32,000 nucleotides of DNA from Sedimentisphaera cyanobacteriorum (GTDB lineage: Bacteria > Planctomycetota > Phycisphaerae > Sedimentisphaerales > Sedimentisphaeraceae), in the NCBI RefSeq assembly GCF_001997385.1, contig NZ_CP019633.1, positions 1,230,001 through 1,262,000 on the forward strand. The letters run 5' to 3'. The position numbers and the translations under genes are program-made. A model generated the notes under the pieces. It worked only from the letters and a program-made list of their open reading frames with translations. It had not been told where the DNA came from and did not search any database. Below are positions 1 to 32,000 of this stretch, piece after piece. Numbering within the stretch: position 1 is the first letter of the stretch; every line of letters starts with the position of its first letter.

Positions 1-810
1 GATAAAATTATCAATCTGCTCGATTTGGCCGAGCCCTATAGCCGCCTGAACAGCGGTGAGCCGGTAGTTGTAGCCAACTTCATTATGCACATAATATAGC
101 GGGTCGTCTTTGGCCTGAGTGGTAAGATATTTAGACTTTCTGATCATCTCCGGATCCTCAGAAACAATCATGCCTCCGCCGCCGCAGGTAATGATTTTGT
201 TGCCGTTGAACGAAAAGCAGCCGAAATCGCCAATAGTACCTGCATATTTGCCTGCATATCTGCCGGATGTTATCTTCGAGCCGAGGGCTTCTGTGGCATC
301 TTCGATTACAGGCAGATTGTGTTCTGCCGCAGCATCCATAATCTGCTCCATCTGGCAGATCGAGCCGAAAATATGTACCGGAACCACAGCTGCAATCCGC
401 CTGCCGGAGGTTTTGTTGTAGAGCCGGCCTCCCTTCTGTTCGCACCCCTCGCTCAGGAAAGATGCCAGGCCTGCCGGATCCATATTCATATAGCTGTCGC
501 AATCTATGAATACCGGCTCGCAGTGAAGATAACGAACTACGTTTATCGGGGCGATGAAGGTTAGCGTGGGTACGATTATCTCCTCGCCCGGCTTAACGCC
601 GCTGAGCAAGAGGGAGATGTGAAGGGCTGACGTGCCGTTCACGCACGCACACGCCCCGCCGGCAGAAGATACGTATCCGGCCAGATAATCCTCAAGCTCC
701 GATACGAAACGCCCGGAGGTGGAAACCCACTCACTCTCCATACACTCATTTACGTATTTCTTCTCATTCCCCGCAAAATATGGAGCGGAAAGAAGGATTA
801 GATCATTCAT
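1..810 (-). CDS. DegT/DnrJ/EryC1/StrS-family PLP-dependent sugar aminotransferase, N-terminal 270 codons (gene continues beyond window start)
   Basis: Absent from the ORF track because it has no stop in the window. Hand translation of the minus strand from ATG 810-808 stays open to position 1: MNDLILLSAPYFAGNEKKYVNECMESEWVSTSGRFV...VNGTSALHISLLLSGVKPGEEIIVPTLTFIAP...VVPVHIFG...IEDATEALGS...DFGCFSFNGNKIITCGGGGMIV...GYNYRLT. The FNGNK lysine motif and overall pattern fit DegT-type (LegC/Per-like) aminotransferases. AGGGA lies 6 nt upstream of the ATG. Track ORFs 119-421(+), 158-502(-) and 319-564(+) are off-frame shadows. Confidence 0.85.
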   Translation of the reverse strand, partial: MNDLILLSAPYFAGNEKKYVNECMESEWVSTSGRFVSELEDYLAGYVSSAGGACACVNGTSALHISLLLSGVKPGEEIIVPTLTFIAPINVVRYLHCEPVFIDCDSYMNMDPAGLASFLSEGCEQKGGRLYNKTSGRRIAAVVPVHIFGSICQMEQIMDAAAEHNLPVIEDATEALGSKITSGRYAGKYAGTIGDFGCFSFNGNKIITCGGGGMIVSEDPEMIRKSKYLTTQAKDDPLYYVHNEVGYNYRLTAVQAAIGLGQIEQIDNFI

Positions 811-830
811 TTGGATTCCCTATATTAATC

Positions 831-1991
831 TCAAGCAAATGCTTCTTCGCAATACTTAGTAATAAAATCAACAGTTCTCCTTGCTGTTTTTTTACTCACG
901 CGAGTATGAAGAGGCAAATTTACTACCTGCTCGCAAGCCTTATCTGCAACCGGACACATTCCAATTTCATAATCATACTTTTCAAGAGGCGTTTCAATAG
1001 GATGAAGGGCACATTCGAACCAAGTTCCCAGTTCAATACCATGTTTAGCAGCGTCTTCTATTGCCTTCTGTTTATCTTTCACTCTAACAGGATACCTCAC
1101 CATAACCGGATCTTGTTTTGAGCTGTCAAATTGCCTTATACCCCAACCTTTATTTCCTAAAAGCTCATCGTAAAAAGAAGACATTTTTTTTCTGTGCTCA
1201 ATATTAGCTTCAAGTGATTTCATTTTTTTAACGCCTTCCTTAGCCTGAACACTGCTCATTGCCTTAAAGAAATTCTCCGGCATTTTTGGTTCAAATTCTT
1301 CATTGGAAGAAGAACCGACAACAATTCCTTTTTTTGTTAACCATCTGAATAAATTCTGAGCAAGCGCTGTAGTCCGTGGATAAATCAAGGCTTTATATAC
1401 CCAAAGCTGAGCTTGAAGCATTAAAACTTCTTTAAAGCTCGGCTTAATTAATTCATTTTCACATAATTCTTGAATGTCTTGAGCTACATTTTCGTCATTG
1501 CAAGTTACCATACCGCCGATACCAGTAGTGAAAGGTTTATTCCACTGCCCTGAAAAATATGAAGCTATTCCAAACGTTCCAGCCAGTTTTCCTTTATAAG
1601 TAGAGCCGACACATAAGCAGCAATCTTCAATGACAGTTACACCGTATTTCTCAGCAATCCCCATCAGTTCATCCATATCACAAACATAGCCGTATGTATG
1701 CTGTGCTATGATAAGCTTTGTATTTGGAGTTATCGCCTGCTCAAGCAAAGACACGTCCATATTAAAGGTATCCGGCTCAATATCAACATAAACCGGATTT
1801 GCACCAACATACTTCACTGGATTAACATCCATCACGCAAGTGTAGCCGGGAAGGATAACCTCATCACCTTTGCCAATTCCAAGAACTCTCAGAATTGCAT
1901 ATAAGGCCACCCTGCCTTTCCACATTGTAAATGCATCGAAGGCCCCAAAAATAGATTTGAGGTTTGTTTGGTATTTTTGCGAACTATTCAT
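831..1991 (-). CDS. DegT/DnrJ/EryC1/StrS-family sugar aminotransferase
   Basis: Track ORF 831-2015 (394 aa). Motifs: GDEVILPGYTCVMDVNPVKYVGANPVYVDIEPDTFNMD, AQHTYG, IEDCC, ASYFSGQWNKPFTTGIGGM (putative Schiff-base Lys). I prefer the ATG at 1991 (MNSSQKY), which gives an ATGAATAG overlap with the upstream GNAT stop. The ATG at 2015 is the alternative. Confidence 0.85.
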   Translation of the reverse strand: MNSSQKYQTNLKSIFGAFDAFTMWKGRVALYAILRVLGIGKGDEVILPGYTCVMDVNPVKYVGANPVYVDIEPDTFNMDVSLLEQAITPNTKLIIAQHTYGYVCDMDELMGIAEKYGVTVIEDCCLCVGSTYKGKLAGTFGIASYFSGQWNKPFTTGIGGMVTCNDENVAQDIQELCENELIKPSFKEVLMLQAQLWVYKALIYPRTTALAQNLFRWLTKKGIVVGSSSNEEFEPKMPENFFKAMSSVQAKEGVKKMKSLEANIEHRKKMSSFYDELLGNKGWGIRQFDSSKQDPVMVRYPVRVKDKQKAIEDAAKHGIELGTWFECALHPIETPLEKYDYEIGMCPVADKACEQVVNLPLHTRVSKKTARRTVDFITKYCEEAFA

Positions 1992-2595
1992 AACTACGCC
2001 CAAAATAATAAACATAGCGATTCATCTTACGCCCCTCGGGAGTTTCAAACCTTTTATCAAGCAGCCAACCATTTTTCAGATAAAAGCGGTTGACCGATTC
2101 ATTTCCTTCCCTATCAGTAGTTAAGTAACATCCTTCACTTCCTCTTTGTTCAGCATCCTGCAAAAAACGATTCAAAAGCCCAGCTCCAACTCCTTTTCCT
2201 TGAGTATCAGGGGAAACTGCAATAGAACTTAATAGGGAAAGTGTATTATTATTTTCAGGTGCATCACCACGATAAAAGACTGCTCTAACCAATCTAAAAA
2301 TAATTTTCGGATTTTTTAGAACTGCCGTAAAGCTTGATAATGCAAAAATATACCACCTTCTTACCAGCAGTCTTTTAAAATAACCGTCTGGCACTAAAGG
2401 ACCAACAATTACCCCTGAAACAGAGCCATTCTCTATTGCTACAAATCCAATGCCTTCCTCATCTTCGATGAAGGACTGATAAAAACATTTCAAAAAACGC
2501 CTTCCTAAAAATGTAAGAAAAAAATTAGGGAAAGAACGCATGTGCACTTCCACTACCTCATCAATATATCGACTGCTAAGCTTTACGATATTCAC
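1984..2595 (-). CDS. GNAT-family N-acetyltransferase
   Basis: 203 aa with a GTG start. Acetyl-CoA binding motif A is present: IAVSPDTQGKGVGAGLLNRFLQDAEQRG, followed by NESVNRFYLKNGW. Translationally coupled to the aminotransferase downstream. Confidence 0.8.
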   Translation of the reverse strand: MNIVKLSSRYIDEVVEVHMRSFPNFFLTFLGRRFLKCFYQSFIEDEEGIGFVAIENGSVSGVIVGPLVPDGYFKRLLVRRWYIFALSSFTAVLKNPKIIFRLVRAVFYRGDAPENNNTLSLLSSIAVSPDTQGKGVGAGLLNRFLQDAEQRGSEGCYLTTDREGNESVNRFYLKNGWLLDKRFETPEGRKMNRYVYYFGRSYE

Positions 2596-3823
2596 CGTTT
2601 TTTCCTTGAACTGAGAAAAACATTTCTTCTAAATTGTCCACAGCAGTACTAAGAGACATCTTGTCATCATAATACTTTTTCCCTTTTTTACCAATTGTAC
2701 AAAGTTGTTTTGGTGAGGCTTTCGATAATTTTATTACTTCCTTAGCAATTTCTTCAGGATTTTCAGGCTCACAGCAAAATCCAGCACCAGCATCTTTAAC
2801 AATATCAGCACAATTGCCTTCCACACACATTAGAATTGGCCTTCCTAAAGATAAGTAAGCCTGAGTTTTGGAAGGTATTGTTATCTCAAAAAGAGGGTCT
2901 TTACGTAAATGAACAAGAAGAACATCCGCCAACTTCAAAATACCACCGATCTCTTCTACAGGTTTTCGGCCATGAAATATTACGTTTTTTAGACGTGATT
3001 CTTTAACTTGTTTTTTCAGCGGTTCAAATTCTACACCTGAACCTATCATTACAAATTGAACATCAGGGGCATTCCTCTGAACTATTTCCGCAGCTTTAAT
3101 AACAGAGCTTAAAGCCTGGGCTCCGCCCATATTACCTGCAAAAACAACGTTAAACTTGCCTGTAAAACCAAGTTTATCCGCAACGTTTCGATTTGCAACC
3201 TTTGATTCAGAAATAATTGCATCGCACCAGTTATAAATAATTTCAATTTTATTGCGCGGAACACCTCTATCCAATAAAAGACTCTTCATGCCTTGAGAAA
3301 TTACAACATTTTTTGATGCATTTCGATAATTGAATTTGCACCAAGAATGTAACATCTTGTACGCAAAACCATTTTTGAACATCCCTGTCGAAAGAAGACT
3401 ATCCGGCCAGACATCTTGAATATTGTAAACAAATGGGATATTTCTAAACCACTTGAGAATTACAGCAGGCAAACCTAATGTAGCCGGACCTTGAATAACA
3501 TAAGCTATATCAGCTTTTTTTATTATAAAAGGGGCAAACAATGACATTGAAGTAGACAATGATAAATAACATAAAATCCTTTTAACTGCTGACTGATCAT
3601 GACTGGGGTACAAAGGAAAACGCAAGACTTCCACACCTTCCATATTTTCACGCATAAACAGCTTTCCCTTATATCCATCATAAATTCTACCGCCAGGATA
3701 ATTTGGGAACCCTGTAATGACCTGAACTTCATGACCGCGTTTGACAAATTCTCTCGCTAATGGCAAACCGAAAAAAAAATTGGGTTCCGGCTGGAAATAA
3801 TGCGTTATAAAGAGAATTTTCAT
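2576..3823 (-). CDS. wbuB: GT4 glycosyltransferase, WbuB-like (putative L-FucNAc transferase)
   Basis: 415 aa. The N-terminus MKILFITHYFQPEPNFFFGLPLAREFVKRGHEVQVITGFPNYPGGRIY is the characteristic start of WbuB-type enzymes. A GT-B C-terminal half is present. The gene sits directly after fnlA-fnlB-fnlC, as in known L-FucNAc loci. Confidence 0.75.
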   Translation of the reverse strand: MKILFITHYFQPEPNFFFGLPLAREFVKRGHEVQVITGFPNYPGGRIYDGYKGKLFMRENMEGVEVLRFPLYPSHDQSAVKRILCYLSLSTSMSLFAPFIIKKADIAYVIQGPATLGLPAVILKWFRNIPFVYNIQDVWPDSLLSTGMFKNGFAYKMLHSWCKFNYRNASKNVVISQGMKSLLLDRGVPRNKIEIIYNWCDAIISESKVANRNVADKLGFTGKFNVVFAGNMGGAQALSSVIKAAEIVQRNAPDVQFVMIGSGVEFEPLKKQVKESRLKNVIFHGRKPVEEIGGILKLADVLLVHLRKDPLFEITIPSKTQAYLSLGRPILMCVEGNCADIVKDAGAGFCCEPENPEEIAKEVIKLSKASPKQLCTIGKKGKKYYDDKMSLSTAVDNLEEMFFSVQGKNGEYRKA

Positions 3824-3824
3824 A

Positions 3825-4958
3825 TCAGCTCAGGTCGTTTTTCTTAAGGTTTTCCCAGATGCAGTTAAGCTTGGCCTTGCCGGCTATAAGTTTCAGCACT
3901 CTCTCTGATGTATTCAGAATCTGGTAGTCTCTGGGCAATTCAACGCTGTTACTCGAAATATCATCAGAGGTTTGAATACGTATTGCTTCCACAATCGTAT
4001 CAGCCTCTAGACCGGTTACAACAACAGAGCCGGTGTCAACAGCTTCAGGTCGTTCTATGGCATTTCGGGGCGTTATTGCGGGGAAATTTAAGATTGAAGC
4101 TTCCTCGCAAATAGTACCGCTGTCCGATATAACGCACCTCGCCTTCATCTGCAGATTCACATAATCTATAAAACCAAAAGGCTTCATAAAACGGATTCTC
4201 TGATCCAAACCGTTTCTTTCAAGGCTTTCAAGCCTTTTTTTGGTTCTCGGATGAGTGCTCACAATTACCGGCACATCGAATTCATCAATCAGTCTCTCGA
4301 ATGCATCGAGTATCTGCCCTAAAGATTTTCTTCGATCCACATTTTCCTCTCTGTGGATGCTGGCCAAAAAGTATTTCCCTTTTTCAAGCCCCAATTCCTG
4401 AACGGCATTAGAGCCCTTGATTTTTTCAATATTGTCCATAAGGACTTCCCGCATAGGCGAGCCGGTAACATATATTCGCCTGTGAGGAAGCCCTTCTGAG
4501 ATAAGATGCCTTCTGGCGTGCTCTGTATAGCACAGATTAAAATCCGCTGTATGGTCAATAATTCGGCGGTTTGTCTCTTCTGGAACGTTTTGGTCGAAAC
4601 TTCTATTTCCCGCCTCCATATGGAAAATCGGGATATGCAGCCGTTTTGCAATGATGCCAGCTATAGAGCTGTTAGTATCGCCAAGTATAAGAACGGCGTC
4701 GGGATTTTCTGCTTTGAGTATCTCTTCGGCTTTGATTAGTATATTGCCGTAAACCTTCCCGAGGCTTGAGGTGTCCACATTCATAAAATGGTCGGGCTTT
4801 CTAACGCCAAGGTCATCAAAAAAAACCTCGTTTAGCTCATAATCATAATTCTGGCCTGTATGAACTATAATATGATCCAAATGCTTATCTAAGCGTTTGA
4901 GAACTGCCGAGAGCCTTATTATTTCCGGCCGAGTACCGAGGATGGTTACTACCTTCAT
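3825..4958 (-). CDS. fnlC: UDP-N-acetylglucosamine 2-epimerase (non-hydrolysing), FnlC/WbjD/Cap5G type
   Basis: 377 aa. Motifs MKVVTILGTRPEIIRLS, HTGQNYDYELN, LGDTNS and HMEAGNRSFD give the WecB-fold epimerase signature. Position after fnlB supports the FnlC call. Confidence 0.88.
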   Translation of the reverse strand: MKVVTILGTRPEIIRLSAVLKRLDKHLDHIIVHTGQNYDYELNEVFFDDLGVRKPDHFMNVDTSSLGKVYGNILIKAEEILKAENPDAVLILGDTNSSIAGIIAKRLHIPIFHMEAGNRSFDQNVPEETNRRIIDHTADFNLCYTEHARRHLISEGLPHRRIYVTGSPMREVLMDNIEKIKGSNAVQELGLEKGKYFLASIHREENVDRRKSLGQILDAFERLIDEFDVPVIVSTHPRTKKRLESLERNGLDQRIRFMKPFGFIDYVNLQMKARCVISDSGTICEEASILNFPAITPRNAIERPEAVDTGSVVVTGLEADTIVEAIRIQTSDDISSNSVELPRDYQILNTSERVLKLIAGKAKLNCIWENLKKNDLS

Positions 4959-4964
4959 AAAATG

Positions 4965-6074
4965 CTATACCTCTTCGTAGAATGTGTCTGGGTCTTTCGG
5001 ATCAAACGGCTCGCTAATCCAAAAAATTGTAACAAGCTGTGAGTTCCCTGTATTAGTGATATTATGCGTGTAATTAACGGGCATTTCAACCCAGCTCGGC
5101 TCATCGCCGCTTACTTTATACTCGATAACCTCTTGCGTTCCAATCCGGCGCAATTTAATGCTCGCCTGCCCCGAAACAACGCAAAATTTTTCGCTTTTTC
5201 TGGTATGATAATGATTGCCTCTTGTAATGCCGGGCTTTGTTGTAGAGAACGATACCTGCCCCGCCTCTTCAAACTTATAAACCTCTACAAAACTGCCTCT
5301 GTCATCTCTGCTTGATTTGAGATTTTTCTGCCAATCGTTTGAATCCATATAAGTAACGAAAGTATTGTACAGATCTCGCTCAAAATCACTGGAAAATGAG
5401 GGCACGAAACCGTCTGAATAGCATTTCTGGAAGCTATAAAGCAGATCCAATATTTTTGACACCCTAACGCCCTCGACTCTTGGCTTTATATGCTCCACCC
5501 TGCAGCCTGAAGTATTTTCCCTGATAAGCCCGCAAATATCCTCAACCAGATAGTTGATGTGAATCATACTAAGCTGGCCATCAACTTTTATCTCCGGCTG
5601 CTCTCCATACGCCACCTGATGGCAAAACGTTGCAACAACAGAATTGTAAAACGGCTTCCCTCCATCACCGAATACGTTGGGAACAACCATAGAAACTCCT
5701 GCAGCATCGCGATCACCGCACCATTTCTCCAGAATCTGCATAGCCGCCAGCTTACCTTTGCCGTATGGGTTATCCTTTTCAATCTGAGTGGTTGAAGAGA
5801 ATAGGATTTTGGGTTTGCTGCCCGAGCTGTCTGCCGCATCAAGGAGCTTTTGCATAAGCTCGATATTCTTATTGAATATTACGTCCGGCTCATCCCTGTT
5901 CACGCCGGCAAGATGAACAATAACATCTGCCTTTTGTGCAAAGTCTATAAGCTTGGATTCATCATCGTAGTAAGAATCCTCGAAAGGCAGGACATTGATA
6001 TCCTCTTCACGTGCGAGACGATTCTCTAAATGACCGCCGACAAACCCGCTTTTACCTGTAATGCCAACATTCAT
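4965..6074 (-). CDS. fnlB: UDP-2-acetamido-2,6-dideoxy-L-hexose 4-reductase/3-epimerase, FnlB/WbjC/CapF type
   Basis: 369 aa. An N-terminal SDR Rossmann motif (ITGKSGFVGGHL) is joined to a C-terminal cupin-like segment (GITRGNHYHTRKSEKFCVVSGQASIKL). This is the two-domain CapF layout, and the gene lies between fnlA and fnlC. Confidence 0.82.
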   Translation of the reverse strand: MNVGITGKSGFVGGHLENRLAREEDINVLPFEDSYYDDESKLIDFAQKADVIVHLAGVNRDEPDVIFNKNIELMQKLLDAADSSGSKPKILFSSTTQIEKDNPYGKGKLAAMQILEKWCGDRDAAGVSMVVPNVFGDGGKPFYNSVVATFCHQVAYGEQPEIKVDGQLSMIHINYLVEDICGLIRENTSGCRVEHIKPRVEGVRVSKILDLLYSFQKCYSDGFVPSFSSDFERDLYNTFVTYMDSNDWQKNLKSSRDDRGSFVEVYKFEEAGQVSFSTTKPGITRGNHYHTRKSEKFCVVSGQASIKLRRIGTQEVIEYKVSGDEPSWVEMPVNYTHNITNTGNSQLVTIFWISEPFDPKDPDTFYEEV

Positions 6075-6077
6075 AAA

Positions 6078-7109
6078 CTATTGCCTCTGCTCCCAGACTT
6101 CAAGCTCTTTCTGTACGTATGGAAGGCTGAGAAGGAGTTTTTCAACCTCAGGGATTCCCATCTGCCTTGTATTATGTGAGTTATAGTCCTGATTTACCAC
6201 TTCCTTCTCTTTGCCTTCAGAGAAGTACATTGTGTAGTTGAGGTCTCTATCGTCCACACCAACCCTGTAATAATCTACCATATCCTCTGCCTTCTGAAGC
6301 TCTTCTACCGTGAGAAGGGATTCATATATCTTTTCGCCGTGCCTTATCCCGATCACTTTAATTTCATTATCTGCATTCATTATGTTTCTAACTGCTTTGG
6401 CAAGATCCATCATTGTGCAGGCCGGTGCCTTGCGTACGAAAAGATCGCCCGGGCAGCCGTTTTCGAAAGCGAACAGAACAAGGCTGACTGCATCACGCAG
6501 AGGCAGCATAAAACGTGTCATATCGGGGACAGTTAGCGTTAGGGGCTGGCCCTGTTTGATCTGATTCATAAAAAGCGGAATAACCGAGCCGCGTGAACAC
6601 ATCACATTCCCGTACCGAACGCGACAGACAGTTGTATCGCCGGAATTATCGAGCCTTGAAGCCGCCGCCGAAACCTTTTCCATCAAAGCTTTCGTCATAC
6701 CCATTGAATTGATGGGATAAACCGCCTTGTCGGTGCTGAGGCATACAACTTTGTCAACGCCGTGCTTTATTGCAGACTGAATAACATTGTTGCTCCCGGA
6801 GATATTCGTCATCACAGCCTGCATCGGGAAGAATTCGCAGGACGGTACCTGCTTGAGGGCTGCGGCATGGAAAACAAGATCAACACCGTTCATCGCCTCA
6901 TCTACGGACTCCCTGTCTCGCACATCTCCGATGTAGAAGCGCAGCTTGGAGCTGGCCTTCTCTATTCGCATAAGCTCCTGCTTTAATTCATCACGGCTGA
7001 ATATGCGAATTTCCTTGCAGCCGGTTTCGAGTAGGGTATTTGTTACGGTTTTGCCGAACGAACCAGTTCCACCGGTAATTAGTACAGTTTTTCCTTCAAG
7101 TCTTTTCAT
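6078..7109 (-). CDS. fnlA: UDP-GlcNAc 4,6-dehydratase/5-epimerase, FnlA/WbjB/CapE type
   Basis: 343 aa. Motifs KTVLITGGTGSFGKT, FHAAALKQVPSCEF, LSTDKAVYPINSMGMTKALMEK and YGNVMCSRGSVIPLF match the extended-SDR CapE/FnlA/PseB family pattern. Confidence 0.9.
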   Translation of the reverse strand: MKRLEGKTVLITGGTGSFGKTVTNTLLETGCKEIRIFSRDELKQELMRIEKASSKLRFYIGDVRDRESVDEAMNGVDLVFHAAALKQVPSCEFFPMQAVMTNISGSNNVIQSAIKHGVDKVVCLSTDKAVYPINSMGMTKALMEKVSAAASRLDNSGDTTVCRVRYGNVMCSRGSVIPLFMNQIKQGQPLTLTVPDMTRFMLPLRDAVSLVLFAFENGCPGDLFVRKAPACTMMDLAKAVRNIMNADNEIKVIGIRHGEKIYESLLTVEELQKAEDMVDYYRVGVDDRDLNYTMYFSEGKEKEVVNQDYNSHNTRQMGIPEVEKLLLSLPYVQKELEVWEQRQ

Positions 7110-7178
7110 AATCCACCAAAGATAATTTGTTTTTCAGTATGTTATCCAAAGGACGGAAAAAATCAAATAAAGCTTTTG

Positions 7179-9503
7179 CTAATCTTTGCCGGAATCTTTT
7201 TTGTCTGCCCTTTTTCTAAGATTCATTAGATATTCTGATGTTATCTCTTCTGGGGGCTTTGCCATAAACTCATCCAGCAGATCCTGATGCCCTTTAAGTG
7301 CAACTGCATCTTCAAGACCTTCCCGCCAAAGCTGCCACCTCTTAGAAGGAACTATCGGCTCATATATTGCATCTTCAGGGAAATCAGGATTACTTCCTGC
7401 ATAAATCACACCATATATATATATAGAACTTTCATTAAAATGATTTTCATTAAAGTAACCTTCTCTGTCAGCATAAGTCCAAAATCCGGCACCCGCCAAA
7501 CCTAATGCCCTAGCCTGAATAGATAAAATTCTAAAACAATTTTTGTATTTAGTGTGTTTTTCAATGTTGTATGGATATCCTCGCCGAGGCATAGTTCCGT
7601 AACACCAAACTTTGCTGCAATTTTCTTTAATCAGCTTAATGTCTTTCCTGCGATTAACAAAGCTGTTTTGACCAACACACCAAATATCAACGTATGGAAT
7701 TGCTCTTTTTATCTCTTCGGTACTATCACCCATAGAATTTGCGTATATATTTATCATTGGGTTAGTACTCCTTATTATTTTTGCAGCTCTAATAAAATCA
7801 TCATGCAGTTCCTCATCATAAAGGTAGATTGCATAATTATCATAGCTGTAACCAAGATCACCCATGTATTTAACAAGGCGTCTAATATAAGAAGCAAATT
7901 TCCGGCCCCACTCTTCAGAATACATGTCTTGCCCAAAATATTTTTCTCTGCCAGAGCCGAACCCTAGCAAAAGCAGCACAAAATCTGCATGCTTTCTGAG
8001 CTGAAGTTCTTTTTTGAGCCTTGGATTTATTAGCACTATGTCAGAATCTCTCTTCTTCGAAGATATCTTGCTTACAAAAAGTGAAGGATGTATAACCGTA
8101 ACATTCAGATAATGCCGGCTTAGATCGTCAACAGCAAGATGAGGAAATTCATTAGTAAAAGTATTACTTCCGGTTATATAATCCCAGTTGCAGGTTTTGA
8201 AGTCTGGCTTTTCAGGGAATTTCCTGCGTGCTATTTCTATATCAGCTTTGATAACCTGTTTAGGCTTCTCTTCACTGTTCTCACATCGTACAAGAACCGC
8301 GGAAGAATAATTTCCCGGTCTCAAAGACTTTGAATTGAATTCAGCAAATAACTGCACGGTTTCTCCCGGTTCGATTTCAAAGCTTTTTCCTCCCTGCAAG
8401 ACGAGGGGGTCAGCCAAAAAACCTATATTCTTCGAATACACATAAACAGCCCGCCTCGGGATCATAAACGCCTGAGAAGGCAAATAGTCCCCCCCCCGCT
8501 TCAAAGGTGAAATATTTAAGCTGAACTGCAAACTTTTATCTGAGCAGTTTACAATATTAAAAGCGTTCAGGTCGTGTTCATTCTGCCAAGCATAGTACTC
8601 AAGCTCAGAGATGCTGTTAGGGCCCGCCGGCAGGTCTTCATATTTGAGAACCTTAAGCGGGGCCGCTGAAGTGCAGTACCAAGGGACATTATGTTTTGCA
8701 TTTAAGTATTCCGCCCTGATTTTATCAAAGAGCCTCTCAAGAGATTCTAACTCTTTGAAAATGCCCAGCTCCCTTTCAAAATCTTTGAGTTTGTCTTTGT
8801 AGGCTTTAATTTTAGAATCAAATTGTTTAATCTTAATGCCGGAACTTTTGAAAGAAGTTTGCAGCGATTGAATATTACGTTCAAGCTGACGCAGCCTTTC
8901 TGCAAACTCGATTGCTTCGCTGTTTACAACTGCAGGCCCATCCAGCTCGGGACAATCCTGTTCAGCAGCGAAAATCTTAATTTCATCACAAAAGAATGAA
9001 CTCATAGGCATAACTAATAATTTTACAAATCTTGCCTTGGTATTAAAATTTAACTTAAACCCTTTCCTTTTTGTTAAGGTTGTATCGTAAAATATACAAA
9101 CTTTTGAGCTCTTATAAGAAACAGCTCTGTAACATTCAGCATCTACAGAGGCTAAACCAATAATATAGTCGGGGTACTGGACTCCGCCTTTTCCCCCTCC
9201 GGTAGTATGTATAACTACCTCTGATATGTTTTTCATTTCCTCCAAATCAATTGTTATAGAAATAAAAGTATGATTGTTCCAACCAACAGTTTCACTTTTA
9301 TTCGAACTGTACCATATAGCACCGTCAGAAGCTGGAGAAGCCCTCTTTCCATCTGTCAGCTGTCTGTAATCTCCTGCATCTTTCGTTAAATGGTAATTCG
9401 GCTCAGGGACAAGCGTATAGTCTTTATTCAATGCCAAATTCTCGGCGGCCGGCAGATTGGCAGTTACAAAAAACACAAATAATATCAGTATGAATTTCTT
9501 CAT
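7179..9503 (-). CDS. Secreted multidomain protein: signal peptide, discoidin/F5-8-type-C-like beta-sandwich, coiled coil, DUF4091/GH123-like putative glycoside hydrolase region
   Basis: 774 aa. The N-terminus MKKFILILFVFFVTANLPAAE looks like a Sec signal. Residues ~20-185 (NLALNKDYTL...RQLTDG...ISITIDLEEMKNISEVVIHT...CDEIKIF) resemble carbohydrate-binding discoidin modules. Residues ~195-265 are heptad-like (ERLRQLERNIQSLQ...KDKLKDFERELGIFKELESLERLF). The C-terminal ~500 aa, ending in WQLWREGLEDAVALK, recalls DUF4091/GH123 proteins. It is certainly a CDS; the functional call is motif-based only. Confidence 0.55.
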   Translation of the reverse strand: MKKFILILFVFFVTANLPAAENLALNKDYTLVPEPNYHLTKDAGDYRQLTDGKRASPASDGAIWYSSNKSETVGWNNHTFISITIDLEEMKNISEVVIHTTGGGKGGVQYPDYIIGLASVDAECYRAVSYKSSKVCIFYDTTLTKRKGFKLNFNTKARFVKLLVMPMSSFFCDEIKIFAAEQDCPELDGPAVVNSEAIEFAERLRQLERNIQSLQTSFKSSGIKIKQFDSKIKAYKDKLKDFERELGIFKELESLERLFDKIRAEYLNAKHNVPWYCTSAAPLKVLKYEDLPAGPNSISELEYYAWQNEHDLNAFNIVNCSDKSLQFSLNISPLKRGGDYLPSQAFMIPRRAVYVYSKNIGFLADPLVLQGGKSFEIEPGETVQLFAEFNSKSLRPGNYSSAVLVRCENSEEKPKQVIKADIEIARRKFPEKPDFKTCNWDYITGSNTFTNEFPHLAVDDLSRHYLNVTVIHPSLFVSKISSKKRDSDIVLINPRLKKELQLRKHADFVLLLLGFGSGREKYFGQDMYSEEWGRKFASYIRRLVKYMGDLGYSYDNYAIYLYDEELHDDFIRAAKIIRSTNPMINIYANSMGDSTEEIKRAIPYVDIWCVGQNSFVNRRKDIKLIKENCSKVWCYGTMPRRGYPYNIEKHTKYKNCFRILSIQARALGLAGAGFWTYADREGYFNENHFNESSIYIYGVIYAGSNPDFPEDAIYEPIVPSKRWQLWREGLEDAVALKGHQDLLDEFMAKPPEEITSEYLMNLRKRADKKDSGKD
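8489..8497. repeat. Homopolymeric C9 tract (G9 on the coding strand) inside the 774-aa gene
   Basis: The plus strand reads agtCCCCCCCCCgct. On the minus strand the tract encodes K-R-G-G-D (aag cgg ggg ggg gac) around codon 336. It is the longest G/C run I found in the window; the next longest are 6 nt. Confidence 0.9.
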
Positions 9504-9627
9504 TAGTTTTGGCTCAGTATTTCAAAAAAGGTTAAGATGTCCAGTAAATTTAACGTCTTGGACAAGACATTTTCAGGGTTAGTCTATATATCTATAAAAC
9601 TTACAATCGAATTATGCACTAAAATTA

Positions 9628-10236
9628 CTACATATACTCACTGATATTATATTTTTCTTTCCTTAAAAATGAAGATGTAGCTTGTAAGGGATCTTTACTT
9701 TTAGCTAAAAGATCCAACATAGAATCGTGCTTTTGCTGCTCCACTTTATTAAATCTATACTTTATTAATTTAGCCGGATTGCCAGCAACTATCGCATAAG
9801 GAGGAACTTTTTTAGTCACAATCGATCCAGCACCAACAATAGCACCACGGCCGATCTTGATGCCTGCCAATATTATACTTCCTTGCCCTACCCAAACATC
9901 ATCCTCAATAATAGTTTCTAACTCTTCCAATTTATCACGGCCAGAAAAAAACATTGGAGCCCCCACAATATCAAACCGATGGTCTCCTCCTACAATGCTC
10001 ACATATGATGCAATCATTGAATAATTACCAATCTTACAATTAGCATATATATACGCATTCCTGCCAATAAACACATAATCCCCCAATTCCACAGAATAAG
10101 GCTTAAAATTTGATTGCATACCACAACAGTAGCAGTGTCTCCCTAAACGCTTAAACTTATACTTCATCAAAGAGATAAAAAACATAAAAACATCTTTAAG
10201 GAACCACTTCAGTTTTTTTATTAATCTTTGTCTCAT
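9628..10236 (-). CDS. Hexapeptide-repeat (LbH) acyl/acetyltransferase
   Basis: 202 aa. Left-handed beta-helix repeats and C-terminal consensus: [49 protein letters not shown]. Confidence 0.85.
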
Positions 10237-10239
10237 GAA

Positions 10240-11361
10240 TTAGCCTAAAACCTTCTTTATTGTTAGAATTTGGGTGTGCGGATTATACTTTTCCTCTATT
10301 ACTTTGTAACACTTAGTTCTAATATCTTCTCTATCTCTTTCAGAAAGACCAAGCCAAGACCATAATTTAATTGACAAATCGGCTGTTGAACCTTGATCGA
10401 AGAAACTGCCCGTAACACCTTCCTCAATCGCCTCAAACTCGGGACCATGTTTTGTGAAATCATTATGTGTAACAACAGGAGTGCCATAAACAAAGCTGTG
10501 AATTACAGTTAAACCAATATTCCCCGGCGTAACACAGACATCAGCATTATATATTAATTCACCAAGTACTTCCTCTTCATAGCAAGGGCCGTAAAACCAT
10601 ACATAATCAGCCAGTCCATAATCGGAGACAAGCTTTTCAAGGCCGGTATTCTCATTATCTTTTCCTATTACTACCAAATTAAATGACTTGCCCTCATTGT
10701 TCAAAAGATTTAACGCTTCAACTGCCAAATCAAGCCTTTTTATTTTTTGAATCCTGCCGATATAAACAGCCACAGGATTATCATTGCCAAAATGCTTTTT
10801 ATATACATCGCTTTGGGTGAGCTTCTCTCGAATTTTGAGCTGCTTATCATAGTCAAGCGAATTATAAATGCATACAAGCTTATCAGGCTTAAACCCTTCT
10901 TTTATCATCAAATTGCGGGCGTAATCCCCGTAAAGCAAAACCTTAGTACATAACGAAAAGAAAACCTTCTTTATTATCGTTTTTATTATTCCTTCGCGTC
11001 CATACCAGCCGTGTGTCCAGAGATATGTTTTCTTGCCCAAAATCTTGGCAAATAAAAGCACAAACCAAGTGGAAATGCAGTAAGGCTCCCCTGTTAGTAT
11101 AAACTTTTGGTAATGCCTTTTAAAAACAAGGCTTGCAGCACCTCTTTGATACGAAAATTTATTTACGAATAAAGCTTTTAACTCTTTCCTAAATCCTTCA
11201 AGCTCTGAATAGTCAAATTTCTTCACATCTGAAAGAGACCGGTCTGCAAAATAGAAATCACAGCAAAGCTCAGAATCCATAAGCTTGTAGATAGGCTTAC
11301 GGTAATGATGAGCTAAATTGAATAAGCAGCAGTTAGTAGGTTTTTTACTCATTTTCAACAT
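10240..11361 (-). CDS. GT-B glycosyltransferase (GT4-like)
   Basis: Track ORF 10240-11373 begins with TTG; ATG alternatives lie at 11361 and 11352. The C-terminal half (VVIGKDNENTGLEKLV...ADVCVTPGNIGLTVIHSFVYGTPVVTHNDFTKHGPEFEAIEEGVTGSFF) shows the GT-B donor-site E-x7-E pattern. Confidence 0.78.
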   Translation of the reverse strand: MLKMSKKPTNCCLFNLAHHYRKPIYKLMDSELCCDFYFADRSLSDVKKFDYSELEGFRKELKALFVNKFSYQRGAASLVFKRHYQKFILTGEPYCISTWFVLLFAKILGKKTYLWTHGWYGREGIIKTIIKKVFFSLCTKVLLYGDYARNLMIKEGFKPDKLVCIYNSLDYDKQLKIREKLTQSDVYKKHFGNDNPVAVYIGRIQKIKRLDLAVEALNLLNNEGKSFNLVVIGKDNENTGLEKLVSDYGLADYVWFYGPCYEEEVLGELIYNADVCVTPGNIGLTVIHSFVYGTPVVTHNDFTKHGPEFEAIEEGVTGSFFDQGSTADLSIKLWSWLGLSERDREDIRTKCYKVIEEKYNPHTQILTIKKVLG

Positions 11362-12298
11362 ACTTATTCGCAATTAATTCAGATATTTTAAAGCTTTTCA
11401 TTTTAAGAAAACCTATCGAAACAAGAATTCGCCATAAAAACCTAATTGATAATGACAGTCTTTCAAAACCCTTTTCAAATCTCAAATAATTTTCAGCTCT
11501 TCTTATAGGATCTTTATGAATATTATTTTTAAGAACTTTATCTTTCATTATTATCAACTCAGCATCAGAAGAATTAGGCCTGCTGTGAAAATTTCTATGA
11601 AATTTAAAATTATTTAAAGCATCTTGCCCCCTAACAACTTCTTTTCTTCCGTTACTAGTATGGCCATAGTCATGAAATTGATGCAGAGCTAGGATTTTTA
11701 AGGTGCCATTAATTATAGGAATTTTGTTTCTCATACAATATAAAACCAAAGCCTCGTCATAACCTGCTCTACCTATTACTAGAGCCGGGAGATCATTCCA
11801 CATCCCTCGTCTAAAAATGAAATAATCCATACCGGTTGGAGAGTGCAATTGCAATTTGCAAGTTTCAAACAATTGTTTTAATTGTCCTAACCAATGTTGA
11901 TTTAACTCAAAATCTACATCTTTCATGAGGTCAATCCGCTGCCCAGTTACCAAAAATTCATTTAACTTGGCTTTTGTAATAATTTTAACAGCGTCTGCAA
12001 TGGTTTCATTTAGCAAAATATCACAATTTAGATAACACTGTATATCATGCTTAGCATTTTTTTTTGCATGATTTACTATACTGTTAAATAAAGGAATCCC
12101 AGACAGACTACACTCAATATCTGGAACGTTAATCGTACCAAGATCTTTGCATGCTTCTGCAACTCCTTCACCTTCACCATAAACTAAAACTTCGACATCG
12201 GCAGCAACCCTTAACCAACTTTGAATAGCCTTCTTCTGTATCCGGCCAGTGTGGCCATAAAATGGCTTGGGACTCGTTAAAAACGTTATCATAGCCAA
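11345..12298 (-). CDS. Uncharacterised protein, possibly a GT-A-like glycosyltransferase
   Basis: 317 aa. The N-terminus ITFLTSPKPFYGHTGRIQKKAIQSWL is followed by a possible DxD-like site (CYLNCDILL). I cannot assign a family from sequence alone. Confidence 0.35.
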   Translation of the reverse strand: MAMITFLTSPKPFYGHTGRIQKKAIQSWLRVAADVEVLVYGEGEGVAEACKDLGTINVPDIECSLSGIPLFNSIVNHAKKNAKHDIQCYLNCDILLNETIADAVKIITKAKLNEFLVTGQRIDLMKDVDFELNQHWLGQLKQLFETCKLQLHSPTGMDYFIFRRGMWNDLPALVIGRAGYDEALVLYCMRNKIPIINGTLKILALHQFHDYGHTSNGRKEVVRGQDALNNFKFHRNFHSRPNSSDAELIIMKDKVLKNNIHKDPIRRAENYLRFEKGFERLSLSIRFLWRILVSIGFLKMKSFKISELIANKYVENE

Positions 12299-12320
12299 AA
12301 ATCCTAATTATCTTTATTCC

Positions 12321-12962
12321 TCATTTAATAACTTCTTTGATATTTGCAATTTTTTTAGCCGGATTCCCTGCAAAGACAGTTCCTTCAGGGACATCTTTGG
12401 TTACTACACTATTTGCCCCAATAACCGCGTAATTGCCGATTGTGCTACCCTTCAGTACTGCACAGTTTGCGCCTATAAAAACATCATTTCCAATTACCAC
12501 AGGGCTTGACTTTGCATTTTCAAAATCGTCTTTACTACTCCTCTTCGCAGGGTCAATAGAATGAAAATCAGTGTCCACAATCATGCTGTCAGAACCTATA
12601 ACGCATCTGTCCCCTATTGTTATTATTTCAGCAGCACAAATTGAAAGTCCGCTAACTCTCACTCTATCACCAATTTTAATTAATGCACCAGATTTCATTG
12701 CTCTGATAACCACTGGATGCGAGCAACCTAAAGCGGTGTATTGGGGTCTTGAGCAAAGTATAACTCCCTCACCTAATTCTATGTTAGAATCCTTAACTTT
12801 TGATATTATAGGCGAGCCTATAAAGGAAGTTTTAGCTCCTAACTTAATACCACGAAGGCTTAATATTTTTTGGTAAACAAGGTTATTGTAAATATCCATA
12901 AAATATCGCTGATATTTATGAAATGAAAATAACCATTTAAGTACCTGCTGCAATTTTTTCAA
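12321..12962 (-). CDS. Hexapeptide-repeat (LbH) acyl/acetyltransferase
   Basis: 213 aa with a TTG start in the track. Motif: VVIGNDVFIGANCAVLKGSTIGNYAVIGANSVVTKDVPEGTVFAGNPAKKI. Confidence 0.85.
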   Translation of the reverse strand: MKKLQQVLKWLFSFHKYQRYFMDIYNNLVYQKILSLRGIKLGAKTSFIGSPIISKVKDSNIELGEGVILCSRPQYTALGCSHPVVIRAMKSGALIKIGDRVRVSGLSICAAEIITIGDRCVIGSDSMIVDTDFHSIDPAKRSSKDDFENAKSSPVVIGNDVFIGANCAVLKGSTIGNYAVIGANSVVTKDVPEGTVFAGNPAKKIANIKEVIK

Positions 12963-12979
12963 TTAAGCTTTTACCTCAA

Positions 12980-13951
12980 TTATTTTGCGATTAAAAAATC
13001 TTCATAAGCCAGTTTTATTCCATCTTTAAGGCTTATGCTCGGTTTCCAGCCAAGAGAGAATAATCTGCTTACATCAAGCAGTTTTCTAGGGGTGCCGTCC
13101 GGCTTTGAAGTATCCCATTTTATCTCTCCATCAAATCCGACCACCTCTTTCACTATTTCAGCCAGCTCTTTGATGGTCTGGTCTTCGCCGCAGCCAATAT
13201 TAATCAGCGGGGCAATATCTTCATGACCTACAAACTTAGAATACATATCATCTTCCAAATCAAGCAAGTGCACGCAAGCTCTGGCAAGATCATCGCTGTA
13301 CAAAAATTCTCTGTAAGGGCTTCCGGTACCCCATAGCTCTACCGAATCTCTGTTCTCACTCTTGGCCAAATGCATTTTGTGAATCAAACCAGGGATAACA
13401 TGCGAATTCTGCAAATCATAATTATCACCAGGGCCGTAAAGATTTGTGGGCATAACTGCTAAATATCTTGTCCCATACTGCCGGTTGTAAGACCAGCACA
13501 TCTCGATACCGCCAATCTTAGCAAGAGCGTAAGGACGGTTTGTCGGCTCGAGCTCTCCTGTAAGCAGGTGTTCCTCTTTCATTGGCTGAGGACAGTGCTT
13601 GGGGTAAATACATGAAGAACCGAGGAAAAGAAGTCTTTTAACACCCGCCAAATATGCGTTGTGAATTATATTTGTTTGTATGCGCATATTCTCATAGAAA
13701 AACTGTCCGGGATAGGTGTTGTTAGCTATAATACCGCCAACCTTTGCCGCACACTGAATAATAAAGTCCGGTTTTTCCCGCTGCATAAAATCTGCAACAA
13801 CCTTGCTGTCAAGCAGGTCAAGCTCATCGATAGACTTTAGCAGAAGGTTATCAAACCCTCTTCGCTGCAGCTCCCTGATAATTGCTGAACCTACTAAGCC
13901 AGTATGCCCGGGAACATAAATTTTCGAATTCTTATCAATAAATCCGCTCAT
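12980..13951 (-). CDS. fcl: GDP-L-fucose synthase (GDP-4-keto-6-deoxy-D-mannose 3,5-epimerase/4-reductase)
   Basis: 323 aa. Motifs KIYVPGHTGLVGSAIIREL, ELDLLDSKVVADFMQREKPDFIIQCAAKVGGIIANNTYPGQFFYENMRIQTNIIHNAY, LGSSCIYPK and PTNLYGPGDNY. Lies directly downstream of gmd. Confidence 0.92.
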   Translation of the reverse strand: MSGFIDKNSKIYVPGHTGLVGSAIIRELQRRGFDNLLLKSIDELDLLDSKVVADFMQREKPDFIIQCAAKVGGIIANNTYPGQFFYENMRIQTNIIHNAYLAGVKRLLFLGSSCIYPKHCPQPMKEEHLLTGELEPTNRPYALAKIGGIEMCWSYNRQYGTRYLAVMPTNLYGPGDNYDLQNSHVIPGLIHKMHLAKSENRDSVELWGTGSPYREFLYSDDLARACVHLLDLEDDMYSKFVGHEDIAPLINIGCGEDQTIKELAEIVKEVVGFDGEIKWDTSKPDGTPRKLLDVSRLFSLGWKPSISLKDGIKLAYEDFLIAK

Positions 13952-13962
13952 TACTCACCTCT

Positions 13963-15072
13963 CTACTCATTATAATCCGGCGTACGGAATCCGTGTTTCC
14001 TTGAGACGACATCGTGTCTTGCAATTTCCATATCCGCCTCAACCATTTCCTTTACAAGCTCTTTAAAACTTGTGCGCGGATTCCATCCAAGCTGATTTTT
14101 CGACTTTGAAGGATCGCCCAAGAGAGTTTCAACTTCTGCCGGCCTGAAATACTTTGGATCTATCTTTACGACGATATTATCATCAGAATCTCTTTCTTCG
14201 CAAATATGATTTTTGGCAACGGCAATCTCATTTACGCCTTCGCCCTGCCATTCAATATCAATTCCAGCTTCCCTGAACGCAAGCTCTACAAATTCACGTA
14301 CCGAATGCTGCTCGCCAGCAGCAATAACGTAATCATCGGGCTTATCCTGCTGAAGAATCAGCCACATTGCCTCCACATAATCCCTCGCATGCCCCCAATC
14401 TCTTAGCGAATCAATATTGCCGAGATAAAGGCGGGGCTGAAGCCCCATTTTTATTCTAGCGGCGGCTCGGGTGATTTTTCGAGTAACAAAAGTTTCGCCT
14501 CTTAGCGGGGATTCGTGATTGAAGAGTATGCCGTTGCAGGCAAACATATTGTAAGATTCCCGGTAGTTCACGGTTATCCAGTATCCGTATATCTTAGCAG
14601 CAGCATAAGGGGAACGGGGATAGAAAGGCGTGCTTTCATTTTGGGGAATCTCCTGCACCTTCCCGTAAAGCTCTGATGTAGAGGCCTGATATATTCTGGC
14701 TTTATCTGCCAAACCTGCATTCCTCACTGCTTCAAGGATGCGAAGTGTTCCTAAAGCATCTACGTTGCCGGTATATTCCGGTGTTTCAAATGAGACCTTC
14801 ACATGGCTCTGGGCAGCAAGATTATATATCTCATCCGGCCGAACCCGCTCTATAATTTGAGCAACATTTGTTGAGTCTGTCATGTCTCCGTAATGAAGGG
14901 AAAATTTACAGTCCTTTTCATGAGGATCTTGATAGAGATGGTCTATGCGGTCAGTGTTAAACATAGAGCTGCGGCGTTTAATCCCGTGAACCTCATATCC
15001 CTTATTCAAAAGAAACTCAGCTAAATAAGCTCCGTCCTGACCTGTTATTCCTGTTAATAATGCTTTTTTCAT
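13963..15072 (-). CDS. gmd: GDP-mannose 4,6-dehydratase
   Basis: 369 aa. Motifs [79 protein letters not shown] and [21 protein letters not shown]. Confidence 0.95.
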
Positions 15073-15081
15073 AATTCAACC

Positions 15082-16329
15082 CTAAAACATATAATTATTT
15101 TTCTTGCCAGACTGTTGAATTTTATCCAACAATTTATTTAACCGGCCCGATTGAATATGGTTATTTTTTTGAGACAAGACAAATTTTTTAGCTTTTAATC
15201 CAAATTCATGTAGCTCTTCCTTTGATCTTGCAAAAACTTTTTCCAACTCAGCCTTTATTCCCTCCTCAGACTCATCATCGAACAAAAAGACGTAATCATT
15301 ATACTCTTCCGGCATACCTGGAAGCGGGGTCGTTAATAGAGGGGTGCCAGATGCCATATATTCCATATTTTTTGAAGGGAATGAATACTTCGTAAATTCT
15401 TCCTTGCTAGAACGCGGATTGACGAGTAATGTAGCCTCTATTTCCTTTTGAACAATTTCATTATTAGTCAGGATCCCGCCATAAAAAATCCGGCTATCAA
15501 GTGTCATATATTTTCCCATTTCATCTTCCATAGGGCCGTGTCCATAGATATGCAACCTCAAATCATCGCCTTTTATTTTCATAAAAGCTAAAATAAGCTT
15601 CTTAATTCCATATATTTCATTAATTCCCCCAGCATACAAAAGAATTCTTTCTTTTGACTTAGCCTCAAGTTTATTATCTTTAATTACCATTGATTTGTCA
15701 GCCACTCCCTCTATCACTATATAAGGCCTGTTTTTAGGATTAATGACACCATTCATTTGTTCTGTAAGCAAAAGATAACCATCAAAATTCATGAACAATT
15801 TTTTGCTTAACCGAGAAACGACTTTAGCCTTAAAGCTTATATCCTTACTGACAGATGAGCTTAATACGCCTGGTATATCGGTAATAATTCCAACTACTTT
15901 TATTCTATTTAAACGAGTTGCCAATATAGTGGCAAATGACGAAACAAAACCTAAACCGTCGCATAAAATAATTTTATTTTTCCTGTCATAAAGGCCCCAT
16001 ATAAAGACCATAATAAAGCTATAAATAAAAGCTACAACACTTTTCAATAAACCAATATTAATAACATGGCAATAATGGTAATCTATTAAACCAGAGGACT
16101 CTGATGGCAAAAACCATGCTTTTTTTTCATGGGTTAAATCAGAAATTGGCAAAAAAGTCAAGGCTTTAACTCTGTCAACAGCAATATTATCCGCTAATCC
16201 TTCTATAAGTAATTTATAAAATTTAGGAGCCGCTTGAGAAACCTTCGTTTTAGAGGAAAATATAATATCATTGATCACTCTATTGGAACATAAGCTGCCG
16301 ACAAACAATATTTTTTTGTTGTTTTCCAT
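15082..16329 (-). CDS. GT-B glycosyltransferase (GT4-like)
   Basis: 415 aa. C-terminal donor-binding pattern: LLYAGGINEIYGIKKLILAF...LHIYGHGPMEDE...NPRSSKEEFTKYSFPSKNMEYMASGTPLLTT. Confidence 0.78.
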   Translation of the reverse strand: MENNKKILFVGSLCSNRVINDIIFSSKTKVSQAAPKFYKLLIEGLADNIAVDRVKALTFLPISDLTHEKKAWFLPSESSGLIDYHYCHVINIGLLKSVVAFIYSFIMVFIWGLYDRKNKIILCDGLGFVSSFATILATRLNRIKVVGIITDIPGVLSSSVSKDISFKAKVVSRLSKKLFMNFDGYLLLTEQMNGVINPKNRPYIVIEGVADKSMVIKDNKLEAKSKERILLYAGGINEIYGIKKLILAFMKIKGDDLRLHIYGHGPMEDEMGKYMTLDSRIFYGGILTNNEIVQKEIEATLLVNPRSSKEEFTKYSFPSKNMEYMASGTPLLTTPLPGMPEEYNDYVFLFDDESEEGIKAELEKVFARSKEELHEFGLKAKKFVLSQKNNHIQSGRLNKLLDKIQQSGKKNNYMF

Positions 16330-16335
16330 ATGTCT

Positions 16336-16500
16336 TTAATACCACTTGGGGGCAGAAAGAATACTTTGGTAGTTCCAGAAATGCTCATGCCAGACTGGAC
16401 TGTGGAAAAACATGAAATAATCGTAGCTGCGGATAAAAACCAAAAGCCCCAAAAAGACTGTTGCAAAAGTATAACCAGAAGAGAGTAAAATAAAATACAT
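16336..16500 (-). CDS. Possible 54-aa small membrane protein
   Basis: Below the track's length cut-off. Hand translation gives MYFILLSSGYTFATVFLGLLVFIRSYDYFMFFHSPVWHEHFWNYQSILSAPKWY, with one clear hydrophobic helix. It fills the gap between two GT genes, starting 3 nt after the stop codon (16506-16508) of the upstream GT gene and ending 6 nt before the downstream start. No homology evidence. Confidence 0.25.
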   Translation of the reverse strand: MYFILLSSGYTFATVFLGLLVFIRSYDYFMFFHSPVWHEHFWNYQSILSAPKWY

Positions 16501-16505
16501 AAATA

Positions 16506-17768
16506 CTATAATCCTGATAATTCAATGTATGTATTTAAAAGTTTATTTAAATTCGTTTCAGGGTCGTGCCTCTTTTCGGCTGTTTTAACTGAATTGGCTG
16601 AAAGGGTTTGTGCGAAGCTTCTATTTTCAAAAATTTTTCTAATATTTTCTGCAAGCATTTCCACCTCTTCGAACCGGTAAAGCAATCCATCAACCCCTTC
16701 TGAAATAGAATCTGGTACACCACCTACATAAGAAGCGATACAAGGTACTCCTAAAATCTGAGCTTCAGCAACAGAATTTGATTCATTTTCTATTGAAGAA
16801 GGAGAAATAAAAACATGTGCTCTTAGATATTCTGAGATCATATCCTTTTCTCCAAGCGGCCCGAGGAATTCTATATTTTTCTCTAATCCGAATCTTTTAA
16901 TCAGGCCGTTAATATACTTTCCGTACCCCGACAGCCGAATTTTATCTTTCAGGGTTACAGTCTTTGTTATATCAGCTCCCGCCACTCTGATAATCAAAGC
17001 GGGGTAATCATTTTTGAGCAATTTTACAGCTTTAAGAACCTGATGCAATCCTTTAACTGGATAACTTGCCTGGCTCAGGAAAATTGAATGCTTTGAACAC
17101 TTATTAAAATTCCATTTATTTGAATTATAAAATGATTGCCGAAGTATTCTTTTACTTATATCCACAGGAATTTGTTGGTTCCATGTTTTAAAATGACAAT
17201 AGTCCCAGAAAGTCGTACAAATAAAATAATTAACGTTAAAAGCATATTGTTTTTCAATTTCCCCGCGCTGCCGCATTTTTCTTTGCCCATGAAATATCGT
17301 ATCAAAGCGGACAAGATCGCGAAATGTGATATTGCGGATAATATCCCAGAAGCTCATCCCGGCCGTATAATATCTTGCAATCACATTAGTAATTCCCTGC
17401 ATAGAGACAATATACTTATATTCACTGCAGGCTTTTAAGCAGGCTAATCCATGCGCAAATTCTGTGCCGTGAATGTGAATCAGATCCGGCTTAAATTCTT
17501 TGCAAACCTCCTGCCACAGCGGCTCAAGCTCAGAATGATATTTAATATTGCTTCCTTTAATTGGAAGAAGGTAGTAGGTAATGCCGTCAATCGTTTCTTT
17601 TTGAAGCTCATCACCCTGATATACAGCGGCTGCTGCTAAATGAACGTTTTCACTTTTTGCAACAAGCTTGCTGAGATTGTGCATCCAGCCGCCGGTAACC
17701 GGCCTTGAGCCCCCCAACTTCTCCGCCATATCAGGCAGAATAATGTTTGTTATCCAGAGAATATTCAT
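16506..17768 (-). CDS. GT4 glycosyltransferase
   Basis: 420 aa. The N-terminus MNILWITNIILPDMAEKLGG...GGWMH is followed by the C-terminal motif FISPSSIENESNSVAEAQILGVPCIASYVGGVPDSISEGVDGLLY. Confidence 0.85.
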   Translation of the reverse strand: MNILWITNIILPDMAEKLGGSRPVTGGWMHNLSKLVAKSENVHLAAAAVYQGDELQKETIDGITYYLLPIKGSNIKYHSELEPLWQEVCKEFKPDLIHIHGTEFAHGLACLKACSEYKYIVSMQGITNVIARYYTAGMSFWDIIRNITFRDLVRFDTIFHGQRKMRQRGEIEKQYAFNVNYFICTTFWDYCHFKTWNQQIPVDISKRILRQSFYNSNKWNFNKCSKHSIFLSQASYPVKGLHQVLKAVKLLKNDYPALIIRVAGADITKTVTLKDKIRLSGYGKYINGLIKRFGLEKNIEFLGPLGEKDMISEYLRAHVFISPSSIENESNSVAEAQILGVPCIASYVGGVPDSISEGVDGLLYRFEEVEMLAENIRKIFENRSFAQTLSANSVKTAEKRHDPETNLNKLLNTYIELSGL

Positions 17769-17805
17769 ATAATCTTCATAATTTAAAACAAAAGCAACTA
17801 TTAAA

Positions 17806-19041
17806 CTAACTTAAAACGCCAAGTCTTTCAGGGTCAGCATATCTTTTTGCATTATGGAAATCAGCTATCACCCATCCCCAGAAAAGTGCATTAAGAATAA
17901 AACTATAAGGTATGGTAATAGACATCTCAGTATTACCAATCCAAAAATACATTGCTAAAGAAGCTGCGAAAGCCCCTGCGTGCCTGTAATTAAATCTCAT
18001 CATGTCAAGAAAAATCTTGCAAATTTCATAAATAAATAATAAGTAAAAGATAAGACCTATGACACCATAGGCAAATAGAATGTCAACAATATCGTTATGA
18101 GCACGGCCTATTCCAACTCTATTAGCTGCCCCATAACCATTACCAATTATCCACTCAAAAAAAGATTGAGATGAAAGATGATTGAATGTCGCAAGAAAGA
18201 TGCCTATCCTACCAGACCCCTGATCCTTTACTACATTTTCCATCCTCGTTCCAATAGCAAAACCCATCGCTGATAACTCTTTGTATAGAATTGCCAATAT
18301 TATAAACAAAAGGGCTAAGCCTAAAAACGCAAGAAGTTTTCGAGATATTCCAATACCTTTAAATTTAAGAGTGCAAAAATAAAAAGAAGCTACAGCAGTT
18401 AAATAACCAACTAACGGAGCTCGCTTAACTGAAACAATAATAGCCGCAAAAATTAAAACTAAATAAAAAGACTTGACTACCTTTGATTTTAACAACAAAA
18501 TGGGTGGCAAAAAATAGGATATATAAAATATCGCATTATAACCTCTGGTGCTTTCTACTGCAAACCCCTGTCTGATTCTAAAAAAGGTAACCAAATAAAA
18601 ACTAACGGCTACAACAGAAGCAAAAGTAAAATATTTTAAGGTATTAATTTTCAATGATCCAAAATAAGACAATACAATTATCCATAACCAATAACTTATA
18701 TCGATCATTATCATAGGCCATTCTATGGGAGTATAAGCTCTGGAAGCTAACAATGATAGAAACCCAGCAACTGAATACAAAAAACCGTAATATATAAACC
18801 TTCGTTCCTTAACCCAGGCAGTTGAATTTCCTATAAATATTAAAAATGCAATAAGGATAATGACAAGCATATACCATGCATAAGGGGATATGCTTGTACC
18901 TATCTTTTGCTCTAAATACATATTAGCCATATTGTGATGATAACGAAGAAAAGTACTTATCATCAAAATCAAGGCTAACAAAGATTCAATATATAAGATT
19001 GAACCATGTTCCGGATTATTTTTAGTTTTTATATAATTCAT
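17806..19041 (-). CDS. wzy: Polytopic membrane protein, O-antigen polymerase / O-antigen-ligase-like (Wzy family)
   Basis: 411 aa with about 10 or more hydrophobic segments by eye. A periplasmic-loop-like stretch (GNGYGAANRVGIGRAHNDIVDILFAYGVIGLIFYLLF) resembles the Wzy_C motif. ATGA overlap with the upstream GT2 gene. Confidence 0.72.
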   Translation of the reverse strand: MNYIKTKNNPEHGSILYIESLLALILMISTFLRYHHNMANMYLEQKIGTSISPYAWYMLVIILIAFLIFIGNSTAWVKERRFIYYGFLYSVAGFLSLLASRAYTPIEWPMIMIDISYWLWIIVLSYFGSLKINTLKYFTFASVVAVSFYLVTFFRIRQGFAVESTRGYNAIFYISYFLPPILLLKSKVVKSFYLVLIFAAIIVSVKRAPLVGYLTAVASFYFCTLKFKGIGISRKLLAFLGLALLFIILAILYKELSAMGFAIGTRMENVVKDQGSGRIGIFLATFNHLSSQSFFEWIIGNGYGAANRVGIGRAHNDIVDILFAYGVIGLIFYLLFIYEICKIFLDMMRFNYRHAGAFAASLAMYFWIGNTEMSITIPYSFILNALFWGWVIADFHNAKRYADPERLGVLS

Positions 19042-20042
19042 AATTCTACCTTGGAATATCTCATCTTGTTTGCCAAACTTTGAATAATGACATAAAAGCG
19101 AGGGCTTGACAAGATAAGAAAAGCATATATCTTCTTTGTAACAGTAAGCTTTTTCGACTTGCCTATCTTTTTAATGTTGGTTTTGAAAAAGTCAGCTACT
19201 GATTTGCATATATTCTCATCATTAATCTTAAATGCATTGTAAAAACATCCTACACCGCATTCGATTGCAAGTTTAAGGCATACGTGGGAAAAGCATGGAT
19301 ATTTCACTACTGAAAACTCATACCTTTCTGTAAAACCAAGAAAAATGTGAAACTTTTTATTTGGATCTTTATAATTGAATGATGCACTTGTATTTCTAAC
19401 CAAATAAAAATAAAGAGGTTCTGCTATATACTTAACCTTGTGACACTTTTCAAAGTAATAATATGTAGTAGCCAGATCTTGACAATACGTGCGTCCGACA
19501 GGATACCTAACATCTTTAAATAAGTCATTTTTATATAATTTATTCCACGCCTGGCTTCCTATATTATCATATAAGATTTCACGCATAATATCATAATTAT
19601 TATATTCTTTTGATTCTCCCAGCCAATTCTGCACCTCTATTTTCCCATTATCTTCATAAACTCTGTAATTATCACAAATCACAAGATCAGCTGCGGTCTC
19701 CTCGGCAACTTCTATAAGTCTTTGATACATATTGCTGCAAATATAATCATCACTGTCAACAAAGCCTACATAATCTCCTTTCGCAGCCTCCAATCCAACG
19801 TTTCTAGCATCGGAAAGACCTCCATTTTCTTTATGGATCACAACAATACGGCTATCTTTCTGAGCATATTTATCGCATATCTCACCGCAATTATCAGGAG
19901 AACCGTCATCAACCAGAATCAGTTCAAAATCGGCAAATTCTTGACCTAATATGCTTTCAACACATTTTTGCAAATAATTTTCTACCTTATATATAGCTAC
20001 TATTACACTTAACTTCGGGCTATTTATTTTTGTGTCAATCAT
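19038..20042 (-). CDS. GT2 glycosyltransferase (GT-A fold)
   Basis: Track ORF 19038-20093 starts at TTG. I prefer the ATG at 20042 (MIDTKINSPK), which is preceded by AAGGAG (20055-20050) with a 7-nt spacer. Motifs: LSVIVAIYKVENYLQKCVESILGQEFADFELILVDDGSPDNCGEICD...GGLSDARNVGLEAAKGDYVGFVDSDDY. Confidence 0.9.
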   Translation of the reverse strand: MIDTKINSPKLSVIVAIYKVENYLQKCVESILGQEFADFELILVDDGSPDNCGEICDKYAQKDSRIVVIHKENGGLSDARNVGLEAAKGDYVGFVDSDDYICSNMYQRLIEVAEETAADLVICDNYRVYEDNGKIEVQNWLGESKEYNNYDIMREILYDNIGSQAWNKLYKNDLFKDVRYPVGRTYCQDLATTYYYFEKCHKVKYIAEPLYFYLVRNTSASFNYKDPNKKFHIFLGFTERYEFSVVKYPCFSHVCLKLAIECGVGCFYNAFKINDENICKSVADFFKTNIKKIGKSKKLTVTKKIYAFLILSSPRFYVIIQSLANKMRYSKVEL

Positions 20043-20053
20043 AAGATAACTCC

Positions 20054-21211
20054 TTAAAACTGCCATTGTTTGAGCGGAAATGCCCTGCTGCAAGGACCGC
20101 TCTTAGAGCAGTTCAATTTGCCATGCAGCAAAGATTCAGATAAATCAATAAAACTTTCTGCGGCATTCTCTGGATTCCATTCTTGCTGTAAGGTTTTATA
20201 TGCATTTTTTCCCAACATTTTACGTAAACCTTCATCCAATAAAAGGCTTTCTGCCTTTTTGCAGAAATCATCTATATTCCCGTATTTATAAACAAGCCCA
20301 TTACGATTATTATTTATTAAAAACGGAACTGATCCGATTGCATGGCTTGCCAAAACCGCGCATCCGCTGTTCATTGATTCATTGAGCACTGCCCCCCAGC
20401 CTTCATTATAGTCGCTTGTAAAAAGGAATATGTCGCTGGCATACATATAATCCCTGACCCTTTTATGGGGCATCGCTCCCAGCATTGAGATTTTTTCATC
20501 TAACTGAGAAGACTGAATCATACTTCTTATTTTATTTTCATAATTCCCCGTTCCTATCATATTAATATGGAAATCATACCCCTTGCTCCTGAGATATTTG
20601 GCTAAATAAACAGCATATTCAGGGTGCTTCCAATCAAGGAAACGACCGCACCAAAGAATTTCTAGCCGCTCTTTGTCAGAATTGCGTCTTTCTTGCAAAT
20701 CTCGCTTGATAAACTCGGGAAAATAGCCCCATTTAAAACATTTTTGAGGGTAAGCTCCCACTAAAGCACAATCTCCTGCGGTATAAGCACTTGCGCAAAG
20801 CATATAAAGGTTGCTGCTGCGGTATTTAGTATGCCGTTTCAATAAGCTAATCAGAACCCTTGGGTCGAGAATTCTCCAAATCCCTCTCTTGAAGATTCTT
20901 TCAGAATATCTGAATGTGAGCTTGTTATGCTTCATTCTTTCCGTTACATATACTTCTGGTGCAGAACCATGTATAACCACATCACTTTCAAATGCAAGCT
21001 CCATGGCTTTAACTGCATTCTCTTTACTATCATAAACAGTCAAAATAAAAGGGTGCTGCTTGTTCATATCCGAGAATCCAAGTTTTAGTCTTTCTTTAGC
21101 AAGGGGTTTTGTTGCAACGAAAGTAAAACTACCTCCAAGTAATTTATACATTTCTCTGCAGAAACTGAACTGATGATGGTTCATAAAATTTGAATAAAAG
21201 GTAATTCGCAA
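20054..21211 (-). CDS. GT-B glycosyltransferase (GT1/GT4-like)
   Basis: 385 aa with a TTG start. The N-terminus MRITFYSNFMNHHQFSFCREMYKLLGGSFTFVATKPL is followed by the C-terminal motif FLFTSDYNEGWGAVLNESMNSGCAVLASHAIGSVPFLINNNRNGLVY. Confidence 0.75.
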   Translation of the reverse strand: MRITFYSNFMNHHQFSFCREMYKLLGGSFTFVATKPLAKERLKLGFSDMNKQHPFILTVYDSKENAVKAMELAFESDVVIHGSAPEVYVTERMKHNKLTFRYSERIFKRGIWRILDPRVLISLLKRHTKYRSSNLYMLCASAYTAGDCALVGAYPQKCFKWGYFPEFIKRDLQERRNSDKERLEILWCGRFLDWKHPEYAVYLAKYLRSKGYDFHINMIGTGNYENKIRSMIQSSQLDEKISMLGAMPHKRVRDYMYASDIFLFTSDYNEGWGAVLNESMNSGCAVLASHAIGSVPFLINNNRNGLVYKYGNIDDFCKKAESLLLDEGLRKMLGKNAYKTLQQEWNPENAAESFIDLSESLLHGKLNCSKSGPCSRAFPLKQWQF

Positions 21212-21248
21212 ATCTTTGCTTTCTAATTAGTCTTTAAATATTATAACA

Positions 21249-22193
21249 TTACCAATAACACCCATTTTCAATTTTTTTGTAGTTTTTAGGTTTTTCCTCT
21301 GCCAAAGGATAGACCCAGTTTTCATTAAATTGATGAGATATAACAGAGCTATTCTCCCAACGGCCACCTTTTATGCCAAAGAGAATCTGAGTTGCTCCAC
21401 CCATATGTATTGCCTGCTTTCCCAAACTTTTCACATGAGCGGCAAGTGGAAAGCCGTATGCCCCGCATCCGATTATCGCCACATCAAAATCTGTATTGTT
21501 AACATTATACTTCATATGTTCTAAAGCCTCAAACCAATCTTTAAATTCGCTCTTTTCGCCGGCGATTGTCTGAACAGCTTTTATTGTTAATAATTCAAAA
21601 TCCGGCAATATATCGGGGTTATTAAACAGATTTTGTCTTTTTTTATACTGGTTTATAATAGTTTGTTCAAATGGGTGGATGACCAAAACTTTTTTACCTT
21701 TCAAGTTTTTAGACCAAGGAAAATTATGATAGTAAGGTTCTAAAGAAACTAATTCGGCTATTTCAGCTTCAGCATATTTTTTTAGAATGTAATCTTCTTG
21801 TGATGTTCGTAAAACACCTATCAAATCCGCTTTTTTTGTTGAATCAATCATCAAATCAGTAAAATTATCTAAAACTCTGGGGTTGGCATCAAATATCCCA
21901 GCATTTATTCTTGCACTGTTAATTAAAGCATCAGAATACGATGACCTGAAATTAAATTCTTGTTCTATGCATTGCTTAACAATATTAGTTTCCACAGTCC
22001 CATAGCGACCAGCAAAAAATGGATTCCCTTCAATGATTGATCTTGATATAAGATTATTACCTTCCTTTCTATTTAATATATTTACACCTGCATATTTTTT
22101 AATTTTTATCTTTGATTTTATAAGTTTTTTTTCTAAAAAAATACGGACTTTATTTCGAAACAAGTAAACAAGGTACTCAATTTTATTTAGCAT
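21249..22193 (-). CDS. Uncharacterised protein, possibly a GT-D-fold (DUF1792-like) glycosyltransferase
   Basis: 314 aa. The motifs FFAGRYGTVETNIV and VAIIGCGAYGFPLAAHVKSLGKQAIHMGGATQILFGIKGGRWE recall DUF1792-type proteins found in polysaccharide loci. The assignment is from memory of the motif only. Confidence 0.35.
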   Translation of the reverse strand: MLNKIEYLVYLFRNKVRIFLEKKLIKSKIKIKKYAGVNILNRKEGNNLISRSIIEGNPFFAGRYGTVETNIVKQCIEQEFNFRSSYSDALINSARINAGIFDANPRVLDNFTDLMIDSTKKADLIGVLRTSQEDYILKKYAEAEIAELVSLEPYYHNFPWSKNLKGKKVLVIHPFEQTIINQYKKRQNLFNNPDILPDFELLTIKAVQTIAGEKSEFKDWFEALEHMKYNVNNTDFDVAIIGCGAYGFPLAAHVKSLGKQAIHMGGATQILFGIKGGRWENSSVISHQFNENWVYPLAEEKPKNYKKIENGCYW

Positions 22194-22220
22194 ATTATTT
22201 CCAAAAAATTACTATCTAAC

Positions 22221-22970
22221 TCATTTAGATCTAATCCAGCACAAAATGGGAATTATGTGGGGCTTTATTAAGCCTTTACACTTAGCGATGAAGCTTGGTT
22301 TTTGCGGTTCGTAAAAACCTCTTTCATAAAAATCAAAGTTAATTCCATGTTTTTCACAAACAGGTACAATACTTTGAAACCATTTACCTCTACCAATTGC
22401 TTGCTCATGATGTATTAAAGGCTTATAGCTTCCCCAAATTTCTAGGCTATTTTTTCGAGCAACTACATCTCCCAATGTCTCAAAATCCCATGGGCTGAAA
22501 TTAGGCCTCAGCACTTTAAGCAAAGACTCTTTCTTCCATATAGAAACCTGGGCATTAATCCTATACGGCTCCCCCGGTAAAACTTCACCAAAAATTTGGC
22601 CATCTTGAGGTAGTGTTTTGGGTTTTGGGCAAGCATGCAGTCCCAAACAGTCTATACCATTAGCTTTTATAAATTCATAAGCCGACTCAATTGCCGCATC
22701 ATCTACTAGCTCAATGATAAAAAAATCTTCCAAAATAATCACTACATAATCTTCTTCTATCATCTCAAGCATTTTAGAAACTGTTAATCCCCAGCAAGTG
22801 TCTTCACCTATTTTTAAATCTGTTACCCAATCAATATCTGCGCTTTTATAATTAGTTCCAAGATAAACCGGATATCTGCAATTTGGCCAATACTCTTTAA
22901 ATAACTTAAAAAAAGCCTGCCAAAGAAAACTATATTTATCGAAGGACGGCACTAAAACAGCCATACTCAT
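22221..22970 (-). CDS. Uncharacterised cluster protein (possible glycosyl- or other transferase)
   Basis: Track ORF 22221-22985 starts at TTG; ATG codons lie at 22970 and 22964. The sequence MSMAVLVPSFDKYSFLWQAFFKLFKEYWPNCRYPVYLGTN...VVIILEDFFI resembles small proteins seen in capsule/O-antigen loci. No recognisable catalytic motif. Confidence 0.3.
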   Translation of the reverse strand: MSMAVLVPSFDKYSFLWQAFFKLFKEYWPNCRYPVYLGTNYKSADIDWVTDLKIGEDTCWGLTVSKMLEMIEEDYVVIILEDFFIIELVDDAAIESAYEFIKANGIDCLGLHACPKPKTLPQDGQIFGEVLPGEPYRINAQVSIWKKESLLKVLRPNFSPWDFETLGDVVARKNSLEIWGSYKPLIHHEQAIGRGKWFQSIVPVCEKHGINFDFYERGFYEPQKPSFIAKCKGLIKPHIIPILCWIRSK

Positions 22971-23006
22971 AATGAAACCTTTCAAAATGATGGTTATAGA
23001 AATTAT

Positions 23007-24563
23007 TCACAAACATAATCGTTTAATAGCATTTTTCCGCAAACTGAATAATTTGTAAAATATACTTTGTAATTTTTCTTGAAGGTAAATTCGTTCATAC
23101 CCATTCAAACCAATAAAGTATATCCCCAAAGAACACCAGACACAAGATATTAATGAAACAACTGCAAATTTCAAGAAACCGCTTTTGTCGACTAATGTTA
23201 TAAACGCAAGAGGCAGTGAGAACAATAGAACTCCAATTATTCTTAATTGCACTTTCTTTAAGTAATTCAGGATATCAAAACCAATTTTAAATTTTAAGAT
23301 TATCATCAAAGCAACCATAATTATTACTTCAGACAAAGCAAAGTTAATCAGACCCCAAACAGCTTGAAAACCAATATGAAACATAACACCAGAAACAACA
23401 AGGCATAAGAGACAGGAGAACACTTTGAATGTTTCGTATTCCTTAATTTTGCCGCTTGAATTCAGAAGAATCCCGGAAGTGCCCCTTAGAGTTTGCACTA
23501 AAACAGCTATAATCATCACTCTACAAAAAATCACTGTATTAGCCGGCACATCTCCCAACCAAAGCTTCAAGAGAAATTCTGTTTCGAGCAAAATGGGGAC
23601 TGAAGGCAAAAGCATTAAGAAGAAAGTATATTTAGACATTCCATAGACTATCTGCAAAACCCTTTGCCAGTCCCCACCGCCATGTCCTTTAAAAACTTGA
23701 GGAGCCGATACAGTATTAAGAGTTTGCGTAAAAGTAATCAATAAACCCGTTAATTGCTTTGCAATGCCAAAGGATGCGTTGACTACCGTACCGAAAAAGT
23801 AATTTAATACCATAGCAAGCCCTTGGCTATTGCCAACGGCAGCAGAAGAACCTAATAAAGACCAAGCAGAGAAGCTTAACATTTCCTTATATTTATGCCA
23901 CTTAAAAGAAATTTTCCACTTAACCAAATCTTTATATTTAATCCTGCAATAAATAAAGTAAAGGAATGAACAAGTTCCCCAAACCAATGCTGTTAAAACA
24001 GCATAAATTTTCAGTTTATTGCTAAGGAAAAAGATCAGAGAAAATGCTACTATGAATCTCATGAAAGAGGATAATGTTTCAATTAGAACCCTAATTAAAA
24101 AATTTTCCTTAGCTGAAATCAAACCTCGGTAAGGTATCACAGAAACATTTAGAATCGCTGCTAAAACTGAAAAGTGGTACACAAAAACAGCATCATCCAA
24201 TTTGCCTTCTTCTACATTAAGAAAATTGTATACATAATAAAGACCAATGGTTTCGGCTAAGAGAAATATTAAAAGAGCAAATGACAAATGAATTACAAGA
24301 CTAATATTAAATATACTATTTGAATCACCTTTAGCTCCCTTACCCAATTCGTTGGCAATAAAACGATGCGTAGAACCAGATATGGAGATATTCAGAATAT
24401 TAAGCAGCATAACAATTCCGCCAACTACATGATAAAGACCATAATCAGATGCGCCAAGATTTTGCAAGACAAGCCTTGCAGTAAACAGCCCTAACAAAGT
24501 ACTAATTATTAGTCTAATATAAAGCAATAAGCTATTTAATGCTATTCTTTTATTTCCGCTCAA
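23007..24563 (-). CDS. wzx: Oligosaccharide-unit flippase, MOP/PST superfamily (Wzx)
   Basis: 518 aa and hydrophobic throughout (about 12-14 helices by eye). The N-terminus NKRIALNSLLLYIRLIISTLLGLFTARLVLQNLGASDYGLY is typical of Wzx/PST flippases. TTG start with AGGA 6 nt upstream. Confidence 0.85.
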   Translation of the reverse strand: MSGNKRIALNSLLLYIRLIISTLLGLFTARLVLQNLGASDYGLYHVVGGIVMLLNILNISISGSTHRFIANELGKGAKGDSNSIFNISLVIHLSFALLIFLLAETIGLYYVYNFLNVEEGKLDDAVFVYHFSVLAAILNVSVIPYRGLISAKENFLIRVLIETLSSFMRFIVAFSLIFFLSNKLKIYAVLTALVWGTCSFLYFIYCRIKYKDLVKWKISFKWHKYKEMLSFSAWSLLGSSAAVGNSQGLAMVLNYFFGTVVNASFGIAKQLTGLLITFTQTLNTVSAPQVFKGHGGGDWQRVLQIVYGMSKYTFFLMLLPSVPILLETEFLLKLWLGDVPANTVIFCRVMIIAVLVQTLRGTSGILLNSSGKIKEYETFKVFSCLLCLVVSGVMFHIGFQAVWGLINFALSEVIIMVALMIILKFKIGFDILNYLKKVQLRIIGVLLFSLPLAFITLVDKSGFLKFAVVSLISCVWCSLGIYFIGLNGYERIYLQEKLQSIFYKLFSLRKNAIKRLCL

Positions 24564-24571
24564 ATGATGTC

Positions 24572-24832
24572 CTATATAAGTATCAAATTTAAGTGAAGAT
24601 TACTTAATTGAAGCTTGAAAGAGCTGAAAATATCCTGAATCGCAGGCTTATTGCATATATCAGCTTGAACAAAGCTATAGCGAACCGAATCCTCAACCTC
24701 TTTGAGCGAGGACAGGTTGCCGGCGTAGGTGAGCTTGTCTATGTTAAGCACACTATGGTCGGTATTTTTTATTATATGTCTTATTACGGCCGAGCCAATA
24801 AAGCCCGCACCGCCTGTTACTATTATTTTCAT
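24572..24832 (-). pseudogene. rfbB: 5' fragment of dTDP-glucose 4,6-dehydratase (rfbB/rmlB), only ~73 homologous codons
   Basis: The 86-aa [76 protein letters not shown] matches the RmlB N-terminus ([14 protein letters not shown]...DKLTYAGN...ADIC). It then diverges into [13 protein letters not shown] and stops. Full-length RmlB is about 350 aa. Confidence 0.8.
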
Positions 24833-24871
24833 TTAATTCAGTTGTAAGTAATAAGTTTTTAGTTTTATGCT

Positions 24872-26173
24872 CTATGCCTTCCAAACCTTTTTCTTCGTTC
24901 CGCGTAGGCGGTCGCAGGCGTTTCTTGTATCGATTACGAGCTGGGCGTTATCGGTTATCATCTGGTAGTCGTAGTGTGAGTGGTCTGTTGCGATAAGCAC
25001 AGCATCGAAGCCTTTGAGCATATTTGCCGTAATCTTTTTGCTCTTCATCCGCAGGTCGTATTTTCTCTGCTTCCAAGTTTCGGGGATATACGGGTCGTTA
25101 TAGCTCACTTTCGCCCCCTTATCCCGCAGGCGTTCAATCAGCTCAAGCGAGGGAGACTCCCGCACATCGTCTATATCCTTCTTATACGCAAGGCCGAGGA
25201 CGAGGATTTTCGCCCCGTTTATCGCCTTCTTATGGCTGTTCAGCGCTTCCATCGTTCTGTGGATCACGTATTCGGGCATTGAGGTGTTTATCTCGCCGGC
25301 AAGCTCGATGAACTTGGTCGGGAGGCCATACTGCCTCGCCCGCCATGTGAGGTAGAACGGGTCTATGGGGATGCAGTGGCCGCCGAGGCCGGGGCCGGGA
25401 TAGAATGCCTGGAAGCCGAAGGGCTTTGTTTTGGCGGCGTTTATCACGCTCCATACGTCTATGCCCATGCGGTCGAAGAGCATCTTGAGCTCGTTTACCA
25501 TAGCGATGTTGATGCAGCGGTAGGTGTTTTCGATGATCTTGGCGGCCTCGGCCACCTCGCAGCTCTCCACCGGCACAAGCTGCTCGATTGCCCAGCTGTA
25601 AATCTGCTCTGCCATTTTGAGCGAGGGCTTATTCAGCCCGCCTACAACCTTGGGGATTGTGCCTGTGCGGAAGGATTTGTTGCCCGGGTCTTCGCGTTCG
25701 GGAGAGTATGCGAGGAAGAAATCCTCGCCGGCAGTGAGGCCTGAGCCGTGCTCGAGAATGGGGAGCATAAGCTCTCTGGTTGTGCCCGGGTAGGTTGTGC
25801 TTTCGAGAACGATGAGCTGGCCTTTCCGCATATTCTCGGCGATCGTGCGGCAGGTGTTTTCCACGTACGTCATATCCGGTTCGCGGTTTTCCGTAAGCGG
25901 GGTGGGTACGCAAATCAGCAGGCAGTCCGGCTCGTTTAAGCGGGACATATCGGTTGTGCCCTCGAAGCGGCCTGTATCAACCATACCTGCAACCTGCTCG
26001 TTTGGAATGTGCTTGAGCGGGCTGCTTCCTGCATTGATGCGTTCTACGCTCTGCTGATTTACATCGAAGCCCAGCACATTCGCCCCGCCTTCGGCAAATT
26101 CCCTTGCCAGCGGCAGGCCTACATAACCAAGGCCAACTATCCCCACGTAAGGGGCTTTATCGCTTTTACTCAT
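24872..26173 (-). CDS. Nucleotide-sugar 6-dehydrogenase, UDP-N-acetylhexosamine dehydrogenase-like (WbpA/WbpO/TviB family)
   Basis: 433 aa. Motifs VGIVGLGYVGLPLAREFAEGG, ICVPTPL, YSPEREDPGN and GPGLGGHCIPIDPFYLTW (catalytic Cys) are present. Substrate specificity cannot be fixed from sequence alone. Confidence 0.88.
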   Translation of the reverse strand: MSKSDKAPYVGIVGLGYVGLPLAREFAEGGANVLGFDVNQQSVERINAGSSPLKHIPNEQVAGMVDTGRFEGTTDMSRLNEPDCLLICVPTPLTENREPDMTYVENTCRTIAENMRKGQLIVLESTTYPGTTRELMLPILEHGSGLTAGEDFFLAYSPEREDPGNKSFRTGTIPKVVGGLNKPSLKMAEQIYSWAIEQLVPVESCEVAEAAKIIENTYRCINIAMVNELKMLFDRMGIDVWSVINAAKTKPFGFQAFYPGPGLGGHCIPIDPFYLTWRARQYGLPTKFIELAGEINTSMPEYVIHRTMEALNSHKKAINGAKILVLGLAYKKDIDDVRESPSLELIERLRDKGAKVSYNDPYIPETWKQRKYDLRMKSKKITANMLKGFDAVLIATDHSHYDYQMITDNAQLVIDTRNACDRLRGTKKKVWKA

Positions 26174-26218
26174 AACAATACGTCCTGTTTTTGCTGATCA
26201 GAGTTTATGATGCAGAGC

Positions 26219-26227
26219 ATTATAACA
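26219..26227 (-). promoter_or_regulatory. Candidate extended -10 element (TGTTATAAT) upstream of the dehydrogenase gene
   Basis: The minus strand reads gatTGTTATAATgctc, ending 45 nt upstream of ATG 26173. No convincing -35 element. AGGAC lies 8 nt before the ATG. Confidence 0.3.
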
Positions 26228-26234
26228 ATCAGCC

Positions 26235-26417
26235 TTATAATTTCACTAACTTTTCTGCGTTTAACAATATTAAAATAATATATTTTCCCCCTGAGCTGTA
26301 AACCCTGCTTGAACAGCGTATTAAAACTGCTTTGCCGGAAAGCTTTTTGCCAGGGTAAGGCAGAAGCAAGTCGTCCTTTGCAGCCTTCAGCCATTCATTT
26401 GCGGGGCAGTTTTTCAC
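26235..26417 (-). pseudogene. Degraded HEPN-like remnant (partner of the frameshifted MNT copy)
   Basis: The ORF starts at a GTG that overlaps the MNT' stop (GTGA). The first ~17 aa (KNCPANEWLKAAKDDL) resemble the HEPN N-terminus; compare AAKQWLEKSFHNLSAAEIL in the intact copy. The remainder has no HEPN features and no Rx4H motif. Confidence 0.35.
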
Positions 26418-26747
26418 AGCAAACGCACCCCTCTATCTAAGAGCTCTTTGGAAAATGAGCTTCCGATCTCAATAAATCTTCCGTGCATACGTTTTGTATG
26501 GACAATTAAATCTATCGGCACGCTTTTTCTGATATCCCTGATTTTTCGAGCAACTTTCAAATATATCTCGTTTTTCTCGTCCCAGTTTTGGGGTATATAA
26601 TCATCTTTAGTTACAACGTACAGATCAATATCGCTGTCCTGATCGGGGCGGCCTTCGGCGTACGAACCGAATAAGGATCACACTTTCAGGATTAAGCGGC
26701 TTCAGGTTTCCCACTATTTCCGATTTTATTTTTTCTATATTAACCAC
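26414..26747 (-). pseudogene. Second minimal nucleotidyltransferase (MNT) copy, disrupted by a 1-nt frameshift
   Basis: From GTG 26747 the frame reads VVNIEKIKSEIVGNLKPLNPESVIL. An extra base at ~26672 then shifts the frame, producing a stop at 26627-26625. Reading past the extra base restores FGSYAEGRPDQDSDIDLYVVTKDDYIPQNWDEKNEIYLKVARKIRDIRKSVPIDLIVHTKRMHGRFIEIGSSFSKELLDRGVRLL*, a complete MNT with the GS...DxD motif. Confidence 0.65.
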
Positions 26748-26750
26748 TAC

Positions 26751-27149
26751 TTACTCAGAATCTATACATAAGATATTGATAACATTAATGTGCAGGCGTT
26801 TGGATAGAGCTAAAATATTAGCAATTTCAGTTCTATCAGGCATAATTAGACCACCTATCGGATAACGCTCTTCAACATAGAATTTTGTAGCCTTTGCAAG
26901 CAACAACACATCTGCATCTGAAATACAGATGCAATCAGAAACAAGTTCATAAAGTTCAACAAGATTGTGTGTTTTAGGGATTCTGGCATTTTCAAAAGCC
27001 ATAAAAGCCTTTAGCATTTTCTCCAAAGCCTGTTGCAACTCTTGGCCAATTACATCAGTATAATGATTGGCATTCATCAAAATTTCGGCGGCAGAAAGAT
27101 TATGAAAAGATTTTTCCAGCCATTGTTTTGCAGCAGTTTTATTTGGCAT
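26751..27149 (-). CDS. HEPN-domain protein (putative RNase toxin of an MNT-HEPN pair)
   Basis: Track ORF 26751-27200. The likely start is ATG 27149 (MPNKTAAKQWLEKSFHNLSAAEIL), overlapping the MNT stop by 11 nt. It contains ENARIPKTHNL, an R-x4-H motif, and a FYVEERYP segment typical of PF05168-like HEPN proteins. Confidence 0.78.
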   Translation of the reverse strand: MPNKTAAKQWLEKSFHNLSAAEILMNANHYTDVIGQELQQALEKMLKAFMAFENARIPKTHNLVELYELVSDCICISDADVLLLAKATKFYVEERYPIGGLIMPDRTEIANILALSKRLHINVINILCIDSE

Positions 27150-27477
27150 ACAACACCACACCATGATCAATAAGGTTTGTCTTGAAGAAGTAATCTTCAC
27201 GAGTCTCTAAAAACTGTTTTCCAGAAGAAAAGACATCAAATCCTATTTTATACTTCTTAATCAATGTCCTCAAAGCCATCAGGGCATCAGTATCAAATTC
27301 GCATCGCTGAGACTCATATCCTGCTTTAACGAGAAACAAATCGATATCGCTATCTTCATTGGCAGTTCCGCTTGCATAGGAGCCAAAGAGGATTATCTTT
27401 TCAGGATTAAGCGGTTTTAGACTCTCTACTATTTCCGATTTTATTTTTTCGATCTCAACCATAAATATCTGTTGCAT
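27139..27477 (-). CDS. Minimal nucleotidyltransferase (MNT, NTP_transf_2-like; putative antitoxin)
   Basis: 112 aa. KIILFGSYASGTANEDSDIDLFLV matches the G-S...D-x-D polymerase-beta-type motif. ATG 27477 overlaps the epimerase stop (TAATG). By comparison with the second copy, the true start may be MVEIEKIK at 27462. Confidence 0.85.
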   Translation of the reverse strand: MQQIFMVEIEKIKSEIVESLKPLNPEKIILFGSYASGTANEDSDIDLFLVKAGYESQRCEFDTDALMALRTLIKKYKIGFDVFSSGKQFLETREDYFFKTNLIDHGVVLYAK

Positions 27478-28529
27478 TAGACGTTATAAAACTCGCGATA
27501 CCACTGCACAAAGCGTCTTACGCCGTCTTGTATCGGCGTGTTTGGTCGGTAGCCGAGGTCTTCTGTAAGGTCTGTAACGTCTGCCCATGTAGCAGGCACG
27601 TCTCCGGGCTGGATGGGCATCATATTCTTCTGAGCCTGTTTTCCCGCGGCTTTCTCGATCGCCTCGATAAAGTCCATAAGCCTTACAGGCGAGCTGTTGC
27701 CTATGTTATACACTTTGAACGGGGCTATCGAGCTGCCCGGGTCGGGATTCATTCCAGACCAGTCTTCCCTGCCCTTGGCCGGATTATCAATAACGCGTTT
27801 AACGCCTTCTACAATATCATCTATATATGTAAAATCACGCTTCATATCGCCGTAGTTATACACATCTATCGGCCTGCCCTCAAGGATCGCCTTGGTGAAT
27901 ATAAACAGAGCCATATCCGGTCTTCCCCAAGGCCCGTAAACAGTGAAGAATCTCAGGCCGGTTGTCGGTATGCTGTATAGGTGGCTGTAGCAGTGCGCCA
28001 TAAGCTCGTTGCTCTTTTTGCTGGCGGCATACAGGCTCACTGGATGGTCAATATTATCGGAGGTGCTGAAGGGCATTTTCTCATTCAGCCCGTAAACGCT
28101 GGAGCTGCTGGCATAGGCGAGATGCTCTATCTCGCTTTTTCTGCAAGCCTCAAGGATGTTGATAAAGCCCACAATATTCGCATCCACATACGCCCTTGGA
28201 TTTTCGAGGCTGTAGCGAACGCCGGCCTGAGCGGCAAGATTGCACACTCGGTCGAACTTTTCCTGCTCGAAAAGCTTTTGCAGATTCTCGCCGTTTTCAA
28301 GCTTTAGCTTTATGAAGCGATAGTTTTCGTATTTCGAGCTCTGAATCAGCTTTCCGTATTCGATATCTTCCGGAGAGATGCCGGTTTCACGGAGCCGGCC
28401 GTACTTAACGTTGACGTCGTAGTAGTCGTTTACACTGTCTAAACCTACAACCTCATCTCCCCTTTCAAGGAGCACTCTTGCAAGGTGAAAACCGATGAAT
28501 CCGACTGTTCCGGTAACTAAAATTTTCAT
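27477..28529 (-). CDS. NAD-dependent nucleotide-sugar 4-epimerase, UDP-glucuronate 4-epimerase-like (Cap1J/GAE/LpsL family)
   Basis: 350 aa. Motifs [69 protein letters not shown] and [15 protein letters not shown]. First gene of the minus-strand locus. Confidence 0.88.
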
Positions 28530-28633
28530 TCTCAGCCTTTACTGAAATATTGTTTTTTAACCAATTCAATCACTAAATGCAGCTGGTGCTGTATTCAAAG
28601 CTGCAAGGAAACCCTGCATACGTTATTTTGCGT

Positions 28634-28661
28634 ATTCTAATAATAAAAGTTTTCTGTGCAA
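28634..28661 (-). promoter_or_regulatory. Candidate sigma70-type promoter for the polysaccharide locus
   Basis: The minus strand reads TTGCAC - 16 nt - TAGAAT, about 105 nt upstream of the epimerase ATG. Identified by sequence pattern only. Confidence 0.3.
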
Positions 28662-28746
28662 GCAAATACGGCTTTTGAAGACTCTTTGATAAGCAATAAA
28701 AACAGGCTAAAATCCCGTTTTTCGGTTTTCCGCCATTATTTATTGC

Positions 28747-28775
28747 TTGACAGAACGAGGCTGAAAATGTATCTT
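28747..28775 (+). promoter_or_regulatory. Candidate sigma70-type promoter for rpsB
   Basis: TTGACA (28747-28752), a 17-nt spacer, then TATCTT (28770-28775), about 68 nt upstream of the rpsB start codon. Confidence 0.45.
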
Positions 28776-28785
28776 CTGCGTTCTT

Positions 28786-28805
28786 ATCCTTCGACGTAGA
28801 AGGAT
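28786..28805 (+). promoter_or_regulatory. Perfect 7-bp hairpin in the rpsB leader
   Basis: ATCCTTC gacgta GAAGGAT, located between the candidate promoter and the AGGAG Shine-Dalgarno. Function unknown. Confidence 0.25.
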
Positions 28806-28842
28806 TTACAACTTATTATTTTTTAATTTAGGAGTAAACTTC

Positions 28843-29844
28843 GTGAATAAGGATTTGGCACGCCAGCTGATAGAAGCAGGCGTACACTTCGGTCACGGAG
28901 CATCCCGCTGGCATCCTAAGATGGCACCGTACATCTTCGCCAAACGCGGAATGATCCACATTATTAACGTGAAGGAAACACTCAAGGGGCTGCTGATAGC
29001 TAAAAAGCTCCTTACCATGGTGGTTTCTTCGGGCAAAGACGTGATTTTCGTAGGCACGAAGCGTCAGGCAAAAAAGGCCGTTACAGACGCAGCCAAACAG
29101 ACCGGAATGCACTTTATCCCAAACCGCTGGCTTGGAGGTACGCTGACAAACTTCCGTACAATCCGTCAGAGGGTTCTGAGGATGGAACAGCTCGAAAAGA
29201 TGGAGCAGGACGGGTCTATCGAGAGCGAAAGCAAGAAGATGGGCGCTATGCTCAAGCGTGAGCTTAACAAGATCAAATCGAATCTTGACGGTCTCCGCGG
29301 CCTCAACAAACTCCCGGGAGCGGTAGTTGTTGTTGACGTAATGAAAGAGAAGAACGCCCTGAGTGAAGCAAAGAAGCTCAAGATCCCTACCATCGGAATC
29401 ATTGATACAAACTCAAATCCGGATATGGTGGATGTTGCGATACCGGGCAATGATGACTCAACAAAGGCTGTTGACATTATTCTTCACGAGCTCGCTTCTG
29501 CTGTTGCAGAAGGCAAAACGCTTGCACGCATTCAGGCTGCTTCAGAAGATGAAGGCAAAACCAAGACCAGAAGCAAGAGAAAGCCGAGAAAGCCTCAGGA
29601 CAAACGTGCTCCCGCCCCGTCAGATAAAGGCGAAAAGAAGAAATCTGAGCCCAAAGACGGCGATAAGAAAGCTTCTGAAGCTCAGGAACAAAAACCTGAA
29701 AAAACAGCTGAGCAGAAGCCTGAGCAGGAAACAGAATCCAAGAAAGAAGATTCTGAACCCAAACAGGCTCAAGATTCAAAGCCTGAAGGTCAGGAAAAAA
29801 GCTCTGAAGAGAAAAAGGGCGAAAAACCTGAGCCTTCCGTCTAA
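28843..29844 (+). CDS. rpsB: 30S ribosomal protein S2 with a long K/E/P-rich C-terminal extension
   Basis: 333 aa, GTG start, AGGAG 8 nt upstream. Motifs: LIEAGVHFGHGASRWHPKM, IHIINVKETL, FVGTKRQA, RWLGGTLTNF and IIDTNSNPD. The last ~100 aa are low-complexity (KTRSKRKPRKPQDK...EQKPEKTAEQKPEQETESKKED...). Confidence 0.95.
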   Translation: MNKDLARQLIEAGVHFGHGASRWHPKMAPYIFAKRGMIHIINVKETLKGLLIAKKLLTMVVSSGKDVIFVGTKRQAKKAVTDAAKQTGMHFIPNRWLGGTLTNFRTIRQRVLRMEQLEKMEQDGSIESESKKMGAMLKRELNKIKSNLDGLRGLNKLPGAVVVVDVMKEKNALSEAKKLKIPTIGIIDTNSNPDMVDVAIPGNDDSTKAVDIILHELASAVAEGKTLARIQAASEDEGKTKTRSKRKPRKPQDKRAPAPSDKGEKKKSEPKDGDKKASEAQEQKPEKTAEQKPEQETESKKEDSEPKQAQDSKPEGQEKSSEEKKGEKPEPSV

Positions 29845-29928
29845 GAGAGCAAGACTTCTGAGAATGCTACCTCTGCTGAGAATCAGTCTTAAAGGGCTGT
29901 AGAAAATTTTGTTAGAATGTAATTTAAT

Positions 29929-29975
29929 CCTGCAGAATCCGGGAAAATGGCTTCCCGGAACTGCAGGTTTGTTTG
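29929..29975 (+). terminator. Possible attenuator/partial terminator between rpsB and tsf
   Basis: CCTGCAG aat CCGGGAA aatggc TTCCCGG aa CTGCAGG forms two 7-bp helices, followed by tttgtttgg. Confidence 0.35.
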
Positions 29976-30010
29976 GTATTAGATGCAGAATATTTCGGAG
30001 ATAAATAAAG

Positions 30011-30835
30011 ATGGCTGAAATAAACGCTTCCGATGTAATGAAACTCCGCAAAATGAGCGGGCAGGGAATGATGGACTGCAAGAAGGCCCTCGCCGAAACC
30101 AACGGCGACCTCGATGAGGCAATGACCCTCCTTCGCAAGAAGGGGCTTGCCACAATGGCAAAAAGAGCAGACCGCAGCGCTTCAGAGGGCAAAGTTACCG
30201 TTAAGAGCTCAGGGAAAGATACCGTACTGACCTCCCTTTGCTGCGAGACGGACTTTGTTGCAAAGAACGATGATTTCAAAGAGGTAGCTGAGAAGGTTGC
30301 AGATGCAGCACTTCAGGCAGCTCCGGGCAGCGAGCTTAGCGAACAGGAAATCGACGGCAAAAAGGTTTCCGAGCTGATTACCGAGCTTGTGAGCAAAACA
30401 GGCGAGAAAACCGAAATCGGCGACTGGGCAAAGCTGAGCTCTGAAGAGAATACAGTTGTGGGCTCATACGTTCATTTCAACAACAAAATGGGCGCTCTTG
30501 TGAAGATAGCCTGCGAGAGCCCTTCCGAAAAGCTTCAGAAGCTTGCTGATGAGGTGTGCATGCACATTACAGCTGTTAAGCCGATGGCTCTGGATGCGGA
30601 AAGCTTCGATCAGGAAGTTATCGAGAAGGAAAGAGAAATCGCCAAGGAGCAGATGAAAGATAAGCCTGCTCAGATTATTGATAAGATTGTTGAAGGCAAG
30701 ATCAACAAGATGATTTCCGAGAACTGCCTTGTAAATCAGAAATTCGTTAAGAATGAAGAAATGACTGTCGAAGAGGCAGTTAAAGGTGCAGGCGGGTCTA
30801 AGATTCTTGCTTTTGAAAGAGTAGCAATAGGCTAA
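30011..30835 (+). CDS. tsf: Translation elongation factor Ts
   Basis: 274 aa. The N-terminal UBA-like motif VMKLRKMSGQGMMDCKKALAETNGDLDEAMTLLRKKGLA is present, plus CETDFVAKNDDF. GGAG lies upstream, and the gene immediately follows rpsB. Confidence 0.95.
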   Translation: MAEINASDVMKLRKMSGQGMMDCKKALAETNGDLDEAMTLLRKKGLATMAKRADRSASEGKVTVKSSGKDTVLTSLCCETDFVAKNDDFKEVAEKVADAALQAAPGSELSEQEIDGKKVSELITELVSKTGEKTEIGDWAKLSSEENTVVGSYVHFNNKMGALVKIACESPSEKLQKLADEVCMHITAVKPMALDAESFDQEVIEKEREIAKEQMKDKPAQIIDKIVEGKINKMISENCLVNQKFVKNEEMTVEEAVKGAGGSKILAFERVAIG

Positions 30836-30857
30836 AGCATAAATAATGACACCCTCA

Positions 30858-30890
30858 GGCGTTCGGCGGAGATTCTGCCGAACGTCTTTT
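30858..30890 (+). terminator. Rho-independent terminator after tsf
   Basis: GGCGTTCGGC ggagattct GCCGAACGTC forms an 8-bp perfect core plus G-U and G-C extensions, followed by TTTT. It begins 23 nt after the tsf stop. Confidence 0.6.
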
Positions 30891-30908
30891 AACTCAGGGA
30901 GCTTGAAA

Positions 30909-31475
30909 TTGACTGAAAATATAATCAGTGAATACATTTTTGAACACAGAAAAGCTCTCGACAACTTTGAGAAAAACAGCAGCGACTCACTCACTCGGGC
31001 AGCAGAGATAATAGCGAAAACCTTCAAAAAGGGAGGCAGGATATATCTCTGCGGCAACGGCGGGTCTGCGGCGGACTGCTCGCATATTGCAAGCGAGCTA
31101 GTAGGCCGGTTTAAGAAAGAACGCAAGGCAATGCCCGCTATGACATTCACAGCCGATCCGGCAGTTTTCACGAGCCTTGGAAACGATTTCAACTATTCCA
31201 GCATATTCCTAAGGCAGGTTGAGGCTTATGTAAGAAAGGGGGATATCCTTTGGGCTATCTCCACAAGCGGAAGCTCTGAGAACGTGCTCAAGGCTATCCT
31301 GAAAGCCAAGCAAATCGGGGCTGAGATAATCTCACTCACTGGCAGGCCTAATTCCATTATCGAATCCCATTCCAACTGCTGCATCTGCGCTAACACCGAA
31401 ATCACAAGCACCGCTCAGGAAATACACGTTTTAGCATACCATATTATCTGCGGGATGGTAGAAGAGCTGATTTAA
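30909..31475 (+). CDS. gmhA: SIS-domain D-sedoheptulose-7-phosphate isomerase (GmhA-like; the DiaA family cannot be excluded)
   Basis: Track ORF 30846-31475. The ATG at 30846 would read through the tsf terminator, so I prefer TTG 30909 (or 30903), downstream of CAGGGAG. Motifs: GGRIYLCGNGGSAADCSHIASELVGRF, DILWAISTSGSSENVLKAILKAKQIGAEIISLTG and AQEIHVLAYHII. Confidence 0.78.
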   Translation: MTENIISEYIFEHRKALDNFEKNSSDSLTRAAEIIAKTFKKGGRIYLCGNGGSAADCSHIASELVGRFKKERKAMPAMTFTADPAVFTSLGNDFNYSSIFLRQVEAYVRKGDILWAISTSGSSENVLKAILKAKQIGAEIISLTGRPNSIIESHSNCCICANTEITSTAQEIHVLAYHIICGMVEELI

Positions 31476-31549
31476 CCAGCACAAAAGAAACTTGATTCTG
31501 CAGCACTTTATTCCATTCAGATTTTTGCTGGAACAAACACTTCTTGGAT

Positions 31550-31577
31550 TTGTCAAACAATTAAGACAAATTATTAT
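31550..31577 (+). promoter_or_regulatory. Candidate promoter for the DUF4139-like gene
   Basis: TTGTCA - 16 nt - TATTAT, about 30 nt upstream of ATG 31607. AAGGAG Shine-Dalgarno at 31595-31600. Confidence 0.3.
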
Positions 31578-31606
31578 ATATTAAAATATATTTCAAGGAG
31601 TTTAAG

Positions 31607-32000
31607 ATGAAATCATTAAATTTGTTTATCCTTACAGCAGTTGCCGCAGCGGTTTTCGCAGGTTCACAAACAGCACTGACAATCTATAATGACAATCTCG
31701 GCGTGGTTAAGGAAGTGCGGGATATTGAATTTGAAAAGGGAACGAGCAGGGTTGAATTTACAGATGTAGCTGAAACCATCGATCCTACCAGCGTTAGCTT
31801 CAGGCCGATGGAGGACGCTGAGATATCGCTTCTGGAGCAGAACTACGAATACGATCTTGTAGATCCCTACAAACTGCTCGAAAAATACATTGGCAAGAAA
31901 ATCACATTATTCGTACAGAGAGATGAGAACGTTGCCCCGCTTCGGGACGAATATGAGCTTCTCGCATTCAAAGGCAATGATTTTGTGGTTCGCAGCAGGA
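31607..32000 (+). CDS. Secreted DUF4140/DUF4139-family protein, N-terminal 131 codons (continues beyond window end)
   Basis: Not in the track because it has no stop in the window. Hand translation gives MKSLNLFILTAVAAAVFAGSQTALTIYNDNLGVVKEVRDIEFEKGTSRVEFTDVAETIDPTSVSFRPMEDAEISLLEQNYEYDLV... A signal peptide is followed by the TIYN...V.F.....ID.TSV pattern typical of DUF4140 N-terminal domains. Confidence 0.6.
   Translation, partial: MKSLNLFILTAVAAAVFAGSQTALTIYNDNLGVVKEVRDIEFEKGTSRVEFTDVAETIDPTSVSFRPMEDAEISLLEQNYEYDLVDPYKLLEKYIGKKITLFVQRDENVAPLRDEYELLAFKGNDFVVRSR

Follow-up and report, generated by a model that had tools for sequence, protein, structure and literature searches.

A lectin-plus-helix variant of the GH123 family encoded within Wzx/Wzy-type surface-glycan loci of Planctomycetota

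The genome of Sedimentisphaera cyanobacteriorum carries, in the 32,000-nucleotide stretch analysed here (contig NZ_CP019633.1, positions 1,230,001 to 1,262,000; hereafter the window), a string of surface-polysaccharide biosynthesis genes that also includes a gene for a hydrolase-like protein with a predicted export signal. This raised the question of what a candidate glycan-cleaving enzyme might do among genes that build a glycan, and whether it belongs to the locus at all.

Gene product, predicted export and domain architecture

The open reading frame at 7179..9503 on the minus strand was confirmed as a real gene, with a single ATG-to-stop frame of 774 aa, and a homology search matched the 774-aa protein at 100% to a protein of S. 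cyanobacteriorum. The GenBank model of this protein (P0001) is 750 aa long; its start lies at codon 25, so that the signal peptide is left out, and its database annotation is 'hypothetical protein' only. Single-sequence searches of Pfam, NCBIfam and the PDB with the target gave nothing above threshold; the distant matches reported below were reached with family profiles (A1 and A3) and not with the single target sequence. An exhaustive search of 1.84 billion representatives returned 1500 relatives at E<=1e-3, with a hydrolase family of ~800 representatives at E<=1e-10, which overturned an impression of extreme rarity derived from 14 matches in a word-indexed search.

A Kyte-Doolittle scan bore out the original prediction that this is the only protein of the gene string with a single N-terminal hydrophobic leader (KD10 = 3.62). 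The other hydrophobic proteins of the string are multi-pass, the Wzy-like protein (17806-19041) having 7 segments and Wzx (23007-24563) having 12. A comparable leader was found in 78/82 relatives with enough N-terminus, and in 75 of those relatives small residues occupy positions -1/-3, just ahead of a conserved ENLAL start. From the hydropathy heuristic and the conservation of the leader we infer Sec export of the hydrolase, while the leader may instead be an uncleaved signal anchor. The features of the gene are as follows.

9444..9503, minus strand: signal peptide, residues 1-20, MKKFILILFVFFVTANLPAA, predicted cleavage at about A19/A20
8964..9443, minus strand: discoidin / F5-8 type C (CBM32-like) beta-sandwich, residues 21-180
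8688..8936, minus strand: helical linker with heptad pattern, residues 190-272, predicted helices 194-221, 228-244 and 249-271
8214..8687, minus strand: GH123 N-terminal beta-sandwich, residues 273-430, holding D365 and F386
7296..8213, minus strand: GH123 catalytic (beta/alpha)8 barrel including the DUF4091 part, residues 431-736
7812..7817, minus strand: catalytic DE motif D563-E564, at the end of barrel strand 557-560 (AIYLYDE); translates to DE
7179..7295, minus strand: C-terminal helical tail and stop codon, residues 737-774, AF2 helices 740-748 and 756-771

Two AF2 models were used, the first with a pLDDT of 77 and the second with a pLDDT of 92 and a pTM of 0.91. [quoted passage not shown] It ends in a tail that is poorly conserved in the family alignment (15% identity).

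The discoidin-like assignment of the N-terminal domain was upheld by its fold, which matches the F5/8 domain of BT0459 and CBM32 modules. Foldseek placed the domain model on the BT0459 F5/8 domain (6q63) with an rmsd of 2.2 A, and gave TMt values of 0.69-0.71 against the CBM32 structure 4a42 (0.71) and lectinolysin 3lei (0.70). The Pfam F5_F8_type_C model (PF00754) scored the target alone below threshold (E 0.08; 13.5 bits against a cut-off of 28.2) and matched 19/59 family members at E<1e-3 (best 1e-8), while a profile comparison with the CBM32/F5-8 type C domain gave E 1.8e-7. The domain core is typical of CBM32/F5-8 (NLAL...DG...W...VGW...DL...R[YF]V...F.DEIEV). By fold, then, the domain is discoidin-like, and the target sequence alone falls below the Pfam sequence threshold. 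No other domain of the family is as well conserved (33% mean identity). The adjacency of gmd and fcl genes in related loci and the lectinolysin match had brought up the idea of a fucose-binding F-type lectin; the likeness to 3lei is at the level of fold only, and this candidate was rejected, the H-x(~26)-R-x-D-x(4)-R/K motif being present in 0/84 members.

The coiled-coil spacer originally proposed between lectin-like and hydrolase-like regions was sustained as a heptad pattern, with a/d core occupancy of 0.75-0.88 over residues 189-235 and a weaker pattern up to residue 272; in the AF2 model the region is not one continuous helix but is broken into three (pLDDT 88-97). Its only Pfam match is a weak one of Tropomyosin type, and across the family its length is kept at 74-101 aa at a sequence identity of only 15%. 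The pTM of the whole-protein model suggests that the modelled helices form a fixed intramolecular module or bundle more than a free stalk.

GH123 membership and the active site

The resemblance of the C-terminal region to GH123/DUF4091-type enzymes was substantiated both by the family profile and by the AF2 model, each of which matches solved GH123 enzymes. Profile A1 matched 8k2j (NgaDssm) at E 2.6e-23, and profile A3, run against the PDB, matched 8k2j at E 4.9e-32 over residues 364-774, 8k2f at 4e-20 and 8k2h at 1.5e-12. The family profile also aligns to the N-domains of 8k2j, 8k2f, 8k2n and 5l7r; Pfam Glyco_hydro_123_N_2 matches the relatives P0007 and P0008, and the GH123 N-terminal domain has all-beta secondary structure in the model. 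When the second model was searched against the PDB with Foldseek, the top 22 matches were all GH123 (E 8e-26 to 1e-19, TMt 0.59-0.70), and the next fold followed at E 1e-10, a gap of 10 orders in E-value. The top 21 matches of the first model were likewise GH123 only.

The Pfam catalytic model GH123_cat (PF13320) gave no match in the target even at E<=10, whereas it was found in 12/59 relatives at E<1e-3 (best 1.9e-11), P0007 scoring 25.7 bits against a cut-off of 23.1. Since relatives and family profile match where the target does not, the clade appears as a divergent branch of GH123 that is under-detected by the current Pfam model. Together with the 'hypothetical protein' label and the leader-less database model, this miss indicates that annotation pipelines are blind to the family.

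The C-terminal motif singled out in the original prediction, WQLWREGLEDAVALK, is present and aligns with the SrRWeawReGvEDyeyL block common to all GH123-type enzymes. A search for a conserved acidic pair, as would be expected of an enzyme, found D563/E564 invariant in 84/84 relatives, in alignment with the DE of NgaDssm (ADE) and with D327/E328 of NgaLy. Mutagenesis of other GH123 enzymes has assigned stabilisation of the 2-acetamido group to the Asp and the acid/base role to the Glu, and a nine-residue GH123 signature has been published that comprises the DE pair and NgaLy D95, W115, Y392, G427, W431, Y466 and R478 (PMC11087588). The target has 8/9 of the signature residues. Beside the DE pair, D365 (the equivalent of NgaLy D95), Y635, G671, W675, Y701 and R722 are present, each kept in 80-83/84 relatives, the equivalences of Y701 and R722 being drawn from the HMM alignment and spacing. 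The position of NgaLy W115 is F386 in the target, with W in 66/84 relatives and F in 4/84.

The protein thus falls within GH123 as expanded by Sumida et al. 2024, who brought in endo-type ('oligosaccharide-releasing') members and could not name natural substrates for them (PMC11087588). The suggestion that it might be an enzyme of a new type therefore gives way to a place within a known family.

Integration into Wzx/Wzy-type loci

The gene is flanked by gaps of the size originally given, 69 nt and 124 nt:

9504..9627, minus strand: upstream gap, 124 nt, with no terminator-like site and one weak sigma-70-like match
7110..7178, minus strand: downstream gap, 69 nt, adjoining the fnlA-like gene, with no terminator-like site

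They are not the two largest of the gene string, as had been claimed, since gaps of 176 nt (16330-16505, between two GT4 genes) and 308 nt (24564-24871) are larger. The sigma-70-like match in the upstream gap (9543..9516) is weak at 9/12, and counts of such matches are not above those in shuffled sequence. RNA structure was at background in both gaps, the upstream fold being no better than shuffles (z = +1.2) and the downstream gap giving z = +0.46. At 0.39/0.36, the GC/GC3 of the gene is in keeping with the rest of the locus. On these grounds the idea of a separately acquired or separately regulated unit was dropped, with neither a promoter, terminator or RNA-fold signal in the gaps nor a deviant composition to sustain it. 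In relatives only 4-30 nt separate the gene from those next to it, or the reading frames overlap.

Besides enzymes resembling FnlA/B/C, the locus encodes an aminotransferase of the PseC/LegC kind accompanied by a GNAT, as well as UDP-ManNAc/GlcNAc-dehydrogenase-like and weakly TviC-like enzymes. These sugar-pathway genes point to several 2-acetamido sugars in the locus product, which makes a substrate for a GH123-type enzyme plausible. No UDP-GalNAc-forming 4-epimerase could be demonstrated in the window, and a beta-GalNAc linkage in the product is for that reason not established.

Recurrence of homologues beside such loci was surveyed in species-representative genomes queried with a 12-sequence alignment, and the expectation that they recur in Wzx/Wzy loci was borne out. 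Forty-three of 45 related loci, from ~45 Planctomycetota species spanning Sedimentisphaerales, Pirellulales and Phycisphaerae, carried at least 2 glycan markers, at 3.1 per 10 kb flank, almost all of them lying on the same strand. Of the loci from distant relatives, 1/17 reached that number, at 0.14 markers per 10 kb (Fisher p = 9e-12 vs the close clade); since the marker HMMs derive from the window and from close loci, highly divergent glycan genes of distant phyla may be under-detected in this comparison. Within Planctomycetota the clade thus appears as a regular part of surface-glycan loci of the Wzx/Wzy type.

The content of these loci varies. In S. salicampi and in MAGs, close homologues lie inside Wzx/Wzy/GT4 loci with differing sugar-pathway genes, and the order that recurs is SDR-gmd-fcl, hydrolase, unknown gene, flippase, pyruvyl transferase, Wzy and three GT4 genes. 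A specific tie to the FnlA/B/C (L-FucNAc) genes was considered and rejected, the commonest arrangement upstream being a dehydratase-like SDR with gmd and fcl. A conserved partner gene of unknown function common with the window was sought and none was found; in Pirellulales-type loci the conserved neighbours are a flippase-like gene and a pyruvyl transferase, with no counterpart beside the window gene. The two distant relatives examined lie in lyase/sulfatase loci, distant full-length relatives from Armatimonadota being found among heparinase II/III-like lyases, a sulfatase, DUF4838 and CBM6, and P0011 (23% identity) has no glycan context. Fold and architecture alone therefore do not imply a biosynthetic role.

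Proposed function and comparison with known systems

The near-constant place of the gene in surface-polysaccharide clusters suggests trimming or release of the locus's own polymer. The protein is most likely a retaining beta-N-acetylhexosaminidase, periplasmic or extracellular, and gene context would make the polymer of its own locus the substrate. On balance we favour a Sec-exported, multi-domain GH123 hydrolase, of the beta-N-acetylhexosaminidase or galactosaminidase type with substrate-assisted catalysis, that is a standing part of Wzx/Wzy loci and acts on their own polymer, and we hold this to be somewhat better than an even chance. The hydrolase would be co-transcribed with the glycan genes, as co-direction and the lack of terminators suggest, and exported, with cleavage of the leader near A19/A20 predicted from its features and conservation. 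The discoidin/CBM32-like domain, judged by its fold, would bind the polymer, and the ~80-aa three-helix module, given the high pTM, would hold that domain against the catalytic body. D563 would orient the 2-acetamido group of the substrate towards an oxazolinium intermediate, with E564 as general acid/base, and a beta-(1,2-trans)-linked HexNAc would be cleaved with retention, as shown for other GH123 enzymes and as the invariant residues suggest here. The candidate substrate, on locus context, is the N-acetyl-sugar-rich polymer of the surrounding genes, and internal cuts may trim, size, release or clear it in the periplasm or at the surface, in the manner of PslG, PelA, BcsZ and ExoK.

A stronger version holds that the clade is an obligatory periplasmic endo-beta-N-acetylhexosaminidase of the Planctomycetota Wzx/Wzy line, which sets chain length or releases polymer and partly replaces Wzz/PCP. 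No Wzz/PCP-type chain-length regulator was found in the window; we nonetheless regard this version as rather unlikely.

Whether such an enzyme cuts internally or at chain ends was judged from loop lengths in sequence alignments. An insertion of ~25 aa that follows barrel strand 3 in NgaDssm is missing from the family, and the loop joining strand 8 to helix 8 is as long as that of the cleft-type enzymes NgaCa and NgaDssm; cutting is probably internal, of the oligosaccharide-releasing type. Alternatively, an exo-acting maturation or editing enzyme could process the repeat unit, lipid-linked or nascent, in the periplasm by taking off a 'cap' of terminal HexNAc, making no internal cuts. The same locus context would suit it, and strict exo action on beta-GalNAc marks the classic GH123 enzymes and those of Group 4; Group 3, the closest group, is dual exo/endo (PMC11087588). 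However, judged by alignment lengths, the family has none of the insertions by which exo-type enzymes shut off the -2 subsite, and the strong conservation of a carbohydrate-binding module is more in keeping with binding of polymer. We also know of no precedent for a cap-editing step in Wzx/Wzy pathways, and consider this alternative doubtful.

Sedimentisphaera and its relatives are polysaccharide degraders, and the enzyme could be used to forage on exogenous glycans (cyanobacterial-mat EPS or glycosaminoglycan-like), its place in a biosynthetic locus being due to chance. The Armatimonadota relatives amid lyases and a sulfatase, and P0011, accord with such a role. Co-directional embedding in the 43/45 loci, across Sedimentisphaerales, Pirellulales and Phycisphaerae and despite differing locus content, argues against it, as do the tight intergenic distances in relatives and the finding of no transporter, regulator or other degradative gene near the hydrolase in the window; foraging is thus improbable.

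Retaining hexosaminidase-type enzymes can transglycosylate, and conserved presence in biosynthetic loci with a strongly conserved lectin domain would also suit a transglycosylase that moves glycan segments to a chain, a cell-wall component or a protein and so remodels or anchors the polymer. Yet nothing points to a change that would suppress hydrolysis, the acid/base Glu being intact, a Wzy polymerase is already present in every locus examined, and no GH123 transglycosylase was found in the literature searched, PMC11087588 included, so that we rate this quite improbable. A catalytically dead lectin or scaffold that binds polymer or organises the export machinery would account for the conservation of the N-terminal domain and for a helical module able to mediate protein-protein contacts, but is extremely improbable in view of the invariant D563/E564 (84/84) and the substrate-contacting Y635 and W675 (82-83/84), which are not expected of a pseudo-enzyme.

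Sumida et al. 2024 speculated that oligosaccharide-releasing GH123 enzymes act on capsule, O-antigen or EPS repeat polymers, and theirs was the only report found in a literature search for DUF4091/GH123 in EPS, O-antigen or capsule loci (PMC11087588). In the present clade a candidate substrate is encoded beside the enzyme in more than 40 species, including the cultured S. cyanobacteriorum, which offers a direct route to the substrate of a GH123 endo-enzyme. If the chain-length or release reading is true, this would be the first defined natural substrate for an 'oligosaccharide-releasing' GH123. The finding would also add GH123 to the polysaccharide-locus hydrolases, in the Wzx/Wzy pathway, where these are far less studied than in synthase-dependent systems, and would inform the poorly known surface glycans of Planctomycetota.

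The hydrolases and lyases of EPS loci include PslG (GH39), PelA (GH166), BcsZ (GH8), ExoK (GH16) and AlgL (PL5). They share with the target, as a functional analogy, the placement of an exported glycan-cleaving enzyme inside a polymer operon; in contrast to it, they have unrelated folds and families, and most serve synthase-dependent and not Wzx/Wzy pathways. To our knowledge, none of the five has substrate-assisted HexNAc chemistry or a discoidin-plus-helical N-terminus. The genetic hallmark of self-polymer hydrolases, a position within and co-oriented with the biosynthetic cluster that is conserved across relatives, was found for the target gene.

NgaDssm (GH123 Group 3, PDB 8K2J/8K2K; PMC11087588) is the best match to the target both by profile (E 4.9e-32) and by structure (Foldseek E 8e-26, TMt 0.70). 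It shares the beta-sandwich, the (beta/alpha)8 barrel and the location of the DE motif, and has a signal peptide, as is predicted for the target, but is only ~14% identical, has 542 aa with neither discoidin domain nor helical module, and carries the strand-3 insertion. It is an oligosaccharide/monosaccharide-releasing beta-N-acetylgalactosaminidase from a deep-sea metagenome with no reported link to a biosynthetic locus (PMC11087588). NgaCa (Group 1, endo-type, 8K2F/8K2G; profile E 4e-20, Foldseek E 2e-22) resembles the target in its minimal cleft-type barrel devoid of pocket-closing loops, and differs in having no lectin or helical N-terminal extension; its -2/-3 subsite tryptophans are W197, W218 and W249, and long repeat-unit, EPS-like natural substrates were proposed for it by the authors (PMC11087588). 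The classic exo enzymes (BvGH123 5L7R, CpNga123 5FQE and NgaP) share the two-domain fold (Foldseek E 3.5e-24 to 1e-19) and use a substrate-assisted, retaining mechanism via the DE pair, the same as is proposed for the target. Unlike it, they are catabolic enzymes of gut and soil bacteria acting on glycosphingolipid or mucin glycans, with an active-site pocket closed by extra hairpins, and their profile relation to the target family is weak (E 6e-6).

For the N-terminal domain, the closest counterpart is the CBM32/F5-8 domain of the GH20 enzyme BT0459 (6Q63), superposable at 2.2 A with 20% identity. That domain is C-terminal, whereas the target domain precedes the catalytic body with the helical module in between. 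What is new here is thus a lectin-plus-helix variant of a known GH123 family that is tied to biosynthetic loci, a link already hinted at in 2024.

Reading frame and domain architecture

The reading frame of the hydrolase (7179-9503, minus strand, 774 aa) was borne out. A public protein model from S. cyanobacteriorum that is 100% identical ("hypothetical protein") has 750 aa, begins at codon 25 and lacks the leader.

9432-9503, minus strand, codons 1-24, the predicted signal peptide region left out of the public model

Since at least 90% of 84 relatives conserve N22, A24 and L25 and a hydrophobic leader is present in 78 of 82, the ATG at 9503 was taken as the true start. The public 750-aa annotation would mislead localisation prediction of any kind. 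In a hydropathy scan, the hydrolase alone among the locus proteins displayed a single N-terminal hydrophobic segment, in agreement with the claim that it is the only gene of the locus with an evident export leader.

When searched alone, the hydrolase sequence gave no Pfam, NCBIfam or PDB match above threshold, only discoidin hints and coiled-coil noise. Relatives at ~30% identity, however, match PF13320 (GH123_cat, formerly DUF4091) and the GH123 N-terminal domain. A profile of 12 family members matched the solved GH123 enzyme NgaDssm (8K2J) with E = 2.6e-23, while a 59-member profile gave a best E of 4.9e-32 over residues 364-774 and also matched NgaCa (4e-20), NgaAt (1.5e-12), NgaLy, BvGH123 and NaNga. 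Two AlphaFold models were built, from 12 sequences (pLDDT 77) and from 84 sequences (pLDDT 92, pTM 0.91), and with both the top 21-22 Foldseek matches were GH123 structures only; for the better model these had E-values of 8e-26 to 1e-19 and TMt of 0.59-0.70, the next fold being ten orders of E-value away. The N-terminal 160 residues of the model superpose on F5/8-type C/CBM32 domains (BT0459, rmsd 2.2 A; CBM32, TMt 0.71) and on the lectin domain of lectinolysin (TMt 0.70). Pfam F5_F8_type_C matched 19 of 59 relatives, and the F-type fucolectin motif was found in none of the 84. Three helices are predicted for residues 190-272, and the heptad pattern is strong at 189-235; the segment keeps its length (74-101 aa) but not its sequence. 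A pTM of 0.91 for the whole chain suggests a fixed packed module in the model, not a free stalk. Model, profiles and Foldseek agree in essence with the original prediction of a discoidin-like domain, heptad helices and a GH123/DUF4091-type C-terminal part.

A word-indexed search returned 14 proteins only. When 1.84 billion representatives were scanned exhaustively with HMMER, 1500 matched at E<=1e-3, of which 778 had E<=1e-10 and 123 had E<=1e-30; most of the best 150 are 750-830 aa long and align from residue ~5-20 to ~735. Judged by these counts and this near-full-length coverage, proteins of the lectin-helix-GH123 architecture are predicted to form a sizeable family that is uncharacterised. 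Among species-representative genomes, its members occur mainly in Planctomycetota (Sedimentisphaerales, Pirellulales, Phycisphaerae), with remoter ones in Armatimonadota, Victivallales/Lentisphaeria and Verrucomicrobiia.

Active site and mode of cutting

GH123 has been redefined as a large family made up of classic GH123 and Groups 1-4, with nine universally conserved residues, among them a DE motif shown by mutagenesis and thiazoline complexes to carry out substrate-assisted catalysis (Sumida et al. 2024, PMC11087588). These signature residues were mapped onto the hydrolase by HMM alignment, with the numbering of the 8K2N chain offset by +3.

Signature residues of NgaLy, their equivalents in the hydrolase and their occurrence in the 84 relatives
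D95: D365, 80/84
W115: F386, W in 66/84, F in 4
D327/E328: D563/E564, 84/84
Y392: Y635, 83/84
G427: G671, 83/84
W431: W675, 82/84
Y466: Y701, 83/84
R478: R722, 80/84

Eight of the nine are present, the one replacement (F386) being conservative, and the acidic catalytic pair on which the enzymatic assignment had been staked is found as D563/E564. The hydrolase is predicted to be a live GH123-type enzyme, not a pseudo-enzyme.

Exo-specificity in GH123 has been attributed to insertions that follow strands 2, 3 and 8 of the barrel and shut the -2 subsite (PMC11087588). In the alignments the family is without the NgaDssm insertion after strand 3, and the loop after strand 8 has the length seen in cleft-type enzymes; both features weakly favour an open cleft and an endo-acting enzyme. 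The strongest rival, an exo-acting editing enzyme, would call for a shut subsite, and of the insertions responsible the one after strand 3 is missing.

The glycan locus and the settings of homologues

The hydrolase gene lies inside a Wzx/Wzy-type glycan locus. A co-directional gene run on the minus strand extends from before 831 to ~28.5 kb of the window and holds many GT4 and GT2 glycosyltransferases, FnlA/B/C-like enzymes, gmd and fcl, hexapeptide and GNAT acetyltransferases, DegT-type aminotransferases, a 12-TM Wzx-type flippase and a 7-TM Wzy-like protein; beyond it rpsB, tsf and gmhA lie on the opposite strand. A second DegT/aminotransferase-like ORF (MNDLILLSAPYFAGNEKKYVNECMES...; 1-~810, minus strand) is cut by the left window edge, so the locus extends past the window. 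Four of its genes had no NCBIfam match and, at the thresholds used, at most a borderline Pfam match:

11345-12298, minus strand, no Pfam match
17806-19041, minus strand, no Pfam match, 7 predicted TM segments, probably the Wzy polymerase
21249-22193, minus strand, borderline GT-D-like Pfam match only
22221-22985, minus strand, no Pfam match

At the upstream end, between an NDP-sugar dehydrogenase and an SDR epimerase, a HEPN-domain protein (26751-27200, minus strand, Pfam 60 bits) overlaps a 112-aa ORF without family match (27139-27477, minus strand); the two look like a HEPN/MNT-type toxin-antitoxin pair.

Several 2-acetamido sugars could plausibly come from the locus; a UDP-GalNAc-forming epimerase was not positively identified in it, and it holds no pyruvyl transferase within the window. 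GC content is mosaic: 0.44-0.48 in the fnlA/B/C-like genes, 0.43-0.45 in gmd/fcl and 0.55 (GC3 0.70) in the NDP-sugar dehydrogenase, against 0.33-0.39 in the glycosyltransferases, wzx, the wzy-like gene and the hydrolase. This difference suggests different histories for sugar-nucleotide and serotype-specific modules.

GC-rich parts of the locus (fnl-like, gmd/fcl, NDP-sugar dehydrogenase)
3825-7109
12980-15072
24872-26173

The hydrolase gene had been proposed to be separately acquired or regulated, being flanked by the two largest gaps in the gene string. Its gaps of 124 nt and 69 nt are both exceeded by one of 176 nt between two GT4 genes (16330-16505), the largest inside the gene string, which may be an internal transcription-unit boundary. 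Neither gap beside the hydrolase gene contains a terminator-like hairpin, their RNA is unstructured, and the upstream gap has one weak promoter-like match, with counts no higher than in shuffles. GC/GC3 of the gene is 0.39/0.36, like most of the locus (the fnl, gmd and fcl genes being the outliers), and in relatives it abuts or overlaps its neighbours. The proposal of a separate unit is thus unsupported.

In Pfam contexts, the S. salicampi homologue (44% identity) lies within a Wzx/Wzy/GT locus whose sugar-pathway genes are largely different, two MAG homologues (46% and 39%) adjoin Wzy, GT4 and FnlA/B/C genes, and a 31% homologue directly follows an SDR gene, gmd and fcl. Eight marker HMMs built from Pfam-verified proteins (GT4, GT2, SDR epimerase/dehydratase, 2-epimerase, Wzy, Wzx, DegT, hexapeptide transferase) were then searched in flanks of up to 10 kb per side at 80 loci.

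Glycan markers at loci flanked by 8 kb or more
Close clade (related Planctomycetota loci): 45 loci, 242 markers, 3.1 per 10 kb, at least 2 markers at 43 loci
Distant relatives: 17 loci, 4 markers, 0.14 per 10 kb, at least 2 markers at 1 locus

The linkage of homologues to glycan loci, whose absence would have counted most against the original proposal, was found in the close clade, and the two groups differ with Fisher p = 9e-12; virtually all close-clade markers are on the strand of the hydrolase gene. One gene order recurs in the close clade: SDR-gmd-fcl, hydrolase, unknown gene, MOP-type flippase, pyruvyl transferase, Wzy, three GT4 and GNAT. In the commonest arrangement (~26 Pirellulales/Sedimentisphaerales loci), the gene after the hydrolase is a 382-aa ORF without Pfam match (12414-13562 in L021, one such locus), and next come a MatE/MOP-like flippase and then a polysaccharide pyruvyl transferase. 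This arrangement suggests pyruvylated, fucose-containing polymers in these species.

In contrast, full-length distant relatives at 25% identity in two Armatimonadota MAGs (L063 and L067, +/-8 kb) are in a catabolic setting, beside heparinase II/III-plus-alginate-lyase-type proteins, a sulfatase, DUF4838/GH67N and a CBM6 protein. These genes make up a glycosaminoglycan-like degradation locus, unlike the biosynthetic Planctomycetota context. A foraging enzyme, the next rival, would fit the former setting better than the latter. The picture is of a degradative enzyme family, one large clade of which is now a fixed resident of biosynthetic loci.

Function and relation to known GH123 enzymes

The hydrolase is most likely an exported retaining beta-N-acetylhexosaminidase acting on the N-acetyl-sugar-rich polymer of its own locus, most probably GalNAc-type in specificity and cutting internally. 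By analogy with PslG, PelA, BcsZ and ExoK, its role would be the trimming, sizing, release or periplasmic clearance of the polymer. A transglycosylase in place of a hydrolase is a less favoured reading of the same enzyme, and a dead lectin is at odds with the retained signature residues.

The GH123 family and its chemistry are already known. From STRING neighbourhoods, a possible link of some members to capsule or O-antigen has been proposed, as has the possible degradation of repeat-unit exopolysaccharides by oligosaccharide-releasing members, no substrate being identified there (PMC11087588); DUF4091 is scarcely mentioned in the literature searched. By profile score and structure, Group 3 (dual endo/exo) is the nearest characterised group, with Group 1 (endo) next. 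New here are an N-terminal architecture that is distinct and conserved, an embedding in Wzx/Wzy loci shown quantitatively and across the phylum, and the direct handle on a natural substrate that results.

Follow-up and report, generated by a model that had tools for sequence, protein, structure and literature searches.

In capsule and LOS loci, polyG tracts of at least 8 nt are well known to act as switches (PMC8437040, PMC5084427). In Campylobacter jejuni, enzyme genes of low-GC surface-polysaccharide loci contain, inside the ORF, about 8-11 consecutive G without interruption, a +1 or -1 slip leads to a premature stop and so to ON and OFF states, and several such tracts are present per genome (PMC8437040). 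The phasome of Neisseria meningitidis, an organism proficient in mismatch repair, comprises homopolymer tracts in ORFs and in promoter spacers, and its targets include surface-glycan genes and DNA methylases (PMC5084427). Within the PVC superphylum, the pmpG genes of Chlamydia are described in 10.1101/506121 (PMC6740158), which cites Pedersen 2001 and Wheelhouse 2012, as having phase-variable polyG tracts; in that account the tracts are at least 8 nt long and lie in ORFs, frameshifts occur at them, and paralogues gained them independently. A literature search for polyG phase variation in Planctomycetota found no report. Nearly all contingency loci known to date are from host-adapted pathogens.

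Here we consider a tract in the free-living planctomycete Sedimentisphaera cyanobacteriorum. The window, a stretch of 32,000 nt, carries on its minus strand the gene for a secreted protein of 774 aa (P0001; 7179..9503). Nine consecutive C on the plus strand at 8489-8497 form a G9 on the coding strand (AAG CGG GGG GGG GAC, K335 R336 G337 G338 D339), made up of the GG that ends CGG (R336), both GGG codons (G337 and G338) and the G that opens GAC (D339). No other G/C run in the window exceeds 6 nt, the runners-up being two runs of 6 nt (17710-17715 and 20392-20397), and the G9 stands in a gene with a GC content of 39%, in a genome of 46%. The frame is open across the G9, so the sequenced clone would be in the ON state. 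In silico, a G8 reads RGG-TICLLRRL-stop and ends at a TGA (8462..8464, minus strand) 8 codons past the tract, giving a product of about 346 aa; a G10 ends at another TGA (8410..8412, minus strand) after 25 codons, giving about 364 aa. Both predicted products retain the signal peptide, the lectin-like domain and the coiled coil, and both are missing half of the beta-sandwich and the entire barrel with its Asp563-Glu564 dyad. Two hallmarks of phase-variable loci are present here, namely an uninterrupted homopolymer of at least 8 nt inside an ORF and, in silico, a change of length that shifts the frame into a premature stop. The initial annotation had placed an in-frame G9 at this position, with 6 nt as the next-longest runs, in a secreted protein whose putative catalytic region lies 3' of the tract and would be removed by a slip in either direction; the sequence agrees on each point.

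We suggest that the G9 is a slippage-prone site that may well act as a reversible frameshift ON/OFF switch, that is, a contingency locus, of a GH123-like enzyme, a reading which the sequence data leave about evenly balanced. The traits of the C. jejuni genes listed above all have counterparts at this locus. However, variation was measured experimentally in C. jejuni and is only inferred in Sedimentisphaera, the C. jejuni targets are mostly transferases whereas this one is a secreted glycosidase, and C. jejuni is host-adapted whereas Sedimentisphaera is free-living (PMC8437040). With N. meningitidis it has in common proficiency in mismatch repair and tracts in both ORFs and promoter spacers; the counterparts of the meningococcal targets are the glycosidase and a methylase split at a C8. 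In the meningococcus, deep sequencing validated over 100 candidate loci, whereas Sedimentisphaera has 13 tracts of at least 8 nt, known from the assembly alone (PMC5084427). Chlamydia pmpG shares the superphylum, the ORF polyG of at least 8 nt, the frameshifts at tracts and the independent gains, but there the genes affected encode autotransporter adhesins in an obligate intracellular pathogen, rather than a glycan-locus enzyme in a free-living planctomycete (PMC6740158). The phase-variation reading of the initial annotation is plausible and in part supported. It stands as regards the in-frame tract, the truncation, the type of locus and the rarity of such runs, and it gains a second G9 in a homologue; its remark that it knew of no example described in a PVC-type organism does not stand, since the Chlamydia tracts precede it (10.1101/506121).

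The product of the gene appears to be a glycosidase. Its domains follow in the order signal peptide, discoidin/CBM32-like domain, coiled coil, beta-sandwich and GH123-like (beta/alpha)8 barrel (all coordinates on the minus strand). A Sec-type signal peptide (aa 1-20, MKKFILILFVFFVTANLPAA|E; 9444..9503) was read from the sequence and coincides with a model helix at residues 2-15. The discoidin or F5_F8 type C (CBM32-like) beta-sandwich (about aa 25-180; 8964..9431) is assigned from the family and from Foldseek: the F5_F8_type_C profile matches 4 of 10 family members, P0001 itself is a weak match, and CBM32 is among the Foldseek matches. The coiled coil (aa 194-271; 8691..8924) corresponds to model helices 194-221, 228-244 and 249-271. 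The structure model, Foldseek and the family alignment all indicate a GH123-type N-terminal beta-sandwich (aa 275-428; 8220..8681), in which the residues encoded by the G9 form a variable loop between modelled beta-strands 334-336 and 339-341. The GH123-like catalytic barrel region (about aa 440-740; 7284..8186) is predicted from the family profile and Foldseek.

The functional assignment comes solely from the family profile against the PDB and from the fold. The profile matches PDB 8k2j (NgaDssm) with E=1.2e-21 and 8k2f with E=2.3e-14, and the top 22 Foldseek matches of the model (mean pLDDT 66.8, with low confidence at aa 636-737) are all GH123/Nga structures (E 3e-20 to 3e-14). The predicted catalytic dyad D563-E564 (YLYDEEL; 7812..7817) aligns with the 'ADE' of NgaDssm (8k2j) and is invariant in all 10 family members; it corresponds to the catalytic DE motif described for the enlarged GH123 family (PMC11087588). 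Searched against Pfam and NCBIfam, P0001 has no significant family and does not reach the threshold of GH123_cat (PF13320), which matches 3 of the 10 family members (best E 8.7e-6), so it is a distant relative rather than a curated GH123 member. We annotate it as a putative secreted GH123-like beta-N-acetylhexosaminidase. It shares with enzymes of the enlarged family (NgaDssm 8k2j, NgaCa 8k2f, BvGH123 5l7v; PMC11087588) a beta-sandwich followed by a (beta/alpha)8 barrel and the aligned DE motif, but at a sequence identity of just 11-16%. It also differs from them in its additional N-terminal discoidin domain and coiled coil, and in being encoded in a biosynthetic rather than a catabolic locus, with an activity that is predicted only.

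Domain matches place the gene within a co-oriented Wzx/Wzy-type polysaccharide locus (831..24563, minus strand throughout). Flippase, polymerase, glycosyltransferase and nucleotide-sugar genes, the complement of a Wzx/Wzy-dependent locus, lie there in one cluster: a flippase-like gene (Polysacc_synt_3; 23007-24563), a Wzy-like gene (17806-19041; Wzy_C-like at 24.3 bits, under the 31.7-bit cut-off), gmd/fcl-like genes (13963-15072 and 12980-13951) and fnlA/B/C-like genes (6078-7109, 4965-6074 and 3825-4958), together with GT4/GT2 transferases, hexapeptide acyltransferases and DegT/GNAT genes. The GH123-like family was found in 42 of 301 Sedimentisphaerales genomes and travels with Wzy-type loci. 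Hydrolases such as PslG, PelA, BcsZ and WceF are likewise encoded within exopolysaccharide biosynthesis loci. They and P0001 are alike in being secreted or periplasmic hydrolases co-encoded with synthesis genes and thought to act on the polymer of the cell itself, but they belong to other folds and families, and none of them is known to have a homopolymer switch.

The chief alternative is a mutational hot spot that arose incidentally and regulates nothing. In this scenario a Gly-Gly loop drifted to CGG GGG GGG GAC, the tract slips occasionally, null mutants are lost or are slightly deleterious, and the tract is a transient state. We regard this as a serious possibility, if on balance a somewhat doubtful one. 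On the side of the switch, the orthologue in an S. salicampi-like genome of the sister species (G001), 64% identical, reads AAA CGC GGC GAT GAT at the site and has no tract. The G9 was made by substitutions only, within a variable loop, as incidental drift would have it. Only 2 of the 33 family members examined carry a tract and the genes of the other 31 have no run longer than 6 nt; the tract is thus not a conserved feature of the family, which also favours drift. At 90% identity the protein cluster of P0001 holds this genome alone, a pattern scan of metagenome contigs for the exact tract flanks gave 0 matches, and a related-locus search of genome contigs returned just a weak discoidin-domain match on a Bacteroides scaffold.

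The second carrier argues for the switch. In a third Sedimentisphaera species (G002), an in-frame G9 (TGG GGG GGG GCG) stands independently at about codon 76 of a 40%-identical homologue, which also lies within a Wzy/GT/pyruvyltransferase locus. As in P0001, the tract encodes Gly-Gly in a variable loop, and it is the sole one clearly intragenic among the 11 tracts of at least 9 nt examined in G002. The chance of such an independent G9 in a sister-species homologue is roughly 0.002-0.04, depending on how the background is counted, which would be a notable coincidence under incidental drift. In the homologous locus of a further genome (G126), a G9 lies inside an acetyltransferase gene. Recurrent independent tracts in homologous or related genes, another mark of phase-variable loci, are therefore seen in the G002 homologue and the G126 acetyltransferase. 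That the glycosidase gene belongs to a functional class classic for such switches also weighs against mere drift. In favour of drift, 8-nt tracts in G002 fall inside housekeeping genes (AcrB, M16 peptidase, GH31 and AddA-like helicase genes), so not every tract is a switch, and on their account we rejected the view that long tracts are always signs of a surface or defence gene.

The genome-wide distribution of G/C runs bears on both readings. The genome (2.95 Mb) has 260 runs of 6 nt, 13 of 7, 5 of 8, 4 of 9, 2 of 10, 1 of 12 and 1 of 16. When synonymous codons were shuffled within genes, 97 coding runs of 7 nt were expected and 12 observed, and 26 of 8 nt were expected and 2 observed. Amino acids and codon usage alone would thus also supply 5.1 coding runs of 9 nt (3 observed) and 1.5 of 10 nt (1 observed), as the hot-spot explanation needs; for runs of at least 9 nt, 7.2 were expected and 4 observed. 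The observed/expected ratios are 0.12 (7 nt), 0.08 (8 nt), 0.59 (9 nt) and 0.66 (10 nt), and the absolute counts are never above the neutral shuffle. Runs of 7-8 nt are therefore depleted 8- to 13-fold in coding DNA, whereas those of at least 9 nt escape depletion; the same ratio of about 0.1 extended to them would predict about 0.7 coding runs. Given such purging and the avoidance of GGG-GGG dicodons (182 expected, 70 observed), one would not expect a 9-mer to persist in an intact conserved gene under incidental drift. A chance origin of the G9 is not impossible, yet the tract is part of a small surviving tail in a genome that purges runs of 7-8 nt. The condition under which the initial annotation would have been abandoned, that long G/C runs be common and randomly placed, is not what we find: there are just 13 runs of at least 8 nt genome-wide, and 4 of the 7 coding ones are at frameshifts. 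Some G tracts abut -10 boxes. A terminator-stem role holds for a C9 at genome position 1399389 and was rejected for the glycosidase G9 because of its mid-ORF position; a C10 at 2480552 and a G12 at 1794196 gave no significant fold.

Four other genes are frameshifted exactly at G/C tracts, and three of them have confirmed intact orthologues in the S. salicampi-like genome. corA is split at a C9, where the orthologue reads NPQ within an unbroken frame of 333 aa. In a DNA methylase gene the split falls on a C8 within the TSPPY motif; the orthologue, with TCT CCC CCC TAC, is intact. An ADP-ribosylglycohydrolase-dockerin gene is split at a G10, where the orthologue has a single 754-aa frame (GCC GGC GGA). 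The fourth gene, which encodes a secreted repeat protein, has its frameshift at a G9, whereas its second repeat has a G8, the two repeats being identical over 33 nt upstream and 369 nt downstream of the tract; a pattern search of G001, G002 and G005 found no orthologues of this tract. Splits coincide with 4 of 7 coding G/C tracts; among the 121 coding A/T runs of at least 8 nt, at most 8 lie at a split. To judge by these alignments, G/C tracts appear to have visibly slipped in the Sedimentisphaera lineage. The four genes could be plain pseudogenes or consensus errors. Their resemblance to ordinary decay is a point for the hot-spot explanation, as restoration of corA would need +1 or -2 and the ADP-ribosylglycohydrolase-dockerin tract has grown from 6 to 10.

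The same four genes raise the question of an assembly or consensus artefact, in which the true length of the glycosidase tract is not 9, or the run is interrupted, and the other frameshifts are errors as well. They are broken exactly at long G/C runs, which some sequencing platforms miscall. We nevertheless think this very unlikely. The G9 gives an open 774-aa frame colinear with all homologues, so the length must be 9 or differ from 9 by 3. In three of the four other cases the error would have to be an over-call, whereas an under-call is usual; the preference for G/C over A/T runs noted above is also against this explanation, and the long tracts would remain even with a length off by one. Bacterial transcription can slip on homopolymers of about 9 nt, mainly on A/T runs. 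Least credible of all is recoding at the level of expression, in which polymerase or ribosome slips on the G9 and yields a fixed share of a truncated lectin/coiled-coil isoform from unchanged DNA: the truncated product would still have its signal peptide, lectin-like domain and coiled coil in full, but the shifted frames are only 8 and 25 codons long and have no conserved sequence, 31 of 33 homologues are without the tract, and the known cases are on A or T runs, G:C hybrids slipping poorly.

If the G9 is a contingency locus, slipped-strand mispairing during replication would interconvert G8, G9 and G10 much faster than point mutation, and cells with and without the enzyme would therefore coexist in a population. 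The enzyme may trim or release the cell's own HexNAc-containing polymer, in which case switching would alter the length or shedding of the surface glycan, and this could bear on phage adsorption or mat attachment. Premature termination may also reduce expression of the downstream fnlABC genes via polarity. Both MutS and MutL are encoded in the genome, whereas C. jejuni is not known to have MutL/MutH-type repair. Loss of mismatch repair was thus rejected as a cause of tract instability, and slippage is probably less frequent here than in Campylobacter; the intact repair genes also suit an incidental tract. More tentatively, and in our view rather improbably, the genome may hold a Sedimentisphaera 'phasome' of about 8-12 G/C contingency tracts, in the capsule-locus glycosidase, the secreted repeat protein, the ADP-ribosylglycohydrolase-dockerin, the DNA methylase (a possible phasevarion), promoter spacers and the start of cas1.

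Should the tract prove stable, it would be an ordinary codon coincidence. If the switch works, environmental bacteria would share the same bet-hedging device as pathogens, probably against phages or for mat attachment, and the significance would be greater still if the sister tracts, in the methylase, in secreted proteins and beside CRISPR-Cas genes, also switch. A true phasome would be without precedent in Planctomycetota and for a free-living anaerobe from hypersaline mats, with phage pressure rather than host immunity as its likely driver. Through a working switch one could also approach the function of a GH123-like enzyme that is widespread but uncharacterised.

A run of nine C on the + strand at window 8489-8497 lies inside a 774-aa ORF (7179..9503, - strand) of G000, the genome under study, a single contig of 2,951,611 bp (46.2% GC) in which the window spans G000:C1:1230001-1262000. 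The EF-Ts gene of the window has a product 95% identical to its Sedimentisphaera salicampi counterpart, which makes the organism a sister species within this genus (Phycisphaerae, Planctomycetota) and bears out the PVC-type affiliation assumed in the initial annotation. At the tract, the coding-strand codons read AAG CGG GGG GGG GAC (K335-R336-G337-G338-D339), and the frame is open. The initial annotation had proposed this homopolymer in a secreted protein gene as a candidate slipped-strand phase-variation switch; the tract is present and in frame as described, and the longest other G/C runs in the 32 kb are indeed the two 6-mers it reported (17710-17715 and 20392-20397).

The encoded protein, P0001, has a Sec signal peptide at its N-terminus, a discoidin/CBM32-like sandwich (about aa 25-180), a coiled coil (aa 194-271), a second beta-sandwich (aa 275-428) and an alpha/beta barrel region (about aa 440-740). 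A ten-member family profile matches the beta-N-acetylgalactosaminidases NgaDssm (8k2j, E=1.2e-21) and NgaCa (8k2f, E=2.3e-14), and all of the best 22 Foldseek matches of the AlphaFold model (mean pLDDT 66.8; residues 636-737 predicted poorly) are GH123/Nga enzymes. D563-E564 is invariant across the family and aligns to the 'ADE' of NgaDssm; throughout the enlarged GH123 family this motif supplies the two catalytic residues for substrate-assisted catalysis (PMC11087588). P0001 itself falls short of the Pfam GH123_cat threshold, and we call it GH123-like rather than a curated member. In the model, the loop encoded by the tract sits between two strands of the GH123 beta-sandwich, and it differs among homologues (KRGGDY, KRGDDY, AIGDKY, KNKEDY).

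In silico, a G8 allele reads CGG GGG GGG ACT and meets a TGA stop 8 codons on (product of ~346 aa), and a G10 allele stops 25 codons on (~364 aa). The truncation that had been predicted for a +1 or -1 slip is borne out on reading the sequence, the barrel and DE dyad being lost either way, and the tract is placed so that any such slip would abolish the predicted enzyme. Only 69 nt separate the gene from the downstream fnlA, and no convincing terminator was found 3' of it; polarity of a slip on the downstream genes is possible. We consider the chances about even that this G9 is a functioning, reversible phase-variation switch.

The P0001 gene belongs to a long co-oriented locus with a flippase-like gene, a Wzy-like gene, several GT4/GT2 transferases, gmd/fcl-like and fnlA/B/C-like genes, acyltransferases and DegT/GNAT genes. 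Of 301 Sedimentisphaerales genomes searched, 42 encode homologues, and the homologues inspected sit in comparable loci. PolyG-type switches are classic in such surface-polysaccharide loci (PMC8437040, PMC5084427). The same locus has an A9 at window 3771-3779 (coding-strand T9), close to the 5' end of a GT4 gene (2576-3823), and a T9 at 12057-12065 (coding-strand A9) in an unassigned 317-aa gene (11345-12298); A/T runs of at least 9 nt are common in G000 (63). At the locus edge, between sugar-nucleotide genes, a HEPN-domain gene (window 26751-27200) and an overlapping 112-aa ORF (27139-27477) may form a HEPN/MNT-type toxin-antitoxin pair.

Somewhat less probable, though a serious alternative, is that the G9 is an incidental hot spot. 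Genome-wide, G/C runs number 1675 at 5 nt, 260 at 6, 13 at 7, 5 at 8, 4 at 9, 2 at 10 and one each at 12 and 16, a steep drop to length 7 with a tail beyond. As a background model, synonymous codons were shuffled within ~1,950 long ORFs, so that each protein and the codon content of each gene were preserved. Expected against observed coding runs were 413 and 226 at 6 nt, 97 and 12 at 7 nt, 26 and 2 at 8 nt, 5.1 and 3 at 9 nt, and 1.5 and 1 at 10 nt, and a chance origin of a G9 is not impossible under this model. The 8- to 13-fold depletion of 7-8 nt coding runs, the pattern that selection against slippery sites would leave, does not reach the few 9-10 nt runs; had it done so, ~0.7 coding runs of at least 9 nt would be predicted, and 4 are present. 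GGG accounts for 19% of the Gly codons and CGG for 9% of the Arg codons, and GGG-GGG dicodons are under-used (70 observed, 182 expected).

Seven of the 13 G/C tracts of at least 8 nt in G000 are coding, and a frameshift coincides with four of these seven. A corA/zntB-like gene is split at a coding-strand C9 (G000:C1:1898076-1898084) into ORFs of 215 and 120 aa, which cover Pfam CorA positions 2-171 and 179-291, respectively; in G001, an S. salicampi-like sister-species genome, the orthologue is a single intact 333-aa frame with CTG AAC CCG CAA (NPQ) at the site. An N4/N6 DNA methylase with an SNase domain is broken at a C8 inside its TSPPY catalytic motif (G000:C1:1819723-1819730; locus L015 1223-1230); C7 would restore the frame, the G001 orthologue (87% identical) is intact (ACA TCT CCC CCC TAC), and the split gene may be either a pseudogene or a methylase subject to phase variation. 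A coding-strand G10 (G000:C1:1978340-1978349) parts an ADP-ribosylglycohydrolase ORF from a dockerin-bearing ORF; since the G001 equivalent is one 754-aa frame with GCC GGC GGA ATA at the site, the tract has lengthened in G000, from an equivalent of 6 G to 10. The fourth case is a secreted Gly-rich repeat protein with no Pfam family found (G000:C1:2191600-2194684), in which repeat 1 has a G9 and a shifted frame and repeat 2 an in-frame G8, the two copies matching exactly over the 33 nt before the tract and the 369 nt after it.

A crude split-ORF test placed splits at no more than 8 of 121 A/T coding runs of at least 8 nt, against 4 of 7 for G/C, and the frameshifts at G/C tracts are not general homopolymer miscalling; that the P0001 tract reflects an artefact or expression-level slippage is the least probable reading. 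The four split genes may be OFF states (shifted frame, truncated product), pseudogenes or G/C-specific consensus errors, and under each of these readings alike the length of the tracts is labile or difficult to fix.

The tracts of at least 8 nt outside coding sequence are all intergenic. A C9 at G000:C1:1399389-1399397 provides one stem arm of a strong intrinsic terminator between two LamG-domain genes (14-bp stem, -24.7 kcal/mol, z -3.4, then U6), so some long tracts are not switches. Several intergenic tracts adjoin -10-like boxes, and G tracts directly beside such boxes are a recurring architecture that could tune promoter spacing. TTGTAA-N17(with G8)-TATAAT precedes an IS transposase (G000:C1:2051441-2051448), the G10 at G000:C1:1978340 adjoins a -10-like TATAAT, and in G002, a third species of the genus, TTGACA-ttac-G10-TACAAT lies upstream of a PEP-CTERM protein gene (L043 3001-3010). 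In the type II CRISPR-Cas locus of G000, a C16 (G000:C1:170603-170618) precedes the cas1 start by 6 nt, and cas9 (1111-aa ORF; region G000:C1:171927-175262) contains an in-frame G8 towards its 3' end. A 162-aa ORF comes next and overlaps cas9, with a T7 (171969) close to where the two meet, so cas9 may be split as well.

At the P0001 site, the G001 orthologue (64% identical) reads AAA CGC GGC GAT GAT, with no tract. Of the 33 family members examined, only two have an intragenic run of more than 6 nt: P0001 and a G002 homologue (40% identical) in a Wzy/GT2/pyruvyltransferase/PGA_cap locus. The latter has an in-frame G9 (TGG GGG GGG GCG, ~codon 76; L010 8984-8992, G002:C7:68984-68992) directly after an invariant TVGW motif, and this tract is independent of that in G000. 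Among 11 G002 tracts of at least 9 nt with context examined, it alone is clearly intragenic. The chance of such a tract in one of two G002 family genes is roughly 0.002 to 0.01, and a looser count across all homologue loci gives about 0.04; the recurrence is suggestive, not decisive. In G126, a genome with a homologous polysaccharide locus, a hexapeptide acetyltransferase gene two genes from the homologue has a G9 near its 3' end (L046 5036-5044; G126:C56); G8 would give the canonical IVGGVPAKV... C-terminus, and G9 ends the frame early, where it overlaps the following gene at an ATGA. The P0001 gene was not found in a second strain, Logan contig or metagenome contig.

Homopolymer phase-variation switches are a kind already known. 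The initial annotation was not aware of one in a PVC-type organism, but Chlamydia pmpG is a precedent (10.1101/506121); our literature search found no report from Planctomycetota. If the P0001 tract does act as a reversible switch, slippage rates in G000 are more likely to be Neisseria-like than Campylobacter-like, given that both MutS and MutL are encoded.

Follow-up and report, generated by a model that had tools for sequence, protein, structure and literature searches.

Type VII toxin–antitoxin (TA) systems of the HepT/MntA kind are known from Shewanella oneidensis (SO_3166/SO_3165), Aphanizomenon flos-aquae, and Legionella pneumophila (PMC7641770, PMC11586414, PMC13000451). HepT proteins have an R-phi-xxx-H RNase motif together with an adjacent conserved Tyr, which is oligo-AMPylated (PMC13000451). 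In these systems, a gene for a minimal nucleotidyltransferase (MNT) with a GSx10DxD motif precedes a gene for a small, all-helical HEPN protein in overlapping frames, and the same order, overlap, motif, and HEPN superfamily are found in a pair of genes from Sedimentisphaera cyanobacteriorum (hereafter G000). The window analyzed here is a stretch of 32,000 nucleotides of its genome; positions refer to this window, and the features described are all encoded on the minus strand. Along this strand, the gene order is epimerase, MNT1, HEPN1, a broken MNT2, a stub of HEPN2, and dehydrogenase.

We consider it likely that the wedge between the epimerase and the dehydrogenase is a two-module MNT-HEPN array, which combines classical PF05168-type HEPN proteins with minimal nucleotidyltransferases and occupies an integrase-free hotspot beside nucleotide-sugar genes.

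The wedge and its two modules

Two sugar-nucleotide genes that head a surface-polysaccharide locus flank the wedge. Its conserved upstream anchor is an NAD-dependent nucleotide-sugar epimerase of 350 amino acids, similar to UDP-glucuronate-4-epimerase (27477..28529; PF01370, 7.9e-53; PF16363, 1.1e-50), which shares 93% amino acid identity with its counterpart in the congener G001 and 71–79% across the order. The conserved downstream anchor is a WecC/TviB-like nucleotide-sugar dehydrogenase of 433 amino acids (24872..26173; TIGR03026, 442.7 bits against a cut-off of 189.8), past whose stop codon the variable glycan genes begin. As an earlier note on this DNA had stated, the wedge is more AT-rich than both flanking genes: its GC content is 35–41% (MNT1 36.6%, HEPN1 35.3%, MNT2 40.7%), compared with 49.3% in the epimerase, 55.0% in the dehydrogenase, and 46.2% in the genome (sd 5.1 per 400 nt), and its composition looks foreign. 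GC content is also low (36.2%) in the downstream glycan genes (9628–24563).

The true wedge comprises 1,166 nt (26311–27476). The span first reported for it, 26235–27477, has to be shortened, since its last 76 nt belong to the dehydrogenase leader and not to a cassette. This leader of 137 nt (26174..26310), which was delimited by DNA comparison with G001, is 91% identical between the two congeners, and 95% identical in its upstream 100 nt, despite their different inserts. A promoter scan revealed two promoter-like sites in the leader (26302–26275 and 26246–26219), the latter with an extended -10, TGTTATAAT. The leader core TTGTTATAAT was also found in the spacer of G017, whose junction is empty. 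Because of this core and the conservation of the leader in G001 despite its different insert, the idea that a TA remnant supplied the promoter was rejected. The description of the wedge as being inside the operon has to be qualified: it is bounded on one side by the epimerase stop codon and on the other by a conserved promoter-like leader, which annotators should not take for a cassette remnant. An Rfam search of the wedge and the leader gave no structured-RNA match at E<=1.

The first gene of module 1, MNT1 (27139..27477), encodes an intact, antitoxin-like minimal nucleotidyltransferase of 112 amino acids, which scored above the gathering thresholds of both PF01909 (41.6 bits, 1.7e-10) and PF18765 (40.0 bits, 4.5e-10) and contains the nucleotidyltransferase motif G32-S33-x10-D44-I-D46. 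There are two candidate start codons. The ATG at 27477 does overlap the epimerase stop codon (TAATG), as was previously pointed out; however, the second ATG at 27462 (MVEIEK...) is more likely to be the start, because homologs as well as MNT2 begin at that position. Its toxin-like partner HEPN1 (26751..27149) is an intact classical HEPN-domain protein of 132 amino acids that matched PF05168 with 60.5 bits (cut-off 22; 2e-16), and no match to PF01934 (HepT-like, DUF86) was found in the profile search. These searches bear out the family assignments originally made from the letters alone and the view that the first copy is intact. The ATG of HEPN1 overlaps the MNT1 stop codon by 11 nt, ATGCCAAATAA, and an adjacent, overlapping MNT-HEPN arrangement was also observed in G003, G006, and most of 80 related loci.

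An AlphaFold model of HEPN1 (pLDDT 91.5) predicts five helices, and its top matches in the PDB are all HEPN proteins. The earlier note had taken R-IPKT-H (Rx4H) as a sign of a competent RNase. The motif is present (A-R-I-P-K-T-H-N-L) and its H61 is invariant, but R56 occurs in only 3 of 40 homologs, R is followed by a non-polar Ile, and the residue at H+2 is not Tyr. Because R is so rare and the R-phi-xxx-H-x-Y signature of HepT is absent, the argument is weak and RNase competence of HEPN1 is not established. The loci used for the HEPN alignment were retrieved by a peptide pattern, so the invariance of Q40, E43, K44, and K47 is partly forced and was not used. In the PADLOC analysis, the MNT proteins matched the candidate-level system PDC-S09 (33.8 bits for MNT1, 114 bits for the first MNT of G001) and nothing was reported for HEPN1. 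The literature searched contained no toxicity, RNase, or AMPylation result for the PF05168 subfamily of HEPN1.

Module 2 begins with MNT2 (26414..26747), a pseudogene from a different MNT subfamily than MNT1; its two halves both match MNT1 and PF18765. As described before, it starts 4 nt after the HEPN1 stop codon (GTG at 26747, with 3 nt between) and is frameshifted: the frame switches at a single additional base close to 26672 (GTGATCCTT[A]TTCGG), which is not part of a homopolymer. Its read-through product shares 60% identity with the intact MNT2 of G003 and 45% with MNT1. The HEPN2 remnant of about 35 codons (26311..26417), which was detected by tblastn with HEPN partners of MNT2-type genes, starts with a GTG at 26417 that overlaps the MNT2 stop codon (GTGA). 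A Pfam search gave no match in this remnant. It is indeed an N-terminal vestige, as previously suggested, since the helix 'ANEWLKAAKDDL' (26402–26367) is the only part that matches HEPN N-termini (E 2e-5 to 3e-4). The remnant has no 3' end, and the deletion of its catalytic core shows, independently of the frameshift, that module 2 is decaying. Directly after the helix, LLPYPGK resembles the C-terminal GLLPYGKP motif; this match, which is short and has an E value of about 1, is suggestive of an internal deletion of the core.

MNT1 and MNT2 belong to different MNT subfamilies (45% identity) with separate cross-phylum relatives, so they were captured serially and did not arise by duplication. 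A recent tandem duplication was rejected, because each of the two genes is closer to its ortholog in G003 (57% and 60% identity, respectively) than to the other. Thus, of the history proposed earlier (insertion, then duplication or serial capture, then decay), serial capture and decay are retained. Integron- or CALIN-type capture was also rejected, since the 3 nt between the HEPN1 stop codon and the MNT2 start leave no room for attC, and no inverted repeats were found in the wedge. A repeat search detected a family (D1), which consists of two 73-nt segments, one in the 5' part of MNT1 (27389..27461) and one at the 5' end of MNT2 (26674..26746), with 81% DNA identity. Identity at third codon positions is 61% between the paralogs of G000, 70% between those of G003, and 26–43% between orthologs. 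On this comparison, the 73-nt segments have been homogenized within the genome. Homogenization of the 5' ends of tandem MNT genes in each genome may be a trace of cassette-shuffling recombination.

The junction in relatives and in other phyla

The junction had been expected to be empty in related genomes, which is rarely the case: among the relatives compared, only G017 has an empty junction, with a 350-nt spacer. DNA homology between G000 and G001 extends through the epimerase to its stop codon (27481) and then breaks sharply; it resumes with 89% identity from 26310 to the dehydrogenase stop codon at 24873, where it breaks again. Although the flanks of the two congeners are 87–89% identical, their inserts are unrelated (1,166 nt and 1,620 nt). 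The insert of G001 contains, at exactly the same junction, two intact HepT/MntA pairs (PF01934/PF18765), whose cassettes scored 72 and 91 bits on PF01934 and have the RNxxxHxY motif. In G003, which represents another genus of the same family, MNT2-like, MNT1-like, and HEPN1-like genes are present between the dehydrogenase and the epimerase in a permuted array, and the HEPN1 proteins of G000 and G003 cluster in the phylogenetic tree (support 93/91). A wecB-like gene occupies the junction in G002. The earlier note had regarded conservation of both cassettes across distant relatives as evidence for an ancient, fixed arrangement. Both types do occur in another genus, which goes partway toward this, but they are replaced in congeners and are not fixed. 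Given the G003 orthologs of both modules and the replacement in congeners by HepT/MntA or a biosynthetic gene, the junction combines long tenancy with turnover of modules.

Of 121 genomes sampled from the order, 24 contain the epimerase. MNT and/or HEPN genes are located at most 1.5 kb from the epimerase in eight of these 24 genomes (G000, G001, G003, G011, G041, G061, G101, and G103), in at least five distinct configurations and four taxonomic families. The 24 genomes contain 68 PF18765 matches in about 93 Mb, and at least 12 of these MNT matches are no more than 3 kb away from the epimerase, compared with about 0.1 under random placement. MNT/HEPN genes are therefore found beside the epimerase at roughly 100 times the chance expectation, a figure that overstates the number of events, as genomes of the same order are related. 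In G011 and G101, the sole such MNT of the genome adjoins the epimerase.

Lodging of MNT/HEPN genes like that in Planctomycetota was also observed in Campylobacterota and Bacteroidota. In a locus of Campylobacteraceae (L055), dehydrogenase, MNT, HEPN, and epimerase (72% identical) are tightly packed, and like neighborhoods occur in Sulfurimonas (L034 and L037), Leptospirales (L072), and Prolixibacteraceae (L070). A full-text literature search found no paper that ties HEPN/MNT to nucleotide-sugar or O-antigen loci, and the search on defense hotspots and capsule loci returned only general hotspot papers, none with 'capsule locus'. A tentative and rather doubtful extension is that junctions around the UDP-glucuronate-epimerase-type gene and the nucleotide-sugar dehydrogenases next to it are a cross-phylum 'landing pad' for MNT-HEPN modules. 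On this reading, the flanking genes, whose protein identity is 60–77% even between phyla, could act as homology arms that move small cassettes among distant bacteria. A lodged module would be expressed as the tail of a sugar transcript, and survival of the cell would thereby be tied to continued expression of the glycan locus. If this is true, such a tie would protect the capsule from being lost when phages select against it.

Possible function, decay, and alternative explanations

In the preferred explanation, the two modules, which are of different subfamilies, were captured one by one at the junction of nucleotide-sugar genes. Module 1 is most likely co-transcribed with the epimerase, at the tail of the same transcript, because the frames overlap, the module starts within 15 nt of the epimerase stop codon, and no terminator lies between them. 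By analogy with HEPN/MNT systems that have been characterized, HEPN would act as a dimeric RNase that arrests growth and is kept inactive by the MNT protein through nucleotidylylation and/or binding, and the module may persist as an addiction or abortive-infection element. Turnover of cassettes would most likely occur via recombination in the highly conserved flanks.

Module 2 is dead, with the HEPN2 core deleted first and the MNT2 frameshift acquired afterwards. Such an order is consistent with other genomes, in which an intact MNT is accompanied by a truncated HEPN or has lost it altogether (a solo MNT2 in G003; a solo MNT and a 59-amino-acid HEPN in G103), and module 2 of G000 represents the stage at which both genes are broken. 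The reverse, a broken MNT next to an intact HEPN, was not seen among the four cases of decayed modules. In these cases, HEPN decays first, as expected for a toxin. This pattern agrees with a two-step erosion reported for chromosomal TA systems in Photorhabdus, where inactivation of the toxin precedes loss of the antitoxin (PMC13617665). As in the present locus, remnants are left there in a conserved neighborhood, although that study deals with type II systems in one genus, whereas only four cases of MNT/HEPN modules are available here. The series from intact pair through truncated HEPN and solo MNT to both genes broken is a natural experiment that lends indirect support to toxicity of HEPN.

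One could argue that the MNT-HEPN pair, instead of being a selfish TA module, has a function in the glycan pathway or in its control. The target modified by the nucleotidyltransferase could be, for instance, a sugar, a lipid carrier, or an enzyme, or HEPN could be a processing factor for the operon mRNA or a nucleotide-sugar-binding protein. The repeated, strong co-location with nucleotide-sugar dehydrogenase, epimerase, and GDP-fucose genes in Planctomycetota, Campylobacterota, Bacteroidota, and Leptospirales would fit such a role, as would the tight start/stop packing with sugar genes, the lack of a canonical RNase motif in HEPN1, and the fact that the PDB relatives in PF05168 are uncharacterized. 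We nevertheless regard this explanation as improbable. The occupants of the slot are non-homologous (PF05168-type or PF01934-type proteins, solo MNTs, a 23S-IVS four-helix protein, wecB, degT, or nothing), modules decay in place (module 2 of G000 and the HEPN of G103), and the composition of the wedge is foreign. The modules also occur in unrelated contexts, such as beside a HipA-like gene near recO in G006, and 68 of 80 HEPN1-family loci lack any gene resembling those of the present glycan locus.

It is similarly unlikely that the modules are functionless, neutral hitch-hikers which travel with horizontally exchanged glycan DNA and decay, so that the hotspot would reflect nothing but high recombination of polysaccharide loci. 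The dead state of module 2 and the low GC content common to the wedge and the whole variable glycan region point in this direction, and chromosomal TA systems are often lost and do not stabilize the region around them (PMC13617665). On the other hand, module 1 has kept its intact overlapping frames, its nucleotidyltransferase motif, and the family-invariant HEPN residues, and its proteins are about 47–57% identical to the G003 orthologs, which implies long-term purifying selection. Moreover, the enrichment at the junction is specific to MNT/HEPN and does not extend to arbitrary accessory genes, and the fact that HEPN decays before MNT implies that its activity had been of importance. The two-module array of TA or defense type remains our preferred explanation.

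Comparison with known systems

Compared with the type VII systems, module 1 differs in both proteins. HEPN1 belongs to PF05168, not PF01934, has no polar residue after R, shows no conservation of this R (3/40), and lacks the Tyr at H+2 that would accept AMP. MNT1 reached 33.1 bits on the NCBIfam MntA equivalog NF047752, below the cut-off of 60. The predicted structure of HEPN1 has low similarity to HepT toxins (TM 0.4–0.57). Its closest structural relatives are ST0689 (1WOL), TT1696 (1UFB), and AF0298 (2HSB), the best PDB matches of the model (TM 0.69–0.78), whereas TM0613 (1O3U) scored 0.53–0.58. All four are PF05168 proteins with the same fold, and the sequence of 1UFB also matches HEPN1 (E=0.002); however, they share only 14–23% identity with HEPN1 and are uncharacterized structural-genomics proteins. 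As HEPN1 lacks the canonical RNase/AMPylation signature, it could be used to test at little cost whether pairs of the 'classical' MNT-HEPN type are TA systems at all.

The slot itself resembles the integrase-free core defense hotspots of Pseudomonas aeruginosa (PMC10250203), E. coli (PMC10121019), and Acinetobacter (PMC11723918), which likewise have conserved flanks, sharply bounded variable content of low GC, and TA/defense-type genes that vary between close relatives. Absence of an integrase or attC is common to both. In contrast to these hotspots, the present slot is tiny (1.2–1.6 kb), lies between biosynthetic genes that head a glycan locus, and holds almost only MNT/HEPN modules. Furthermore, its recurrence is not confined to the pan-genome of one species, since it is found again next to homologous sugar genes of other phyla. 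The module is an ordinary one of known type, and the locus is a place where known selfish or defense genes lodge repeatedly, not a new system; as such, it provides a concrete and testable case of where and how chromosomal TA/defense cassettes settle.

Gene content and limits of the wedge

The head of the surface-glycan locus carries two MNT-HEPN modules (minimal nucleotidyltransferase, antitoxin-like, with toxin-like HEPN partner) in the 2.95-Mb, single-contig genome under study, wedged between genes for a nucleotide-sugar epimerase (27477-28529, PF01370 7.9e-53) and a nucleotide-sugar dehydrogenase (24872-26173, TIGR03026, 443 bits vs. a cut-off of 190; the best equivalogs below threshold are WecC/TviB-like). 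All lie on the minus strand and are transcribed in the order epimerase, MNT1, HEPN1, MNT2, HEPN2 stub, leader, dehydrogenase. MNT1 (27139-27477; PF01909 1.7e-10, PF18765 4.5e-10) contains a GSx10DxD motif, and HEPN1 (26751-27149; PF05168 2e-16) overlaps its stop by 11 nt. MNT2 (26414-26747) starts with GTG 4 nt past the HEPN1 stop, and its frame is broken near 26672 by one extra base; its 110-aa read-through is 60% identical to the intact orthologue in G003, a genome of another genus. The HEPN2 stub begins at GTG 26417, overlapping the MNT2 stop. MNT1, HEPN1, and MNT2 have 35-41% GC and the two flanking genes 49-55% (genome 46.2%, sd 5.1 per 400 nt); in the downstream variable glycan genes, GC is also low at 36%. 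Since gene calls, Pfam matches, the MNT2 frameshift, and GC agree, the earlier note correctly described one intact and one broken copy. For the HEPN1 gene (26751-27149), the public protein collection has only an 83-aa product from the same contig (P0002; 100% identity, 62% of query); the source annotation seems to give this gene too short a reading frame.

DNA comparison with the congener G001 revealed that the epimerase is 87% homologous as far as its stop codon (27481), that homology is absent across the wedge and that it is back exactly at 26310. From there to the dehydrogenase stop (24873) identity is 89%; the variable glycan genes that follow are again without homology. The wedge proper is thereby 26311-27476 (1,166 nt). 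The 137-nt stretch at 26174-26310 (minus strand) shows 91% overall identity to G001, rising to 95% in its upstream 100 nt, carries both of the region's promoter-like sites, one of them with the extended -10 element TGTTATAAT, and shares its core with a cassette-free spacer of G017, from another taxonomic family. It is therefore interpreted as the dehydrogenase's own resident leader or promoter; conservation in G001 and the core in G017 rule out cassette debris. Thus, the cassette span proposed earlier is present, but its 3' part lies inside this leader. Similarly, MNT1 does have an ATG overlapping the epimerase stop (TAATG), but the homologous MNT1 start, common to MNT2 and relatives, is ATG 27462. 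No known RNA element was found at the wedge or leader.

Beyond the dehydrogenase, between it and wzx, an 86-codon stump (24572-24832; PF01370 1.8e-12, profile positions 1-64) encodes the N-terminal Rossmann part of an RmlB/epimerase-type enzyme, a scar where the variable glycan region begins. Elsewhere in the window, the K/E-rich C-terminal tail of rpsB (29600-29900) is 59-71% identical to G001 DNA and the remainder of the gene 88-98%, so that the tail is fast-evolving.

Origin and decay of the modules

MNT1 and MNT2 are 45% identical; the G003 counterparts are closer, at 57% for MNT1 and 60% for MNT2. Both have their own relatives in other phyla. Maximum-likelihood analysis placed HEPN1 of the genome under study with that of G003 (support 93/91). 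Of the two origins offered previously, serial capture is retained and duplication of one module is rejected on these identities; the two modules represent two captures. DNA similarity between the MNT genes is confined to the first ~73 nt (81%; 27389-27461 and 26674-26746). Over the first 23 codons past the start, third-position identity is 61% between paralogues here and 70% in G003, vs. 26-43% between orthologues, and the tandem MNTs of G003 (L018 4879-4915 and 5315-5351) share 36 of 37 positions in their first 37 nt. The 5' ends of tandem MNTs are thus homogenised within each genome, a gene-conversion signature limited to these ends, although a constraint on DNA or RNA at the cassette heads would be an alternative cause.

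The HEPN2 remnant has only about 35 codons. The HEPN proteins that partner MNT2-type genes have an N-terminal helix to which the remnant's segment ANEWLKAAKDDL is similar (E as low as 2e-5); directly after this segment comes LLPYPGK, which weakly resembles the C-terminal GLLPYGKP motif. This junction suggests an internal deletion of ~80 codons, which would have taken the conserved core, with additional loss of the 3' end.

Four defective modules adjoin these sugar genes: module 2 (both genes broken), an MNT with truncated HEPN and a solo MNT in G103 (L053, a Planctomycetota MAG of the same order), and a solo MNT2 in G003. None combines an intact HEPN with a broken MNT. HEPN-first loss is the order expected were HEPN the harmful partner.

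Occupancy of the junction in relatives

Within the taxonomic family (seven genomes), the earlier expectation of a bare epimerase-dehydrogenase pair was not borne out, as all three relatives with a comparable junction carry inserts: two intact MNT + HepT (PF01934, RNxxxHxY) pairs in exactly the same slot in G001, a wecB-like gene in the congener G002, and, in G003, the order dehydrogenase, MNT2-like (solo, intact), MNT1-like, HEPN1-like, epimerase. The dehydrogenase does not adjoin the epimerase in G004, G005, and G006, the last of which has a module of the same type in unrelated contexts.

Across the order, the epimerase was detected in 24 of 121 sampled genomes, eight of which (G000, the genome under study, with G001, G003, G011, G041, G061, G101, and G103) have Pfam-confirmed MNT and/or HEPN genes within 1.5 kb of it. 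The arrangements are of at least five kinds, in four taxonomic families, and include dehydrogenase, MNT, HEPN, epimerase (G061); epimerase, solo MNT, dehydrogenase, MNT, 59-aa truncated HEPN (G103); epimerase, HEPN, MNT (G011); epimerase, HepT, MNT (G101); and MNT-HepT pairs flanking the epimerase on both sides (G041). Only 68 PF18765 matches were found in about 93 Mb of the 24 genomes; at least 12 MNT matches lie within 3 kb of the epimerase vs. about 0.1 by chance, the genomes being related rather than independent. In G011 and G101 the sole PF18765-type MNT adjoins the epimerase, and G000 has just three MNT/HEPN loci in all.

Its other two loci are at 319608-320241 and 2814013-2814615 of the contig: one is a canonical MntA-HepT pair (GLRNRLIHGYD) just 3' of a CysN-like GTPase gene, and the remaining one a solo MNT beside a decayed PF05168 fragment. 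In G041 (L121 on contig C108, 864-3340), each MNT + HepT pair sits between the epimerase and a nucleotide-sugar dehydrogenase, a region holding two of the three HepT genes in that genome.

The 80 HEPN1-relative loci are mostly from Campylobacterota, Spirochaetota, Bacteroidota, and Planctomycetota. In five, an epimerase with 60% identity or more lies no further than 7 kb away (about 0.2 expected), among them a Campylobacteraceae locus with abutting dehydrogenase, MNT, HEPN, and epimerase genes; 12 include genes that resemble members of this glycan locus.

Small tenants of another kind also occupy the same junctions. Four relatives of the order (L112 2627-2977, L117 2557-2916, L120 892-1251, L123 ~1100-1456) have a ~116-aa "23S rRNA-intervening-sequence protein" (four-helix bundle) between UDP-glucose dehydrogenase and epimerase, and a similar gene follows gmd at L053 8949-9335; the L112 copy was assigned by Pfam (PF05635 2e-41, bAvd-like) and the remaining ones by sequence likeness. 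In a Prolixibacteraceae MAG (L070, 3230-4700 and 6000-8200), the epimerase 3' end is repeated four times (140-nt family, 63-96% identity), followed by one-directional small cassettes (a DUF559-like gene, a VapC-like PIN pair, MNT-HEPN) with mosaic repeated spacers between them. This looks like a cassette array from repeated recombination at the epimerase end.

Possible role and relationship to known systems

The best-supported reading is that these are MNT-HEPN modules of known type, toxin-antitoxin-like and possibly defensive. They would be lodged in a small integrase-free hotspot, with long tenancy and recurrent turnover at the slot, cassettes presumably being exchanged by flank recombination; attC-like architecture was not found in the wedge. 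They would be transcribed together with the epimerase, at the 3' end of its transcript, and no terminator-like site was found between epimerase and module genes. A dedicated role in glycan metabolism is unlikely, because the slot is either empty or occupied by families that are not homologous, the modules decay where they are lodged, and the same modules are also found in unrelated contexts. A full-text literature search found no paper on an association of MNT-HEPN with nucleotide-sugar genes.

The AlphaFold model of HEPN1 is confident (pLDDT 91.5). Its best structural matches are uncharacterised classical HEPN proteins (1WOL, 1UFB, 2HSB; TM 0.69-0.78), vs. TM 0.4-0.57 for validated HepT toxins. 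Multiple alignment of 40 sequences showed that H61 and Y96 are invariant, that the K59 position is basic in 38 and that the R95 position is R or K in 39. The arginine of RIPKTH occurs in only 3 of the 40; 16 have K at this position and 10 have P.

The defining features of type VII HepT toxins are R-phi-xxx-H and an adjacent AMP-accepting tyrosine (PMC13000451), whereas in HEPN1 the R is followed by Ile and position H+2 is not Tyr; these features and the rarity of the R undermine the previous proposal of a competent RNase based on Rx4H. MNT1 also falls under the MntA equivalog cut-off. Based on motif, fold matches, and this score, HEPN1 is assigned to the classical PF05168 MNT-HEPN family rather than HepT/MntA, with a putative toxin role. 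The MNTs match the PADLOC candidate PDC-S09. Two-step erosion has been reported for chromosomal toxin-antitoxin systems (PMC13617665), with which the decay order here agrees, and core defence hotspots are already known as a general phenomenon.
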